From Nitrospirota bacterium (lineage in GTDB: Bacteria; Nitrospirota; UBA9217): a stretch of 64,000 nucleotides of DNA. The notes beneath the pieces were generated by a model. That model made no database searches, was not told the DNA's origin, and worked only from the letters and a program-made list of their open reading frames with translations. Position 1 is the first letter of the stretch. The number at the start of each line of letters is the position of its first letter. The translations under genes and the position numbers were made by a program. Where the stretch lies: assembly GCA_963790205.1 (NCBI GenBank), contig CAWBNQ010000011.1, positions 123,304 to 187,303 on the forward strand. Direction: 5' to 3'. This document shows positions 1 to 64,000 of this stretch, piece after piece.

Positions 1-1287
1 GTGCCACCACCAATTATCCTGAAACTGATGCTACTCCTGATCTTTTATAATGTCCGCTCGGAGCGGGAGCTGATGGACACCCTGCCAGAGCGTATGGATT
101 GGCTCTGGTTTCTCGGGTATGACCTTGATTCTGAAATTCCCAACCATAGCGTGCTATCCAAGGCCCGCAAAAAATGGGGCCTCGATGTTTTTCAAAGGTT
201 CTTCGAACGTATTGTTCTGCAGTGCGCGGAAGCCGGTCTTATTGACGGCCGCAAGATCTTCGTCGACTCCAGTCTGGTGGATGCAAATGCCTCCAACAGT
301 TCGGTTCTCGATACCCGGAACCTGAAACATCAGTTGCACAAAAATTATAAAAAGCTGGAAGCCCGCTTGGAAGAACGCACCGAAAGCACTGATCCTTCCA
401 GGACCTACGAAAAAAAGAACAACCGCTATATCTCCACCACCGACCCGGACGCGGCCCTGGTGAACCGGGGGAAATCCAAACTTTCCTACCAAGTGCATCG
501 GGCCGTTGACGGTAAAAAAGAAATCATCACTGCAACCGACGTAGCGCCCGGCGATGTGAACGAAGCCCATCTGATGCTTTCGCTGCTTGAGCAACACCAC
601 GCAACAACGGAAGTCGAGGCCGAAACGGTTGTTGCGGACAGTAAGTACGGAACGATCGACAACTTCCTTGCCTGCCATGACAAGGGCATAAAGGCGCATA
701 TCCCGGATTTACGAGACGTGGCGATCAATCGCATAGCGAAAACCGACATCTTTATGGAAGATAGATTTTCCTATGATCCTGCCACCGACTCCTATATGTG
801 CCCGGCAGGAACTCAGCTCAAGCCGAAGTCGCTGCATATAGCCAGACAAAGCCGGGATTACGCAGCGCCCAGGAAAGTCTGCGCAGCGTGCCAGCTTAGA
901 GAGCAATGCACGAAAAACAAGTCCGGCCGAACGATCAAGCGTCATCTCCGGCAGAATGTTCTGGAGCGCATGCGTGCAATCAGTCGATCAGCCAATGCAC
1001 GGTACGACATCAAAACCAGACAACACCTGATGGAGCGATCCTTTGCCAGGGGCACCCGATACGGCTTCGATCAAGCACGCTGGCGAGGCCTTTGGCGAAT
1101 GCGGGTCCAGGAATATATGACCTGTGCCATCCAGAACATGCAAGTGCTAATAGCGCATGCTTCCAAGCCGAAGAAAGCAGCTGCGGTACGGCTGCTCGTT
1201 GTTCAAAGAACAGTGGCAAAGGCTTTCGGATCGCTCATTTTGCATGTTCCCTTGAGACAGAACCGATATTGCCCGTCATTAGCTTAG
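1..1287 (+). CDS. IS1182-family DDE transposase (5'-partial)
   Basis: SERELM...WFLG...IPNHSVLSKAR (DUF772-like), VDSSLVDANAS, STTDPDA, VADSKYG, CPAG/CAAC Zn motif, ERSFA...ARWRG. Confidence 0.9.
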   Translation: MPPPIILKLMLLLIFYNVRSERELMDTLPERMDWLWFLGYDLDSEIPNHSVLSKARKKWGLDVFQRFFERIVLQCAEAGLIDGRKIFVDSSLVDANASNSSVLDTRNLKHQLHKNYKKLEARLEERTESTDPSRTYEKKNNRYISTTDPDAALVNRGKSKLSYQVHRAVDGKKEIITATDVAPGDVNEAHLMLSLLEQHHATTEVEAETVVADSKYGTIDNFLACHDKGIKAHIPDLRDVAINRIAKTDIFMEDRFSYDPATDSYMCPAGTQLKPKSLHIARQSRDYAAPRKVCAACQLREQCTKNKSGRTIKRHLRQNVLERMRAISRSANARYDIKTRQHLMERSFARGTRYGFDQARWRGLWRMRVQEYMTCAIQNMQVLIAHASKPKKAAAVRLLVVQRTVAKAFGSLILHVPLRQNRYCPSLA

Positions 1288-1345
1288 ACCTCTTTACGCA
1301 TCAAGGCGCTTGATCGTTCGCGGGAAGTCCTTTGGGCAACAGCCC
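1..1345 (+). mobile_element. IS1182-family insertion sequence (5' end outside window); right end at about 1345
   Basis: Transposase ORF 1..1287 followed by TTTGGGCAACAGCCC (1331-1345), which resembles IS1182-type terminal IRs. Base composition switches abruptly to T-rich RHS coding sequence immediately after. Confidence 0.8.
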
Positions 1346-4300
1346 GTTATGTTCTGACGATATAGGGCCGACGCCTCCTATTCCTGTATATTCTATGACT
1401 TATACATATATAGGTAGACAGCAGGTTTCGTGTTCGGGAAATATTTTTTGTATTTATTTATACGCCGACAATACTACTCCTCCCGGATGTACTGATCCCG
1501 ACTATGTAACGCAACCAACGCAAACATTTTCACCAAGTGCTGAATGTTCTGTGGATGATACGATAATTTGTGTCCTTCCCGGCTGGACAACGGCTTTTAA
1601 TAAATATGGCGTTGCTTCTTGTGTTAATGGTGTTTGGTCTGCGTGTGTTCCTCCTCCTTATATTCCTCCTGTTACTGGTGTTTGTATACCCGGTCAGGTT
1701 GCTGGTTGTGATAATATTCCTACTGCTGACGCGAGTGCTTATGATAATTCTGACGCTGGCAACGCGTGTAATTTTTACGGTATCTCGGTTTGTAGTTACG
1801 TTACCGGTTCCGGGGGTCAGTGGGGTCCGTGTCACTGTCCGCAGGATATTACTTATGGTTGTCCAGCCGGTGCAAAGATATCTTGTTTCCCTTATCTCAA
1901 TTCTGACGGTACATATGATTTGAGTTTTAATCTTTCCGATGATACCGGTTGTCCTTCTGGGCCTTATAGTGACGCTTACGGTTCTGGTTCGATGCGTTGT
2001 GATAATAATCTATGGTCTAATTGCATGTGCGGTATCAATGAGTGCCAGCCACCTGAAACCTATACTGCGGATTCTATGTGTGTAGATGGTCCCTTGATTC
2101 AGCAATGTGTAAATGGTGTATATACGGGAACGTGTAATGAAGTAGTTAGTTGTTCTTTATCTGACTGCGGCGACAGCTGTAATACCACATCCGTCGGTTC
2201 GTCGGCAAATCTTAAAAGTGGCAATCTTAACCATAATCAAGACGTAATTACAACGCCAAAGAGCTTGCCTTTTGCATTAACCTACAACAGCAACGACTTT
2301 ACTGCGGGAGCGTTTGGGCGCGGCTGGACACATACGTACAACCTGCTGGCAGTAGTATCAGGTTCGTCACTCATGCTTACAGACGGTAGCGGCAAGAAAA
2401 TAAACTTCACTCTTTCCGGCAACTTATATTCCCCTGATGCGAGCAGCGGGGACACATCAACCATAGCCGTAAATGCCGACGGTACTTATACCCGTACCCT
2501 GAAAGACGGGACCCTGCAAACATTCGCTGCTTCAGGCATCCTCACCTCAATCAAGGACCTGAATAACAACACAACAACGCTGTCCTACAGCGGCAATAAT
2601 CTGGTTGCTATAACCGATTCCACAGGACGAGCACTCAGTATTACCGCAGCAAGCGGCCAGATAACCTCAATCACTGATCCAGCGGGACAGACATACAGCT
2701 TTACTTATGCCGGCAATCTGCTGACGACAGTCTCTGATCCTTCGGGCAATGCTTGGAACTACACCTATGATACTAACGGCAGAATGCTTACCAAGACAGA
2801 CCCGGCAGGCTTCCAGACGACCTACGCCTACGATGCCAGTGGTATGCTTGCCAGTGCAACAGACACCAATGGACTGACAAAGACCCTGACCTATGACAAA
2901 ACCAACAGCGCAGCGCAGTTTGTAGAAAAAGACGGCGGGGTATGGAACCAGACGTATGATCCCGGTCTCAATCTGCCGCTGACAAAGACCGATCCGTTGG
3001 GCAATCACACCTCCTACACCTATGATAACAAGGGCGACATGCTCACCAAGACGGACCCGGATGCAAGCGTCACCACATACACCTATGACGCAAAGAGCAA
3101 TGTTACTTCAATAACAGATGCCCTTGGCCGGGCCACGACCTACACATACAATAACTTCTCCGAAATCACGTCCATGCGCGACCCCCTGGGGAATACCACC
3201 ACGTATGCCTACGATGCCAATGGAAATCGTTTATCCACAACCGACCCCCTGGGAGCCGTCACCACATATCAGTACGACGCCAAGGGCAATGTGACGAATA
3301 TAACGGATGCATTGGGCAAGACAACGACTTTGGCTTACGATCAATACAATAACATCGATTTAATTACCGATCCAACGGGCTCTACGACCGGGTTCACCTA
3401 TGATATAAACGGCAACATGACAAGCCGGATCGACGCTAATGGCAATGCCACGACGTTTGTATACAACAACCTGAACCAGCTGACCCAGGTCACGGACCCG
3501 AACGGCAATACGACCGCTTACACTTATGATAAGAACGGGAATAAGGCTTCCGTGACCGATGCCAACGGCAATACGACAGTCTATACATATACCTACAGAG
3601 GTCAGGTCGCTCAGACAAAAGATGCCTTGAATGCCATAACGAACTACACCTACGGCGCTACGGGCTGTCCAGCCTGCGGCGGCGGTGTGGACAAGCTGAC
3701 TGCTCTCACGGACGCGAAGGGAAATACTACCCGCTATCAGTACGATACGCTCGGCAGGCTGATAAACGAAACGGACCCCCTGGGTAATGTGATATCGTAT
3801 ACTTATGATGTAAACGGCAGGCTTACAGCAAGGACCGACGCGAATGGAAACACCATCACCTACGCCTATGACGTCACCGGAAGGCTGCTCACCAAGACCT
3901 ATCCAGACGCCACAACAGTTTCCTTCACCTATGATGCCAACGGGAACATCCTCACTGCGGCCAACCTGAATACTTCCTACACTTTCAGTTATGACACCGA
4001 TGGCAGGGTTGCCACCGTCACGGATTCCAGCAACAAGACCGTGAGCTATACGTATAACCTTGTCGGAAACAGGACCCAACTGACTTATCCCGACGGCTCC
4101 ACGCTCGCCTATACCTACGACACCGCAAACAGGCTCAGCACGATTGTAGACGGTACGGCAAAGACTTATACCTACAGCTACGACAGCCTCGGCAGAAAAA
4201 CGAACCTCACCTACCCCAATAATGCCAATAACACATATAGTTACGATAATGACGGCAGGCTTACGGGGCTCACCAATAAACTGGGCTCCTACACCTATCA

Positions 4301-5861
4301 ATACGACAATATCATAAGTCGCACAACCGCCACTGATCCCAACGGGACGCATAATTACACCTATGACAAAGCGTACCAGCTTCTCACGGCAACCCATACC
4401 ACCACGCCCACCGAGCAGTTCACTTATGACCTCCTTGGCAACAGGACCGGCACCACCGTCAATAGCGGCAACAGACTCCTTAATGACGGCACATATACCT
4501 ACACCTACGACAACAACGGAAACCAGATAACCAGGACCACCATAGCAACCGGAGACGTCAGGTCCTATACCTGGGACAGCGAAAACAGGCTCATAAGCGT
4601 AACTGGGAGCGGCCTGATCGCCCAGTACCAGTATGACCCCTTTGGAAGAAGAATCCAGAAAAACGTCAATAACGCCATAACAAACTATGTCTACGACGGA
4701 CCGAACATCATAGCGGAATACGACGGAAACAATCAGCTCATCACCCGGTACGTACAAGGGGCGGGGACCGACGAGCATCTGGGGATGCAGAGGAATGGCC
4801 AAGCATGGTATTACCATACAGATGGTTTGGGTTCAGTCACGGCTATGACGGACGATACCGGCGCTGTAGTTCAGAGCTACACTTATGACAGCTTCGGCAA
4901 CATAAACTCAAATTCAGCAAGCACGGTGGCAAGTCAAGTGGGTTATTACACAATAAATGATGGGACACACTTTTCGCGATCGCTAACTCCCACGAGCATA
5001 CCTGTTGGGAACGGTACTGTGTCACAGACAATCAACACAGATGGTTCAGTTAAATTAACCATCAGCAATTCTCCTGGTTATGCGGATGACGGTTTCTATC
5101 TTCGCGTTGGAACGCTCGGAGATTTCAATGGTCTCAAGATTACGACCTCTCCGGGTACCAATCCGGCCAGCGTCAATATTTGGTTCGACGTTGACAATAA
5201 CGGCGAGTTCTTCGTATGGAACGGAAACGTTCTATCGGGTTTAGGTAACGATGCTTATATCTTAGGCCCCTCCAGTGTCCAAAATGTCCTTAGTGTCAAT
5301 GCGAACAGCAATTTCACTTCGCTGATTCCCGGCGGCGGGAATTATACCCTGGCGCAATTGAAAAACGGCGCCGTAGCGGGGATAACCAGCGCTACAAAAA
5401 TTGCGATCTGGGTTGGTATTGCCACCAATGGAGGCAGTTTAAGCGCAACGATAAGCTCAATACAGAATTCCGGCTTCACTCAGCCATTTACCTATACCGG
5501 AAGGGAATATGACCCGGAGACCGGACTGTACTACTACCGGGCGAGGTATTATGATACAATTGCAGGGAGGTTCATCAGCAAAGACCCGATTGGGTTTACT
5601 GGTAGGGATACAAATCTCTTCAGGTATGTGGGAAATAATCCGGTGAACAGGATTGATCCTAAAGGGAAAGAGATGTGTTTGGTTAGGCCACCGGTAATTC
5701 CCGAAGCAGAATGGTTTAAATGGACAGAGTACAATTTACCAGCAGACCAATATCCTCCACCACCAATGCCTATTCCTTGGTATGAACAGTGGGATCCTCA
5801 ACCATGGACGCCAGATCCACCTGATCCTGAACCAAATGAAGAAAGCCCCTACTTCACCTAA
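1346..5861 (+). CDS. RHS/YD-repeat protein, 5'-truncated by IS1182: Cys-rich N-terminus, DUF6531-like domain, YD repeats, RHS core with an internal insertion, short Pro-rich C-terminal tail
   Basis: SANLKSGNL...FALTYNS...GAFGRGWTHTY; many YxYDxxG...TDPxG repeats; HTDGLGSV...YTYDSFGN; FTYTGREYDPETGLYYYRARYYD...GRFISKDPIG...NLFRYVGNNPVNRIDPKG. The called TTG start (1332) lies inside the IS IR. Confidence 0.9.
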
Positions 5862-6005
5862 AACATAAGGTGTACAGATTTGGGAGCTTGGAAGATGTAT
5901 GATAACTTCAAAGTGTAAGGGGAAAAGGGTTTACCAAAAAGCGCGCTTAGTGGATGAAAGCGTACCAGCGGTAGGTTGGTAATTTTTTAATGTTACAATG
6001 GCAGC

Positions 6006-6180
6006 ATGGAAATTCGACATAGTGCCATGATGCCTATCATCACCCGTACCGCATAAGTATGGACACCCAAGTATTGGAAGCGAATATTAAATGGGAGTTG
6101 AAGCTGTTTGTAGAAAAATGGCTGAAGGATATTGAAACGTATCATCCCGACATAGAAATCGAACGGTATAGCATTCGAAA
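6006..6180 (+). pseudogene. Degenerate N-terminal fragment of an IS200/IS605-family Y1 transposase (tnpA)
   Basis: Joining frames gives MEIRHSA/HDAYHHPYRI/VWTPKYWKRILNG/ELKLFVEKWLKDIETYHPDIEIERYSIR, matching the TnpA N-terminal YHIVWxPKYR pattern. It is truncated before the HuH motif. Confidence 0.7.
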
Positions 6181-6263
6181 CAAAAGCACTTTAAGACAGC
6201 AATTTACTTTCACTGCAGTGAGTTAGACGATATCCATTGAACTGCACCCCTGAGTTTGGACAG

Positions 6264-7085
6264 TTAGCTTAGAGTAATCGGACAGGGTGCTTTTTGAATC
6301 TGATTTATCAGCATTGCCTCGTATTCAGTTGGAGGAACGTAATCCAGTGAGGCATGTAGTCGTTCCTGATTATACACTTGCTCGATGAAGTATGGAAGCC
6401 GTCTGAGAACGTCATCCAGGGTCCGGTATTCCCAGAGATAGACTTCCTCGGTCTTTACGGTTTTCATGAAGCTTTCGGCGAAGGCGTTGTCGTACGGATT
6501 GCCACTCCGAGACATGCTAATCTGGAAACCATGGCTTTTTAGCTCGTCGATGTAGTCATGAGCTGCATACTGTACTCCTCGGTCCGAATGGTGAATCGCG
6601 CCGGGAAGGGGGTTTCTGCTCTGGATCGCCATCCGAAGCGCTGAGAGGCTCAATGCCGTGTCGATATTCCGTGAGATGGCATATCCGATTGCTTTCCGCG
6701 AACAGAGATCCAGAATAACCGCCAGGTATACGAAGCCGACTGCGATCCGGATATAGGTGATATCGGCAACCCATACCTGATTGAGGCTGGTTACCCGCAG
6801 GTCTTTAGTCAGGTTCGGATATACGGGATAAGGATGGTTGCTGTCAGTGGTTCTGACGAAGCGCCTGGTTTTCTTGACCAGAAGGCCCTTTTCCCGCATG
6901 ATCCGGTGCACTTTTTTGTGGTTTACCGGGACAGCTTCCCGATGCAGCTGACGAGTGACTTTCCGATACCCGGCTTTCGGGAACTCTTCGGTGATTTCCT
7001 CGATCCGGTTGACCAGGACCTGGTCCTCAGGGAGCAGTTCCTGTTTCTTTGAATTATAATAGTAGCTGCTTCGAGGGAGCTTCAT
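6264..7085 (-). CDS. IS3-family transposase OrfB (integrase-like DDE core); the frame is open upstream to the slippery site at about 7150
   Basis: RSSYYY, GYRKVT, VNHKKVHRIMRE, NQVWVADITY, HHSDRGVQY, GNPYDNAFAESF, YNQERLHASLDY. Confidence 0.95.
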   Translation of the reverse strand: MKLPRSSYYYNSKKQELLPEDQVLVNRIEEITEEFPKAGYRKVTRQLHREAVPVNHKKVHRIMREKGLLVKKTRRFVRTTDSNHPYPVYPNLTKDLRVTSLNQVWVADITYIRIAVGFVYLAVILDLCSRKAIGYAISRNIDTALSLSALRMAIQSRNPLPGAIHHSDRGVQYAAHDYIDELKSHGFQISMSRSGNPYDNAFAESFMKTVKTEEVYLWEYRTLDDVLRRLPYFIEQVYNQERLHASLDYVPPTEYEAMLINQIQKAPCPITLS

Positions 7086-7435
7086 GAGTTCGCACCCCCT
7101 CGTGACGGTTTTGATAAGGTCTCGGTGGTCGGTAATGAACTGCCTTTTTTTCGGGACTGATCGAAGCTCTGATGCAGCGCTTTTTTTAAAAACTCATTTT
7201 CCAGGTGAGCTTTTCCGAGCGCCTGCTCCAACTGGCCGATACGTTCTTCCAAAGCAGCTTCTTTGGCAGAGTCGGCCTCGAAGCTGTTTTTGATAAACTG
7301 CTTCCTCCAATGATACAGAAGCCCGGAGGAAATGCTGTGTCTCCGGCAGAGCTGGGCCGCAGTGCTGACCCCGCTCAAGTATTCTTCAACAACTTGGCGC
7401 TTGAATTCGGTACTGAACTTCCTCTGTTTGCTCAT
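7082..7435 (-). CDS. IS3-family transposase OrfA (HTH)
   Basis: MSKQRKFSTEFKRQVVEEYL...LCRRHSIS..LLYHWRK, leucine zipper LENEFLKKA; A7G slippery site at 7144-7151. Confidence 0.9.
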   Translation of the reverse strand: MSKQRKFSTEFKRQVVEEYLSGVSTAAQLCRRHSISSGLLYHWRKQFIKNSFEADSAKEAALEERIGQLEQALGKAHLENEFLKKALHQSFDQSRKKGSSLPTTETLSKPSRGGANS

Positions 7436-7521
7436 GACAAGATCCTTTCTGCCCCTCGGGGCTGAAGATCCTGTCCGACATTCTAACATATTTGTCTAAA
7501 CGGAGGGGGTCAGTTCACATA

Positions 7522-8181
7522 ATGATAATTCTCATATTAAAAATTATTAGCACAATATATCATATGTTCATGACTGGAGAGAAAATTAGTAACATAAAAT
7601 CAATGTGCCTTGTTGAATATGCAAATTATTTGCATCATAAAAGGAATATTGAGAAAGCGATAAAGTATTACAACCAAGCAATTAGTTTAAACTCTTATAA
7701 TTATTACGCATATGGTGGCCTTGCCGCTGCTCTTCTAGCAGAAAAACAGTTTAAACAAGCTTTAGAGTATTGCAAAAAAGCCTATTCTATTAAATCGAAC
7801 CTTTGGGGCAATATCACCTTATTTGTTATTTATAACTCTTTAGGAGAAGCTATTTCCGCAAATGAAATGCTACGGAAAATATTTAAATATTTTAATAATA
7901 ATGTAGCAGCTGCATATGATCGATTGTCCTATACTTATTTTCAGTTTGGTATGCACAAAGAAGCAGAGTACTATTGTAAAGAAGCTGTCAAGATTCTTCC
8001 CATCGAGGCTGGCATCCATTATAATCTGGCCAACATATATTTAGCTCAAGAAAAATTTCAAGCAGCAAGAGACGAGTTTCAAAATGTATTAGAACTTACC
8101 AATGATAAACGATACAAGAAAAAAGCTATCAAAAAAATAGAAAGCTTAAACAGAGTTATAACAACCAAGCTATCTTCATAG
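7522..8181 (+). CDS. AT-rich tetratricopeptide-repeat protein
   Basis: Several TPR units (KAIKYYNQAI, QALEYCKKAY, AEYYCKEAV, IHYNLANIY). The called start at 7492 is inside the IS3 IR; the first ATG outside it is 7522. Confidence 0.8.
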   Translation: MIILILKIISTIYHMFMTGEKISNIKSMCLVEYANYLHHKRNIEKAIKYYNQAISLNSYNYYAYGGLAAALLAEKQFKQALEYCKKAYSIKSNLWGNITLFVIYNSLGEAISANEMLRKIFKYFNNNVAAAYDRLSYTYFQFGMHKEAEYYCKEAVKILPIEAGIHYNLANIYLAQEKFQAARDEFQNVLELTNDKRYKKKAIKKIESLNRVITTKLSS

Positions 8182-8484
8182 ATTACGAATCAAGTAGCAA
8201 TATCAGTGACCGCTTCCATATATCTAAGATAGACGAATCGTTTGAAGTCATTCTCAGTGTGTTTGTATTATAGAGAGCAACATAAGTAATGCAACGCATT
8301 GCCACTATGAAAAGCGCGTAAACACTGGATAAAAAGGTAAGGGGCCGTTGCATTACTTTTGCGATCCTCAATAGCTGACCGGGCGGTTGTCGTGACTTTT
8401 GTCAGGATCTTGACATGCAATGATTGAACCGGAATTCGTTAGAGTTTCTACTCATCGAAACTCGCATGATTGTAGGTGTACTCC

Positions 8485-8735
8485 TCAATCTATGGCTGCC
8501 GCTTCTTCTTTTTGAGACCGTTCCTCCGGCCAAGCCCTTTTTTCAATTTCCTTCAACAAATCCCCGAACGTCCCCGGATTGATCGCCGAGCACACGACGC
8601 CGTTAAAGCGCGCTGCCACGGCCCTGGCCCAGAGCGCGTTCACGAGGTCCGCCTTGTTGAACACAGCGAGCTTGGGGATCGTGTCGAGGCCGAGCTCGAT
8701 CAATAGATTATCGACCGACTCCATCTGCTGTCGAA
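8485..8735 (-). repeat. Diverged duplicate of the last ~250 bp of hflX (direct repeat of about 9235-9483)
   Basis: Near-identical alignment with about 10 substitutions (mostly synonymous), a small difference near the stop, and a 1-nt gap at the boundary; encodes QQMESVDNLLIELGLDTIPKL...EEAAAID. Confidence 0.95.
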
Positions 8736-8802
8736 CCAATATTAAATATTTCCTTGGCGTTCCTCGCGCCTTCGCGAAGAAAATTCCTTGCATAAAAAAG
8801 CC

Positions 8803-8831
8803 TTGCGCTTTTACACCACAAAAGGCATAAT
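8803..8831 (+). promoter_or_regulatory. sigma70-like promoter, probably giving a leaderless transcript
   Basis: TTGCGC-N17-CATAAT ending 6 nt before the ATG at 8838; no Shine-Dalgarno. Confidence 0.5.
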
Positions 8832-8837
8832 AGTGGC

Positions 8838-9173
8838 ATGAAAGTGGTGGAAAAAGACAAGGTCATCAGTGGCATGCTCCGGGACGAGCTCAAACGTTGC
8901 GAAGAGATATTAGACGGTCTCCAGAAGTCCATAGCACGGCTTCCCAAAGGCGTTCTGAGCGAGCGAAAGAAGCGCTACAAGGAAAAAACCTATTCGTATT
9001 ACTCACTGAAATACCGCGACGGGAAAAAGGTCGTCAATAGGCACATCCCCAACGATGAAGCCCCGGCACTGCTTAAAAAACTGGAGCAAAGAAAAAAGTT
9101 CGAAAGGGAAGGGCAGGCGTATAAGAAAAAAATCGAATATATATCGAAAATCCTGAAAGCCGGCAAGGGATGA
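8838..9173 (+). CDS. Small basic coiled-coil hypothetical protein (DUF6788-like)
   Basis: LPKGVL...KK...YYSLKYRDGKKVVNRHI pattern flanked by helices; clean 111-aa ORF. Confidence 0.7.
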   Translation: MKVVEKDKVISGMLRDELKRCEEILDGLQKSIARLPKGVLSERKKRYKEKTYSYYSLKYRDGKKVVNRHIPNDEAPALLKKLEQRKKFEREGQAYKKKIEYISKILKAGKG

Positions 9174-9234
9174 ATAAGATGCTTTTGTCGATCTCGCATA
9201 AGGATACCTGGGGTCTTAGCTGCTTGCGATGACA

Positions 9235-10890
9235 TCAATCCATGGCCGCTTCTTCTTTTTGAGACCGTTCCTCCGGCCACGCCCTTTTTTCAATTTCCTT
9301 CAGCAGATCCCCGAATGTCCCCGGATTGATCGCCGAGCACACGACGCCGTTGAAGCGCGCTGCCACGGCCCTGGCCCAGAGGGCGTTCACGAGGTCCGCC
9401 TTGTTGAACACCGGGAGCTTGGGGATCGTGTCGAGGCCGAGCTCGATCAACAGATTATCGACCGATTCCATCTGCTGCTCGAAGCGCGGGTTGCTGATGT
9501 CCACCACGTGCAGGATGAGGTCCGCGTCCTGCATCTCGTCGAGGGTCGCTTTAAAGGCGCCGAGGAGGTCCTTGGGCAGGTCCTTGATGAACCCGACGGT
9601 GTCGGTGATGACCACCTCGCGGTCGCGCGGGAAGCGCAGCCTCCGGGTGGCCGTGTCCAGGGTCGCGAACAGGAGATTTTCCGCCTTGACGTCCGATTTC
9701 GTAAGCATGTTAAAGAGCGTGGATTTTCCGGCGTTCGTGTACCCGGCGATCGAGACGATGGGGATCTCGCTTTTGACGCGCCGTTCACGGCGCTGGTCCC
9801 TGGCCCTGCCGAGGGCGTCGAGCTGCTTTTCGAGACGCCGTATCCTGTCCCGGGCCCGGCGCATGTCGATCTCGAGCCGCGTTTCTCCCGGTCCTCTGCC
9901 GCCGATGCCGCCCGTGAGGCGGGAGAGCGCGGTGGAACGCTCCGACAGCCTGGGCAGGCGGTACTTGAGCTGGGCAAGCTCGACCTGCACCTTGCCGTCC
10001 CCGCTGTGCGCCCTTCGTGCAAAAATGTCGAGGATGAGCTGCGTGCGGTCTATGACGCGCATCTCGGTAATGTCCCCGATGGCCTTGACCTGGGCCGGGG
10101 TGAGGTTCTGGTCGAAGACGATCAAATCCGCGCCGAGCTGCTGGGAGCGGATGATGAGCTCCTTGAGCTTGCCTTCGCCGAGAAGGTACTTGGGATTGAT
10201 GTCATGCAGCCGCTGAACCACGGTGTCGAGGACCGTGATGCCGTCGGAGCGGGTAAGCTCTTTCAGCTCTTCGATGGATTCTTCCTGCTCATGTTTGCTC
10301 TTTTTCGAGACGCTCACGAGGATCGCCCGGTCCTTCTTTGCAACCTCGATGGCGCTCTGCGCGCGCTCCATCTCCCGTTCGAGATCGGCGATGAAATTCG
10401 CGGCATCTATATCCACCCCATGGACGGCCCGCGGCGGGAGTACCTCGTACAGCTTCTCTGCAGGATTAGGCGGGAGCAGGTGCGCGATGGAAATACTGCC
10501 CGGCAAGCCGTCGGGCCGGGCGGCAAGCGCAGCGATCATATCCAGTCTCAACAGCGCCAGGTCCGTGAGGTCCTCCTGGTTCAGGGGCATTTCCTTAAGG
10601 TGGGTGTGAATGAACCTGACTCCGCGAAGACGCTTCGAGCCGAGCCGGTGTTCCGAGAGGTCGGGAATGAGAATGTCCTTATTCGTGCCGACGAGAACGG
10701 TTCGGATGCTTCCGGAACGGTCCATGATGAGCCCGACCTGCCTGCCGATCTCCGCGGAAACTTCGGTCAAAGCGCGGGCGGCTTCGGGTGTGATGATCAT
10801 ATTCGGCGGCGTTTTTCTGCGGTAGAGGCGCTCGAGCATGCGAAGCTCGGCGGGTTTGAGGCCGGTGGTATTGCCGTATACAGTAGGGAT
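9235..10890 (-). CDS. hflX: GTPase HflX (long form); start probably ATC at 10890
   Basis: IHTHL N-terminal domain, DRTQLILDIFARRA, QVELAQL, RGPGET, GYTNAGKS, LFATLD, DTVGFI, NKAD; SD AAGGAG 6 nt before ATC CCT ACT GTA TAC GGC. Confidence 0.95.
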   Translation of the reverse strand: MPTVYGNTTGLKPAELRMLERLYRRKTPPNMIITPEAARALTEVSAEIGRQVGLIMDRSGSIRTVLVGTNKDILIPDLSEHRLGSKRLRGVRFIHTHLKEMPLNQEDLTDLALLRLDMIAALAARPDGLPGSISIAHLLPPNPAEKLYEVLPPRAVHGVDIDAANFIADLEREMERAQSAIEVAKKDRAILVSVSKKSKHEQEESIEELKELTRSDGITVLDTVVQRLHDINPKYLLGEGKLKELIIRSQQLGADLIVFDQNLTPAQVKAIGDITEMRVIDRTQLILDIFARRAHSGDGKVQVELAQLKYRLPRLSERSTALSRLTGGIGGRGPGETRLEIDMRRARDRIRRLEKQLDALGRARDQRRERRVKSEIPIVSIAGYTNAGKSTLFNMLTKSDVKAENLLFATLDTATRRLRFPRDREVVITDTVGFIKDLPKDLLGAFKATLDEMQDADLILHVVDISNPRFEQQMESVDNLLIELGLDTIPKLPVFNKADLVNALWARAVAARFNGVVCSAINPGTFGDLLKEIEKRAWPEERSQKEEAAMD

Positions 10891-10998
10891 GAGAGGCTCC
10901 TTGAGTAAAATCACTCCGCACCTCTTGGAGAGATGCCGGGTGAGGGAATTTTGGATACGAGCAAACACAGCGCAGGCATGAGTACCTGCCCTGTGTAG

Positions 10999-11007
10999 AT
11001 TATAGCA
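10999..11007 (-). promoter_or_regulatory. Extended -10 promoter upstream of hflX
   Basis: Minus strand TGCTATAAT, followed by a GC hairpin (CAGGGCAGG...CCTGCGCTG). Confidence 0.5.
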
Positions 11008-11026
11008 TAATCGTGTGCGATACCCG

Positions 11027-11563
11027 TTACTTCACCAGGTACACGATGTCATGCTCCCGCGCGTGGTCCGTCACCTTGAGGCCCACGCTTTGGCCCGCGC
11101 CGGCCTGATCAACATGCTGGTGCTCGTACTCCATGGATTCGACCTCCTGGGTAAAATCGGTGCTATGGCCTTTGACGCGGATCATATCGCCCGTTTTAAG
11201 CGTTCCCTTGTTGAGTTGTACCACGACCACGCCGAGATGGCTGTAGTAATGGGTCACGGTGCCGAGCGCCTCTTCGTTCGCAGCCGGCTCTTCCACGGGC
11301 GGGTTGCCGCTTGGCGGCGGACCCGGTTCTACCATGGCCGATTTTGGCGGGAGCGGGGGCTTGGCCTTAGGTGCGGCCTTCTTTGCGGATTTTTCCCGGG
11401 CTGCTTTCTTTTTTAAGACTGTCTTTTTGGCGGCTTTTTTCTTGGCTTTTTTCTTTTTTGTGATTTTCTTCTTCGGAGTTTTCTTTTTCGAGGCTTTCTT
11501 CCGAACGGGTTTGCGGGAAGCCGATTTTTTTGCTTTGCTTTTACCTTTTGTTTTTTTAGGCAT
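11027..11563 (-). CDS. Lys/Ala-rich N-terminal tail plus translation elongation factor domain-II-like beta-barrel
   Basis: SD GAGGAGGT before MPKKTK; C-terminal GTVTHYYSHLGVVVV...LKTGD.IRVKG..TDFTQ.VESM....VGLKV..REHDIVY. Confidence 0.75.
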   Translation of the reverse strand: MPKKTKGKSKAKKSASRKPVRKKASKKKTPKKKITKKKKAKKKAAKKTVLKKKAAREKSAKKAAPKAKPPLPPKSAMVEPGPPPSGNPPVEEPAANEEALGTVTHYYSHLGVVVVQLNKGTLKTGDMIRVKGHSTDFTQEVESMEYEHQHVDQAGAGQSVGLKVTDHAREHDIVYLVK

Positions 11564-11597
11564 GAAGACCTCCTCTAAAAATGGGTTGAATATCTTT

Positions 11598-11770
11598 ACC
11601 ACAAAGACACCAAGACACGAAGAAGATCTTTAAACACGCAAGTAAACAAATCCCAAAGGCATTCAGGTATTACTTCGTGCCTTCGCCTGCACCCAGCGGT
11701 TACGAGTGGTAACGTAGCCTGCTCTTGCGAAGACGCGGCCATAAACGAGTGCAGGGTATGACTTCGTGGT
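11598..11770. repeat. Intergenic inverted repeat whose right arm is split by a 73-bp miniature element
   Basis: Left arm ACCACAAAGACACCAAGACACGAAG (11598-11622). Right arm CTTCGTGCCTTCG (11673-11685) plus TGACTTCGTGGT (11759-11770) is 21/25 complementary when joined. Insert CCTGCAC...GTGCAGGGTA. Confidence 0.7.
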
Positions 11771-12168
11771 GGATTTTATTCTGACTTGTCCAGGTTAGGA
11801 AAATTGTAGCAAAGATTAAGGAAAATGCAAGAAATTTATGTTTTTTTGCATCTTTTGGCCATTCAGGCGCTTGAATCGTCCGGATTTGTGCCTGCGGTAA
11901 TTGCTGTTGCCCGTAATGATGGCTGGTTTTCAGTATAATATGTCATTCATTATTATTTTCACTTATGCTATAGTAGTCCAACGAAGGTCACTAGATGAGG
12001 ATGCGGGAAAATCCCCTGTGTTACCGCGAGGCGTCTGTCCTCGGAATTTTACCGGAAAGCTCGATTAACTATGGCTTGTAATTGCACGCTCTATCGGGTA
12101 AAATTCGTCTCATCTCAGCGCCGCGTTGCTCAGGTGCCTCCGGATTGAACGCCCTCACGGAACGAACC

Positions 12169-13194
12169 ATGAAAATCCTTGTTATCAAACTTTCCGCCAT
12201 CGGCGACGTGGTACAGACGCTGCCCGCGCTCGAGGCGATCAAGAAGCTCTACCCGGCCGGTGAAGTAACCTGGATCGTCGAGGAAGCGGCGGCAGGTATC
12301 CTCGAAGGCCATCCGCTTATCGACAGGGTATTGGTCTCGCGAAGAAAAGCGCTGACCGGGATGCTGAAAAATCCCCGTACGTTCATGAAAGGGCTGGGCG
12401 GTATTATCGGTTTTTTTCGGGAACTGCGGTCTACCCGGTATGACATTGCCGTCGATTTTCAAGGACTCTTGAAGAGCGGCATCCTCATGGGCCTGGCCCG
12501 TGCAAAGCGCAAGATCGGCTTTGACCGCACTCGCGAGCTTTCCTACCTGTTCCTGAATGAACGCCTGCCTGCTTACGATATCGAGAAGCATGCGCTGGAA
12601 CGGTATCTCGATATTGCGCGCTATCTCGGTGCACACGACCCGGCGCCGGTCTGCACGCTGCCGATCGAACGGGAAATTGCGAGGATGCGCCAGAGGACGG
12701 CGGTCATGAAAGGAGCGGGAAAGCCGCTTGTTGTCATAAATCCGGTGGCGCGCTGGAAGACCAAGCTTTGGAGGGAAAGTAACTTTGCGGAGTTGGCGGA
12801 CAGGCTCGTGCTGGAGAAGAAGGCCGTGGTGATCTTTACCGGCAGCGCCGCAGATCGGGACGTGAACCAAAGGATCATATCCAGAATGAAGCAGCCCGCG
12901 GAGAACTGGGCGGGAGAGACCTCTCTCAAGGAACTGGCGGCACTTGCCGCGCTTTCAGACCTGTTCATCACCACGGACACGGGTCCCATGCATCTGGCCG
13001 CGGCGGCAGGCGCGAAGGTCCTGGCGCTGTTCGGTCCCACGGCGCCCTGGCGGACCGGGCCTTACGGGAAGTCACCGGTCACTGTGCGAGCGGGAATTGA
13101 ATGCTCTCCCTGTTTTAAGCGAACCTGTGAAGACAACATCAGCTGTATGGAAGGGATATCGGTCGAGGACGTGATGAGTAAGATCGCATGGTGA
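12169..13194 (+). CDS. LPS heptosyltransferase (GT9, WaaC/WaaF-like)
   Basis: MKILVIKLSAIGDVV, DFQGLLKS, DTGPMHLAAA, LFGPT, CSPCFKRTC. Confidence 0.9.
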   Translation: MKILVIKLSAIGDVVQTLPALEAIKKLYPAGEVTWIVEEAAAGILEGHPLIDRVLVSRRKALTGMLKNPRTFMKGLGGIIGFFRELRSTRYDIAVDFQGLLKSGILMGLARAKRKIGFDRTRELSYLFLNERLPAYDIEKHALERYLDIARYLGAHDPAPVCTLPIEREIARMRQRTAVMKGAGKPLVVINPVARWKTKLWRESNFAELADRLVLEKKAVVIFTGSAADRDVNQRIISRMKQPAENWAGETSLKELAALAALSDLFITTDTGPMHLAAAAGAKVLALFGPTAPWRTGPYGKSPVTVRAGIECSPCFKRTCEDNISCMEGISVEDVMSKIAW

Positions 13195-13282
13195 ACTGAA
13201 AACCGTTCAACCCGAGCACTACCGGCTTGATCACCTTAGTATCATGCGCCTATCGTCTCAGCTCATGCCTGCACGGAAGTAT

Positions 13283-13732
13283 TTATCGGCAGGGCATCGC
13301 CATCGTCTTCTCGATATAGTTCACGATCTGTTCCAACGCCAGCCTTCGGTCGTCAAGTCCCCAGAAGAAAAAATCGTCAACGGACTTGAACGGCCCATAG
13401 GCCTCACGATGGTCAGCGATAATGGACGTGGCAAGCTTGTCGTTACCTTCACCTCCGGCCGAAATGATTTCGTCCATGAGTTTTGGAAAGCTTGCATACC
13501 AGGCAGAATAATGCTTTCCCAGGCCGGACCTCACCTTGTCCTTGACCAGATCAAGGACTTTCCGGTAGTAGTGGGCTTGGTCATATATCATATGCTGGGG
13601 ATCGGTCAGAATGGAATACATGCCGATGGCCTGGGTGAGCTCGACGTAACGGCCTCTTTTGAAATAGTCCTCGATCGAGGCCATAAGGCCCTGATCATTT
13701 TCGATGGTTGAAACCCTTACAACTTCGGGCAT
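13283..13732 (-). CDS. Hypothetical protein
   Basis: 149-aa ORF with SD AAAGGAGGA and host-like codon usage. Confidence 0.7.
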   Translation of the reverse strand: MPEVVRVSTIENDQGLMASIEDYFKRGRYVELTQAIGMYSILTDPQHMIYDQAHYYRKVLDLVKDKVRSGLGKHYSAWYASFPKLMDEIISAGGEGNDKLATSIIADHREAYGPFKSVDDFFFWGLDDRRLALEQIVNYIEKTMAMPCR

Positions 13733-13897
13733 GAACGATTTCCTCCTTTGGTAATGAGCAGCTTAAACTCCACGGAAAAATAGTATAACAATTCCGGGAA
13801 GGAAGCAAGATATTTATTTAAGTCCGTCCTGCCTGCAAGAATCAAGGTTGGACGAAAACTGCGCCGATCTCATGAGTTCGGAGGAAGGGGGAACAAT

Positions 13898-14383
13898 ATG
13901 ATCAAGCGATGCGTGAAAGCCGACGTAGTCTTCCTTACAGCGCTCATGGCATTTTTGATGAGTGGTTGTCATGCCGGTACGGAGCAGGATAAGGTTACAA
14001 AGGTCGTTCATAGGGTTCAACGAGCAGCAGAGGGCAAGGATATCAAACAGGTTCTTGCTCACGTATCTAAAATCTATAAGGACCCTCAGGGGAACGATTA
14101 TAACGACATTAAGGATCTGCTGATCTACTACTTTATCAGGCACGCGAAAGTGTCGGTCTTCATAACTAATCTTGAAGTCCACGTCGATGGCTCCTTGGCT
14201 ACAGCGAGGTTCCAGTCGGTGCTGTCAGGCAGAAATAAGATGGATTCAGCCGACGACGTCCTTCCTGAAGCAACCGGCGCATATAACTTCGACGTGACTC
14301 TGGCTCTGGAGTCGGGTGAGTGGCGGATCGTTTCAGCGAAATGGGACCGGACAGGAAAAGGGTCGTTCGATAAAATGCCGTAA
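13898..14383 (+). CDS. Lipoprotein, NTF2-like fold
   Basis: Lipobox LMSGC; N-terminal helix followed by beta strands ending GEWRIVSAKW. Confidence 0.7.
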   Translation: MIKRCVKADVVFLTALMAFLMSGCHAGTEQDKVTKVVHRVQRAAEGKDIKQVLAHVSKIYKDPQGNDYNDIKDLLIYYFIRHAKVSVFITNLEVHVDGSLATARFQSVLSGRNKMDSADDVLPEATGAYNFDVTLALESGEWRIVSAKWDRTGKGSFDKMP

Positions 14384-14466
14384 AACAAAATGCCCTGCGC
14401 GTTGTCCGGTCTCCTTCAACAATGCCTTGATATCCTCGTATCTTTATGAGATAATCATGTCTTGTT

Positions 14467-15621
14467 ATGGTCTTTTTCCCGGCAGCGATCAAGAGATTTA
14501 CACATGCGCTCACCATACCTCTGTGGGCGGGTCTGCTCGCGCTGCCCTTTGCCGGCCTCGGGAGCGCTTTCCGCGTTGTTGCGACAACTGGCGTCCTCAT
14601 TGTTTTGTGGAAACTGATAACGCTTGACTCCATAACGGCGCTCCGAATATCGCTAAAGGGGAAAGTCTCCCGTCTGCGTGCCGTATCGTCATTTATCAGC
14701 TTCCATGCCGACTCTCCGGTAATCCTTTCGTGTCTTGTCCTCTTCCTTATCGTCTTCCCTCTTTTTACCAACGATTATTATCGGGATGTTATGACGATCA
14801 CGGGCATGTACATCGTCCTTGCCCTGGGCCTGAATCTCGTCGTGGGCCAGGCAGGCTTGCTGAACCTGGGCTACGTGGCCTTTTACGCGATCGGGGCCTA
14901 CACCTATGCTATTCTCTCCACGCTCTACGGGCTCTCATTCTGGCCCGGCATGGCGCTCGGCCCTCTTGTTGCCGCCTGCTTTGCGGTGCTCCTCGGATCG
15001 CCGATACTGAAATTGCGGGGCGATTACTTCGCGATCGTGACCCTGGGCCTGGGGGAAATCACCCGTATAGTCCTGAACAACTGGGACGCGATGACCGGTG
15101 GACCGAACGGGCTCGCGAAGATCAACAGGCCGGTGATCGCGGGATATACGCTTCATACGACCCTCGATTATTATTATCTTATTCTGGTGATTGTCATTAT
15201 AACCATATTTGCCATGCACAGGCTCATCTCATCGCGCATAGGCAGGGCGTGGATCGCGATCCGCGAGGACGAGGTCGCGGCCGAGGCAATGGGAATCAAT
15301 ACGTTCAGGCTGAAATTGCTTGCTTTCGTGCTCGGCTCGGCATGGGCGGGGTTGGCCGGCGTGTTCTTTGCCGCCAAAATGGCCTTTGTATCGCCCGAGA
15401 GCTTCACCTTTTTTGAATCGGTCCTGATCCTCTGCATGGTAGTGCTCGGCGGCATGGGCAGCATCCCCGGTATTATACTGGGGGCGGTGCTTCTGATCGG
15501 ACTTCCGGAAGTGTTTCGCGATTTTCAGGACTACCGGATGCTGGCTTTCGGCGCGGCGCTGGTCCTTATGATGATATTCAGGCCGCAGGGGCTGTTGGGG
15601 TCGGTGAAAAAATCAGTTTGA
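14467..15621 (+). CDS. livM: Branched-chain amino acid ABC permease
   Basis: GLNLVVGQAGLLNLGYVAFYAIGAY, LRGDYFAIVTLGLGEI, AIREDE.AAEAMG, VVLGGMGS. Confidence 0.9.
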   Translation: MVFFPAAIKRFTHALTIPLWAGLLALPFAGLGSAFRVVATTGVLIVLWKLITLDSITALRISLKGKVSRLRAVSSFISFHADSPVILSCLVLFLIVFPLFTNDYYRDVMTITGMYIVLALGLNLVVGQAGLLNLGYVAFYAIGAYTYAILSTLYGLSFWPGMALGPLVAACFAVLLGSPILKLRGDYFAIVTLGLGEITRIVLNNWDAMTGGPNGLAKINRPVIAGYTLHTTLDYYYLILVIVIITIFAMHRLISSRIGRAWIAIREDEVAAEAMGINTFRLKLLAFVLGSAWAGLAGVFFAAKMAFVSPESFTFFESVLILCMVVLGGMGSIPGIILGAVLLIGLPEVFRDFQDYRMLAFGAALVLMMIFRPQGLLGSVKKSV

Positions 15622-15654
15622 ACCGTTCAAACGGTTTAAACGGCTTGAACGAAT

Positions 15655-16425
15655 ATGCTGTTATTAGAGACCAAAAACCTGACCAAACACTTCGGCGGAC
15701 TCAAGGCGCTCGAGGGCATCGATATGCGTGTCGAACGAGAGAGGATCGTAAGCGTCATCGGCCCGAACGGGGCAGGGAAAACCACGTTCTTTAATTGCAT
15801 TACGGGCATTTATCAGCCGACAGCCGGAAACGCGATATTCCACGACCGGGACGTCACGAACATGCCGCCGCACGCTATTACGGGAATGGGCATCGCGAGG
15901 ACATTCCAGAACATCCGCCTCTTCGGCGGCATGACCTGCGTCGAGAACGTCATGGTGGCGGCGCACTGCCGCACCCAGGCAGGTGTGTTCGGCGCAATCT
16001 TCCGACCGCGCAGGGTGATTAAGGAAGAGCGGGACATGGGCTTCCGGGCCATGGACATCCTGAAATTCGTCGGCCTTGAAAGCAGACACGGCGTTCTCGC
16101 GGCGAACCTCTCCTACGGCGACCAGCGACGGCTTGAGATCGCGCGGGCGCTTGGGACTGAACCGCATCTCTTGCTTCTTGATGAGCCTGCTGCGGGCATG
16201 AATCCCCTGGAAACGCAGGAGTTGATGGCGTTGATCCGTAAAATACGCGATAACGGCGTGGCGATCCTTCTGATAGAACATGATATGAAAGTGGTCATGG
16301 GCATATCGGACAGGGTGCTCGTGCTGGACCACGGCGTGAAGATTGCCGAAGGTTTACCGAAAGACATACAGGCCAACCCCCAGGTGGTAGAAGCCTATCT
16401 CGGCAAGGAGAACGCCCATGCTTGA
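15655..16425 (+). CDS. livG: Branched-chain amino acid ABC ATPase
   Basis: GPNGAGKTT, GIARTFQNIRLF, LSYGDQRRLEIA, LDEPAAG, EHDM. Confidence 0.9.
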   Translation: MLLLETKNLTKHFGGLKALEGIDMRVERERIVSVIGPNGAGKTTFFNCITGIYQPTAGNAIFHDRDVTNMPPHAITGMGIARTFQNIRLFGGMTCVENVMVAAHCRTQAGVFGAIFRPRRVIKEERDMGFRAMDILKFVGLESRHGVLAANLSYGDQRRLEIARALGTEPHLLLLDEPAAGMNPLETQELMALIRKIRDNGVAILLIEHDMKVVMGISDRVLVLDHGVKIAEGLPKDIQANPQVVEAYLGKENAHA

Positions 16426-17119
16426 ACTCAGGGATGTGACCGTCTCCTATGGCATGATCGATGCGCTCAAGGGCATCAGCCTGAACGTGAAGCAGGGAGA
16501 GATTGTCGCCTTGATCGGTGCGAACGGGGCCGGCAAGTCGACGACTCTGATGTCTGTCTCGGGCGTTGCTCCCCTGCGTTCCGGCAAGATTATTTATGAA
16601 GGCAGAGAGACATCCACCCTCCCGGCCCACGAGATCGTCCGGCTGGGAATATCGCAGGTCCCGGAAGGCAGACGCATATTCCCCCGGATGACCGTGCGGG
16701 AAAATCTGGAAATGGGGGCATTCCGCGAAAAGAAGCATGAGTTCGTCCGGCATATCGCTCAGGTATACGATATGTTTCCTGCGCTCGCGGAGCGGGATAA
16801 ACAGCTCGGCGGTACACTCTCGGGAGGTGAGCAGCAGATGCTCGCCATCGGCAGGGCTCTCATGTCAAAGCCGCGGCTTTTGCTCCTGGACGAGCCTTCT
16901 CTCGGCCTTGCCCCAATTATCGTGGGCCGGATCTTCAAGATCATCAAAGAGATCAATGACCAGGGGACGACCGTCCTTCTGGTGGAGCAGAACGCAAAAG
17001 CCGCCCTCCGTCTGGCTCACCGAGCCTATGTGATGGAGACCGGAAAGATCGTGATGCAGGGCGATGCCGCGGTGCTCGAAAAGGACCCGGGGATCAAAAA
17101 AGCGTATCTGGGAGAATGA
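16418..17119 (+). CDS. livF: Branched-chain amino acid ABC ATPase
   Basis: GANGAGKST, VPEGRRIF, LSGGEQQM, LDEPSLGLAP, VEQNA. Confidence 0.9.
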   Translation: MLELRDVTVSYGMIDALKGISLNVKQGEIVALIGANGAGKSTTLMSVSGVAPLRSGKIIYEGRETSTLPAHEIVRLGISQVPEGRRIFPRMTVRENLEMGAFREKKHEFVRHIAQVYDMFPALAERDKQLGGTLSGGEQQMLAIGRALMSKPRLLLLDEPSLGLAPIIVGRIFKIIKEINDQGTTVLLVEQNAKAALRLAHRAYVMETGKIVMQGDAAVLEKDPGIKKAYLGE

Positions 17120-17142
17120 TCAGAATGCTGACGAAGGAATCG

Positions 17143-17233
17143 CCCCTCACCCCGGCCCTCTTCCCGACAGGAGGAGGGAGAATAGGAGCAAAACCTCCTC
17201 TCCCCGTGGGGGAGGGGATTGAAGTGAGAGGGG
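17143..17233. repeat. REP-like GC palindromic element (CCCCTCACCCCGGCCCTC...GTGAGAGGGG) with internal hairpins
   Basis: Outer arms CCCCTCAC/GTGAGAGGGG and inner CCCTCTTCCC..GGAGGAGGG and CCTCTCCCC..GGGGGAGGGG, between livF and truA. Confidence 0.65.
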
Positions 17234-17234
17234 C

Positions 17235-17978
17235 ATGAGAAACATAAAAATCATCCTCGAATACGACGGCACAAACTATCACGGCTGGCAGTCGCAGGCC
17301 GGGACCGAAAATCCGACAATACAGGACGCGCTTGAACATGCCCTCAAAACACTCACGAAGGCAGATTGCCAAACCTCTTCTTCGGGACGTACGGATGCGG
17401 GTGTGCATGCTTTCGGACACGTGGCCAACTTCAAGACCGGGAGCAGCATCCCGGCTGAGGCCTGGGCGCCTGCGCTCAATCATCTGCTGCCCGGCGATAT
17501 CAGGGTGTTGGTATCCGGAGAGGCGCCTGAAGACTTCCATGCGCGCTACAGTGCACTGAGCAAGGTCTACAAATACCGTATATTGAACAGGCGCGCACCG
17601 ACCGCGTTGTATCGTAACTATGCCTGGCACATCAATGCGCCCCTGAATCTTAAGAAGATGAGGCAGGCTGCCTCTTGTCTTCCGGGCAAGCACGATTTTT
17701 CAACCTTTCGCAGTTCGGGGTGCGGGGCCAAAACACCGGTGAGGACGCTTAAAAGAGTAGAGATAGACAAAAGAGGAGACTTCATCGAGATATGGTTTGA
17801 AGCCGATTCTTTTCTTCAGTACATGGTGAGAAATATAACGGGAACGCTTGTCGAAGTAGGCCTCGGCAGATTTAGCCCTGATGACGTGGAGCGGATGCTC
17901 AAGTCTTGCGACCGGACCTTGGCAGGCCGCACAGCCCCGCCGCAGGGTCTCTACCTGGTGAAAGTGTATTACCCATGA
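17235..17978 (+). CDS. truA: tRNA pseudouridine(38-40) synthase
   Basis: YDGTNYHGWQ, GRTDAGVHA, FHARYSA, FLQYMVRNI, TAPPQGLYL. Confidence 0.95.
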   Translation: MRNIKIILEYDGTNYHGWQSQAGTENPTIQDALEHALKTLTKADCQTSSSGRTDAGVHAFGHVANFKTGSSIPAEAWAPALNHLLPGDIRVLVSGEAPEDFHARYSALSKVYKYRILNRRAPTALYRNYAWHINAPLNLKKMRQAASCLPGKHDFSTFRSSGCGAKTPVRTLKRVEIDKRGDFIEIWFEADSFLQYMVRNITGTLVEVGLGRFSPDDVERMLKSCDRTLAGRTAPPQGLYLVKVYYP

Positions 17979-18085
17979 AGGCGAATATCAACCAGGTGTT
18001 TGCAAATGTGTAAGCTCCAAAAGGGCAATTCTCATTTTTGCAAAAATCCGGTGTTAGTTTATTTCATAAAATCAAAAGGTTCTGG

Positions 18086-18102
18086 TTGGCATAGGAACTG
18101 CA
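18086..18102 (+). promoter_or_regulatory. Putative sigma54 (-24/-12) promoter
   Basis: TTGGCATAGGAACTGCA has exact GG-N10-GC spacing; an IHF-like AATCAAAAGGTT and AT-rich DNA lie just upstream. Confidence 0.6.
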
Positions 18103-18676
18103 TATCTTAAATACTTAAGTTATAATAATTATTCTTGTTCCAGACGAGGCTCTCTTTATGTATTATAATAGGGCTTAGGCCATGACGTATATCGGCGCCG
18201 AAGTCGGCCTCGTCATTTTCGCTTTTTTTTGGTTGCTGCCGAGCAGTTTCCTCCGGAGCAATTGGGCTCAACCTCGCAGGAAAAATGTCCGGCAGTCCTC
18301 TTGCACCCTTGCTCTTTCCCAAGATTATAGGAGCGTGTGGTGGGTTCTGATACCCCGCCTGCTGAAACTGCTCATCTTAATTCAAGGAAATAGTTTGACG
18401 GAACGTGGAAAATCGATGAGAATATGCCGGTGATGATAGGTGCTCGGGCCACAGCGTTTGCTCTGTCCCCGGGTGGTCGAAGCGTAACCGGCATAAGTTT
18501 GATGTTCAGAAATAAAGATTTTCGAAATACCGCATAAATACTATTGATCGAAAGGAGAAGGCCGACGGTAACACGTGTAATCAGGCGTCACTGGTATTAT
18601 CGTACTATGCAGCAAGGAACATCTTAAATCAGCTCCTGATTTCAAATTTTTAGAATTGAAAGGAGAACGTAAAAGT

Positions 18677-19582
18677 ATGAGGAATCGGTGGAACGCGCTA
18701 TCATTGCTGCTGTTGCTCGCCTTCGTGCTAGTCCCTGCTGCCGGTGCGGCACCCGACGCGGCGGCATGCCTCGGTTGTCACGGTTCAATGGAAGGGGCGG
18801 TGAATGTCAACCAGGAAAAATTTTCAAAGTCCGTCCATGGATCGTTTGATTGCGTCACGTGCCATATGACCCTGAAAGGAGCACAGCACGCCGGGCTCTC
18901 CGGCAAAGCCGACGCGGCGACCAGGGCACTGGCCTCCCAGATCTCCCCGAAGAGCAAAATCGATCCTATTGCGCAGGCGGCGTGCGCCCAATGCCATGGT
19001 GATATTTACCAGGCCTATAAGGGGAGCGTTCATGGGAAGAATGTCATCGATAAAAAATCGACCGACGGTCCTGTCTGTACGAGCTGTCACGGTTCCCCGC
19101 ACTATATTCAGCCGAAGGAGAGCAAGGAGTCGGCGGTAAACCACTTCAATGTCGTGCAGACCTGCGGCAAGTGCCATGAAGAAAAATTCATGTCCGAAAA
19201 ATACGGCTTCAGCGAACAAGTCATGGAACGGTACAAGGAAAGTTTCCACGGCAGAAAGCTGAAGCTCGGTCACCCCAACGCGCCTTCTTGCGTTGATTGT
19301 CACGGTTCCCATGATATCATAAGCGATAAGGACCCCGCTTCGCCGGTGGTAGGAGCGAATAAGATAAAGACCTGCAGCAAGTGCCACGCGGGAGCGAATG
19401 CGAAGTTTGTGGCAGCCATTACCCATCAGCCCCCTCGCCCGATAGCGCATTTCACGGAAATCGCCCTGATCATCCTCACGGTGAGTGTGTTTCTGTTCAT
19501 CTGCATCCATGTGCTTTTGGATATCTACGCGGACGTCCGCGACCGTTTGTTCAGGAAAGGAAAAGGAGGCAGCCATGAATAA
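18677..19582 (+). CDS. Periplasmic heptaheme cytochrome c with a C-terminal membrane helix
   Basis: Signal peptide; seven CxxCH (CLGCH, CVTCH, CAQCH, CTSCH, CGKCH, CVDCH, CSKCH); C-terminal TM helix containing His. Confidence 0.9.
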   Translation: MRNRWNALSLLLLLAFVLVPAAGAAPDAAACLGCHGSMEGAVNVNQEKFSKSVHGSFDCVTCHMTLKGAQHAGLSGKADAATRALASQISPKSKIDPIAQAACAQCHGDIYQAYKGSVHGKNVIDKKSTDGPVCTSCHGSPHYIQPKESKESAVNHFNVVQTCGKCHEEKFMSEKYGFSEQVMERYKESFHGRKLKLGHPNAPSCVDCHGSHDIISDKDPASPVVGANKIKTCSKCHAGANAKFVAAITHQPPRPIAHFTEIALIILTVSVFLFICIHVLLDIYADVRDRLFRKGKGGSHE

Positions 19583-20282
19583 TAAAAATATTCCCACGGA
19601 GATAGAGAGGTTCGACCTTTCTGCGAGGATCCAGCACGTCATCATGTTCACGACGTTTTTGCTCCTGTCCTTCACCGGATGGGGACTCAAGTATGCGTAT
19701 CAGGATCCGGCGAGCGCCTGGATACGGTTCTGGGGCGGCGCGAAGACGGCGGGGATCATACACCGGGCGGCGGGAATCACGATGCTCCTGGATTTCATCT
19801 ACCATCAGTTCTACCTCATCAACCAGGCACGCAAGGGAGGATTTAGGCTGAGCCTTGTTCCCATGCCCAAGGACGTCGTCGATGCGTTCCACAATTTCAT
19901 GTACTTCTTCGGCTTCAGGAAGGAAAAACCGTACTTCGGAAAGTTCAACTACATGCAGAAGTTCGACTACTGGGCGGTATATTGGGGCATGTTCATCATC
20001 GGAGCTTCCGGGTTCTTCCTGGCTTTTCCGGTGACGGTTTCATCGCTTTTTCCCATGTGGTCTATCCAATGGATCTGGGACGTCATCTTTGTCATGCACA
20101 GCGATGAGGCGCTTCTTGCCATCGTATTCATTCTCATTTTCCATTTCTACAACGAACACCTGCGGTCAGAGGTGTTCCCGATGAACTGGATGTGGCTGAC
20201 CGGGAAGATGTCTATTGAACAGCTCAAACATCATCATCCTGCCGAATACGATTATCTTTACGGAGACAAAAAGAAGAAGTAG
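19575..20282 (+). CDS. Membrane cytochrome b (FdnI/hydrogenase cytochrome b-like)
   Basis: RIQH, IHRAAG, KFNYMQKFDYWAV.WG, MHSDEALLA, HFYNEH; SD AGGAGG. Confidence 0.85.
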   Translation: MNNKNIPTEIERFDLSARIQHVIMFTTFLLLSFTGWGLKYAYQDPASAWIRFWGGAKTAGIIHRAAGITMLLDFIYHQFYLINQARKGGFRLSLVPMPKDVVDAFHNFMYFFGFRKEKPYFGKFNYMQKFDYWAVYWGMFIIGASGFFLAFPVTVSSLFPMWSIQWIWDVIFVMHSDEALLAIVFILIFHFYNEHLRSEVFPMNWMWLTGKMSIEQLKHHHPAEYDYLYGDKKKK

Positions 20283-20294
20283 CGTGACGATGAG

Positions 20295-20328
20295 AAAAAA
20301 ACGGCGGCCGGTGAGGCCGCCGTTTTTT
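20295..20328. terminator. Bidirectional rho-independent terminator
   Basis: A-tract CGGCGGCC-GGTGA-GGCCGCCG T-tract between convergent genes. Confidence 0.85.
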
Positions 20329-20348
20329 ATTGAGGGAGAGGGGAACCG

Positions 20349-21011
20349 TCACGCCAGTTTCTCGAGGGTTCCTTGTTTCATCCTGAACCGCGTAACGGCC
20401 CGAAGGGCAATCTCGGAGCTGTGGGTCACCATGATCATCGTGACCTTCTTCTCGCGGTTGATCTTCTCGAAGAAGGCCATGATCTCGGCCTCCGTTTCCT
20501 CATCGAGGTCACCGGTGGGCTCGTCAGCCAGGATGATCTCGGGTTCGTGAATGAACGCACGGGCAATCGCCACCCGCTGCTGCTCGCCGCCGGAGAGCTC
20601 GGAAGGGTACCGGTCAGCCTTATCTCCGAGTCCGACGAGACGAAGCAGCCGGACCGCGTCGTCCCTCTTTTTTTTGCCGCCGAACACGGTCGGCAGGAGG
20701 ACGTTCTCGGTCGCGGTGAGGGTAGGGATGAGGCTGGCGAACTGATATATAAAACCGATCTTCTCGTTCCTCAGTTTCGAGAGTCCTCTGTCGTCATAGC
20801 TCCGGATGTCGGTCCCATCAAGGATGACCGTGCCCGTATCAGGCCTGGCGATGCCTCCGACAAGGCTCAAAAACGTGCTCTTGCCGGACCCCGAGTGCCC
20901 GACGATCGAGACGAACTTCCCCTGCTCGATGGAGAGATCGACAGGCTGAAGCGCCTGTATGGTTTTTCCGGAGACGGTGTAGCTCTTCGATAATCCTTTC
21001 AGCTCAATCAT
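20349..21011 (-). CDS. ABC transporter ATPase (LolD/MacB type)
   Basis: MIELKGLSK, GHSGSGKST, LSGGEQQRVAIA, ADEPTGDLD, VTH. True start 21011; the longer call to 21491 overlaps other genes. Confidence 0.9.
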   Translation of the reverse strand: MIELKGLSKSYTVSGKTIQALQPVDLSIEQGKFVSIVGHSGSGKSTFLSLVGGIARPDTGTVILDGTDIRSYDDRGLSKLRNEKIGFIYQFASLIPTLTATENVLLPTVFGGKKKRDDAVRLLRLVGLGDKADRYPSELSGGEQQRVAIARAFIHEPEIILADEPTGDLDEETEAEIMAFFEKINREKKVTMIMVTHSSEIALRAVTRFRMKQGTLEKLA

Positions 21012-21412
21012 GAATTTCCCTTCTTTCTGGTTGATATCACGGTCCCGACAGCGGCTCCGCACATAATGACCGCAGAAACAACGGCGACGAACCGGATGCC
21101 CGGCACCATGCCGTAATTGCACGGCATCCGGCTGCTGCGGCAGTAGCCGAACTTGTCCGGGAGCAGGAACGCGACGATATATAAAACAATCGACACCGCC
21201 GCGCAGATGATATCGACCGGCCTCCATTTTAAAAAAGCCGTCGCGCTCCCGAGCACGATAAGCAGCGCGCCGACCACGTACTCCGCACGCGCCGTGTCCG
21301 AGCAGTGCATCGCGGGGAATCCCAGGTAGCCGCAGGCGGGAAGAATGAATCGCGGCACCAGAATGAAGAGGAGGCCGCTTACGACGGCGGTTATGAAGAT
21401 CAGTTTTTTCAT
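21008..21412 (-). CDS. DUF4418-like Cys-rich membrane protein
   Basis: Four TM segments with periplasmic PAC...MHC and GYC....MPC motifs. Confidence 0.75.
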   Translation of the reverse strand: MKKLIFITAVVSGLLFILVPRFILPACGYLGFPAMHCSDTARAEYVVGALLIVLGSATAFLKWRPVDIICAAVSIVLYIVAFLLPDKFGYCRSSRMPCNYGMVPGIRFVAVVSAVIMCGAAVGTVISTRKKGNS

Positions 21413-21813
21413 TTGAGCGCTGTTGCAGTTCCGTCGAAATCCATTGCCGCGCCGTACTCCAAAGCCTTGCCTTTATCCGCAAAGGGTGCAATACCCCACC
21501 CCATGGGAGTTTTGAATTTTTTTTCGGAATGCACGTAGTATGCTTTATGGGCGTCGATCCATTCGCCGGTGTTGTAGTCTTTGACTTCTACGCGAGTCGC
21601 GGACGGCTTTTTTCTTTTCAGATAGGAAAAGAGGTCCCCGATATCGCAGAAATAGAGCGTCTGATCGCCCTGGATGATCCGAGACGTGAATTTTGCGGCA
21701 ACATCGCAGGTCATGCCGCATTCAGAGCAATTGACCGTCTCCGCAAACGCTGGTGACGCAATTACGGAAAACCATATCAGGACAACCAGGGCTTTTTTCG
21801 TTACTATGGGCAT
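21409..21813 (-). CDS. NosL-family periplasmic metal chaperone
   Basis: Signal peptide; CSECGM, YFCDIGD, WIDAHKAYYV, TPMGWGIAPF. Confidence 0.85.
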   Translation of the reverse strand: MPIVTKKALVVLIWFSVIASPAFAETVNCSECGMTCDVAAKFTSRIIQGDQTLYFCDIGDLFSYLKRKKPSATRVEVKDYNTGEWIDAHKAYYVHSEKKFKTPMGWGIAPFADKGKALEYGAAMDFDGTATALK

Positions 21814-21845
21814 AGTGCGCTTCCCTTGCAAATTACAAAAAATAT

Positions 21846-22445
21846 TTACTTCCCCTTTGCATCGATTTCCTTCTTGAGGGCCTGAGCGGTCCCTTCATCG
21901 AATTTTTTGATTTCGTTGTACTGCTTCAGGGCTTCCGCGCGCCGCCCCTTGTTGAGCAATACGACGCCGAGGTTATAGCGGGCTGTTGCGTAATGCGGAC
22001 GCAGGGAGATGGCTTTTTCGAGCGCGGCGATCTGTTCATTTGTTTTTCCCACCATGCCGTATGACGCCGCGAGGTTATTGTAAATCACCGGGTTCTTTGG
22101 GGAATATTTCCCCGCCTTCAGGAAAGGCTTTATCGCTTCCCGGTACTTGCCGAGCCTGTTATAGGCCGTGCCAAGTTGCTCATAGGCGTAGCCGATTTCT
22201 TTCGGTTTGAGGGCGATGACTTTCTTGAGGGCGTCGACCTCCTCCGGGTACATACCGGCCCGGTCGTAGAGATCCGCAAGGTGAAACCATGCGTCCGTGT
22301 CGCGGGGATTGCTTGCGACCCGTTCCCTGAGCACCTGGATATCGGATTTTTGCGGGGCGATCTGGACGGAAGGTCTTTCGTTATCCTTGGAGCAAGCGGT
22401 GAGCATCGTCAGGATTATCAACAGTATGGAAATCCTCCATCGCAT
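21846..22445 (-). CDS. TPR lipoprotein
   Basis: Lipobox LTAC; four to five TPR units. Confidence 0.8.
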   Translation of the reverse strand: MRWRISILLIILTMLTACSKDNERPSVQIAPQKSDIQVLRERVASNPRDTDAWFHLADLYDRAGMYPEEVDALKKVIALKPKEIGYAYEQLGTAYNRLGKYREAIKPFLKAGKYSPKNPVIYNNLAASYGMVGKTNEQIAALEKAISLRPHYATARYNLGVVLLNKGRRAEALKQYNEIKKFDEGTAQALKKEIDAKGK

Positions 22446-23641
22446 TATTCTTCTCTCCTTATGGCTTCATACGGTTCCATCTTTAAAATGGCAAGGGACG
22501 GCAGGAGGGCGGAAAGCAGACCGGTGGCAAGGGAAAAAATTACCGCGCCGACGATCAGAACGGTCAGATCCGCGGGCGAAGGGAACAGATACGGGAGTTT
22601 TAAATAGTGCAACATAAGGTCTTTAAAGCTCATGAGCAATCCGAAACCGAGAACGACACCGGTTGCGCCGCCGCCTGCCGACAACAGCGATGCCTCAGAC
22701 AGAAGGATTGCGGAAATATGGTTTTTATTCGCGCCCATCGCCCGGAGGAGGCCGATTTCACGACGCCGTTCGTTTACGATCATATAAAACGCGAAAGCCA
22801 TGATTAAAAGAACGATAAACCAGAGGACGATGCTGATGATGATTATCGCGCGAATAAGACCGGAGAGCTGATTTCTCACCGTGCTGATGACCCTGTCGGA
22901 CACCAGGGCCTTTACGCCGCTGATGGCATATTCGATCCTGACGGCTACCCGGTCCGGCGTAATATCGTCGTCCACCTGCACCAGGACCGTTGAGATTTTG
23001 TCCCTTCCGATCTCAATGGGTTGAAGAGCTTTCGTCTTCGATTCCTCGGCCATCTTATAGGCCGCATCGAGGCTCATGAAAACCGCACGATCGAAAAAGT
23101 CCATGCCGGTCGGTTCCATGGTCCCCGCGACCCTGAAATTGGTACCGAAAAAGGGGATCATGTCCCCGACGATGACGGGGACCGACCGGCCGGTGATGAT
23201 CTCGTTGATCCCCAGTTTTCGATTAAGGTTTTTTTCGAGCCAGGGCTTAACCGTAAAGTCGGTTTCCGGGTCGAAGGCCACCAGGAATACGTCTACATTG
23301 AAGCAGCAGGAAAAACTCGTCGGTTTAATAAAGAGCTGGGGCGTGGCGGCCTTTACCCCCTCAACATGTCTAACACGATCGAGGACCGATCTGTCCATCA
23401 GAAACTGGGTTGGCTCTCCCGAGAGGAGCGCAGACTTCGCCTTGGCTTCAGCGCTCGCGGGGACCACGAGAATATCGGCGCCGAGACGATAGGTCCCGAT
23501 TTTAAGCGCATTATTTATGCTTTTCAGGAAGAGGGTCGCCGTAAACAATGTACACGACACGACGGCGACGATGGCAAATAAAAGCCATGTCCTTGTCAGC
23601 TTTCTCTTCAGGTTCTTAATTGCAACATAGGGAATGTTCAT
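22445..23641 (-). CDS. FtsX/MacB-type ABC permease with a periplasmic Cys-Cys motif
   Basis: LGADILVVP, ATPQLFI.PTSFSCCF, FDPETDFTVKPWL, ERRREIGLLRAMGA; 1+3 TM topology. Confidence 0.9.
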   Translation of the reverse strand: MNIPYVAIKNLKRKLTRTWLLFAIVAVVSCTLFTATLFLKSINNALKIGTYRLGADILVVPASAEAKAKSALLSGEPTQFLMDRSVLDRVRHVEGVKAATPQLFIKPTSFSCCFNVDVFLVAFDPETDFTVKPWLEKNLNRKLGINEIITGRSVPVIVGDMIPFFGTNFRVAGTMEPTGMDFFDRAVFMSLDAAYKMAEESKTKALQPIEIGRDKISTVLVQVDDDITPDRVAVRIEYAISGVKALVSDRVISTVRNQLSGLIRAIIIISIVLWFIVLLIMAFAFYMIVNERRREIGLLRAMGANKNHISAILLSEASLLSAGGGATGVVLGFGLLMSFKDLMLHYLKLPYLFPSPADLTVLIVGAVIFSLATGLLSALLPSLAILKMEPYEAIRREE

Positions 23642-23730
23642 AATGGCAGTGATTTTTCCTTCGGAGCGGTAAAATTAGGAACGTAGGAACGAAATTATTA
23701 TACCACAAAGCAGGCGGGCAAGTAAAGAGT

Positions 23731-23756
23731 CCGGAGGGCGGGCTGCCGCCCTCCGG
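23731..23756 (-). terminator. GC hairpin after the beta-propeller gene, followed by a probable internal extended -10 (TGGTATAAT at 23697-23705)
   Basis: CCGGAGGGCGG-GCTG-CCGCCCTCCGG. Confidence 0.55.
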
Positions 23757-23773
23757 CGTAACTGAAGAAACGG

Positions 23774-24907
23774 TTATTTCTTCCAATCTACGGTAATGCC
23801 GCAGAGCAGAGGGGATCCTGAATCGATCGCAACCTTTATTCCGTTAGCATTATGGCATGATGCGCACAGGGATACTTCTTCGACGATGGTGTCATCTTTC
23901 ATATTCATGACCGCCAGCAAGCTGTCGTCGCTGCCGTACGATCTGGATGCGAGAAGCGCATACCCGTTCTTGGTGAAGGCGAAGTCATGAGGACTGAGGT
24001 TGTTCGGGAGCACAATGCGCTTCACAATGGAGTCCGTCTTTGTGCTGATGATGATCACCTGGTGCGCCTTGGTGCCGCCTTTCAGCACACTCGCGGTACC
24101 GGCCGTACCGGTCGGATTCAGCTCGAATTCATTCGGAGCGCTCACCCAGAGATATTTGCCGTCCGGCGTCATGCGATCCTGATGGATGAAGGTCATCTCG
24201 GGGCTCGTGATCTCCTTAATTTTCTTCTTCGTCTTCCAGTCATACACGTATACCTTGCCTGCCGGCATGTCGGTGATGTATGCTTTTTTGTCGTTCTTGG
24301 TCCACTGAATGCCGCAGACCGCCATACCAACCGGCATTTTGTCCACGAGCTTGAGCTTTTCCGGGTTCCACACATAGACGTTTCCGTCGGTCATGTCTTC
24401 GAAATAGACGTTGCCGTCCGGACCGGTGATGGCTCCGCAGAACTTCTCGCCGACCTTAAAGGGACCTTCCTTTTTAGCGGCCCTGCCGTTCGCATCGAGC
24501 TCGACCTTGTACACGTTTCCGGCCAGCGTGCCGGCGATCAGGACTTTCTTCCCATGTTCCATCATGAGGGTCTGTCCGTGAGAACCGCCGGACTTTTTGG
24601 CTTGTTCAAAGCTGATGCCCGCGACCTTGCCTTCCATCTCGGAGCCGGCCTCGGTAAGGACGATTCTGTCTTTTTCAACATCGGTCGGCGACTTCATGGT
24701 CCTCAGATCGAGGATCGCCAGGTGCCCGCCGTGGCCGGCAATGTATGCTATCCCGTCAAAAGTCACGGGTTTGGCCTCTTTCACCACTTTTGCATCGACG
24801 ACGGTCTCAGATGCGGCATTGACTGACGAGCGCAGGGACATGACCATGAAAAGAGCCAAGACGCACACTCCAACGAGACTGATGACTACACTTTTTTTGA
24901 AACTCAT
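23774..24907 (-). CDS. Secreted YVTN/YncE-like beta-propeller with a single C-terminal CxxCH
   Basis: N-terminal signal/anchor; blade repeats VG...CG....PDG, VG..VCGIQW, IHQ...TPDG, PHDFAF; CASCH. Confidence 0.8.
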   Translation of the reverse strand: MSFKKSVVISLVGVCVLALFMVMSLRSSVNAASETVVDAKVVKEAKPVTFDGIAYIAGHGGHLAILDLRTMKSPTDVEKDRIVLTEAGSEMEGKVAGISFEQAKKSGGSHGQTLMMEHGKKVLIAGTLAGNVYKVELDANGRAAKKEGPFKVGEKFCGAITGPDGNVYFEDMTDGNVYVWNPEKLKLVDKMPVGMAVCGIQWTKNDKKAYITDMPAGKVYVYDWKTKKKIKEITSPEMTFIHQDRMTPDGKYLWVSAPNEFELNPTGTAGTASVLKGGTKAHQVIIISTKTDSIVKRIVLPNNLSPHDFAFTKNGYALLASRSYGSDDSLLAVMNMKDDTIVEEVSLCASCHNANGIKVAIDSGSPLLCGITVDWKK

Positions 24908-25347
24908 AGTTCCTCCCCTTTAATGAAAGTTGAGCACGATGCGTGCTCAGATTACTCTCTGGATCTCATGCTGACATGTATTCAAATAAGAATCTACTTC
25001 GTTCTTTATCTGGCCACCTCCTTCTCCGCTTCACACGGAAAAAATGAGTACCCATGGCTTCATTTTTCGAGGCTTCACATTTAAAGAATCAATGGCATAA
25101 TCAATATAGTATAAGTGCACGCAGGGTGTCAACTTCAAATTGTAATTTTACACGTTGCGCTTGTTGCAACTTGCTGTAACAATCAAAAATAATTATGCAT
25201 TAATTATGCCGTGGTGAATAGGTGTCAGCGCAAGGATTAAGAAGTGGATCAGGATAGGTTAGCTCAGGCCATACCGTGTAAGCCTCCTTGTGCAACTGTC
25301 GGAGATGCGCGCCTGTATATGCCTGGGGAAGGGGAGAATATGTTGAG

Positions 25348-25389
25348 AAAAAAAAGGCATCCCCCCTGAAAGTTGAGAGGATGCCTTTT
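25348..25389 (-). terminator. rpmB terminator
   Basis: AAAGGCATCC...GGATGCCTTT stem with a U-tract on the minus strand. Confidence 0.7.
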
Positions 25390-25396
25390 AACTGTT

Positions 25397-25591
25397 TTAG
25401 CTGACTTTCTTTACTTTGCCCGAGCGTATACAGCGCGTGCATGCCTTTATCCGGACATGGGACCCGTGAGGTCCTACAGCCTTTACACTCTGGATGTTCG
25501 GCTTCGATACTTTCTTTGTTTTGTTATTGGCATGGCTCACCTGGTTACCGCTGAGCTTGCCCTTGCCGCAAATTTCACATGTTCCCGCCAC
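25397..25591 (-). CDS. rpmB: 50S ribosomal protein L28 (Zn-ribbon form)
   Basis: CEICGK...[11 protein letters not shown]....PNIQ...CTRCIRSG; GTG start with SD GGAGG. Confidence 0.95.
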
Positions 25592-25702
25592 AGTACCGTC
25601 CTCCGCTTAGTTAAAATTAGGATTAACATTTAAAAGCAGGCGTACGATATCATAAGAACAGGCGGTTTGCAAGGGGAAAATGTGGACAGCCTATTTAAAT
25701 AC

Positions 25703-25746
25703 TTGACATCCTTTATCGATTGATATAATGTAAGTACATACTTACA
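25703..25746 (+). promoter_or_regulatory. sigma70 promoter with an overlapping palindromic operator (likely TetR autorepression)
   Basis: TTGACA (25703), TGaTATAAT (25721-25729), perfect palindrome TGTAAGTA-CA-TACTTACA (25729-25746). Confidence 0.8.
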
Positions 25747-25762
25747 AGGATTTCAACAAAGG

Positions 25763-26386
25763 ATGAAAACGTCAAATACAAGAGAGCAGCTCCTGAAAGC
25801 AACCCTGAAGCTCATTTCGGAGAAGGGGTATCTCGGCGCCACGACAAGGGAGATCGCCCATGAGGCGGGCGTGACCGAGCTGACCCTGTTTAGGCACTTC
25901 GGGTCGAAGGAGCATCTTTTCGAGGAACTGCTGAAGGGCTATACGTTCCTTCCGATGTTGAAAGAGCTCCTGCCCGAGTTGGAGGGGCTTTCCTGCAAAG
26001 AGGCCCTTACGCTGATCGCTACGCGGTTTCTCCTGTCGCTCAAAGAGCGGAAATCCATTGTCAAGATCATGTATTCCGAGGTTACCAGTTATCCCGAAAA
26101 GATCAGGGAAGTCTATAATAAAGTCATAGATGAGATGAGAATAACGCTTGCACGTTACTTCGAGTCCCAGCAGAATCGCGGCGACTTCAGAAAAAACATA
26201 TCGCCTGAAATGGCTGCCCGTGTGTTCCTGTGGATACTTTTTTCCTATTTCAGATCTGAAGAAATCATGCGTTCCGCAGGAATGAAGAAAAAAGTCATGG
26301 AAAAAGATGTGCGGGAGATCATTGATATTTTCATGCATGGAACATTGACGGATAACAGTAACCTGTTCAAGGGAGAAATGCCATGA
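25763..26386 (+). CDS. TetR/AcrR-family regulator
   Basis: KGYLGATTREIAHEAGVTELTLFRHFGSKE. Confidence 0.95.
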   Translation: MKTSNTREQLLKATLKLISEKGYLGATTREIAHEAGVTELTLFRHFGSKEHLFEELLKGYTFLPMLKELLPELEGLSCKEALTLIATRFLLSLKERKSIVKIMYSEVTSYPEKIREVYNKVIDEMRITLARYFESQQNRGDFRKNISPEMAARVFLWILFSYFRSEEIMRSAGMKKKVMEKDVREIIDIFMHGTLTDNSNLFKGEMP

Positions 26387-27948
26387 GGGGGAAGATCAAA
26401 CTGAAAATACGACGTATAGCGTTTGCAACTGTCTTCATCCTGGCCCTTACGATCGCTCGGTTTCATCTTGTATATGCGGAAGTGCCGGCGCAGGCGGATC
26501 AAAATACGACGGTCCCTGAGCAAAAGGCTGAAGAGCCGGCGCTGACGGACCGGAATGCAGCGGTTCCAGCGCAGAAGGCTGAGGCGCCGGCGCAGACGAA
26601 CCAGAAAACTCCGGCCCCGGAACAGAAGGCGGAAGGACCGGCACAGTCAATTCAAAATACGGCAGTCCCTGAGCAGTCGGAAAAGAGTGATCGTTCGGGT
26701 GAAGGCATGATCGCCAAGGATGAGATGCTGACGTTGAGCCGCTGTATCGAGATCGCACTCAAGAAAAACCCGACTATCGTTGCCGCGGTGAATACGGTGG
26801 GCGTCAATCGGAGCAGGGTGGGCGAAGCGCGTTCGGCCTATTACCCGCAGATCAGCGCCACGGGGGCTTACAGCAGGTCTAAATCCGTTACCGTACCGCA
26901 GGTCAATCCGTTCGCGGCAACTGCACCGGTCAATGAATCTTCCGGCACGGTTACACTTAACCAGAACATATATGATTTCGGCAGGACGTCGTCGTCGGTC
27001 GGCATCTCGAAGTATAATCTGGAGTCCTCCCGGTCAGACCTTTCTACAACGGAGGATGTCGCGATCCTGAGCGTAAAACAGGCGTATTACGGAGTGCTCC
27101 AAGCCAGGAGGAACCGGGACGTGGCAGCAGACGTCATAAAACAGTTTCAATTGCACCTGGACCAGGCGCAGGGTTTTTACGCCGTCGGCACGAATGCGAA
27201 AATCGATGTGATCAAGGCTGAAGTGGACCTGAGCAACGCGAAGCTCAGTCTCATCAATGCCGAGAATGCGCTTAAAATAGCATGGGTGACCCTGAACAAT
27301 GTCATGGGGGTCCCTGACGCGCCTGAGTACTCCATTGAGGATAACCTCTCATTCCAGAAGTATCCGATAACCCTGGAGGAAGCGACGGCGAAGGCGTTTG
27401 AGAACAGGCCGGACCTCAAGTCGATCGTCGCCAAAAGGCAGGCCGCAGAAGCGAATATCAGTTTGCAAAGATCAGGTTATTATCCCTTTTTATCGGGGAA
27501 CGCAAATTACACCAAGTCCGAATCAACGGTGGATATAGAACCCAGGACATCGAGCAATACCAATTCCTGGGATGTGGGTGTGGCACTTACCTTTCCCTTG
27601 TTCAATGGATTTTTAACCAGTCATCAGGTGGCCGAGGCAAAGTCCTCCTTCTACGTTCTTAAAGCGACTGAAGAAACGGTACGGCAGCAGATACTGCTCG
27701 ATGTCCGCCAGGCGTACTTGAACCTGCAGGCGGCGGAGGCCAGCATAGCGACCTCCGAACTTGCATCCAAGCAGGCCAAAGAGAACCTGGATCTTGCAAA
27801 CGGCAGATACTCGGCCGGAGTGGGAAGCCCTATCGAGGTTTCCGATGCGTTCGCCACGTATGTCACCGCCCAGGCGAACTATACGAGCGCGCTGGCTAAT
27901 TACAAAATCGCCCAGGCGAGTATTGAAAAGGCGATGGGTGCACGGTAG
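26383..27948 (+). CDS. TolC-family outer membrane efflux channel
   Basis: LTLSRCIEIALKKNP, ARSAYYP, NRPDL, LTFPLFNG, RYSAGVG; two OEP halves. Confidence 0.9.
   Translation: MRGKIKLKIRRIAFATVFILALTIARFHLVYAEVPAQADQNTTVPEQKAEEPALTDRNAAVPAQKAEAPAQTNQKTPAPEQKAEGPAQSIQNTAVPEQSEKSDRSGEGMIAKDEMLTLSRCIEIALKKNPTIVAAVNTVGVNRSRVGEARSAYYPQISATGAYSRSKSVTVPQVNPFAATAPVNESSGTVTLNQNIYDFGRTSSSVGISKYNLESSRSDLSTTEDVAILSVKQAYYGVLQARRNRDVAADVIKQFQLHLDQAQGFYAVGTNAKIDVIKAEVDLSNAKLSLINAENALKIAWVTLNNVMGVPDAPEYSIEDNLSFQKYPITLEEATAKAFENRPDLKSIVAKRQAAEANISLQRSGYYPFLSGNANYTKSESTVDIEPRTSSNTNSWDVGVALTFPLFNGFLTSHQVAEAKSSFYVLKATEETVRQQILLDVRQAYLNLQAAEASIATSELASKQAKENLDLANGRYSAGVGSPIEVSDAFATYVTAQANYTSALANYKIAQASIEKAMGAR
26485..26688 (+). 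repeat. Four degenerate 51-bp (17-aa) coding repeats in the TolC N-terminus
   Basis: PAQADQNTTVPEQKAEE / PALTDRNAAVPAQKAEA / PAQTNQKTPAPEQKAEG / PAQSIQNTAVPEQSEKS. Confidence 0.85.
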
Positions 27949-28056
27949 TATAAAAATAAATTTGTCGGCAAAAGTGTTATAATATTTTTGCTTAAAAAGC
28001 ATATGAGCTTGAGAAAACATGATTTAAAAATGAACAACGAAAGGCTTACAAGAGAC

Positions 28057-29217
28057 ATGAAGTTCAGACCATTAAGCGGCATAGGCATATATGTAATCGT
28101 TGTTTTACTGCTCTCCCTTTTCATCAGCGCCTGCAATGACAGCAAGGCTAAACAGACGGGACAACGAGTTGTGCCGGTGAAAATAGGGGATGTGACGCAA
28201 CAAAACATACCCTTGCAGATCAATGCCATCGGCAATGTAGAAGCCTATAATACCGTTTCAGTGAAAGCCATGGTCGGCGGAGAAGTGACTGGAGTGCATT
28301 TTAAAGAAGGCCAGGACGTCAAGCAGGGAAGCCTGCTCTTCCAGATAGATCCTCGTCCCTACGATGCCGCGCTCAAGCAGGCCGAAGCACAGCTGGCACG
28401 GGACGTGGCGCAGGCAAAAAATGCCGAAGATCAGGCCAAGCGGTACGAAATCCTGGTCCAAAAAGACTACGTCTCCAGGGACCAATACGACCAGCTTCGC
28501 GCCAACGCCGATGCTTTGGCGGCCGCTGTCCAGGCGGACAAGGCCAATGTCGAGAACAGCCGTCTTCAACTGGCCTATTGCACCATCAGGTCGCCTATCG
28601 ACGGCCGCGTCGGAAGCGTTCTTATCAACAAGGGCAACGTAATTAAGGCAAACGATCTGGTGATGGTAACCATCAACAAGATAACGCCTATCTATGTGAC
28701 CTTTTCCATACCGGAACAGAACCTTTCAGATATAAAAAAGTATATGGCAGCAGGGTCACTGAAGGTGGAGGCCGTCGTTCCTGGAGACGAGAAACGACCG
28801 GCGCAAGGAGTGCTTACGTTTGTCAATAATGCGGTGGACACAACTACGGGGACCATCCAGCTCAAGGGCACGTTCGAGAACAGGGACAAGAGGCTCTGGC
28901 CCGGACAGTTCGTTAATGTGATAGTAACGCTCACGATCCAAAGGAACGCCGTGGTCATGCCGTCCGCGGCCTTGCAGACAGGACAACAAGGACAGTATGT
29001 CTTTGTTGTCAAACCAGACTTTACGGTCGAGTCCCGGCCCGTGACGGTCGCGCGGACGTTCGGCGACCTCTCCGTCGTCGCACAAGGGGTGAAGTCAGGA
29101 GAAAAAGTGGTGACCGACGGCCAGCTGCAGCTGATTCCCGGAACGCGAGTAGAACTTAAGGGAGACCAGATGCAACAAGAGGGAAATGACAAATTCCAAA
29201 CGCCCGATCACAAATAA
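28057..29217 (+). CDS. RND periplasmic adaptor (MdtA-like)
   Basis: Lipobox ISAC, FKEGQDVKQG.LLFQIDP, IRSPIDGRVG, VDTTTGTI, LWPGQFV. Start position uncertain. Confidence 0.9.
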   Translation: MKFRPLSGIGIYVIVVLLLSLFISACNDSKAKQTGQRVVPVKIGDVTQQNIPLQINAIGNVEAYNTVSVKAMVGGEVTGVHFKEGQDVKQGSLLFQIDPRPYDAALKQAEAQLARDVAQAKNAEDQAKRYEILVQKDYVSRDQYDQLRANADALAAAVQADKANVENSRLQLAYCTIRSPIDGRVGSVLINKGNVIKANDLVMVTINKITPIYVTFSIPEQNLSDIKKYMAAGSLKVEAVVPGDEKRPAQGVLTFVNNAVDTTTGTIQLKGTFENRDKRLWPGQFVNVIVTLTIQRNAVVMPSAALQTGQQGQYVFVVKPDFTVESRPVTVARTFGDLSVVAQGVKSGEKVVTDGQLQLIPGTRVELKGDQMQQEGNDKFQTPDHK

Positions 29218-29316
29218 ATGCGTAATGTCGATGAATCAATGATTAAATATTCGATCAGCGGCGTACTGCATTTATTTGATTTTTGATGCGTAAGAATTGG
29301 AGCTTGAACTAAGACT

Positions 29317-32300
29317 ATGAACTTAGCGGAACCCTTCATACGCAGGCCGGTCATGACGACGCTGGTCATGTCTGCGATTCTGCTGTTCGGTATCATGGCA
29401 TACCGGCTGCTTCCGGTGAGCGATCTGCCGAACGTCGATTTCCCGACCATCCTGGTGAACGCAAGTCTTCCCGGAGGGAGCCCGGAGACCATGGCCTCGG
29501 CAGTGGCGACGCCGCTGGAGCAGCAGTTCTCGACCATAGCAGGCCTCGACAACATGACGTCCACGAGCGCGCTCGGGTCGACTCAGATAACGCTCCAGTT
29601 CAACCTGAGCCGGAACATCGACGGCGCGGCCCAGGATGTCCAAGCCATGATCGCAAAGGCCGCGCCTCTTCTTCCCCCGGACATGCCGACTCCGCCGACC
29701 TATCAAAAGGTCAACCCAGCGGATCAGCCGATTCTCTATCTCGCGATTAATTCTCCGACGCTCCAGCTTTCGGCCGTGGACGAATACGCCGAGACGACGA
29801 TGTCCCAGCGGATATCGATGATAAGCGGCGTGGCCCAGGTGCAGGTGTTCGGTTCCCAGAAGTACGCCGTGCGCGCCCAGCTCGACCCGCGCGCTCTTGC
29901 TTCACGCGGCATAGGGATCGATGATGTATCGAAAGCGGTCGCGAGCGGGAACGTGAATCTGCCCACGGGGACCCTGCAGGGTTCCTCGAAGTCATTTACC
30001 ATATTAGCGAGCGGACAGCTCATGGATGCGGCGGCCTACCGTCCTCTCATCGTGGCGTACCGCAACGGCAATCCCGTCAGGCTCCAGGAACTCGGCAGGG
30101 TAATTGACAGCGTGGAGAACGACAAGATCGCGAGTTGGTTCAACACGAGCACCAGGAGCACAAGGGCCGTGATTCTGGCGATCCAGCGTCAGCCCGGCAC
30201 CAATACCGTTGAAGTGGTCGACTCCATCAAGAAACTTCTGCCGACGTTCCGGTCAGAGATGCCGGCATCGGTGAATCTCGACGTCCTCTACGACCGGTCG
30301 CTGTCCATCAGGGATTCGGTGAATGACGTGAAGTTCACGCTGGGACTGGCAATCGTCCTCGTCGTGCTCGTCATCTTCCTGTTTTTGCGCAATCTCTCGG
30401 CAACGATCATCCCGAGCCTGGCGCTCCCCATGTCGATTATCGGCACATTCACGGTGATGTTCCTGCTCGGTTACAGCGTGGACAACCTTTCTCTCATGGC
30501 CATGATTCTCGCTGTCGGATTCGTGGTCGACGACGCCATTGTGATGCTCGAAAACATCGTGCGCCATATGGAGCAGGGAGAACCGGTGCTTCAGGCATCT
30601 CTCAACGGATCGAAAGAGATCGGTTTTACCATCCTTTCCATGACGTTCTCGCTGGTCGCGGTCTTTATCCCCGTGCTCTTCATGGGCGGAATTCTCGGCC
30701 GGCTGCTGCATGAATTCGCCGTGGTGATCAGCGTGGCCATCCTCGTGTCGGGAGTCGTGTCGCTTACGCTTACACCCATGCTCAGCAGCCGGTTTCTCCG
30801 GCCTCATGGCAAGGAACGACACGGCAGGCTTTATATGGCCCTGGAACATTTTTTCGACAATATGCTGAACAGCTACGAAACCAGCCTGCAGTGGGTGCTC
30901 GGACACCGCAGGATGATGCTTATCATCACCGCCGCGCTTTTCTTCGTGACGATTATCCTTTTTTACCTCATCCCAAAAGGATTTCTTCCTACCGAGGACA
31001 CGGGCCAGATCTTCGCCTTTACCGAGGCGCAGCAGGGAATTTCCTTTGACGACATGGCGAAACACCAGAAGGAGCTCATGGCAATCGTGGCCAAGGACCC
31101 GAACATTGACGAGTTCATGTCGAGCATCGGAGCCGGGGGGCCGAATGCAGCCGCCAACACCGGACGCATGTTCATCAGACTGAAGCCCCGTTCGGAACGC
31201 AAGCTCTCCGCCGACGAGATCATCCAGGAACTGCGGAAAAAAACGGCCGGCGTCATAGGCATCGGGATGTTCATGCAGAACCTGCCTCCCATCCGCATCG
31301 GCGGCACGCTCACCAAGAGCCAGTATCAGTACACGCTTCAGAGCCCGGATACGAACGAGCTGTATAAGGCCGCTCCCGCACTGGAAGCGAAGCTGCGCGC
31401 CATCCCGCAACTCCAGGATGTGACCAGCGATCTGCAGATCAAGAACCCGCAGGTGAGCCTTGACATAGACCGCGACAAGGCGGCTGCCCTGGGCGTCACG
31501 GCCCAGCAGATCGAAAACGCGCTCAGCACTGCTTATAGCACGCTCCAGGTATCGAACATCCTTGCGCCCACGAACCAGTACAAGGTCATCATGGAACTGT
31601 TACCCCAGTATCAGACGGATCCGTCCGCGCTCGCCATGCTGTATATCCGTTCGTCTTCGGGGGCTCTCGTGCCGCTTACGGTGGTTACCAAACCTTCCGT
31701 GGGCACGGGCCCGCTCCTCATCAACCACCTCGGCCAGCTCCCTGCCGTGACCCTTTCCTTTAACCTGAGGCCGGGCGTTTCGCTCAGCGAGGCCGTTGCC
31801 GCTGTTGACAAAGCCTCCAAGGCGACGCTGCCGGCTTCGATCACAACCAGTTTCCAGGGGACGGCGCAGGCATTCCAGTCGTCCACGCAGGGACTGTTCC
31901 TCCTCCTGATTTTGGCCGTCCTGGTCATCTACATCGTGCTCGGCATCCTGTATGAGAGCTTCATCCATCCGCTTACGATACTCTCCGGATTGCCTGCCGC
32001 AGGCGTGGGGGCGCTTGTGACGCTCCTCCTTTTCGGAAAGGAACTCAATATTTACGGTTATGTGGGGGTCATCATGCTCATAGGGATCGTGAAAAAGAAC
32101 GCCATCATGATGATCGACTTCGCGCTCGAGGCCGAACGCAAACACGGTAAAAGTCCCCAGGACGCAATCTACGAAGGGGCGGTCGTCCGTTTTCGCCCCA
32201 TTATGATGACCACCATGTCGGCCTTGATGGGGACACTCCCGATCGCGATCGGGTTCGGCGCCGGCGCCGAAGCGCGTCGGCCGCTGGGTCTTGCAGTGGT

Positions 32301-32460
32301 CGGGGGCCTGGTCTTTTCTCAATTGCTGACCCTCTATATTACGCCGGTTATCTATATATACCTGGATACGTTCCAGCAGAGATTCGGCAAACTTGCTCTT
32401 TTCCGCACCAGAGAGGAACAGGGGCCTAAGTCTCAGGAAAGAACACGTCCAGCACTATAG
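29317..32460 (+). CDS. RND efflux permease (MdtB/C-like)
   Basis: FIRRPVMTTL, VATPLE, KVNPAD, VVDDAIVMLEN, GIVKKNAIMM, RFRPIMMTT. Confidence 0.95.
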   Translation: MNLAEPFIRRPVMTTLVMSAILLFGIMAYRLLPVSDLPNVDFPTILVNASLPGGSPETMASAVATPLEQQFSTIAGLDNMTSTSALGSTQITLQFNLSRNIDGAAQDVQAMIAKAAPLLPPDMPTPPTYQKVNPADQPILYLAINSPTLQLSAVDEYAETTMSQRISMISGVAQVQVFGSQKYAVRAQLDPRALASRGIGIDDVSKAVASGNVNLPTGTLQGSSKSFTILASGQLMDAAAYRPLIVAYRNGNPVRLQELGRVIDSVENDKIASWFNTSTRSTRAVILAIQRQPGTNTVEVVDSIKKLLPTFRSEMPASVNLDVLYDRSLSIRDSVNDVKFTLGLAIVLVVLVIFLFLRNLSATIIPSLALPMSIIGTFTVMFLLGYSVDNLSLMAMILAVGFVVDDAIVMLENIVRHMEQGEPVLQASLNGSKEIGFTILSMTFSLVAVFIPVLFMGGILGRLLHEFAVVISVAILVSGVVSLTLTPMLSSRFLRPHGKERHGRLYMALEHFFDNMLNSYETSLQWVLGHRRMMLIITAALFFVTIILFYLIPKGFLPTEDTGQIFAFTEAQQGISFDDMAKHQKELMAIVAKDPNIDEFMSSIGAGGPNAAANTGRMFIRLKPRSERKLSADEIIQELRKKTAGVIGIGMFMQNLPPIRIGGTLTKSQYQYTLQSPDTNELYKAAPALEAKLRAIPQLQDVTSDLQIKNPQVSLDIDRDKAAALGVTAQQIENALSTAYSTLQVSNILAPTNQYKVIMELLPQYQTDPSALAMLYIRSSSGALVPLTVVTKPSVGTGPLLINHLGQLPAVTLSFNLRPGVSLSEAVAAVDKASKATLPASITTSFQGTAQAFQSSTQGLFLLLILAVLVIYIVLGILYESFIHPLTILSGLPAAGVGALVTLLLFGKELNIYGYVGVIMLIGIVKKNAIMMIDFALEAERKHGKSPQDAIYEGAVVRFRPIMMTTMSALMGTLPIAIGFGAGAEARRPLGLAVVGGLVFSQLLTLYITPVIYIYLDTFQQRFGKLALFRTREEQGPKSQERTRPAL

Positions 32461-32481
32461 TAATATCATAAAGGAACTCAT

Positions 32482-33653
32482 ATGACAGGTCAGATAGCGA
32501 ACGTTCATCGCAGTGTTTTCATTGTTACTATTTTCACGGCGCTGCTCATGTTCGGCTGTAAAGGTGATAGCCCTTCCTATAGGACCGACCCGGTCACGCG
32601 CGGCGATATCCAGCAGACGGTGACGGCGACGGGCACGGTCAACGCGGTGACGACGGTCCAGGTCGGCACTCAGGTCTCGGGGACGATAAAAACTCTCTAT
32701 GTGGATTTTAATTCCCGCGTGAAAAAGGGGAAGCTCATCGCCCAGATCGACCCCTCGACCTTCGAGTCCCAGGTGCAGCAGGCGCAGGCGAATCTGCTCT
32801 CGGCCCAGGCAAACCTTGAAAAGGCGCAGACTGCGCTCGCGAATGATAAAAAGACCTTTGACCGGAACAAGGAACTGTTGTCAAAAAATCTCATTGCCCA
32901 GAGCGACCTGGACACGGCGGAGACGAACTACCAGTCCGACAAGGCCCAGGTGGCCTCGGCCAAGGCGCTGATCGAGCAGGCAAAGGCTTCGCTCGATTAC
33001 GCCAGGCAGAACCTTGCCTACACGAGGATCGTCTCTCCGGTCGACGGTGTCGTGATCTCCCGGAATGTTGACGTGGGCCAGACCGTGGCCGCGAGCTTCC
33101 AGACGCCGACGCTCTTTACGATCGCCCAGGACCTTACCAAGATGCAGATCGACACGAACGTGGCCGAGTCGGACATCGGCGTGGTGAAGCTCGGGCAGGA
33201 GGTGGACTTCACCGTTGACGCCTATCCCGATACCACGTTCAAGGGAAAAGTCTGGCAGATCAGGCAGGCCCCCATAACCGTGCAGAACGTCGTCACCTAC
33301 GACGTCGTGATCCAGGTAAACAATCGGGATTTAAAGCTCATGCCGGGCATGACCGCCAATGTCTCCATCGTCATACAGACGAGACATGACGTGCTCAGGA
33401 TCACGAATGCGGCGCTCCGGTTCCGCTTCTCCGACAAGCCAGCCGGCGCGGGCGGCTGCGGGCGAGAAGAAGGGGCCGTCCGTCTGGGTCCTCGAAAACA
33501 ACAAGCCGAAACGCGTCGGCATCACGCCGGGAATCAGCGACGGAAACGTATACTGAGGTCGTATCAGGTGATCTGAAAGAAGGACAGCAGGTGATCGTAG
33601 AAGCTCTGCAAAAAGGCAAAGGACGCAGCGACCTCGGTCCGAGGATGTTCTAA
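32482..33653 (+). CDS. MacA-type periplasmic adaptor, with frameshifts near 33450 and 33548
   Basis: VGTQVSG, VDVGQTVAASFQTPTLF, VQNVVTY, PGMTA. The C-terminus continues in other frames (KGPSVWVL...GISDG, TEVVSGDLKEG...PRMF*). Confidence 0.8.
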
Positions 33654-33654
33654 C

Positions 33655-34376
33655 ATGGCGCTTATCGAGGCACGGGACATCACCAAGGTCTATCAGTCTC
33701 GGCGATATCGACCTGCGAAGCGTTGATCGGCATATCCACGACCATCGAGAAAGGCGAATTCGTCGCCATCATGGGGCCGTCGGGCTCGGGCAAGTCCACG
33801 TTCATGAATATTCTGGGCTGTCTCGACACCGCCGACCGGAGGCGTACTATCTTCTTGACGGAGTTGATATCGGGCAGGCTTTCCCGCGACGAACTTGCCG
33901 AGATCGGAATAAAAAGCTCGGCTTCGTGTTCCAGGGGTTCAATCTTCTTTCACGGACTTCGGCCATTGAGAACGTCGAACTTCCCATGCTGTATGACGGC
34001 CATCCGGCGCAGGGAACGTCGCGAACGGGCGCTGGCGGCGCTCAAGAGCGTCGGGCTCGAGGGCAGGGAAGACCATCATCCGAACCAGCTTTCCGGAGGG
34101 CAGCAGCAGCGGGTCGCCATCGCCCGGGCGCTCGTGAACGAGGCCCCCATCATCCTGGCGGACGAGCCCACGGGCAACCTCGACACGAAAACGAGTGTCG
34201 AGATCATGGAGCTCTTTGTGAAACTGAACCGTGAATCGGGCATTACGGTCATCCTCGTGACCCATGAGCCGGATATCGCGACGTACAGCAAGCGGATCAT
34301 AAAATTCCTCGACGGCCGTATCGTGAGCGATGAGTCCGGAGAAGACAAAAATATCGATCGATTCATAAAAAGTTGA
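33655..34376 (+). CDS. MacB/LolD-type ABC ATPase with several frameshifts (about 33695-34015)
   Basis: MALIEARDITKVYQ, GPSGSGKST, FVFQGFNLL (other frame), LSGGQQQRVAIA, ADEPTGNLD, VTHE. Confidence 0.8.
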
Positions 34377-34389
34377 AAAATTAACCGGC

Positions 34390-35619
34390 ATGATCAACAT
34401 ACCTTCCACCATAAAAATATCGTTCCGGGCGCTCTGGGTGAATAAGATGCGTTCCTCCCTCACCATGCTCGGCATCATCATCGGCGTGGGCGCCGTGATC
34501 GCCATGGTCGCCGTGGGCACCGGCGCTAGCCAGAAGATTGCCGCGCAGATCTCGAGCATGGGGAGTAACCTTCTTATTATTCTGCCCGGATCGACGACGT
34601 CTGGCGGCGTCAGGATGGGCGCAGGCTCGCAACCCACGCTGTCCCTGTTCGATGCTGAAGCCATTGTCAAGGAATGTCCTTCCGTGGCGGATGACGCCCC
34701 CATGCTGGGCGGCGTGGCGCAGATCGTGGCCGGTCACATGAACTGGTCCACCGGCGTGAACGGCACGACGCCGGGTTATCTGAACGTGAGGGACTGGGAC
34801 CTCTCTTCCGGCAGGTCATTCACGCAGCAGGACGTAAAAAGCGCGACCAAGGTGGCCTTGCTCGGCCAGACCGTTGTGGATAATCTTTTCGGGGACCAGA
34901 ACCCCGTGGGGCAGACCATCAGGATCAAGAATGTTCCCTTTACCGTGATCGGGGTGCTGGCTCCCAAGGGCCAGTCCGCGCAGGGCACGGACCAGGACGA
35001 TACGGTCCTCATTCCGGTCACAACGTCCCAGAAGAAACTTTTCGGGACCCAGTTCCCCGGCATGGTCCGGATCATTTTGGTCAAGGCAAAAAGCGCCCAG
35101 GATCTTGCTCCTGCCGAGCAGCAGATAGACGAGCTTTTAAGGCAACGGCACCACGTGGGCCAGAAACAGGATAACGACTTTACAGTCAGAAATCTCACCC
35201 AGATCATGCAGGCCGCGGAACAGTCCTCGAAAGTGATGACCCTGCTCCTGGGGGCCATCGCTTCCGTATCGCTCCTGGTCGGCGGGATCGGGATCATGAA
35301 CATCATGCTGGTGAGTGTAACCGAGCGCACCCGCGAGATAGGCATCCGCATGGCCATTGGCGCAAAAACCTGGGACATCCGGCTCCAGTTCATCATCGAG
35401 GCGCTCACGCTCTCTCTGATCGGCGGGGTCATGGGTATCATCATCGGCGTGTCCACGGCTGTGATCCTCTCGTCCGTCTCGGGCTGGCCCACTGTCGTAT
35501 CGATCCTCTCCATTCTATTGGCATTCAGTTTTTCGGGATTCATCGGCATATTCTTCGGATTTTATCCTGCCTACAAGGCCTCGCTTTTGAACCCCATCGA
35601 TGCCCTGCGATACGAATAG
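34390..35619 (+). CDS. MacB-type ABC permease
   Basis: RSSLTMLGIIIGV, VGGIGIMNIMLVSVTERTREIGIRMAIGA, PIDALRYE. Confidence 0.95.
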   Translation: MINIPSTIKISFRALWVNKMRSSLTMLGIIIGVGAVIAMVAVGTGASQKIAAQISSMGSNLLIILPGSTTSGGVRMGAGSQPTLSLFDAEAIVKECPSVADDAPMLGGVAQIVAGHMNWSTGVNGTTPGYLNVRDWDLSSGRSFTQQDVKSATKVALLGQTVVDNLFGDQNPVGQTIRIKNVPFTVIGVLAPKGQSAQGTDQDDTVLIPVTTSQKKLFGTQFPGMVRIILVKAKSAQDLAPAEQQIDELLRQRHHVGQKQDNDFTVRNLTQIMQAAEQSSKVMTLLLGAIASVSLLVGGIGIMNIMLVSVTERTREIGIRMAIGAKTWDIRLQFIIEALTLSLIGGVMGIIIGVSTAVILSSVSGWPTVVSILSILLAFSFSGFIGIFFGFYPAYKASLLNPIDALRYE

Positions 35620-35689
35620 ACCATGCATTAATCGAGAAACGTCATTGTCTCTAAAAACGAATAATATTATCGAAGGAGAAGTACAAGGT

Positions 35690-36814
35690 ATGGAAGCGCG
35701 CAATAGTTCAGAACAGGATTCAAGATTTAACCGTCGCGGTCCGGCTGCAACCTGGGGCATCAGGGCGGTCATTGCCGTCCTGGTCCTCGCGGGTGGCGTC
35801 TATACGGCGCACAAGGTGTCTTATTCGCTGTCTCACGAAAGCACGGACGATGCTTTCGTAGACGGCGTTGTTGTGCCGATCAGCTCCGAGGTCAAGGGCA
35901 GGGTGATGAAGGTCCTGGTGACGGACAACCAGATCGTCAAAGCAGGCGATACGCTTCTCGAGATAGCGCCTGATGATTATACTAATATGGTGCAGGCGCG
36001 TCAAGACGCCACAGCGCGCCTGACCGCGGAACAGCAGGAGACCCATGCTTTGATCAAGGTAAAAACCATGTCTCTTGCCCGCGCCCGCGCCGAGCTCGAA
36101 GCAGCGCAAACGGACGCCGCCCTGGCGGAAAAGGAACTGAAACGGAGCACCGAACTGCGGAACAAGGAGGTCATTTCCCAGAGCCAGTACGACCAGGCGG
36201 AATCCCGGTGCAGGGCCATGGCCGCACGCAGGAACTCGGCGACCGCGTCCGTGGCAGAGATCGAAGCGGCAATCGAGGCGTTGAAGGCCCAGCTCACGAC
36301 CCAGAACTATAGGATCAAGGAGTCGGGGACAGCCCTGGACCTCGCCCGGATCGACCTCAAGCGGACGGTAATCACCGCGCCGGTGGACGGAAGAGTCGCC
36401 AAAAAGAACGTGGAGGAAGGCAAGTACGTTCAGCCGGGCCTCCCGCTCCTTTCGATCGTTGATGACCGCGCCTTGTGGGTCGTGGCAAATTTTAAGGAAA
36501 CACAGATCGCCCATATGAGGCCCGGCCAGGACGTTGAAATCACGGTCGACGCCTATCCCGGGGCAACGTTTGCCGGCCACGTGGACAGTTTCCAACCCGG
36601 CACGGGCGCGGTATTCAGCCTCCTGCCGCCCCAGAACGCAACGGGTAATTTCGTAAAAGTTGTTCAGCGCGTTCCTGTCAAGATCCTCATCGACTCGAAG
36701 CCCGATCCTGCCCATCCTTTCTGGCCCGGGCTCTCGGTCGATCCGTCGGTTGCGATACAAGGAGAGGCGAAACAACAGCGCGTGGCGGGTGATGCACATG
36801 GCGAAGTCAGATAA
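35690..36814 (+). CDS. EmrA/HlyD-family adaptor
   Basis: ESTDDAF, WVVANFKETQI, FSLLPPQNATGNFVKVVQRVPVKI. Confidence 0.9.
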   Translation: MEARNSSEQDSRFNRRGPAATWGIRAVIAVLVLAGGVYTAHKVSYSLSHESTDDAFVDGVVVPISSEVKGRVMKVLVTDNQIVKAGDTLLEIAPDDYTNMVQARQDATARLTAEQQETHALIKVKTMSLARARAELEAAQTDAALAEKELKRSTELRNKEVISQSQYDQAESRCRAMAARRNSATASVAEIEAAIEALKAQLTTQNYRIKESGTALDLARIDLKRTVITAPVDGRVAKKNVEEGKYVQPGLPLLSIVDDRALWVVANFKETQIAHMRPGQDVEITVDAYPGATFAGHVDSFQPGTGAVFSLLPPQNATGNFVKVVQRVPVKILIDSKPDPAHPFWPGLSVDPSVAIQGEAKQQRVAGDAHGEVR

Positions 36815-38338
36815 GTGGATCGTCACCCTCACGGTGATGACCGGCACGATCATGGCCGCCCTCGATTCGAGCATCGTGAACGTGGCTTTGCCGTACATGC
36901 GCGGCAGTTTGAGCGCCACCATCGAGGAGATCACCTGGGTCGCCACGGGATACATCCTCTCGAACGTGATCATCATGCCGATCGTGGGCATGCTCTCGGC
37001 GCGCTGAAGAAATTCTACCTCCTCAGCATCGTAGGCTTCACGATCAGCTCCATGCTCTGCGGCATGGCCTGGGACCTCACGTCCATGGTCGTTTTCCGCG
37101 TGATCCAGGGCATGGGCGGGGGCGCGCTCATCCCCGTGTCCCAGGCGATCCTGCGCGAGACCTTCCCGCCTGAAGAGCAGGGAATGGCCATGGGTCTGTA
37201 CGGTTTCGGCGTCGTGCTCGGGCCCGCGTTCGGCCCGACTGTCGGCGGGTGGCTTACGGACCATTATTCCTGGCCCTGGATCTTCTACATCAACGTCCCG
37301 ATCGGGATCCTGAACGTGCTCATGGTCATGCGCTTCATCAAAGACCCGCCCTACCTGGTGCGCGAAAAAGGAAAGATCGATTTTCTTGGCCTGGGATTCA
37401 TGACCGTGGGCCTCGGCGCGCTCCAGGTCCTTCTCGAAAAAGGGGAGCAGGAGGCATGGTTCGAGTCCCACCTGATACGGTACCTCCTGATCGCTTCGCT
37501 GGCGGGAATCATCCTGTTCCTCTGGCGCGAGCTCACCTGCGACCGGCCGGCCGTTGATCTCAGGATACTGAAGGACGTGAACTTTGCCTCGGGATCGCTC
37601 ATCGGCGGGTTTCTCGGCATGGGACTCATGGGAAGCCTCTTCCTCTTACCCATGTTCCTGCAGCAGCTTCTCGGGTACCCGGCTTTAGACTCCGGGTTTA
37701 TCCAGATGCCCAGAAGTCTTGCCATGGCAATTGCGATGCCGCTGGGCGGCAGATTATATAATCGGTTGGGACCGCGGATCCTGATCGGGAGCGGGCTTAT
37801 CGTAACGGCCGTGTCTTTTTATCAGCTGTCGCGTTTATCCCTCAGCATGGGATACTTCGATGTCTTTTTCCCCCAGCTTCTGCAAGGGGCGGGGTTCGGC
37901 CTGATCTTTGTCGCCTTGAGCACCGCGGCCCTCTCGACCGTAGAAAGACCGCGTCTTACGGCCGCCGCCGGACTCTACAACGTGGTGCGCCAGGTCTTCG
38001 GCAGCATAGGCATCGCCGTGGCCGCGTCGCAGCTCACGAAATCCATGACAACGTACCATGCTCTCCTGGCGGAAAAGGTGACTGATTACAGCTCCGTCGC
38101 TTCAGGCTGGATCCAGAGCGTGGCAGGAGGTCTGCAAAGTCAGGGCGTCGATGCGGCTACGGGCAGACAAATGGCCTTATCTCTCCTGGACAACGAGCTC
38201 TCACGCCAGGCAGGCATGATGGCGTACAATCACCTGTTTTTTCTTGTCACGACGCTTTTTATCATTTCAATGCCCTTCATCTTTCTGCTGAAATCGAACA
38301 AAAAGCAGGAGGGGACAGAAGAGGTCATCGCGGAGTAG
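36798..38338 (+). CDS. EmrB/DHA2 MFS transporter, with a frameshift or short deletion near 37003
   Basis: LDSSIVNVALP, ITWVATGY, then a frame change where RFGRK is expected; FRVIQG.GGG, GPTVGGWLTD.YSWPWIFYINVPIG. Confidence 0.85.
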
Positions 38339-38485
38339 AAATTTTAAAGAACGTAAGAAGTGTTTCTCGCAGAGGCGCAGAGGTCGCAGAGAGATCAAGG
38401 ATGTTCTGTTTGCCAAGACTGTACGCCTTGGCGTTATCGTATAAAAGGCTTTTCATCCAGGTCTGTTTTTCATCAGGAGGTCTGC

Positions 38486-39133
38486 ATGACGGAAAAAAGA
38501 ACGATGGCCATAACCATTTCGCGGCAAATGGCGAGCGGCGGAGCTTATATCGGCCATCTCCTTGCCAGAAAGCTCGGCTACAAGTACGTTGAACGGGAAA
38601 TTCTGCACATCGCGGCCAAGGAACTCGGTGTCGATATTTCCGAGCTTTCCAAGCTCGATGAGCGACATGCGAGTTTTGTTGAAAATCTCATGCAAAGCTT
38701 TGTTTTCGGCACGCCCGAAGCGGCCTACGTTCCTCCCTCGCGGCGGCCAGTCTATGATCAGGAGCTCTTCGAAACAGAATCCAAGATTATCACCGCAATT
38801 GCGAACCGGCATAATGCGGTCATTGTGGGCCGCGGCGGATATTTTGTGCTGCGCGGCGGGCCAGGCGTGGTGAATGTGTTCATCCATGCGCCCATGGATT
38901 TTCGCGTCAAACGGCTTCAACAATTTCACGAAATTTCAGCGGAGCAGGCGCGGGAAGAGGTCGAGAGCTCCGACCGCATGCGAGAAAAGTTCCTCAGGAC
39001 CATGACGGACACGGAACGGTATGATGCGCGAAACTACCACCTTTGCATCGACGCTGAGGCCGCCGGCTTTGAGGCGGCGGTGCGGATGATCGTCGAACTC
39101 GCGGAAAAGAAGAAACGCGACCTCGGGATCTGA
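38486..39133 (+). CDS. Cytidylate kinase-like family protein
   Basis: ITISRQMASGG, VIVGRGG, VFIHAP, SDRMR, YHLCID; SD AGGAGG. Confidence 0.85.
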   Translation: MTEKRTMAITISRQMASGGAYIGHLLARKLGYKYVEREILHIAAKELGVDISELSKLDERHASFVENLMQSFVFGTPEAAYVPPSRRPVYDQELFETESKIITAIANRHNAVIVGRGGYFVLRGGPGVVNVFIHAPMDFRVKRLQQFHEISAEQAREEVESSDRMREKFLRTMTDTERYDARNYHLCIDAEAAGFEAAVRMIVELAEKKKRDLGI

Positions 39134-39207
39134 TCGTCTCCCGCACGTCCTTTACTTTTCCTCGACAAACCTTTCAAAATAATCTACTATTATTCATAGC
39201 ATTGCCT

Positions 39208-41668
39208 ATGGACGACCTCAAGACCATTCTCGACCGCATCAGGAAACCCCTTGCCTTCGCCAGCAGGGACGACTTCGCCCATCTCAAGAGCCTGGCCGAT
39301 CCGGGACTCTTTATCAAAAAACAGATCGATGACCTGAAGCATGTCACGAAAGATAAAAATATTGATAGTCTCCGTGAATTTGAAAATCTTTTTTCGGATT
39401 TTGACAGGCTTGCCCCGGAACTGAAAAAAGAACGGATCAGAAAAGCTTCGCAGATGCTGGATGCGTTCGAGAACGCGCATTGGCAATCCACGCATCCAAG
39501 CGCATCACCTCCCCCGGAGCCTGCGCTAATACGATCGTCTCCTGAAAGTCCGCACCTTGCTTCCCTGAAACCCGACACCCCTATTCAGTATTGCAAGGGC
39601 ATCGGCCCCAAGCGGGCGGGGCTGCTGAATAAAATCGGCATTGTTACGGTAGAAGACGCGCTCTTTTATCTCCCGTGGCGCTACGAGGACCGCGGTAATC
39701 TCATGAAGATCGGCAGGCTTAGCTATGGTTCTTATGAGACGGTGTCGGGTAAGGTGGTCTCTGCCGAGGTGGCGTCAGACCAAGAGGCAGCGGGTAAAGA
39801 TCTTTGAACTTGTCATCGCCGACGGGAGCGGCATGCTTGTGGGCTCCTGGTTCAACCAGCCCTTCATGAAAAAAGCGTTCAAGCCGGGGCAGAAGGTCAT
39901 CCTTTCAGGCATCGTGAAATCCAATCCGTACCGGGGCGGCCTCCCGCAGATCGACAATCCCGATTATGAAATCATAGACGAAGACGATGCGGACAACCTG
40001 ATCCATACGGGGAGGACCGTGCCGATCTACCGTACAACCGCCGGATTGTCGGTGCGCTATCTTCGGAGCATGATGAAGGCGATCCTCGATTCCTGCGGCG
40101 CTTCGGTACCCGAAGCCCTGCCGGACTATCTGAGAAAAAAATACGCCTTCCCCCGGGCAGCTGAGTCCCTTGCAGAGGTCCACTTTCCGGCAGAGGAGCA
40201 GGACATCGCCGTTCTCAACCGGGGCATGAGCCCGGCGCACCGAAGGCTGAGCTTCGAGGAGCTTTTTACGCTTGAACTTGGCCTTTCACTCAAAAAGCGC
40301 GGCGTAATGCTCGAGAAAAAAGGCATCTCCTTCAAGGACGTCGGCGTTCTCGAAGCCGAACTCAGGAAAAATCTTCCGTTTAAGTTGACCAATGCGCAGG
40401 AGCGGGTCATCTCGGAGATCAAGAATGACATGACCGCGGACCGGCCGATGAACCGTCTGGTGCAGGGGGACGTAGGATGCGGCAAGACCATTGTTGCCAT
40501 GATCGCATCGCTCATGGCTGTGGAGAACGGGTACCAGGCTTGCATCATGGCGCCCACGGAGATCCTCGCCGAGCAACATTATAAGAACATTTCAACTATG
40601 GCCCGCTCGCTCGGCGTCACCGTGAGGCCGCTGACGGGACGCATCAGGAAAAAAGAAAAGGAGGTATTGCTCTCCGAGATCGCTTCCGGGTCGGCGCAGA
40701 TCGTGGTCGGCACACACGCGCTCATCGAAGGGACCGTGAAGTTCCATCGCCTGGGTCTCGCCGTCATCGACGAGCAGCACCGGTTCGGCGTGATGCAGCG
40801 CTCGACGCTTACTTCCAAGGGATACGAACCCGACGTGCTCGTCATGACCGCGACCCCGATCCCGCGCACCCTGGCGCTCACGGTCTACGGCGACCTCGAC
40901 GTTTCCGTGATCGACGAGATGCCGCCCGGCAGGAGCCCGGTCGTCACCAAACTCTATTTCGAGTCCCGTCGCGGGGAAGCATACCGGTTTATCGAAAGCG
41001 AGCTCAGGAAAGACCGGCAGGTGTACGTGGTCTATCCCCTGGTGGAAGAAACGGAGAAAAGCGACCTCAAGGCCGCGACCGAGATGGCGGCCCATCTGCA
41101 GAAAGATGTCTTCCCGAACTGGAAGATCGGGTTGCTGCACGGCAGGATGAAAGGGGACGAGAAAAAAGCAGTCATGATCTCCTTTAAGGCCGGAGAAATA
41201 CATATTCTGGTATCGACCACGGTCGTCGAGGTCGGGGTGGACGTGCCGAACGCTGCGGTCATGGTGATCGAACATCCTGAGCGGTTCGGCCTTGCCCAGC
41301 TTCATCAGCTCCGCGGAAGGGTCGGCAGGGGGAAGCACCAGTCGTACTGCATTCTCATGGGGCCGCGTATGTTCGCCGAAGAGGCGAGAGAGCGGCTCAA
41401 TGCCTTCGCGCGCACGAACGACGGCTTCAGGATCGCCGAGGAAGACCTGAGGCTTCGCGGCCCGGGAGAGTTCTTCGGCACGCGTCAGTCGGGCCTGCCG
41501 GATCTGCGCGCGGCAAACATTATCCGTGACGCGGACCTGCTCGAACAAGCGCGTACGGAGGCCTTTAAACTTGTCCAGGAAGATCCCGCGCTTGCACAGT
41601 ATCCGCGGCTTCGTGAGGCCCTCCGGAGAAAGTGGCAGGGGAAGCTTGGGCTCATCAACGTAGGTTGA
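39208..41668 (+). CDS. recG: ATP-dependent DNA helicase RecG, with one frameshift near 39773
   Basis: GIGPKRA...LPWRYEDR in ORF 39202; WFNQP, QGDVGCGKT, APTEILAEQH, DEQH, MTATPIPRT, QLHQLRGRVGRG, RGPGE in ORF 39725. Confidence 0.95.
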
Positions 41669-41812
41669 TATTTTTATGGTATTCTGATACAGTAAAACAA
41701 GTCCAAAGAAAGACGGAAGGCGTCAATCGTGTAGCGGAAGGGGTTCAACTCTGTTATCCCTCCCCTTACGACCGACCCCTTACCTCTCTTGGGTTTATCA
41801 GGGGTTAACGGA

Positions 41813-42178
41813 ATGACTATCTGGGAAAAAGCGGTCCTCAATATGCAAAGAGGAGCACAAAGACTTTCCGCCGCCGCAGTAATTATTTCAGAGAGGCTGA
41901 AGGCCGAGATAACGATCGCGCGCCTGCGGATCAGGCTTGACGAGGTCAAGTCCCAAATCGATGAACGATACCGGATCATCGGCCGCAGGGTCGTTAACCT
42001 TGCGAATGGGGATGCGTTACCAAAGACTTCAGAGCAGCTTGTTAAAGACGAGGAGATCGCAGCAGCAATAACCGAGATCGAGGCCCGTAAAAAAGAGAGG
42101 GAAGACCTGCACGACGAAATAGCGAACGAACAGGCGGCGTTTAAACCTTCGACAAAACATGAGGGGTCACCGCTATGA
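41813..42178 (+). CDS. Hypothetical coiled-coil protein
   Basis: Helical 121-aa ORF overlapping the pilD start (ATGA). Confidence 0.65.
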   Translation: MTIWEKAVLNMQRGAQRLSAAAVIISERLKAEITIARLRIRLDEVKSQIDERYRIIGRRVVNLANGDALPKTSEQLVKDEEIAAAITEIEARKKEREDLHDEIANEQAAFKPSTKHEGSPL

Positions 42179-43002
42179 TCTACGCCATCGCCCTCGTTTT
42201 CGGCCTCCTCGTCGGCAGTTTTCTCAATGTCTGCATCGTACGGCTGCCGAAGGGCCGCTCGATCATCAGCCCTCCCTCGCACTGTCCCCGGTGCAAAGAG
42301 AGTATCAAATTCTACGATAATATTCCCGTCATCAGCTTTCTGCTGCTTCGCGGCAAGTGCCGGAAATGCGGCGAACCTATCTCCTGGCGCTATCCGCTCG
42401 TGGAGCTCATGAACGGTCTTTTCTATGTCTGGATCGTCCGGGACTTCTGGCTCGGCGGAGAGTCGTTCCTGCTGATGGCCTTCTGCTCATCGCTCATCGT
42501 CATCACCTTTATCGATTTCGATTTTATGATCATCCCCGATACCATCACCCTGCCGGGGATACTTCTTGGTGTGACGATCGGCCCCTTCTACATGTCGGCC
42601 TTGAATGAGCCGCTCCCGTTCCAGCTCGGCCGCTTCATGCCCCACGCATGGCCCTACCTCATCAGCTTTCTGAATTCCGTCATCGGCATGTTCTGCGGGG
42701 CTTTGCCGCTCCTCGCGATCGGATGGATATGGGAGAAACTTAGGCACGAAGAAGGCATGGGTGGCGGAGATGTGAAGCTCATGGGCATGATTGGGGCGTT
42801 TCTCGGATGGAAAGGGGCGTTTTTGACGATCTTTCTCGGCGCCATCGTCGGCTCGGTTGTCGGAATTACGCTCAGAATGCTGAAACTCGTCAAAAGGGGT
42901 CAACTGATCCCCTTCGGTCCTTTTCTTGCCTTGGGCGCGGTAGTGATGGCGTTTTATGGCCCCGATATCATCGCATGGTATCTGGGCCTGATGCGCATAT
43001 GA
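42175..43002 (+). CDS. pilD: Prepilin peptidase/N-methyltransferase
   Basis: GSFLNVCIVRLP, SHCPRC, RGKCRKC, FID, GMGGGDVKL, IPFGPFL. Confidence 0.95.
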   Translation: MIYAIALVFGLLVGSFLNVCIVRLPKGRSIISPPSHCPRCKESIKFYDNIPVISFLLLRGKCRKCGEPISWRYPLVELMNGLFYVWIVRDFWLGGESFLLMAFCSSLIVITFIDFDFMIIPDTITLPGILLGVTIGPFYMSALNEPLPFQLGRFMPHAWPYLISFLNSVIGMFCGALPLLAIGWIWEKLRHEEGMGGGDVKLMGMIGAFLGWKGAFLTIFLGAIVGSVVGITLRMLKLVKRGQLIPFGPFLALGAVVMAFYGPDIIAWYLGLMRI

Positions 43003-44261
43003 CCATGCATCCTTTTTCCATACTGGTCCTCGGTTTCCTTATCATTTTGTTCGGGTCTGCCCTGCTTTGGGGCATGGCGCGGCGCTACCGACGCGAGCTC
43101 GGCATCCACAAGGAAGAGCGGGAAAAGACCCCGGACACGGCCTTCATCATCAATGCTTTTCATGATGTAACGAAACAACTTAAGGAAAAAGAAAAAGAGC
43201 TCCAGAGGCTCAAATCACTCGCGGAGCAGCGCGCGGAGAACTTCGAGAGCTATAACGAAAACATCCTTCAGTGCGTCACGAGCGGGGTGATGACCTTTGA
43301 CAGGAACTGTTCACTGACAACGATCAACCGCGCTGCCGAAGAGATACTCGCCCTGCACCGTGAGCAGGCTGTCGGCAAGGGCTGCCGCGAGCTGTTCGAC
43401 GACGGCGACATAACCCGGGCATTACAGGAAACCATGGAAAGAAAGGCGCCGTCAGCAAGGATGGAGGCGATGCTCGACCGTCCGGCAGGAAAGATCTGGC
43501 TCGGGTTCAACACCGCGGTACTGACCGATCGGCAGGGAGAGGCGCTCGGCGTCATCCTCTCCTTTTCCGACCTGACCGAGGTCAAACGCCTGCAGGAACA
43601 GATCGAACTGCGGGAGCGACTGATCGCGCTCGGCGAGATGTCGGCGGGCATCGCCCATGAACTCCGAAACCCCATGGCCGTGATCAGCGGTTATCTCAGT
43701 CTGCTGGCAAAGAAGATCGATACTGCCGGTCAGATAATCATCCACGACATCACGGGCGAGATCAACGGCATGAACCGGATCATCGGCGATCTTTTGACCT
43801 TCGCGCGGCCCGCATCGCTGAACCGTGTCAAGGTCAATATCAGGGAAATGATCGAGACCTGCGTCGCGAACGTGCTTCAGGCCACAGCCTCCGATTCACG
43901 CGTCAAGGCCGTCATGCATGTCGATGATATCACGATCTCCGTCGACGAGGTGCTCATGCGGCAGGCCTTCACCAACCTGTTCCAGAATGCTGTCGAGGCC
44001 ATGCCCGAAGCCGGCACCCTTACCATCGAGGCCCTCAGGGACCGGGACTTGAAGATCGTGATCCGCGACACCGGCATGGGCATTCCTTCCGCACAGCTCA
44101 AGAAGATATTCCTTCCCTTTTTCACGACCAAGGACCGGGGAGTGGGTCTCGGCCTTGCGCTCGTGCATAAGATCATCCTGTCCCATGGCGGAGGGGTTGA
44201 AGCGGAAAGCAGGAAGGGTGAAGGAACCACGTTTACGGTAACGCTCCCGGCGAGGTACTGA
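42999..44261 (+). CDS. PAS sensor histidine kinase (PilS/NtrB-like)
   Basis: One TM, PAS, AHELRNP, NLFQNA, DTGMG, PFFTTK, GLGL. Confidence 0.9.
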   Translation: MTMHPFSILVLGFLIILFGSALLWGMARRYRRELGIHKEEREKTPDTAFIINAFHDVTKQLKEKEKELQRLKSLAEQRAENFESYNENILQCVTSGVMTFDRNCSLTTINRAAEEILALHREQAVGKGCRELFDDGDITRALQETMERKAPSARMEAMLDRPAGKIWLGFNTAVLTDRQGEALGVILSFSDLTEVKRLQEQIELRERLIALGEMSAGIAHELRNPMAVISGYLSLLAKKIDTAGQIIIHDITGEINGMNRIIGDLLTFARPASLNRVKVNIREMIETCVANVLQATASDSRVKAVMHVDDITISVDEVLMRQAFTNLFQNAVEAMPEAGTLTIEALRDRDLKIVIRDTGMGIPSAQLKKIFLPFFTTKDRGVGLGLALVHKIILSHGGGVEAESRKGEGTTFTVTLPARY

Positions 44262-44265
44262 ATGC

Positions 44266-45648
44266 ATGGCTGATATCATACTCGTTATCGAAGACAAGGA
44301 AAGCATGCTCGACATGCTCAAACAGACCCTCGAGGCTGAAGGCTACCGGGTGCTCCCCGCCAGGGACGGGTCCGAAGGGATCAGAAAGCTCGCTGACGAG
44401 CGGATCGGGTTGGTGCTCACGGACCTCAAGCTCCCGAAGAAAGACGGTTTCGAGGTGCTCAAGGCCGTGAAAGAGGACAGCCCGCTCCTGCCGGTCATCG
44501 TCATGACCGCTTTCGGCACGATCGAGACCGCGGTCAAGGCCGTAAAACAGGGGGCTTACGATTTTCTCACCAAGCCCTTCGACACGGACCACCTGCTCGT
44601 GCTTATCAAGCGGGCGCTGGATGCCACGCGCATTGCCGCGGAAAATATTCTGTTGAAGGAAGAATTCGCGGACAGGCTCGGCCTGCCGAAGATCATCGGC
44701 AAGAGCATCCCGCTGCAGGAGATCACCGCAAAGACGCAGAAGGTCGCCCCCACGAACGCCACGGTCATGATCCACGGCGAAAGCGGCACGGGCAAGGAGC
44801 TCTTCGCGCGCGCCATCCATTATCTGAGTCAGCGCAAGGACGGGCCTTTTGTGGCGATCAACTCCGCCGCCATCCCGCGGGAACTGCTCGAGAGCGAGCT
44901 CTTCGGATACGAGCGCGGCGCCTTTACCGGCGCGGACGCGCGGAAGCTCGGGAAGCTTGAACTGGCGGACAAAGGCACGGTGTTCCTGGACGAGATCGGC
45001 GACATGGACCTGGCGCTCCAGGCCAAACTGCTCCGCGTGCTCCAAGAGCAGGTGATCGAGCGCGTGGGCGGCGGCAAACCCATCAAGATCGATGTCCGCG
45101 TCGTGGCAGCGACGAACAAGGACATCGAAAAGGCCGTGGCCGCCAAACTGTTCCGCGAGGACCTGTTCTACCGGTTGAATGTGTTCCCCATCACCATACC
45201 GCCGCTCCGGGAACGGCGCGACGATATCCCGCCGCTGGCGCAGCATTTTCTGAACAAGTATTCCGCCGAAGTGCGGAAAGGGCCGCTCACCATCTCGGAT
45301 GAAGCCATGGACATTCTTATGAAATCGCCCTGGAAAGGCAATATCCGGGAACTCGAGAACGTGGTCGAGCGGGCGGTGATCTACGCCGAAGGCAGCGTGA
45401 TCCGCGCCCAGGACCTCGGTATCAGCGAATCGAGCATCCTCGACGCCCTTGCCGAGCACGTGCCCATGGATGGACCGCTCCAGGAAATCGCCGCCGCCGC
45501 AACGCGTATCGCCGAATCCCGCAGGATCAAACAAGTCCTGAAGCAGACCGGCAATAACAAGACACGGGCCGCGGATATCCTCCAGGTAAGCTACAAGACG
45601 CTCCTCACGAAGATCAAGGATTATCAGCTGGAGGAGAAGGGGGAGTGA
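44266..45648 (+). CDS. sigma54-dependent response regulator (NtrC/PilR family)
   Basis: REC domain, GESGTGKE, ESELFG, GAFTGA, LDEIG, FREDLFYRL, WKGNIREL, Fis-type HTH. Confidence 0.95.
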   Translation: MADIILVIEDKESMLDMLKQTLEAEGYRVLPARDGSEGIRKLADERIGLVLTDLKLPKKDGFEVLKAVKEDSPLLPVIVMTAFGTIETAVKAVKQGAYDFLTKPFDTDHLLVLIKRALDATRIAAENILLKEEFADRLGLPKIIGKSIPLQEITAKTQKVAPTNATVMIHGESGTGKELFARAIHYLSQRKDGPFVAINSAAIPRELLESELFGYERGAFTGADARKLGKLELADKGTVFLDEIGDMDLALQAKLLRVLQEQVIERVGGGKPIKIDVRVVAATNKDIEKAVAAKLFREDLFYRLNVFPITIPPLRERRDDIPPLAQHFLNKYSAEVRKGPLTISDEAMDILMKSPWKGNIRELENVVERAVIYAEGSVIRAQDLGISESSILDALAEHVPMDGPLQEIAAAATRIAESRRIKQVLKQTGNNKTRAADILQVSYKTLLTKIKDYQLEEKGE

Positions 45649-45803
45649 TTGAAATTTTGCACCTGGTATGAACGGTGCGAACCTTGTAATGTGCGGATTA
45701 TCAAGCTGTGAGAAATATTTTACAAGCAGTTTGGCCTCTGATATACTCGTGAAAATTTTATAATAATTAATATATTGACCTGAGTTCATGAGAATGTAAA
45801 ATT

Positions 45804-46016
45804 ATGGCGGTTCCTGATTTCCAGTCATTCTTCAAGCTTCCTGGACGTTGCAGCGGACGCCAGAGAGCACTCCATGAAAGAGGCGAGGGAAATCATTGCC
45901 AGGCGCATGAATATTGCCGAGGCTGATCTTCGCGAGTTGCTTCCGAGCCGGACGCAGACGAAATACGACAACCGAATTGCTGGGCGAAGAGTTATTTGGT
46001 CCAAGCGGATGTTTTT
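45804..46016 (+). pseudogene. mrr: Mrr restriction endonuclease N-terminal fragment (frameshifted)
   Basis: Across frames: MAVPDFQSFFK../LDVAADAREHSMKEAREIIARRMNIAEADLRELLPSRTQTKYDNRIA/WAKSYL, the Mrr_N winged-helix pattern. Confidence 0.8.
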
Positions 46017-46083
46017 GATTTGGGAAACAAAGAGAGTATAATTACGCAAGATTGAAAGTTGTCATTCCTGAAAGGAAAACCGT

Positions 46084-46317
46084 ATGAGAAAAGTTGCCCT
46101 TCCATTGGCACGACTATCATTCTCTCAAAAGCTGGATTTAATGGAGACCCTCTGGGCGGACCTGTCAAAGGACGAGAAAAAACTGGAGTCCCCGGCCTGG
46201 CATGGCGCCGTTCTCAAGGAGCGAGGAACCGCCTATGCGGCCGGCAAGCTCGCAGCGTCGGACTGGGAACAAGCTAAGAAACGAATTAAATGGCATAACC
46301 AAGCAATGGCTGATTGA
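46084..46317 (+). CDS. Putative addiction-module antitoxin component (TIGR02574-like)
   Basis: LS..QKL.LME.LW.DL......SPAWH..VL.ER......G.....DWE.AK.RI. Confidence 0.8.
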   Translation: MRKVALPLARLSFSQKLDLMETLWADLSKDEKKLESPAWHGAVLKERGTAYAAGKLAASDWEQAKKRIKWHNQAMAD

Positions 46318-46335
46318 TATGCCGGAGAAGATACG

Positions 46336-46653
46336 ATGATAGACCAGACACTTATTGCGAAAGCCACGAAACTTCTTCTCGATGCCGCACATCCGAACAA
46401 AATCATCCTGTTCGGGTCATACGGTCGGGGTGATGCAGTCGCGGAAAGTGATGTCGATCTCCTGGTGGTGGAAACCGATGTGCAGGACCGCGTCGCGGAA
46501 ATGACGCGATTGAATCGAGTGCTCAGTCCGCTGCGCATGTCGATCGACTTGCTGGTCGTGAGCCAGGAGACGTTCGACTACTGGGCAAGCACTCCGGGAA
46601 ACGTCTATTTTCAGGCAATCCAGGAAGGGAAGGTCCTGTATGAGGCAGCATGA
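46336..46653 (+). CDS. Minimal nucleotidyltransferase (MNT) antitoxin
   Basis: IILFGSYGRGD....SDVDLLVV, IDLLV, EGKVLYE. Confidence 0.9.
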   Translation: MIDQTLIAKATKLLLDAAHPNKIILFGSYGRGDAVAESDVDLLVVETDVQDRVAEMTRLNRVLSPLRMSIDLLVVSQETFDYWASTPGNVYFQAIQEGKVLYEAA

Positions 46654-47029
46654 ACAAGCCCTCCTCTTGTTGAAAAAAGCCGAAGAAGATATCACGCTCC
46701 TCTCGGAGGTTATCGCCTCGGAAAGGATCAGCAATGAAATATTCGGGTTTCATGCTCAACAAGCAGCGGAAAAATGTCTCAAGGCAATACTCTCGGAGTT
46801 GGACGTTCGCTTCGCGCGGACGCACAACCTGCGGCTGCTGATGGACCTTCTTGCCGATGCCGGCCATCCTCTTCCGTCCTCTCTCACCGATCTCGATCTT
46901 CTGACTCCCTACGGAACGTTGTTCCGGTACGAAGACATCCCCGCTCAAGTCGACCTTGACCGCAAAGAGATCTTTGAAATGATATCGGTTTTGCGATCAC
47001 TTGTTGAAAAGAAACTTAGCGCTCGTTGA
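46640..47029 (+). CDS. HEPN-domain protein paired with the MNT
   Basis: KAEED, GFHAQQAAEKCLKA, RTHNL, LTPY...RY; overlaps the MNT stop. Confidence 0.9.
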   Translation: MRQHEQALLLLKKAEEDITLLSEVIASERISNEIFGFHAQQAAEKCLKAILSELDVRFARTHNLRLLMDLLADAGHPLPSSLTDLDLLTPYGTLFRYEDIPAQVDLDRKEIFEMISVLRSLVEKKLSAR

Positions 47030-47285
47030 AAGCACTGTGGGCCGCCCAGAAATTCAGAAATTTGTTGGGGCGCTTCATGGGAAAAGAGCAAAGAAGGGCG
47101 TCTTCATCACAACAGGAAGGTTTTCCGAGGATGCCGTGAAGTACGTCGAGAGCATCGATCCCAAGGTGATCCTGATCGATGGACAAGCGCTTGCGGAACT
47201 GATGATCGATTATGGATTGGGGACGACTTCCACGGCGATGTATGAGATAAGAAGGGTGGATTCGGATTACTTTGCGGAAGAATGA
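47028..47285 (+). pseudogene. mrr: Mrr restriction endonuclease C-terminal fragment
   Basis: TVGRPEIQKFVGAL....A.KGVFITT..FS..A.......KVILIDG..LAELMIDY.LG......YEI.RVDSDYF; the catalytic D...QAK segment is absent. Confidence 0.85.
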
Positions 47286-47405
47286 TTTGCACGCCCACGA
47301 GTAGAGTCAAATGAGAATATCGTAATGTAGTGGCTTTTGGGGAAAGCACAAAAAATTGGCAGAGCCCCGAAGTTCTTACTGGACTTAATAAATAGGAGGC
47401 GACGC

Positions 47406-49739
47406 ATGAACCTCTCTGTAATAGAACGAATGATACGCGATGGTGATATGAGTTCAGATGCAATGCGTTACCTTCTAAGTTGCCGTGCCGAATGTGAATG
47501 GTTGGATTATAAAGAGATTATTCATCTCGAATTAGACGCCGAGCTTTGTAATTTTGCAAGGGATGTACTAGCAATTAAAAACGTTGGTGGTGGCTACATA
47601 GTGATAGGCGTTAAGGATAAAACATGGGAGCAAGCGGGGTTAAGCGAAAAACTTCCATATGACTCGAAAATGCTCCGAGATAAAATTCGTCGCGCAACCG
47701 GCTTGGACTTGGATGTAGACATCGTTCATCACAATATTCAAACACCTGCATCAACTGGTCTCTTTGCCCTGATCTTCATCCGTTCAACGCGCAAGAGAAA
47801 AAAAAGAAGAGTCCCTACACTTTCGTCCAAAGATTTTTGTAGTGGTAAGGATTATGGCATTCGTCGAGGTGAAATTTATGTGCGACGAGGTGATTCGACG
47901 GTCAAAGTTCAATCTGAGCATGAACTTGAGGAGCTACTTGATAGTCTAGAAACTCAGACCGATGATGATGCAGTAATGCTATCTGGCCGCTCATCCTATT
48001 TCGCAGTTGACGATGCAACTTATCGTCTTTTGGAGAAAGGTTATGAACAGTTCGTTGGTCGCACAAAGCTCAGACAAGAATTGCTAAATTCAGTAACTCG
48101 TGATCCAAGGATTTGGATTATAAATGTCCACGGAGCTGGAGGTGTTGGAAAATCTGCACTTGTAAACTGGGTGGTCTACGAGTTTTATAAACAAAGAACT
48201 TTTGAGGCTATCTTGCAGCTGACTGCAAAAGAGACAGTGCTTACGTCTAAAGGCATTGAAAAATTTGGACGTTCCCTTTATTCATTAGAGAATTTACTGG
48301 ATCACATTTTGCTTTTATTTCAGGAGACTCCGCCAGCTGATCTAGAAGAAAAAAAGAAACTTGCCATGGAATATCTTTCGGCTTGGAAAATGCTTCTTGT
48401 TTTAGATAATATGGAAACTGTGCAGGATGGACGAATACTAAATTTTGTTCAGCAGTTGCCGCCAGATACAAAAGCGAAAGTCCTGATCACAAGTAGACAA
48501 AAAACAGGCTCATGGGAATTGCCTTTCCCAATTCAGGAACTGAATTCATTTGAAGTACGGGAATTTTTGAAAATACGCTCAGAGGAAATGAACTTAAACT
48601 TTCCTTTAGACGATATGACGACTGAAAAAGTATTGAAAGCAACGGGAGGATTGCCTCTTGCAATTCAGTGGGTGCTGGGTCAATACAGAATTAAGAATAA
48701 TGTCGAAGGAATTATGCAAAATGTACTTGGAAGAGATTCTCCAGTTCTCGAATTTAGTTTTCGTAACATTTGGAGGGTCTTATCTTCAGATGCTAAAGCG
48801 ATACTTTCGGTACTTTCAATATTTGATGACCCGCCGACGTCTCAGCAGATTGCGGTATCGACAGAATTTGCCGTTGAGAGAATAGAAAAAGCTTTGACTG
48901 AGCTGTCCGATGTTACGTTAGTAACGAGAAGTACCCAGATATCAGATGGCCGAATCATCTACATAGCATTGCCTATAACTCTATCTTTTGCGCGACATCA
49001 ACTTAGTGATATGGGAGATTTTGAACTTAATTGTCGACGCCGTTTTCAAAAGTTCTCAGAACAAATGGAATTACAGGAGTCGGAGATATTTAGATATCGA
49101 AGTCGGTTTGAGCAGTTCGGCATTGAAACTGATAATGAAAAACGGGCTGCAATTTTGTGCCAAAGGGGTGAATCAGAAATGTTTGTTGGCAATGTTGATA
49201 CCGCAGAGACACTTTTTAAACAAGCTCGCGATCTTGCACCTCAAAGTGCATATGTGTATTCGATGAGCGCTAGCTATGAACTTGCGCGTAATAGAGTAGG
49301 CAATGCTTTAAACTTTGCCGAGGAAGGCTGCAAACGTGCAACTAAAAAAACGGGTGCACTCTGTTATACAATCAAGGCTAGAATTCTTGACGTTCAACGA
49401 AATCACAATGGGAGAGTGGCGGCTCTAGAAAAAGCAATTGAATATGACCCCAACGATTTCGTAATTCGTCATCAGTATGGTGTTGCTTTGAGTCGTGCTG
49501 GACGGACGGAGGATGCGATTAAACAATTTTCAATAATAATAGAAAAAAATAAACAACTAGCTACTCCATCAATTCAATTGCTGATGGCACTTAAAACAAG
49601 GATGATAAATACTAAGCGCCTTGGGAATCAAGATGAATTTAATAAAGATTTAGCATGGGCTAAAGAGCTGTTTATTAAATATCCACATTTATCCTCTGAG
49701 GCGCAGCATTTTACTAATTTCTTTGAGGAAGAAGCTTAA
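47406..49739 (+). CDS. Schlafen/AlbA_2 - NB-ARC (STAND) ATPase - wHTH - TPR protein, NLR/Avs-like defence candidate
   Basis: ECEWLDYKE...DVLAIKNVGGGYIVIGVKD...IYVRRGDST; FVGR...GAGGVGKS; LLVLDNME; VLITSR; TGGLPLAI; C-terminal TPRs; SD AGGAGG; AT-rich. Confidence 0.85.
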   Translation: MNLSVIERMIRDGDMSSDAMRYLLSCRAECEWLDYKEIIHLELDAELCNFARDVLAIKNVGGGYIVIGVKDKTWEQAGLSEKLPYDSKMLRDKIRRATGLDLDVDIVHHNIQTPASTGLFALIFIRSTRKRKKRRVPTLSSKDFCSGKDYGIRRGEIYVRRGDSTVKVQSEHELEELLDSLETQTDDDAVMLSGRSSYFAVDDATYRLLEKGYEQFVGRTKLRQELLNSVTRDPRIWIINVHGAGGVGKSALVNWVVYEFYKQRTFEAILQLTAKETVLTSKGIEKFGRSLYSLENLLDHILLLFQETPPADLEEKKKLAMEYLSAWKMLLVLDNMETVQDGRILNFVQQLPPDTKAKVLITSRQKTGSWELPFPIQELNSFEVREFLKIRSEEMNLNFPLDDMTTEKVLKATGGLPLAIQWVLGQYRIKNNVEGIMQNVLGRDSPVLEFSFRNIWRVLSSDAKAILSVLSIFDDPPTSQQIAVSTEFAVERIEKALTELSDVTLVTRSTQISDGRIIYIALPITLSFARHQLSDMGDFELNCRRRFQKFSEQMELQESEIFRYRSRFEQFGIETDNEKRAAILCQRGESEMFVGNVDTAETLFKQARDLAPQSAYVYSMSASYELARNRVGNALNFAEEGCKRATKKTGALCYTIKARILDVQRNHNGRVAALEKAIEYDPNDFVIRHQYGVALSRAGRTEDAIKQFSIIIEKNKQLATPSIQLLMALKTRMINTKRLGNQDEFNKDLAWAKELFIKYPHLSSEAQHFTNFFEEEA

Positions 49740-49818
49740 CAAGTGATCAGTCCATCATTTACGGAAGGAACCCTTGGGGTTGCGTTCTAGATGCGCGTTA
49801 CTATTCAAAAAAAGCGAT

Positions 49819-51348
49819 ATGACAGTTGAACTCTCAAATACTCTTGACGTTGTCCGCAAATCATTGAACGGCACTACCTCACGTCGCGAACGATCGAAGA
49901 TCGGTCAGTTCTTTACGCCTGCTCTGATCGCGCGGTATATGGCATCGCTGTTCCAGAATGCGGGGCCGGAGGTACGCATACTCGATCCCGGAGCAGGGGC
50001 GGGGGTTCTGTTTGCGTCGATGATCGAAACGTTTGTTGCTAAGAGACAACATCCTCATTCTATCACTGTTGTTGCCTATGAAAATGACAAAAACGTTCTT
50101 CCCCATCTGAAGGATACCATGAAGCAATGCGAAGCACTCTGCAAAAGTGCCGGCATTTCATTCCGAGGGGAAATACGGCCAGATGATTTTGTCGCGTCTG
50201 CCATTACTCAAACCGCCGAGGGTTTATTCACGCAGGGTGGCAAACGCTTCACGCATGCGATCCTGAATCCGCCGTACAAGAAAATCAATAGTGATTCGAC
50301 AATGCGGCGTTCATTAAACACAGCGGGGCTTGAGGTTACAAACCTCTATGCAGCGTTTGTGTGGCTTTCGGCGCGGATGTTGACGCCCGGCGGCGAGATG
50401 GTTGCTATTACTCCGCGCAGCTTCTGCAATGGACCGTACTTCCGCCGATTTCGAATTGGCCTTCTTAGCATGATGAGCCTGCGGCATATTCATGTGTTCG
50501 AGTCGCGTAAGAAAGCCTTCGGTGATGATGAGGTGCTTCAGGAAAACGTGATTTATCATGCAGTCAAGGATGCGGAGAAGCCTCAGCATATTCTGCTCTC
50601 GATCTCCGATGGCCTAGATTTTGATCATACGGAAACGAGGACGGTTCCTTATGACCGGATTATCTTGCCGGGAGATCGTGACGCGTTCATCCATCTCGTT
50701 CTCTCCGACGTTGACAACCGCGCAACGGAACAGATGCGTAAGTTTATAACGACGCTGAATGAGCTTGGCATGGAGGTTTCCACCGGGCCGGTCGTGGAGT
50801 TCCGGGCGAGTAAGTATCTCCACAAGCTCCCGGTTAAAGGGACCGTGCCCCTCATATATCCTGCCCATTTCAGGGATGGCTTTATTCACTGGCCGGCGGA
50901 ATCCCCAAGAAAGCCGAATGCAATCGATGCCGTACCGCATACTGAAGACATGCTGCTTGACGCTGGATATTATGTTCTTACCAAACGGTTTTCATCGAAA
51001 GAGGAACGGCGGCGGGTTGTGGCGGCGGTATACGATCCTCATGTGGTAAAGGCGTCGCATGTGGGGTTTGAAAATCATATAAACTACTTCCATGCCAAGG
51101 GCAAGGGACTTGCGCCAAACCTCGCCAAGGGATTGGCCCTCTATCTTAATTCCACACTGTTCGATCAGTATTTTCGCATATTCAGCGGGCATACCCAGGT
51201 CAATGCCACAGACCTGCGAAAAATGCATTATCCCACTCGTGAGCAACTGCTTCGGCTGGGCGCTCATGTGAAGCAGCACCTGCCAGATCAGGAAACGATG
51301 GACGCAATCCTAAAAAAGGAATGTGAAACGGATGGCCAAAAAGACTGA
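49819..51348 (+). CDS. N6-adenine DNA methyltransferase, BsuBI/PstI-like (gamma class)
   Basis: GQFFTP, LDPGAGAG, NPPYKK, NLYAAF, PRSFCNGPYF, KRFSSKEE.RR, FENH.N, FSGHTQVNATDL. Confidence 0.9.
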   Translation: MTVELSNTLDVVRKSLNGTTSRRERSKIGQFFTPALIARYMASLFQNAGPEVRILDPGAGAGVLFASMIETFVAKRQHPHSITVVAYENDKNVLPHLKDTMKQCEALCKSAGISFRGEIRPDDFVASAITQTAEGLFTQGGKRFTHAILNPPYKKINSDSTMRRSLNTAGLEVTNLYAAFVWLSARMLTPGGEMVAITPRSFCNGPYFRRFRIGLLSMMSLRHIHVFESRKKAFGDDEVLQENVIYHAVKDAEKPQHILLSISDGLDFDHTETRTVPYDRIILPGDRDAFIHLVLSDVDNRATEQMRKFITTLNELGMEVSTGPVVEFRASKYLHKLPVKGTVPLIYPAHFRDGFIHWPAESPRKPNAIDAVPHTEDMLLDAGYYVLTKRFSSKEERRRVVAAVYDPHVVKASHVGFENHINYFHAKGKGLAPNLAKGLALYLNSTLFDQYFRIFSGHTQVNATDLRKMHYPTREQLLRLGAHVKQHLPDQETMDAILKKECETDGQKD

Positions 51349-52300
51349 TGCAAAGAAAGCAGCGCGGAAACTGGAAGAAGCATTGGCGGTATTGGATGCT
51401 CTCGGATTGCCCCGGCAGCAGCAAAACGAGCGGTCCGCTCTCACGCTTCTTTCGCTTTTAGGACTGAAACCCGGCGACTCGTGGGACAAAGCAAGTGATC
51501 CGTTGATGGGCATTACTCCCATGATGGAATTTTTCTCCGAGCACTACGCCAAGAAGTATGCGCCGAACACGCGTGAGACAGTGCGCCGCCAGACCGTACA
51601 TCAGTTCGTACAGGCTGCCCTGATCGTGCTGAATCCCGACAGGCCTTCCCGACCGACCAATAGTCCGAAAGCGGTGTACCAGATCGAGCCCTCCGCATTG
51701 AACCTGCTCCGCGAGTTTGGCAAGCCGGCCTGGAAAACGCATTTGAACGTGTATTTGCTTACGACCAAAACATTGAAAGGTCGTTATGCGCGCGAACGGG
51801 ATAAACGCCGTATTCCCGTGACGCTGGCGAAGGGCCAGAAGATCAAACTTTCACCAGGCGGGCAGAATGTTCTAGTGAAGAAGATCATCGACGACTTCTG
51901 TCAGTTGTTTACGCCGGGCGGTCGTATAATCTATGTCGGCGACACGGAGACGAAATGGGCTTATTTCGATGCTGCTGCTCTGAAGGAAATGGGAGTTGAC
52001 ATAGAGGAGCACGGGAAGATGCCGGATGTGGTGGTTCATCATGTCGAGAAAGATTGGCTCGTTCTGATAGAAGCCGTAACGAGCCACGGTCCGGTGAACC
52101 CGAAGCGCAGACAGGAGCTCAAGGAACTTTTTGCCGACTCAACGATCGGGCTGGTGTTTGTGACCGCATTTTTAGACCGGCGCGCAATGGTGAAATATCT
52201 CGACGATATCTCCTGGGAAACGGAAGTCTGGGTGGCTGAAGCGCCGACTCATCTCATTCATTTCAACGGTGAGCGCTTCTTGGGGCCGTATGATGATTAA
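51332..52300 (+). CDS. BsuBI/PstI-family type II restriction endonuclease
   Basis: QQNERSAL.LL.L, YAPNTRETVRRQT.HQF, NSPK..Y, LSPG, HGKMPDVV, LIEAVTSHGP, ISWETEVW, HLIHFNG.RFLGPY. Confidence 0.9.
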   Translation: MAKKTDAKKAARKLEEALAVLDALGLPRQQQNERSALTLLSLLGLKPGDSWDKASDPLMGITPMMEFFSEHYAKKYAPNTRETVRRQTVHQFVQAALIVLNPDRPSRPTNSPKAVYQIEPSALNLLREFGKPAWKTHLNVYLLTTKTLKGRYARERDKRRIPVTLAKGQKIKLSPGGQNVLVKKIIDDFCQLFTPGGRIIYVGDTETKWAYFDAAALKEMGVDIEEHGKMPDVVVHHVEKDWLVLIEAVTSHGPVNPKRRQELKELFADSTIGLVFVTAFLDRRAMVKYLDDISWETEVWVAEAPTHLIHFNGERFLGPYDD

Positions 52301-52335
52301 CTGCAAATTGATTGGCTGTGCTTTGAGGAGATGCT

Positions 52336-53025
52336 ATGTCAATTGATCTTGCCGACTATAAGGCAAAAACGCGGGCCGCAGTAAAGCGGCTCTGGACTGG
52401 CGGGAAAGTCGGATCAAGAAAGAAGATTTCCGGCACGATGGGCGGTTTCGCGGACCTCGTTGTTGATATTGTGTGCGCAAATGGTTTGACGAAGGCGCAT
52501 GTTCTGCCGCACGATCGACCCGTCTCGCTTCCAGGGCATTTCTCCGCGACCCAATCATGGGATATCGTAGTGGTGAACGAGGGCCGTTTGATAGCGGCTA
52601 TAAAAGCCGATTTCGTGCTCGGCCCTTCACTTTCCGCAGGTGCGGGTTGCGACTACGATAAAGTCCTCGGGAGGGCGATGGAGTTGAAGGCTGTATACCG
52701 GAAAGGAGTTTTTGGGGAAACCAGAAAACCCTTTGTCGGCTATCTGATACTTCTCGAAGATGCTCCGGGTTCCCGCAAGCCGGTAACGGATGTGTCCCCG
52801 AACTTTCCTTTATTTCCGGAGTTCAAAGGCGCATCATATGCGGAGCGGTATAACATCCTGTGCAAGAAACTGATGGCTGAAGAGCTGTATACCGCCGCCG
52901 CTGTTATTCTATCACCACGAAGCGCTTCCAAATCCGGCGCGTATTCCGAGATGAGCGATATGACCGGGCTTAAATCGTTTGTTAAAACGCTTGCGGCACA
53001 TATTTCAGCTGAGGCGACACCATAA
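52336..53025 (+). CDS. PaeR7I/XhoI-family restriction endonuclease homologue with degenerate active-site motifs
   Basis: LPGHF....WDIVV...GRLIAAI, PFVGYL.LLED, P.FP.FPEF.GASY.ERY.ILC.KL..E.LY; the expected E-x-K-S/NNFNNR segment reads KADFVLGPSLSAGAGCD. Confidence 0.75.
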   Translation: MSIDLADYKAKTRAAVKRLWTGGKVGSRKKISGTMGGFADLVVDIVCANGLTKAHVLPHDRPVSLPGHFSATQSWDIVVVNEGRLIAAIKADFVLGPSLSAGAGCDYDKVLGRAMELKAVYRKGVFGETRKPFVGYLILLEDAPGSRKPVTDVSPNFPLFPEFKGASYAERYNILCKKLMAEELYTAAAVILSPRSASKSGAYSEMSDMTGLKSFVKTLAAHISAEATP

Positions 53026-53090
53026 GTGAACGCAGGCGTCGTTGACCCATCATAGTCGTGCTAACTGATTCCTGCGTTTATTTTAATTGA

Positions 53091-55124
<2,034 letters not shown>

Positions 55125-55967
55125 GTGCGGCTGGGTTTTCATGTGTCGATCTCCGGCGGCTTTTCCCTGTCGGTCCAGCGCGCCTTCGAGCTCGGCTGTA
55201 CCTGCATGCAGATCTTCAGCAGGAACCCGCGCGGCTGGACCGTGAAGCCGCTCGATAAGAACGATATCGCGGAGTTCAAGAAGCTTCGCGAAAAATGGGA
55301 TATCGGGCCGGTTTTTGTCCATACGAACTACCTTATCAATCTTGCCTCGACCCGCCCGGACCTTTACGAACGTTCCATAGAACAATTCGTGATCGACCTC
55401 GAGCGCGCCGAAGCGCTGGGTGCGGAATACCTGGTAACGCACCTCGGCTCGGCAAGCGGGCAGGAGACGCGATGGATGATCGACCGGGTATCGAGCGCTG
55501 TCAATATGGCCATGAAGCTTCATCCCCTGAAGACAACAACGGTTCTTTTGGAAAATACTGCCGGCGAAAAAGGAGATATCGGGTATGAGCTTGAACAGGT
55601 TCAGGAAGTGATATTGAGGCTTGATAATTCGTCGCACATCGGTGTATGCTACGATACCTGCCATGGTTTTGCCGCCGGATATGATATCCGGACGAAAGAA
55701 GATGTGAATGCCTTAGCAAAGAAGATCGACGCTGCCGTCGGTCTGAATCGATTGAAAGGAATGCATCTGAACGATTGTCTGCGGGATTTCAATTCCCATA
55801 TTGACCGTCACTGGCACATTGGCGAAGGCAAGGTCGGTCTTGAAGGGTTCAGGGCATTGCTGAACCATCCGGCGTTCAAGGACGTGCCGAAGATCATGGA
55901 AACGCCGAAGGAGACGGAAGAGGACGATCCACGGAACATGAAGACGGTGAAGTCGCTGATGAAATGA
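55125..55967 (+). CDS. nfo: Endonuclease IV
   Basis: GFHVSISGG, QIFSRNPR, HTNYLINLAS, LLENTAG, DTCHGFAAGY, HLND, DRH, METP. Confidence 0.95.
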   Translation: MRLGFHVSISGGFSLSVQRAFELGCTCMQIFSRNPRGWTVKPLDKNDIAEFKKLREKWDIGPVFVHTNYLINLASTRPDLYERSIEQFVIDLERAEALGAEYLVTHLGSASGQETRWMIDRVSSAVNMAMKLHPLKTTTVLLENTAGEKGDIGYELEQVQEVILRLDNSSHIGVCYDTCHGFAAGYDIRTKEDVNALAKKIDAAVGLNRLKGMHLNDCLRDFNSHIDRHWHIGEGKVGLEGFRALLNHPAFKDVPKIMETPKETEEDDPRNMKTVKSLMK

Positions 55968-55974
55968 GGAGTTT

Positions 55975-56448
55975 ATGAAAAACAGTGTTATGATGTTCGC
56001 TTGCATGGTATTGTTGACATCCGCTGCCGTTTACGCACAGAGCGGCGACGGCATCCTCGGCGTCTGGAACAACCAGGAGAAGGACGCGAAGATCGAGATC
56101 TATAAATGCGGCAAAAAATACTGCGGCAGGATCATCTGGCTCAAGGAGCCAAACTATCCTGCGGGCTCCACGGACGGCATGCCGGGCACACAGAAGCTCG
56201 ATCACAACAACCCGGACCTTACCCTGAGGAAGGCGCCGGTCATCGGACTTCAGATCGTTCATGATTTCGCTTTTACCGGCGATAACCTGTGGAAGGACGG
56301 CAAAGTATACGATCCAAAGAACGGCAGGACCTACAGCGGGAAAATGACATTGGTCTCTCCGAATCAGCTGAACCTGCGGGGATACATCGGCATCTCGTTG
56401 CTCGGAAGGACCGCGGTCTGGACGAGGTGGCAACCGAATGCGGAATAA
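55975..56448 (+). CDS. DUF2147 secreted protein
   Basis: Signal peptide; G.I.WLKEP, D..NPD..LR, W..GKVYDPKNG.TY, L.LRGYIG..LLGRT.VWTR. Confidence 0.85.
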   Translation: MKNSVMMFACMVLLTSAAVYAQSGDGILGVWNNQEKDAKIEIYKCGKKYCGRIIWLKEPNYPAGSTDGMPGTQKLDHNNPDLTLRKAPVIGLQIVHDFAFTGDNLWKDGKVYDPKNGRTYSGKMTLVSPNQLNLRGYIGISLLGRTAVWTRWQPNAE

Positions 56449-56833
56449 GGAATCGACCAGGGAAAATGTACGATTAAGGCTGGCGCAGGCGAGCGGCTCG
56501 CTCGAAGAGGCCGGGGCGCTCCTCAAGGAAGGCGCGGACCTGAATTTTGTGATGAACAGCCTGTACTATGCGTTCCTCTATCCCGCGCTCGGGTTGCTCC
56601 AGGCGATAAATGTCCCGACGCCGACGCAGGGCACGGCGATCGCCCTCTTTGAACGCGAATTCGTGAAAAGCGGTCAATTCGACGGTCGGTTCCTGGACGC
56701 CATGCGTCGCGCATTCGAACTGCGGCCGGCCTGCGCCTGCGATAAGCCCAAAAAAATCGTCAGAGAAGATATAGAACAATTGCTGCCCGTGGCCCGTGAG
56801 TTCCTGGATCGTGCACGACATGCCGTGGAATGA
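56438..56833 (+). CDS. Stand-alone HEPN-like protein, degenerate
   Basis: LEEA..LL, NSLYYAF, F.REFVKSG, AFELR, AREFL. Confidence 0.65.
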   Translation: MRNKESTRENVRLRLAQASGSLEEAGALLKEGADLNFVMNSLYYAFLYPALGLLQAINVPTPTQGTAIALFEREFVKSGQFDGRFLDAMRRAFELRPACACDKPKKIVREDIEQLLPVAREFLDRARHAVE

Positions 56834-56945
56834 AGCGAAGAGGCCACTGCCCGGAAAGAATAGTATTGACGGTCTCTCCGAGCACGGGTATACTTGGCCT
56901 GTTTAACCAGATTTAAATCTTCCACAACGTAAAAGGAGACGGTAC

Positions 56946-57281
56946 ATGGCTGAGAAAAAAACGGAATTGATAAAAACTATCATGATTAACCTCGGGATTC
57001 TGCTCATCCTGGTGAGTGCCACGGCGTCCAGGGACATCAGCCTGACTTACTTTTTTCTCGGGTTGCTGCTTCTTGCGATCCAGACCATGGATCTCAAGGG
57101 GATCGAGCCGAAGAGGCTCGCGATTGCGGAGATCATTATGGCGTCAGCCCTTTCCGTGTCGGCCGTCATCCAGTTGACCCTGTCGAAAAGCTTCGGAGCG
57201 CCCCAGATTTTCCTGATCATCCTTCTCCTCGGGGGCCTGCTGGTCACGGTCGAGGCGGTGCGGAAATTCGCGGATTTATAG
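56946..57281 (+). CDS. Small four-TM membrane protein
   Basis: SD AAGGAG; four hydrophobic segments. Confidence 0.7.
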   Translation: MAEKKTELIKTIMINLGILLILVSATASRDISLTYFFLGLLLLAIQTMDLKGIEPKRLAIAEIIMASALSVSAVIQLTLSKSFGAPQIFLIILLLGGLLVTVEAVRKFADL

Positions 57282-57417
57282 CCCCGGGGACCCGCCGGTC
57301 TGTTCAGGACCGCTTTGGGTCCTGACCCCAAAATCCTTTCTGGATTTTTTCCTTTTCCTTTGGTATAGTACCCTGACAACGTTATCATTTTTCGATCGAA
57401 GAGGAACGCACCTGTTC

Positions 57418-58381
57418 ATGAAAACCTCGGAAATACCGGTCAAGCAGGCCGCGCGGCGCTACAGCGCCTTCGGACAGTACATGAAGGATCTGTACGGCGA
57501 GCCTGTGTACAAGGTGAACGTCGACGCAGGGTTCACCTGCCCCAACCGGGACGGCAGCGTGGCCACGGGCGGCTGCATTTACTGCAACAACGACAGCTTC
57601 AGGCCCACGGCCTGCACGAGCTCGGCTTCCCTGCGTGCGCAGATCGAAAAAGGCATTCCCTATCTCCGCTCCCGCTACGGCGCGGAGAAGTTCATCGTTT
57701 ACTTTCAGCCCTACACCAACACCTACGCACCGGTCGAGGTCCTCGAGCGTCTCTACCGCGATGCGCTCGACAACCCCGGCGTGGTGGGCATTGCCGTCGG
57801 TACCCGGCCCGATTGCGTGGACGAGGAAAAGATCGCGCTCCTTGAAACGCTGGCAAGGGAATGCTTCGTTCTCGTGGAGTACGGGCTCCAGTCGGTGTAC
57901 GACAAAACGCTTGAATATCATCAACCGGGGCCATGACTATGCGCGCTTTCAGACCGCCGTGGCCCTCACCGCGGGGAGAGGCATCCATATCGGAGCGCAT
58001 ATCATCCTCGGCTTTCCCACGGAGACCCGGGAGCAGATGCTCGGCATGGCGGACGAACTTTCGAATTTTCCGGTCGAGTTCCTCAAGATACACCAGCTCC
58101 AGGTAGTGAAGGACACGGCGCTGGCGGATCTTTATGCTGAGAAGCCTTTCGCTGTTTTCGGATACCACGAATATATCGAAATGCTCGCCGATTTCCTGGA
58201 GCGGCTGTCGCCGCATATCGTGCTCCAGCGACTGTTCGCGGCCGCTCCCGATGAGATACTCATCGCTCCGGTCTGGAACAAGACGAGGAGCGAACTGCTT
58301 CGCGATCTTGATGCTCTCCTGGAACAACGGGGGAGCTATCAGGGGAAAGCGTGCGCTAACCGCGCGCGGATTGTAAAATGA
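57418..58381 (+). CDS. TIGR01212/YhcC-family radical SAM protein, with a frameshift near 57915
   Basis: GFTCPNRDG...GGCIYC, YFQPYTNTY, GTRPDC, VEYGLQS, then INRGHD, HIILG.P.E, LKIHQL in another frame. Confidence 0.9.
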
Positions 58382-58457
58382 AAATTGGAAACCGAAGGTT
58401 TCATGTTGAAATTTAAAATTTTCATTCTTAGATTTCCAATTCACCGAAGGTGACGCC

Positions 58458-59120
58458 ATGATCGATCTTCATACACACTCATTGTTCAGCGACGGCGTGC
58501 TCGTGCCGTCGGAGCTCGTTCGGCGCGCGGTGATGAAAGGCTACGAGGTGATCGCGATCACGGACCACGCCGACGCCTCGAACCTGGATTTCATTATCCC
58601 GCGGGTGGCGTCCGTTTGCAGGGAACTGTGCCTCCGCTGGAAGATCACGGCGCTGCCGGGCATCGAGCTTACCCATATCCCGCCGGAGACCTTTGGGGAG
58701 CTCACGGAGCGGGCGCGCTCCCTCGGCGCCGCCATCGTGGTGGCGCACGGAGAGACGCTCGTGGAGCCCGTGCACCCGGGAACGAACCGGGCCGCCATCG
58801 AGGCGCGGGTGGACATCCTCGCGCACCCCGGACTCCTCACGAAGGAAGAGGCCGGACTCGCTGCGAAAAACGGCGTGTACCTCGAGATCACCTCCCGCAA
58901 GGGGCACAGCCTGTCGAACGGTCACGTGGCGATGCTCGCGGGAGAAACGGGCGCAAAACTCGTGATCGACACCGACAGCCATGAGCCTGGAGACCTGATT
59001 ACCGACGAATTCGCCCGGAGCATCCTGCTGGGAGCGGGATTGAGCAAAGAGAGAATCGCCGGGGTCCTGAAAAATTCTCGGGAACTGGCCGACAAGGCAA
59101 CGCAGGCTTTGAAGAGCTAG
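58458..59120 (+). CDS. PHP-domain metallophosphoesterase (histidinol-phosphatase-like)
   Basis: DLHTHS..SDG, AITDH, GIELTH, VAHGET, ILAHPG, DTDSH. Confidence 0.9.
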   Translation: MIDLHTHSLFSDGVLVPSELVRRAVMKGYEVIAITDHADASNLDFIIPRVASVCRELCLRWKITALPGIELTHIPPETFGELTERARSLGAAIVVAHGETLVEPVHPGTNRAAIEARVDILAHPGLLTKEEAGLAAKNGVYLEITSRKGHSLSNGHVAMLAGETGAKLVIDTDSHEPGDLITDEFARSILLGAGLSKERIAGVLKNSRELADKATQALKS

Positions 59121-59184
59121 CAAATTCCGGCTCTCGTTCTGTCCGTAGTCCTTAATGAGAAAATTCAACAGGGGGTTAGTTAAG

Positions 59185-59901
59185 ATGCCGACGATCAAGA
59201 AAAGGGTTAATGGCGCAAAGAAGCGACAGCCTGAGCAGGAAATTCAGACCCTTGCGCACAACGCGTCCGAATTCATGGCCGCACACAGAAAGAAATTTAC
59301 CGTCATCGCAGCGGCTTTTGCCGCAGTGTTAATCATCGTCGGGGGGCTCCGGTTTACCCGGTCCGTGCAGGAACAAAAGGCGGCGCCGCTGGTGGCCTCC
59401 GCATACAGTTATTACAGTCCCCCCCAGGGAACTGACGCGGACTTCACCAAGGCGCTTGATCTTTTCCGCATCGTTCAGAAGCAGTATCCATCGACCAGAA
59501 GCGGTGCGATCGCCCAGTATTACATAGGAAATTGTCTCGCGAACCTCGGCCGGAATGACGAGGCTCTTACGGAATATCAGTCCTTTGCCGCAAAATACAC
59601 AGGCAATCAATTCCTGCTCGGTCTCGTTTATGAGCGTATGGGGTACGTCTACCTCGCACTTGGTAAACAGGCCGAGGCTGTCAAGGCCTTCGAGCGGTCA
59701 GAGACCCTCATCGGCCCCGGCGCCTCCACCTTGGAACTTGCCAGGCTGTACGAAGCAGCGGGCAACATTACCGCGTCTCAACAGAAATACAAACTGATCG
59801 CCGACAAGCTGGCCGGCACAGCGTGGGCCATGGAGGCTATGGGCAAAGTACAGAAGATTGCGCCGTTGCAGATGCCTGCTCCGCCGGCCGGGGGTAAGTA
59901 A
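59185..59901 (+). CDS. Membrane-anchored TPR protein (YfgM-like)
   Basis: Basic N-terminus, one TM, TPR helices (AQYYIGNC, ERMGYVY, LELARLYE). Confidence 0.75.
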   Translation: MPTIKKRVNGAKKRQPEQEIQTLAHNASEFMAAHRKKFTVIAAAFAAVLIIVGGLRFTRSVQEQKAAPLVASAYSYYSPPQGTDADFTKALDLFRIVQKQYPSTRSGAIAQYYIGNCLANLGRNDEALTEYQSFAAKYTGNQFLLGLVYERMGYVYLALGKQAEAVKAFERSETLIGPGASTLELARLYEAAGNITASQQKYKLIADKLAGTAWAMEAMGKVQKIAPLQMPAPPAGGK

Positions 59902-60065
59902 TTAAAACGGGGAGCAGCCGGTTCATGCCCGGGGACAGCGGGGGGAAATCGTCTTGGTATGTTGTCCCTGCTTGTGCACATTGCCGTCTCGGCGTTGCAT
60001 TCCTGTTTTTGATTTATTAAGAGCATGCAACACGAGTCTTCAGCGCGGGTCCATCCTGGTGTTTT

Positions 60066-62654
60066 ATGAAGGTGAAAGCTGAACATAAAATCATCGCATT
60101 GTCCATTGCGGTCGGACTACTGTTCTGGATCCTGGATGCCTTCATTGACACGCTCATATTCAACCAGAAATTCTTCCTAAAATCCCTTTTCTACATGACT
60201 AATCAGGAAATCTATTTCCGTTGCTTCATGTTGCTCAGCCTTTTCTTCTTCGGCGTCGTGATCTCGCGCATTCTTGCCAGGCAGCGGGAGGTGGAGGCGC
60301 GCTACAAAAATCTCGTAGAACTTTCATCGGATATCATCTATACCTCTGATAAGCAAGGGAACCAGACATTCATGAACGACGCGGCCTTTCGTATACTCGA
60401 GCGTTCGCCGGAAGAAGTGATCGGACACCCGATGATATCGTTGATCCATCCCGAAGACCGGGAGAGGACATTGGAAAAGCTCAAAGAGCTGGCCGACTTG
60501 AACAAGGACGTGCTTAATTTTGAGAACCGGTACATAACCAAAAGCGGGAAAGCGTTGACTGTTCTGCATAATGTACGGAAACTCAGAGACAAGCACGAAA
60601 AGTTCGCCGGGACACAGGGTATTGCGAGAGACATTACGGTACGCAAACAGGCGGAAGAAGAGTTAAAGAAGGCCATGACGAGGATCGAGGAAGAGAAGGC
60701 CCGCTCGGAATCGATCCTTGCGGCCATCGGTGACGGCATCAGTATCGTGGACCGGGACTACCGGATCATCTATCAGAACCATGTCCACAAAAAAATGGTA
60801 GAGGGAGACAAAACCGGCCAATATTGCTATAAAGCGTACTCCGATAGCGATTCCCTTTGTACCGGCTGCCCGGTTGCCGCATCGTTCCAGGACGGCGGGA
60901 TTCACACGCTGGAAAAGATCGTTGCGCGGAACGGAGAAGCCCGGACCCTGGAAATCAAAGCATCGCCGCTCATCGATTTCAGCGGCAAGACCGTTGCGGG
61001 AATAGAAACGGCCCGTGACATCACTGAACGGAAAAAAGCCGGCGAAACGCTGAAATTGTTCTCCGAGGCCATCGAGGAAGCCATGGACGGCATCCAAATC
61101 GTGGACCTGAACGGCACCATCGTCTATTCCAACAAGGCGGTGAGGGACATCTACGGGTTCTCGCCGGACGAACTGTTCGGGAAAAACGTCAACGAAATGA
61201 ACGCAGACAGGGAATTCGCCGGACAGTTCATCTTCCCGGCTATTCGAGACAACGGCAGATGGAACGGCGAGCTCATGGTGGTCCATAAGGACGGCAGAAT
61301 ATTCCCCATCTGGCTTTCAGCCGCATTGGTGAAGGATGATAATGCGGTCCCCATAGCCATGGTGGGGATCATCCGGGACATAACCGAACGCAAACGAGCC
61401 GAAGAAATCATGAAACGCCACCGCGAGCAGCTCGTCAAACTGGTAGAGGAGCGCACAACGGAGCTTACCAGAACGAACGAGAAATTGCGCAAAGAGATCG
61501 CTGACCGCGAAATGATGGAGGAAGAGCTCCTCAAAGCCCAGAAACTGGAGTCCGTCAGCATTCTTGCCGGCGGCATTGCCCACGATTTCAACAACCTCCT
61601 GGCGTCCATCCTCGGCAACATCGGGCTGGCCATGCTCGACATCGACCCCGAGCATCAGGCGTTCAAACAGCTTGTCGGCGCTGAGAAGGCCTCGCTCAGG
61701 GCACAGGACCTGACCCGCCAGCTGCTGACCTTCTCCAAGGGCGGCGCGCCGGTCAAGAAACTGGCGGACATCGGCGAACTGGTCAAGGAGTCTGCAAGCT
61801 TCGCCCTGCGGGGCTCACGGGTGAATTACGAGTTTTCAATTGCCGAGGGCCTGAAGCTTGTCGAGGTTGATGAGGGCCAGATAAGCCAGGTCATTCATAA
61901 TCTGGTCATCAATGCCGATCATGCCATGCCGGAAGGCGGGACCATCGCGATACGCTGCTGTAATATTACGGACCGGGCCCATGGCGTCCTTCCGGTGAGA
62001 GAAGAAGGCTATGTCTGTATCTCCGTTGAAGACCGGGGCGTCGGCGTCCCGAAAGAACATCTGGCGAAGATCTTCGACCCTTACTTCACGACCAAGCAGA
62101 AGGGCAGCGGACTCGGTCTTGCCACCACCTATTCCATTGTAAAAAAGCACGGCGGACACATAACGGTAGAATCCGCACTGGGCGAGGGGACGACCTTTCA
62201 CGTGTTTCTGCCCGCGTCGCGGCAAACGAAGCTGCTGGCTAAGGTCGAGGAAGGAGCGGTTCGCCGGGGGACCGGCACCATTCTGGTGATGGATGACGAA
62301 GCAGAGGTCAGAGAGACGACAGGAAATGTTCTCAAAAGGCTTGGATACAGCGTCGTATACGCCTCAGACGGCGGCGAGGCTGTCGAGCGATATCGTCAGG
62401 CCAGGGATGAGGGCCGCCTTTTTGACCTGGTGATCATGGACCTGACCGTGCCCGGGGGCTTGGGCGGAAAAGAGGCATTAAGGAAGCTTCGCGACCTGGA
62501 TCCCGGCGTCAAGGCGATCGTCTCGAGCGGCTATTCCAATGACCCGGTCATGGCCGATTTCAGAAAACACGGGTTTGACGGCGTCGTGACGAAGCCCTAT
62601 AGGATCAAAGAGCTGAGTGATGAAGTGCACCGGGTCATCACCGGACTGGCGTAG
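60066..62654 (+). CDS. Hybrid sensor histidine kinase (2 TM, 3 PAS, HisKA, HATPase, REC)
   Basis: Three RDIT.RK PAS ends, LAGGIAHDFNN, NLVINA, DPYFTTK, GSGLGL, LVMDDE, MDLTVP, SSGY, KPY. Confidence 0.95.
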   Translation: MKVKAEHKIIALSIAVGLLFWILDAFIDTLIFNQKFFLKSLFYMTNQEIYFRCFMLLSLFFFGVVISRILARQREVEARYKNLVELSSDIIYTSDKQGNQTFMNDAAFRILERSPEEVIGHPMISLIHPEDRERTLEKLKELADLNKDVLNFENRYITKSGKALTVLHNVRKLRDKHEKFAGTQGIARDITVRKQAEEELKKAMTRIEEEKARSESILAAIGDGISIVDRDYRIIYQNHVHKKMVEGDKTGQYCYKAYSDSDSLCTGCPVAASFQDGGIHTLEKIVARNGEARTLEIKASPLIDFSGKTVAGIETARDITERKKAGETLKLFSEAIEEAMDGIQIVDLNGTIVYSNKAVRDIYGFSPDELFGKNVNEMNADREFAGQFIFPAIRDNGRWNGELMVVHKDGRIFPIWLSAALVKDDNAVPIAMVGIIRDITERKRAEEIMKRHREQLVKLVEERTTELTRTNEKLRKEIADREMMEEELLKAQKLESVSILAGGIAHDFNNLLASILGNIGLAMLDIDPEHQAFKQLVGAEKASLRAQDLTRQLLTFSKGGAPVKKLADIGELVKESASFALRGSRVNYEFSIAEGLKLVEVDEGQISQVIHNLVINADHAMPEGGTIAIRCCNITDRAHGVLPVREEGYVCISVEDRGVGVPKEHLAKIFDPYFTTKQKGSGLGLATTYSIVKKHGGHITVESALGEGTTFHVFLPASRQTKLLAKVEEGAVRRGTGTILVMDDEAEVRETTGNVLKRLGYSVVYASDGGEAVERYRQARDEGRLFDLVIMDLTVPGGLGGKEALRKLRDLDPGVKAIVSSGYSNDPVMADFRKHGFDGVVTKPYRIKELSDEVHRVITGLA

Positions 62655-62701
62655 CAGGACGGTGGTCGTTTCTTCTGCGACAGATACCTCAGAACAGCAA
62701 T

Positions 62702-62733
62702 AAAAAAGGCCGGGAAGCTTTTCCCGGCCTTTT
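62702..62733. terminator. Bidirectional terminator
   Basis: AAAAAAGGCCGGGAA-GCTT-TTCCCGGCCTTTT between convergent genes. Confidence 0.85.
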
Positions 62734-62759
62734 CTGCTGTTTGGGCATCGCGCGTCCGG

Positions 62760-64000
62760 TTATATCTGATCGACATCCACCACGAGCTTGATCTTCTGGC
62801 CGGCGCGGACCGAACTGCCGATCCCCTTGTTCCACTCCCTAATGTCGGCAATGGTCACGTTGTGCCTTCTCGCGATCCTCGAAAGCGTTTCTCCCCGGCG
62901 TACCCGGTAGAGGATCTGCTGTTGTTTGCTTCCCTGTTCCGGAGTAAGGTAGCTCATGTCCTGGGTCTTGCCGTTGGTGTCGACGGGAATAAGGACGTGT
63001 TTGCCGGGCAGGATCCTGTTTTTTCTGAGCCCGTTGATATCGCGGATCGCTTCGGGGGTCGTGTTATACTGTTTGGCAAGCCCGGCCAGCGTTTCGCCTT
63101 TCCTGACCTCATGCCGTTCCCAGGTGATCTTCTGTTCCGGCGGGACGGCGGCGTAGTTCGCCTGGAACAATTCTTTTTTGCCGGCCGGGATCTTCACGGT
63201 ATACTTGCTGAACTGAGGCGGCGTCACCCAACGCCGGATTTCGGGGTTCAACTCCTTGATCTCCTCGTAGGAGCAGCCGGCGCAACGGGCGATCAAGCGG
63301 AGGTCGGTGCTCTGCTCGACCACGACTTCGTCGAATTTGTACGGTTCGTATTTGGATACGATAAATCCGTATGCGCCTGGGTTCTTTGCGATGATGGTCG
63401 CGGCCATAAACTTGGGCACGTAGTTCTTGGTTTCCTTCCGGATGTAACGGGAAGCCTTCAGGTCCCAAAAGTCATCGGAGCGCGTCCTGAGCACGGCGCG
63501 CTGCACCTTGCCGGCGCCTGCGTTGTACGAAGCGAGGGCAAGCGACCAGGAGCCGAAGAGATTGTGGAGGTCTTTCAGGTGTTCGGCCGCGGCGTAGGTG
63601 GACTTGATGGGGTCCTTGCGTTCGTCTATCCACCAGTCTATTTTGAGACCATAGAGCTTGCCGGTGGCGGGCATGAACTGCCAGGGGCCCACTGCCCGCG
63701 CCCACGACACTGCGTAGGGATTGAAGCCGCTCTCGATCATGGCTACATAGACGAGATCTTCGGGGAGGTTCTTCTCCTTGAAGATGTCCTTCATAACGGG
63801 AATATACCGCGCGGAACGGTCGAGCCAGAGCTGAAATACGTCCCGCCCGCGCGTCTTGAAATATTCAAGATGGTTCTCGACGCTGTCGTTCAGGATCATG
63901 GGGATGTCGTAGGGTTTTACGTCAGCCGCATCATCGATTGTTTCATCAAGTTGGGCCACGTCTTCTGACGGAGGTTTCAGCTGGGAGGGGATCCCTGCCG
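62760..64000 (-). CDS. mltD: MltD-like lytic transglycosylase with two LysM domains (5' end outside window)
   Basis: AMIESGF, A.GPWQFM, DERKDP, LASYNAG, ET.NYVPK, LysM repeats HEVRKGETL and YRVRRGETL. Confidence 0.9.
   Translation of the reverse strand, partial: AGIPSQLKPPSEDVAQLDETIDDAADVKPYDIPMILNDSVENHLEYFKTRGRDVFQLWLDRSARYIPVMKDIFKEKNLPEDLVYVAMIESGFNPYAVSWARAVGPWQFMPATGKLYGLKIDWWIDERKDPIKSTYAAAEHLKDLHNLFGSWSLALASYNAGAGKVQRAVLRTRSDDFWDLKASRYIRKETKNYVPKFMAATIIAKNPGAYGFIVSKYEPYKFDEVVVEQSTDLRLIARCAGCSYEEIKELNPEIRRWVTPPQFSKYTVKIPAGKKELFQANYAAVPPEQKITWERHEVRKGETLAGLAKQYNTTPEAIRDINGLRKNRILPGKHVLIPVDTNGKTQDMSYLTPEQGSKQQQILYRVRRGETLSRIARRHNVTIADIREWNKGIGSSVRAGQKIKLVVDVDQI

Follow-up and report, generated by a model that had tools for sequence, protein, structure and literature searches.

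The copper enzyme thiocyanate dehydrogenase (TcDH) is a seven-bladed propeller, and cytochrome cd1 nitrite reductase, NirN and NirF combine a separate cytochrome c domain with a propeller of eight blades in which haem d1 is bound. In the nitrous oxide reductase NosZ, a periplasmic YVTN-type propeller of seven blades, seven His occupy the hub, the ligands standing where the inner strands begin, and a C-terminal cupredoxin domain holds CuA. The ABC system of NosZ (NosFY with NosD) is encoded beside the enzyme, as is NosL, whose CXM sequence is treated as a Cu(I) motif in PMC6530538. According to PMC5328954, the TcDH gene is followed by genes for an ABC permease, an ATPase and hypothetical proteins; the role of the ABC system is put forward there as a suggestion, which counts against the reading favoured below. 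A further relative, L-NosZ, is the clade III, lactonase-type NosZ of He et al. 2025, as cited in PMC13477213.

The window analysed here, a stretch of 64,000 nucleotides from a Nitrospirota bacterium, encodes a secreted propeller with a haem-binding motif, followed by an ABC transporter and accessory genes (Table 1). The initial annotation of this DNA had proposed a metalloenzyme system distinct from NosZ. All of the genes that it named were found in place: the propeller; the permease, TPR lipoprotein, NosL, DUF4418 and ATPase genes downstream on the same strand (with Pfam support); and a heptaheme cytochrome c/cytochrome b pair converging on them.

Table 1. Features of the propeller locus, in window coordinates
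Feature	Position	Strand	Remarks
Membrane-anchored cytochrome c, seven CxxCH	18656..19582	plus	neighbour, converging
Cytochrome b, Ni_hydr_CYTB / formate dehydrogenase gamma type	19575..20282	plus	39.7 bits vs 30.1
ABC ATPase, LolD/MacB-like, 220 aa	20349..21011	minus	ABC_tran 119.6 bits
DUF4418 membrane protein, 134 aa	21008..21412	minus	Pfam 66.4 bits vs cut-off 27
NosL-family protein, 140 aa	21409..21831	minus	Pfam NosL 46.2 bits vs cut-off 24
TPR lipoprotein, 199 aa	21846..22445	minus	lipobox LTAC (by inspection)
FtsX/MacB-type (type VII) ABC permease, 398 aa	22445..23641	minus	FtsX 77.8 bits, MacB_PCD 33.9 bits, both above cut-off
G+C-rich hairpin, 11 pairs (10 G-C)	23731..23756	minus	in 132-nt propeller-permease spacer
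Secreted six-bladed beta-propeller (predicted), 377 aa	23774..24907	minus	Sec-type signal peptide (by inspection), one CxxCH
Sigma-70-like promoter match, 11 of 12	25103..25132	minus	~195 nt upstream of propeller start; consensus match only

The operon and the predicted propeller

The periplasmic domain of the permease contains a vicinal pair, C112-C113, which was present in 69 of 70 sequences and is kept in remote operons and in paralogues at 33-50% identity; several Met of the same domain are conserved along with it. The start of the TPR lipoprotein gene overlaps the permease stop, and C18 of the lipoprotein is kept in 96% of cases. The NosL-family protein carries the CXM motif as C38-G-M40, in addition to C35 and M110, and C35, C38 and M40 occur in 23 of 23 sequences. 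No lipobox or lipoprotein anchor was found in this protein, whose signal peptide, by inspection, ends at ...SPAFA/ETVNC. A second NosL locus in the same genome lies in a different cluster and is not part of the propeller system. The DUF4418 protein, the sole copy in the genome, has four invariant Cys (C27, C37, C91 and C98), and its gene shares 4 nt with each of its neighbours, the NosL and ATPase genes. The ATPase scored 233.6 bits against the LolD model (cut-off 307.75).

The spacer hairpin may act as an attenuator or transcript stabiliser. In 56 of 59 related loci, a 44-nt hairpin in the spacer was stronger than same-length control stretches within both flanking genes, with a median energy of -24.0 kcal/mol versus -14.4 and -16.0 kcal/mol for the controls within the two genes. 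A search of positions 17500-26000 against Rfam gave no match at E <= 0.1.

The propeller contains every motif listed in the initial annotation: AGHGGH (57-62), GSHGQ (108-112), KFCGA (155-159), AVCGI (196-200), FIHQD (240-244), SPHDF (305-309), CASCH (348-352) and LLCGI (367-371). The CxxCH consists of C348, C351 and H352, the remaining non-ring His are H59 and H62, and the chain ends 8 residues past C369. With a CxxCH in an exported protein (signal peptide by inspection), the propeller can be classed as a c-type cytochrome with predicted haem attachment. Folding from the single sequence was poor (pLDDT 55.6), and an alignment-based AlphaFold model from 40 sequences (pLDDT 89.6, pTM 0.86) was used instead; it has six blades and 24 main strands. 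The innermost strands of this model begin at residues 109, 156, 197, 244, 305 and 371, so that H110, C157, C198, H242, H307 and C369 are located at, or at most 2 residues before, each innermost-strand start, in keeping with the arrangement proposed initially. From these positions and general propeller topology, the six residues are predicted to cluster at the hub. Alternatively, C157 and C198 could form a disulfide rather than ligate a metal. The loops of the supposed active face did not differ in conservation from those of the opposite face (p = 0.37), which counts against the reading favoured below. The best structural match of the model was 1npe (Z 24.9, rmsd 2.8 A, 253 aligned), and the best matches are six-bladed propellers; SGL lactonases matched at Z ~20-21, and Foldseek against the PDB returned generic propellers only (TM ~0.5).

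Conservation of the family and its gene neighbourhood

The propeller family is tight, with 63-93% identity among the best 120 hits and a mean column identity of 73% in 31 members. It has no functional name, its members being labelled YncE or SMP-30-like in the source databases, and a literature search that reached only a minority of the subscription journals found no paper on it. All of the His/Cys residues named in the initial annotation, as well as the CxxCH, are invariant across the 31 members. Among 40 sequences down to 23% identity, C198, H242, D308 and the CxxCH are invariant, while H62, C157, H307 and C369 are present in at least 90%. A core of these residues persists at 22-47% identity, the fixed set in remote relatives being H62, C157, C198, H242, D308 and the CxxCH. 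The anticipated ligand conservation thus holds for the family and for this core, but not for H59 and H110, which vary among distant relatives.

An aligned CxxCH was detected in 14 of 67 representatives. Within these, H62, H242 and D308 occur in all 14, C198 in 13 and C157 in 12; H110 (4 of 14), H307 (8 of 14) and C369 (8 of 14) are looser, which counts against the favoured reading. None of the 53 representatives without an aligned CxxCH has more than four His/Cys at the six hub positions (28 have none or one), and the ring is therefore not generic to such propellers. Four haem-less relatives (P0151, P0170, P0221 and P0223) retain C157, C198, H242 and H307, which speaks for a hub site that is independent of haem. 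A metagenome scan aimed at distant relatives recovered mostly the main family again; the distant relatives include archaeal ones and haem-less ones.

The distribution of the propeller is patchy (33 of 64 genomes of the host's taxonomic family), and matches were obtained in 65 of 301 genomes sampled across the phylum and on many metagenome contigs from wetland, peat and sediment. Among its hosts are MAGs with the labels Candidatus Sulfobium, Dissulfurispiraceae and Desulfobulbia, which are sulfur-cycling lineages. The sequencing runs that share words with the locus were DNA of peat metagenomes (two runs at 0.79 of words), with small shares elsewhere, and no RNA run was among the matching runs listed. 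A plasmid search with the propeller yielded only a 23%-identity cd1-domain protein.

Propeller, permease, TPR lipoprotein and ATPase form a conserved unit in 58 of 63 genome loci, the lipoprotein being present in 59, and the permease stands beside the propeller in 45 of 47 metagenome loci. Even in a subfamily at 38% identity, the propeller-permease-ATPase order is kept in 4 of 6 loci. The four propeller genes that lack a transporter are all from MAGs with a second copy, which in three cases lies beside a transporter. The expected co-occurrence was thus confirmed for this unit but did not extend to NosL (19 of 63 operons) and DUF4418 (16 of 63), which are optional; their absence from 44 and 47 operons, respectively, counts against the favoured reading. 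So does the presence of a NosL or YtkA-like gene within 10 kb of just 27 of the 58 core operons. A YtkA-like protein is encoded within the operon in three loci and nearby in three more, and PCuAC (53.7 bits) and NosL follow the operon of a remote subfamily, such that copper chaperones of three different families occur in or beside propeller operons. Two genomes of the host's taxonomic family, G024 and G111 (100% and 96% complete), contain a permease(CC)-NosL-DUF4418-ATPase module followed by a CAP-domain lipoprotein and have no propeller; the transporter machine is therefore not exclusive to the propeller.

The suggested connection between the propeller and the cytochrome b/c pair did not survive the comparison of genomes. 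The pair adjoins the operon in one lineage only, in which the flanking truA and TetR-RND genes are also kept, and an orthologue occurs in 20 of 31 propeller-less genomes of the host's taxonomic family. As a dedicated electron module of the propeller, the pair was rejected on the basis of this co-occurrence.

Comparison with described enzymes and transporters

As judged from curated models, all of which fell far below cut-off, the propeller is not a NosZ, L-NosZ, TcDH, cd1 or YncE protein, in line with the original view that it is no close orthologue of a characterised enzyme. It resembles NosZ in being a periplasmic YVTN-type propeller with candidate ligands at inner-strand starts, and in the proximity of genes for a CXM-bearing NosL and an ABC system. 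In contrast to NosZ, it has six blades rather than seven, three His and three Cys at the hub rather than seven His, and a CxxCH haem motif in place of the CuA domain (no cupredoxin or COX2 family was among its Pfam matches), while the ABC system is of the FtsX/MacB type with Cys-Cys, not NosFY with NosD. NosZ chains matched the family profile weakly (E ~3e-6; structure 2iwf, Z 19.5), and no NosZ model was among the NCBIfam matches of the propeller at E <= 0.01. As the initial annotation had noted for the window, no nosZ was found, here in the genome as a whole: no model reached its cut-off (TIGR04246 gave only 24 bits, on another contig), and PF18764 had no match, its control likewise matching nowhere.

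L-NosZ (NF052460) was the best NCBIfam match of the propeller, with 35.3 bits over model positions 94-232. The hhalign probability was 96%, and FIH242 and PH307D aligned on IHH and PHGHD, respectively, of an L-NosZ. Both proteins occur in the same phylum, but the L-NosZ open frames found belong to other families of it (0 of 63 genomes in that of the propeller host). These frames are of 581-601 aa and have cytochrome c genes and an apparent cytochrome b (by inspection) as neighbours; inspection of the surrounding ORF lists revealed no FtsX permease or NosL. Assignment of the propeller to L-NosZ was rejected, the cut-off being 700 bits and no match in the genome reaching it.

On a plasmid of Methylocella tundrae, the gene of a TcDH homologue (E 1e-157 against solved chains of TcDH) immediately precedes that of a permease which matches the permease of the window over its full length (31% identity, hhalign E 3e-47). 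The order of enzyme gene, ABC permease and ATPase is thus shared with TcDH. However, the permease beside the TcDH homologue has Gly-His where that of the window has Cys-Cys, the homologue lacks a CxxCH, and TcDH carries a Tat signal (PMC5328954). The propeller gave a partial match of 29 bits to solved TcDH-type chains and an hhalign value of 87.5% over 139 columns to the homologue, and did not qualify as a TcDH member.

With cd1, NirN and NirF the propeller shares haem c in association with a YVTN-type propeller, and NirN and NirF matched the family profile and occupied Foldseek ranks 2-3. Unlike these proteins, it has a single CxxCH, which lies within the six blades of the propeller itself, and it gave no match to the Cytochrom_D1 model at E <= 0.01. 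The transporter is like type VII systems (MacB, LolCDE, FtsEX) in its FtsX and MacB periplasmic core domains and LolD-like ATPase, but differs in the vicinal Cys-Cys of its periplasmic domain and in the linkage of its genes to a haem propeller and copper chaperones; no curated equivalog reached its cut-off. The YncE model (NF052280) gave 20.4 bits where 400 are required, which places the propeller outside YncE, and PF08450 (SMP-30/gluconolactonase/LRE) scored 27.7 bits, versus a gathering score of 26.3, over just model positions 113-188 of 246.

Candidate functions and their alternatives

The explanation that we favour, at about even probability, is that the propeller is a periplasmic protein with haem c and copper, for which a type VII ABC system acts as the assembly machine. 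The metal at the hub, its identity as copper, the Cys-Cys relay and redox catalysis are all parts that we infer. The protein would be a redox protein. One haem c would be attached covalently to the long loop that leads into the last blade, and where the central channel opens, C157, C198, H242 and H307, helped by H62, D308, C369, H110, M172 and M214, would form a thiolate/imidazole site for a metal, most probably copper. The propeller would be exported unfolded by Sec, and consequently both cofactors would be inserted in the periplasm. Cytoplasmic ATP would drive movement of the Cys-Cys-bearing periplasmic domain of the FtsX/MacB-type permease, which would hand Cu(I) from NosL, YtkA-like protein or PCuAC, where encoded, to the apo-propeller, the relay being equivalent to that of NosDFY-NosL for NosZ; the TPR lipoprotein and DUF4418 would assist. 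Electrons would reach the haem from periplasmic cytochromes. More speculative, and in our estimate doubtful, is the extension to a novel class of periplasmic oxidoreductases acting in respiration or detoxification, in which a c-haem is joined to a copper-thiolate/imidazole centre on a six-bladed hub. Assembly of the centre would fall to a type VII ABC machine that has TcDH and other proteins among its clients; the substrate could be a small N-oxide or sulfur compound of anoxic peat or sediment.

The recurrence of three unrelated chaperone families would also suit an operon concerned with copper handling rather than with an enzyme that has an outside substrate. The CC-permease, ATPase, NosL and DUF4418 would then traffic or remove periplasmic Cu(I), and the propeller would be an accessory that either binds copper or alters its redox state by way of the haem, e.g., as a buffer for Cu(I) or a cupric reductase. 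The propeller-less modules of G024 and G111, the universal conservation of the Cys-Cys and of several Met in the permease domain, and the patchy occurrence of the propeller, as expected of an accessory trait, all agree with this. Nevertheless, the propeller is the first and most conserved gene of the unit, the conserved hairpin sets it apart in a manner that fits a main product made in abundance, the operon encodes neither a membrane-fusion nor an outer-membrane partner (cf. MacB-type efflux), and most operons lack a chaperone gene; we consider copper handling unlikely. That scarcity of chaperones would suit a haem-only enzyme, to which we assign a similarly low probability. A hub Cys or His would be the sixth haem ligand, as His/Cys ligate haem in thiosulfate- or sulfur-oxidising cytochromes, the other Cys would form a disulfide or persulfide, the ABC system would move substrate or product or activate the enzyme mechanically, and the chaperones would be bystanders. 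The deepest conserved set (CxxCH, H62, C198, H242 and D308) speaks for such an enzyme, as do the sulfur-cycling hosts, the TusA-ThiF genes that lie downstream at 4 loci (Pfam confirms 2) and a gene for sulphur transport next to one remote operon. The four hub residues are, however, kept in haem-less relatives, copper chaperones recur in or beside the operons, and the nearest permease found next to an enzyme of a characterised family is encoded behind a TcDH homologue, TcDH being a copper enzyme.

The database labels, together with family matches that are limited to generic propeller repeats, would also suit a non-catalytic, YncE-like periplasmic binding or scaffold partner of the ABC exporter, in which the haem motif serves only stability or sensing. 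Such a role is very improbable in view of the extreme identity within the family, the invariant CxxCH and hub His/Cys that generic relatives lack, and the YncE score.

If the haem-copper reading is true, the propeller, with its small size and very high conservation, would lend itself to expression and to spectroscopic and structural work. FtsX-type ABC systems would then represent, beside NosDFY, another and so far overlooked way in which copper centres are assembled in the periplasm, of relevance to TcDH as well, and anaerobic Nitrospirota and some Desulfobacterota would carry a haem/copper enzyme that is missing from pathway maps.

Organization and distribution of the propeller operon

The secreted propeller protein is encoded at the head of a compact gene cluster, in which the five genes from the permease to the ATPase are tightly packed: three of the junctions overlap by 1–4 nt, and the gap between the TPR lipoprotein and NosL genes is 14 nt. 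This packing fits a single translationally coupled unit. The hairpin in the spacer ahead of the permease gene was stronger than internal control stretches in 56 of 59 loci and represents a family-wide feature, which would allow output of the propeller in excess over its transporter. At 25763–32460, open reading frames identified by inspection as a TetR regulator gene and an operon for RND efflux (pump, adaptor and outer-membrane factor) run divergently from the propeller gene; outside the window's own lineage, this synteny was not kept. A low-GC stretch (0.41–0.48) at 46500–51350 contains defence-type genes, encoding a HEPN protein, an 800-aa STAND NTPase (Schlafen AlbA_2, NB-ARC and TPR) and an Eco57I-type methylase.

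Features of the propeller gene cluster and the convergent cytochrome genes
Feature	Position	Strand	Remark
Propeller gene, 377 aa	23774–24907	-	First of six genes running from 24907 to 20349
G+C-rich hairpin	23731–23756	-	In the spacer between propeller and permease genes
FtsX/MacB-type ABC permease	22445–23641	-	132-nt spacer after the propeller gene
TPR lipoprotein	21846–22445	-	
NosL-family protein	21409–21831	-	
DUF4418 membrane protein	21008–21412	-	
ABC ATPase	20349–21011	-	
Ni_hydr_CYTB-type cytochrome b	19575–20282	+	Converges on the six-gene cluster
Cytochrome c, seven CxxCH motifs	18656–19582	+	Converges on the six-gene cluster

Among 80 genome loci, the 63 with at least 3.8 kb of downstream sequence were used for operon counts. 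The initial annotation had grouped the NosL, ABC transporter and DUF4418 genes with the propeller as maturation genes. Across genomes the association with the transporter genes was sustained, the permease, TPR lipoprotein and ATPase accompanying the propeller in 58 of the 63 loci (59 with locus L030, whose permease was detected by tblastn only), while NosL and DUF4418 genes were in the operon at only 19 and 16 loci, respectively. Four of the 63 loci lacked transporter genes; these are second copies in metagenome-assembled genomes (MAGs), in three of which the other copy lies beside the transporter. A YtkA-like gene was located in the operon at three loci and at most 10 kb away at three more, and a NosL or YtkA-like gene occurred within 10 kb of 27 of the 58 core operons. 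The remaining neighbours were lineage-specific housekeeping genes. Where metagenome loci extended 1.5 kb or more downstream, the permease followed the propeller in 45 of 47 cases, and in a remote subfamily (38% identity) the order propeller–permease–ATPase was found in four of six loci. In one genome of this subfamily, genes for a PCuAC chaperone (53.7 bits) and NosL (101 bits) come after the ATPase, and a thioredoxin-like protein and a paralogous pair of propeller and permease are encoded nearby.

The vicinal Cys pair of the permease, C112-C113, was observed in 69 of 70 sequences and also in the remote and paralogous permeases. NosL retains C35, C38 and M40, including the CXM motif, which is described as a proposed Cu(I) binder (PMC6530538), and DUF4418 retains four Cys residues.

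Several loci depart from the common arrangement. At L153 (3811–9056), one permease–TPR–ATPase unit lies between two propeller genes, one per strand, which are 57% identical to that of the window. Genome G263 has a supercluster (L197, 5129–16845) in which two propeller/Cys-Cys permease pairs are combined with another FtsX permease–ATPase pair and with genes for PCuAC, NosL and a thioredoxin/Sco-like protein. An additional membrane domain is present at the N-terminus of one permease, and a YeeE-type sulphur-transport gene adjoins the cluster. In a metagenome locus from another lineage, a multihaem cytochrome c7-like gene (L130, 12846–13781) follows the ATPase on the same strand. The window's own genome encodes a second NosL in another cluster (contig C5:339000–358500; L200, 5864–10813), in the order thioredoxin-like protein, two proteins without a Pfam family (545 and 331 aa), thioredoxin-like protein, NosL and FtrD-like membrane protein.

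The convergent cytochrome b/c genes had been proposed, on adjacency, as a possible electron module of the propeller. The pair adjoins the propeller operon in 15 of 63 genome loci, all from one lineage, in which truA (mostly together with LivG/F-like ATPase genes) flanks one side, with TetR-RND at the opposite end wherever the contig extends far enough. The propeller is present in 33 of the 64 genomes of the host's family, and the cytochrome c has an orthologue (E < 1e-100) in 28 of these and in 20 of the 31 propeller-less genomes. The proposed link was therefore abandoned and the pair rejected as a dedicated partner, being a resident gene of the lineage.

Fold and conserved residues of the propeller

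Comparison with Pfam and NCBIfam yielded weak matches only, at the level of single repeats. The top NCBIfam match was the lactonase-type NosZ (L-NosZ) model, at 35.3 bits versus a cut-off of 700, and the YncE model scored 20.4 bits versus a cut-off of 400. A word-indexed search recovered 546 proteins; the best 120 of these were 63–100% identical and were named only generically (as YncE, cytochrome D1 domain or SMP-30/gluconolactonase) or not at all. In an exhaustive search of 1.84 billion representatives, only 14 were found at E ≤ 1e-30.

A confident structure model was obtained from 40 sequences (pLDDT 89.6, pTM 0.86). It consists of six four-stranded blades, the last of which is closed by the C-terminal strand 371–375 together with N-terminal strands. 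The top matches in an all-against-all structural search were YWTD, NHL and SGL propellers, which we take to be six-bladed (1npe, Z 24.9, rmsd 2.8 Å, 253 residues aligned); the seven-bladed NosZ ranked lower (2iwf, Z 19.5, rmsd 4.2 Å), and no match in this search was singled out as a specific relative.

Each of the motifs quoted in the initial annotation was found in its place, and the His or Cys residues assigned there to the same position of six blades (H110, C157, C198, H242, H307 and C369) are indeed equivalent, since the innermost strands of the model start at 109, 156, 197, 244, 305 and 371. In blade 6, the H59–H62 loop connects strands two and three, and C348-x-x-C351-H352 is carried on a 24-residue loop. 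From textbook propeller topology, both loops and the inner-strand starts would presumably lie together on the face where the central channel opens. The N-terminus carries a Sec-type signal with no twin arginines, as read by inspection, so that haem attachment and any metal insertion must take place in the periplasm. Periplasmic haem attachment is established for c-type cytochromes; from established knowledge of Tat versus Sec export, an Fe-S cluster is unlikely in a Sec-exported haem protein.

All of the His and Cys residues highlighted initially are invariant in 31 family members, which says little given a mean column identity of 73%, and the full six-residue ring is not kept remotely. When relatives down to 23% identity were included, C198, H242, D308, C348, C351 and H352 were invariant, and H62, C157, H307 and C369 were at least 90% conserved. 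In a set of 67 representatives (280–520 aa), an aligned CxxCH was present in 14. These 14 retained H62, H242 and D308 in every case, C198 in 13, C157 in 12, H307 and C369 in eight each and H110 in four. None of the 53 representatives lacking CxxCH exceeded four His/Cys over the six hub positions; C157, C198, H242 and H307 were retained in four haem-less relatives. Archaeal proteins, too, are among the relatives. Judged by these counts, the complete ring characterizes the main family and its closest subfamilies, and the deep core consists of two Cys and one or two His at hub positions, together with H62, D308 and the haem motif.

Related enzyme–transporter loci and proposed maturation of the propeller

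A Methylocella tundrae plasmid encodes a permease with which the window's permease aligns end to end (31% identity, hhalign E 3e-47). Its gene comes immediately after that of a 614-aa protein, which matches solved thiocyanate dehydrogenases (TcDHs) at E 1e-157, and is itself followed by an ATPase gene. The Methylocella permease has Gly-His in place of Cys-Cys. Copper dependence of TcDH has been reported, and in Thioalkalivibrio genes for four ABC subunits come after the enzyme; the function of these subunits, according to the comparative genomics therein, "might be in copper acquisition" (PMC5328954). An FtsX-type ABC system behind a copper-dependent propeller enzyme is thus an existing arrangement, in which the role of the transporter is a suggestion. 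No nosZ had been noted in the window, and its genome contains neither NosZ nor L-NosZ above cut-off. Other families of the phylum have true L-NosZ genes, which lie beside genes for cytochrome c and, by inspection, cytochrome b rather than beside this transporter. At three such loci (L100, L101 and L103), the L-NosZ frames, of 581–601 aa, have small cytochrome c genes as neighbours, together with a gene that was read from the ORF lists as cytochrome b6-like; inspection of these lists revealed no NosL, NosD or FtsX genes.

An assembly role for the transporter has evidence against it. A chaperone gene is absent from most operons, and the loops on the two propeller faces do not differ in conservation (p = 0.37). 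A search of sequencing runs turned up no RNA data for the operon. Moreover, in two family genomes, 100% and 96% complete, a permease(Cys-Cys)–NosL–DUF4418–ATPase operon precedes a CAP/SCP-domain lipoprotein (G024, L201 7703–11112; G111, L202 7612–10952), and no propeller of this superfamily was found in them. This machine has other uses or other clients, and the lipoprotein may be a different client. In the cases that could be checked, each MAG with the propeller also contained a transporter, while the transporter can occur without the propeller, an asymmetry that fits a client and its machine.

Alternatively, the operon could form a copper-trafficking system with the propeller as an accessory, which we consider unlikely, and we find it just as doubtful that the propeller is a haem-only enzyme, active on sulfur compounds or N-oxides. 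That it is a non-catalytic partner seems highly improbable. The reading we favour, with roughly an even chance of being correct, is that of a periplasmic redox protein containing haem c and copper, which is matured through a type VII ABC relay. It is favoured by Sec export together with the haem motif, by the soft ligands (Cys, His and Met) on one face, by the Cys-Cys pair that the permease carries in its mobile periplasmic domain, by the copper chaperones of three unrelated families encoded within or next to the operons, and by the TcDH parallel.
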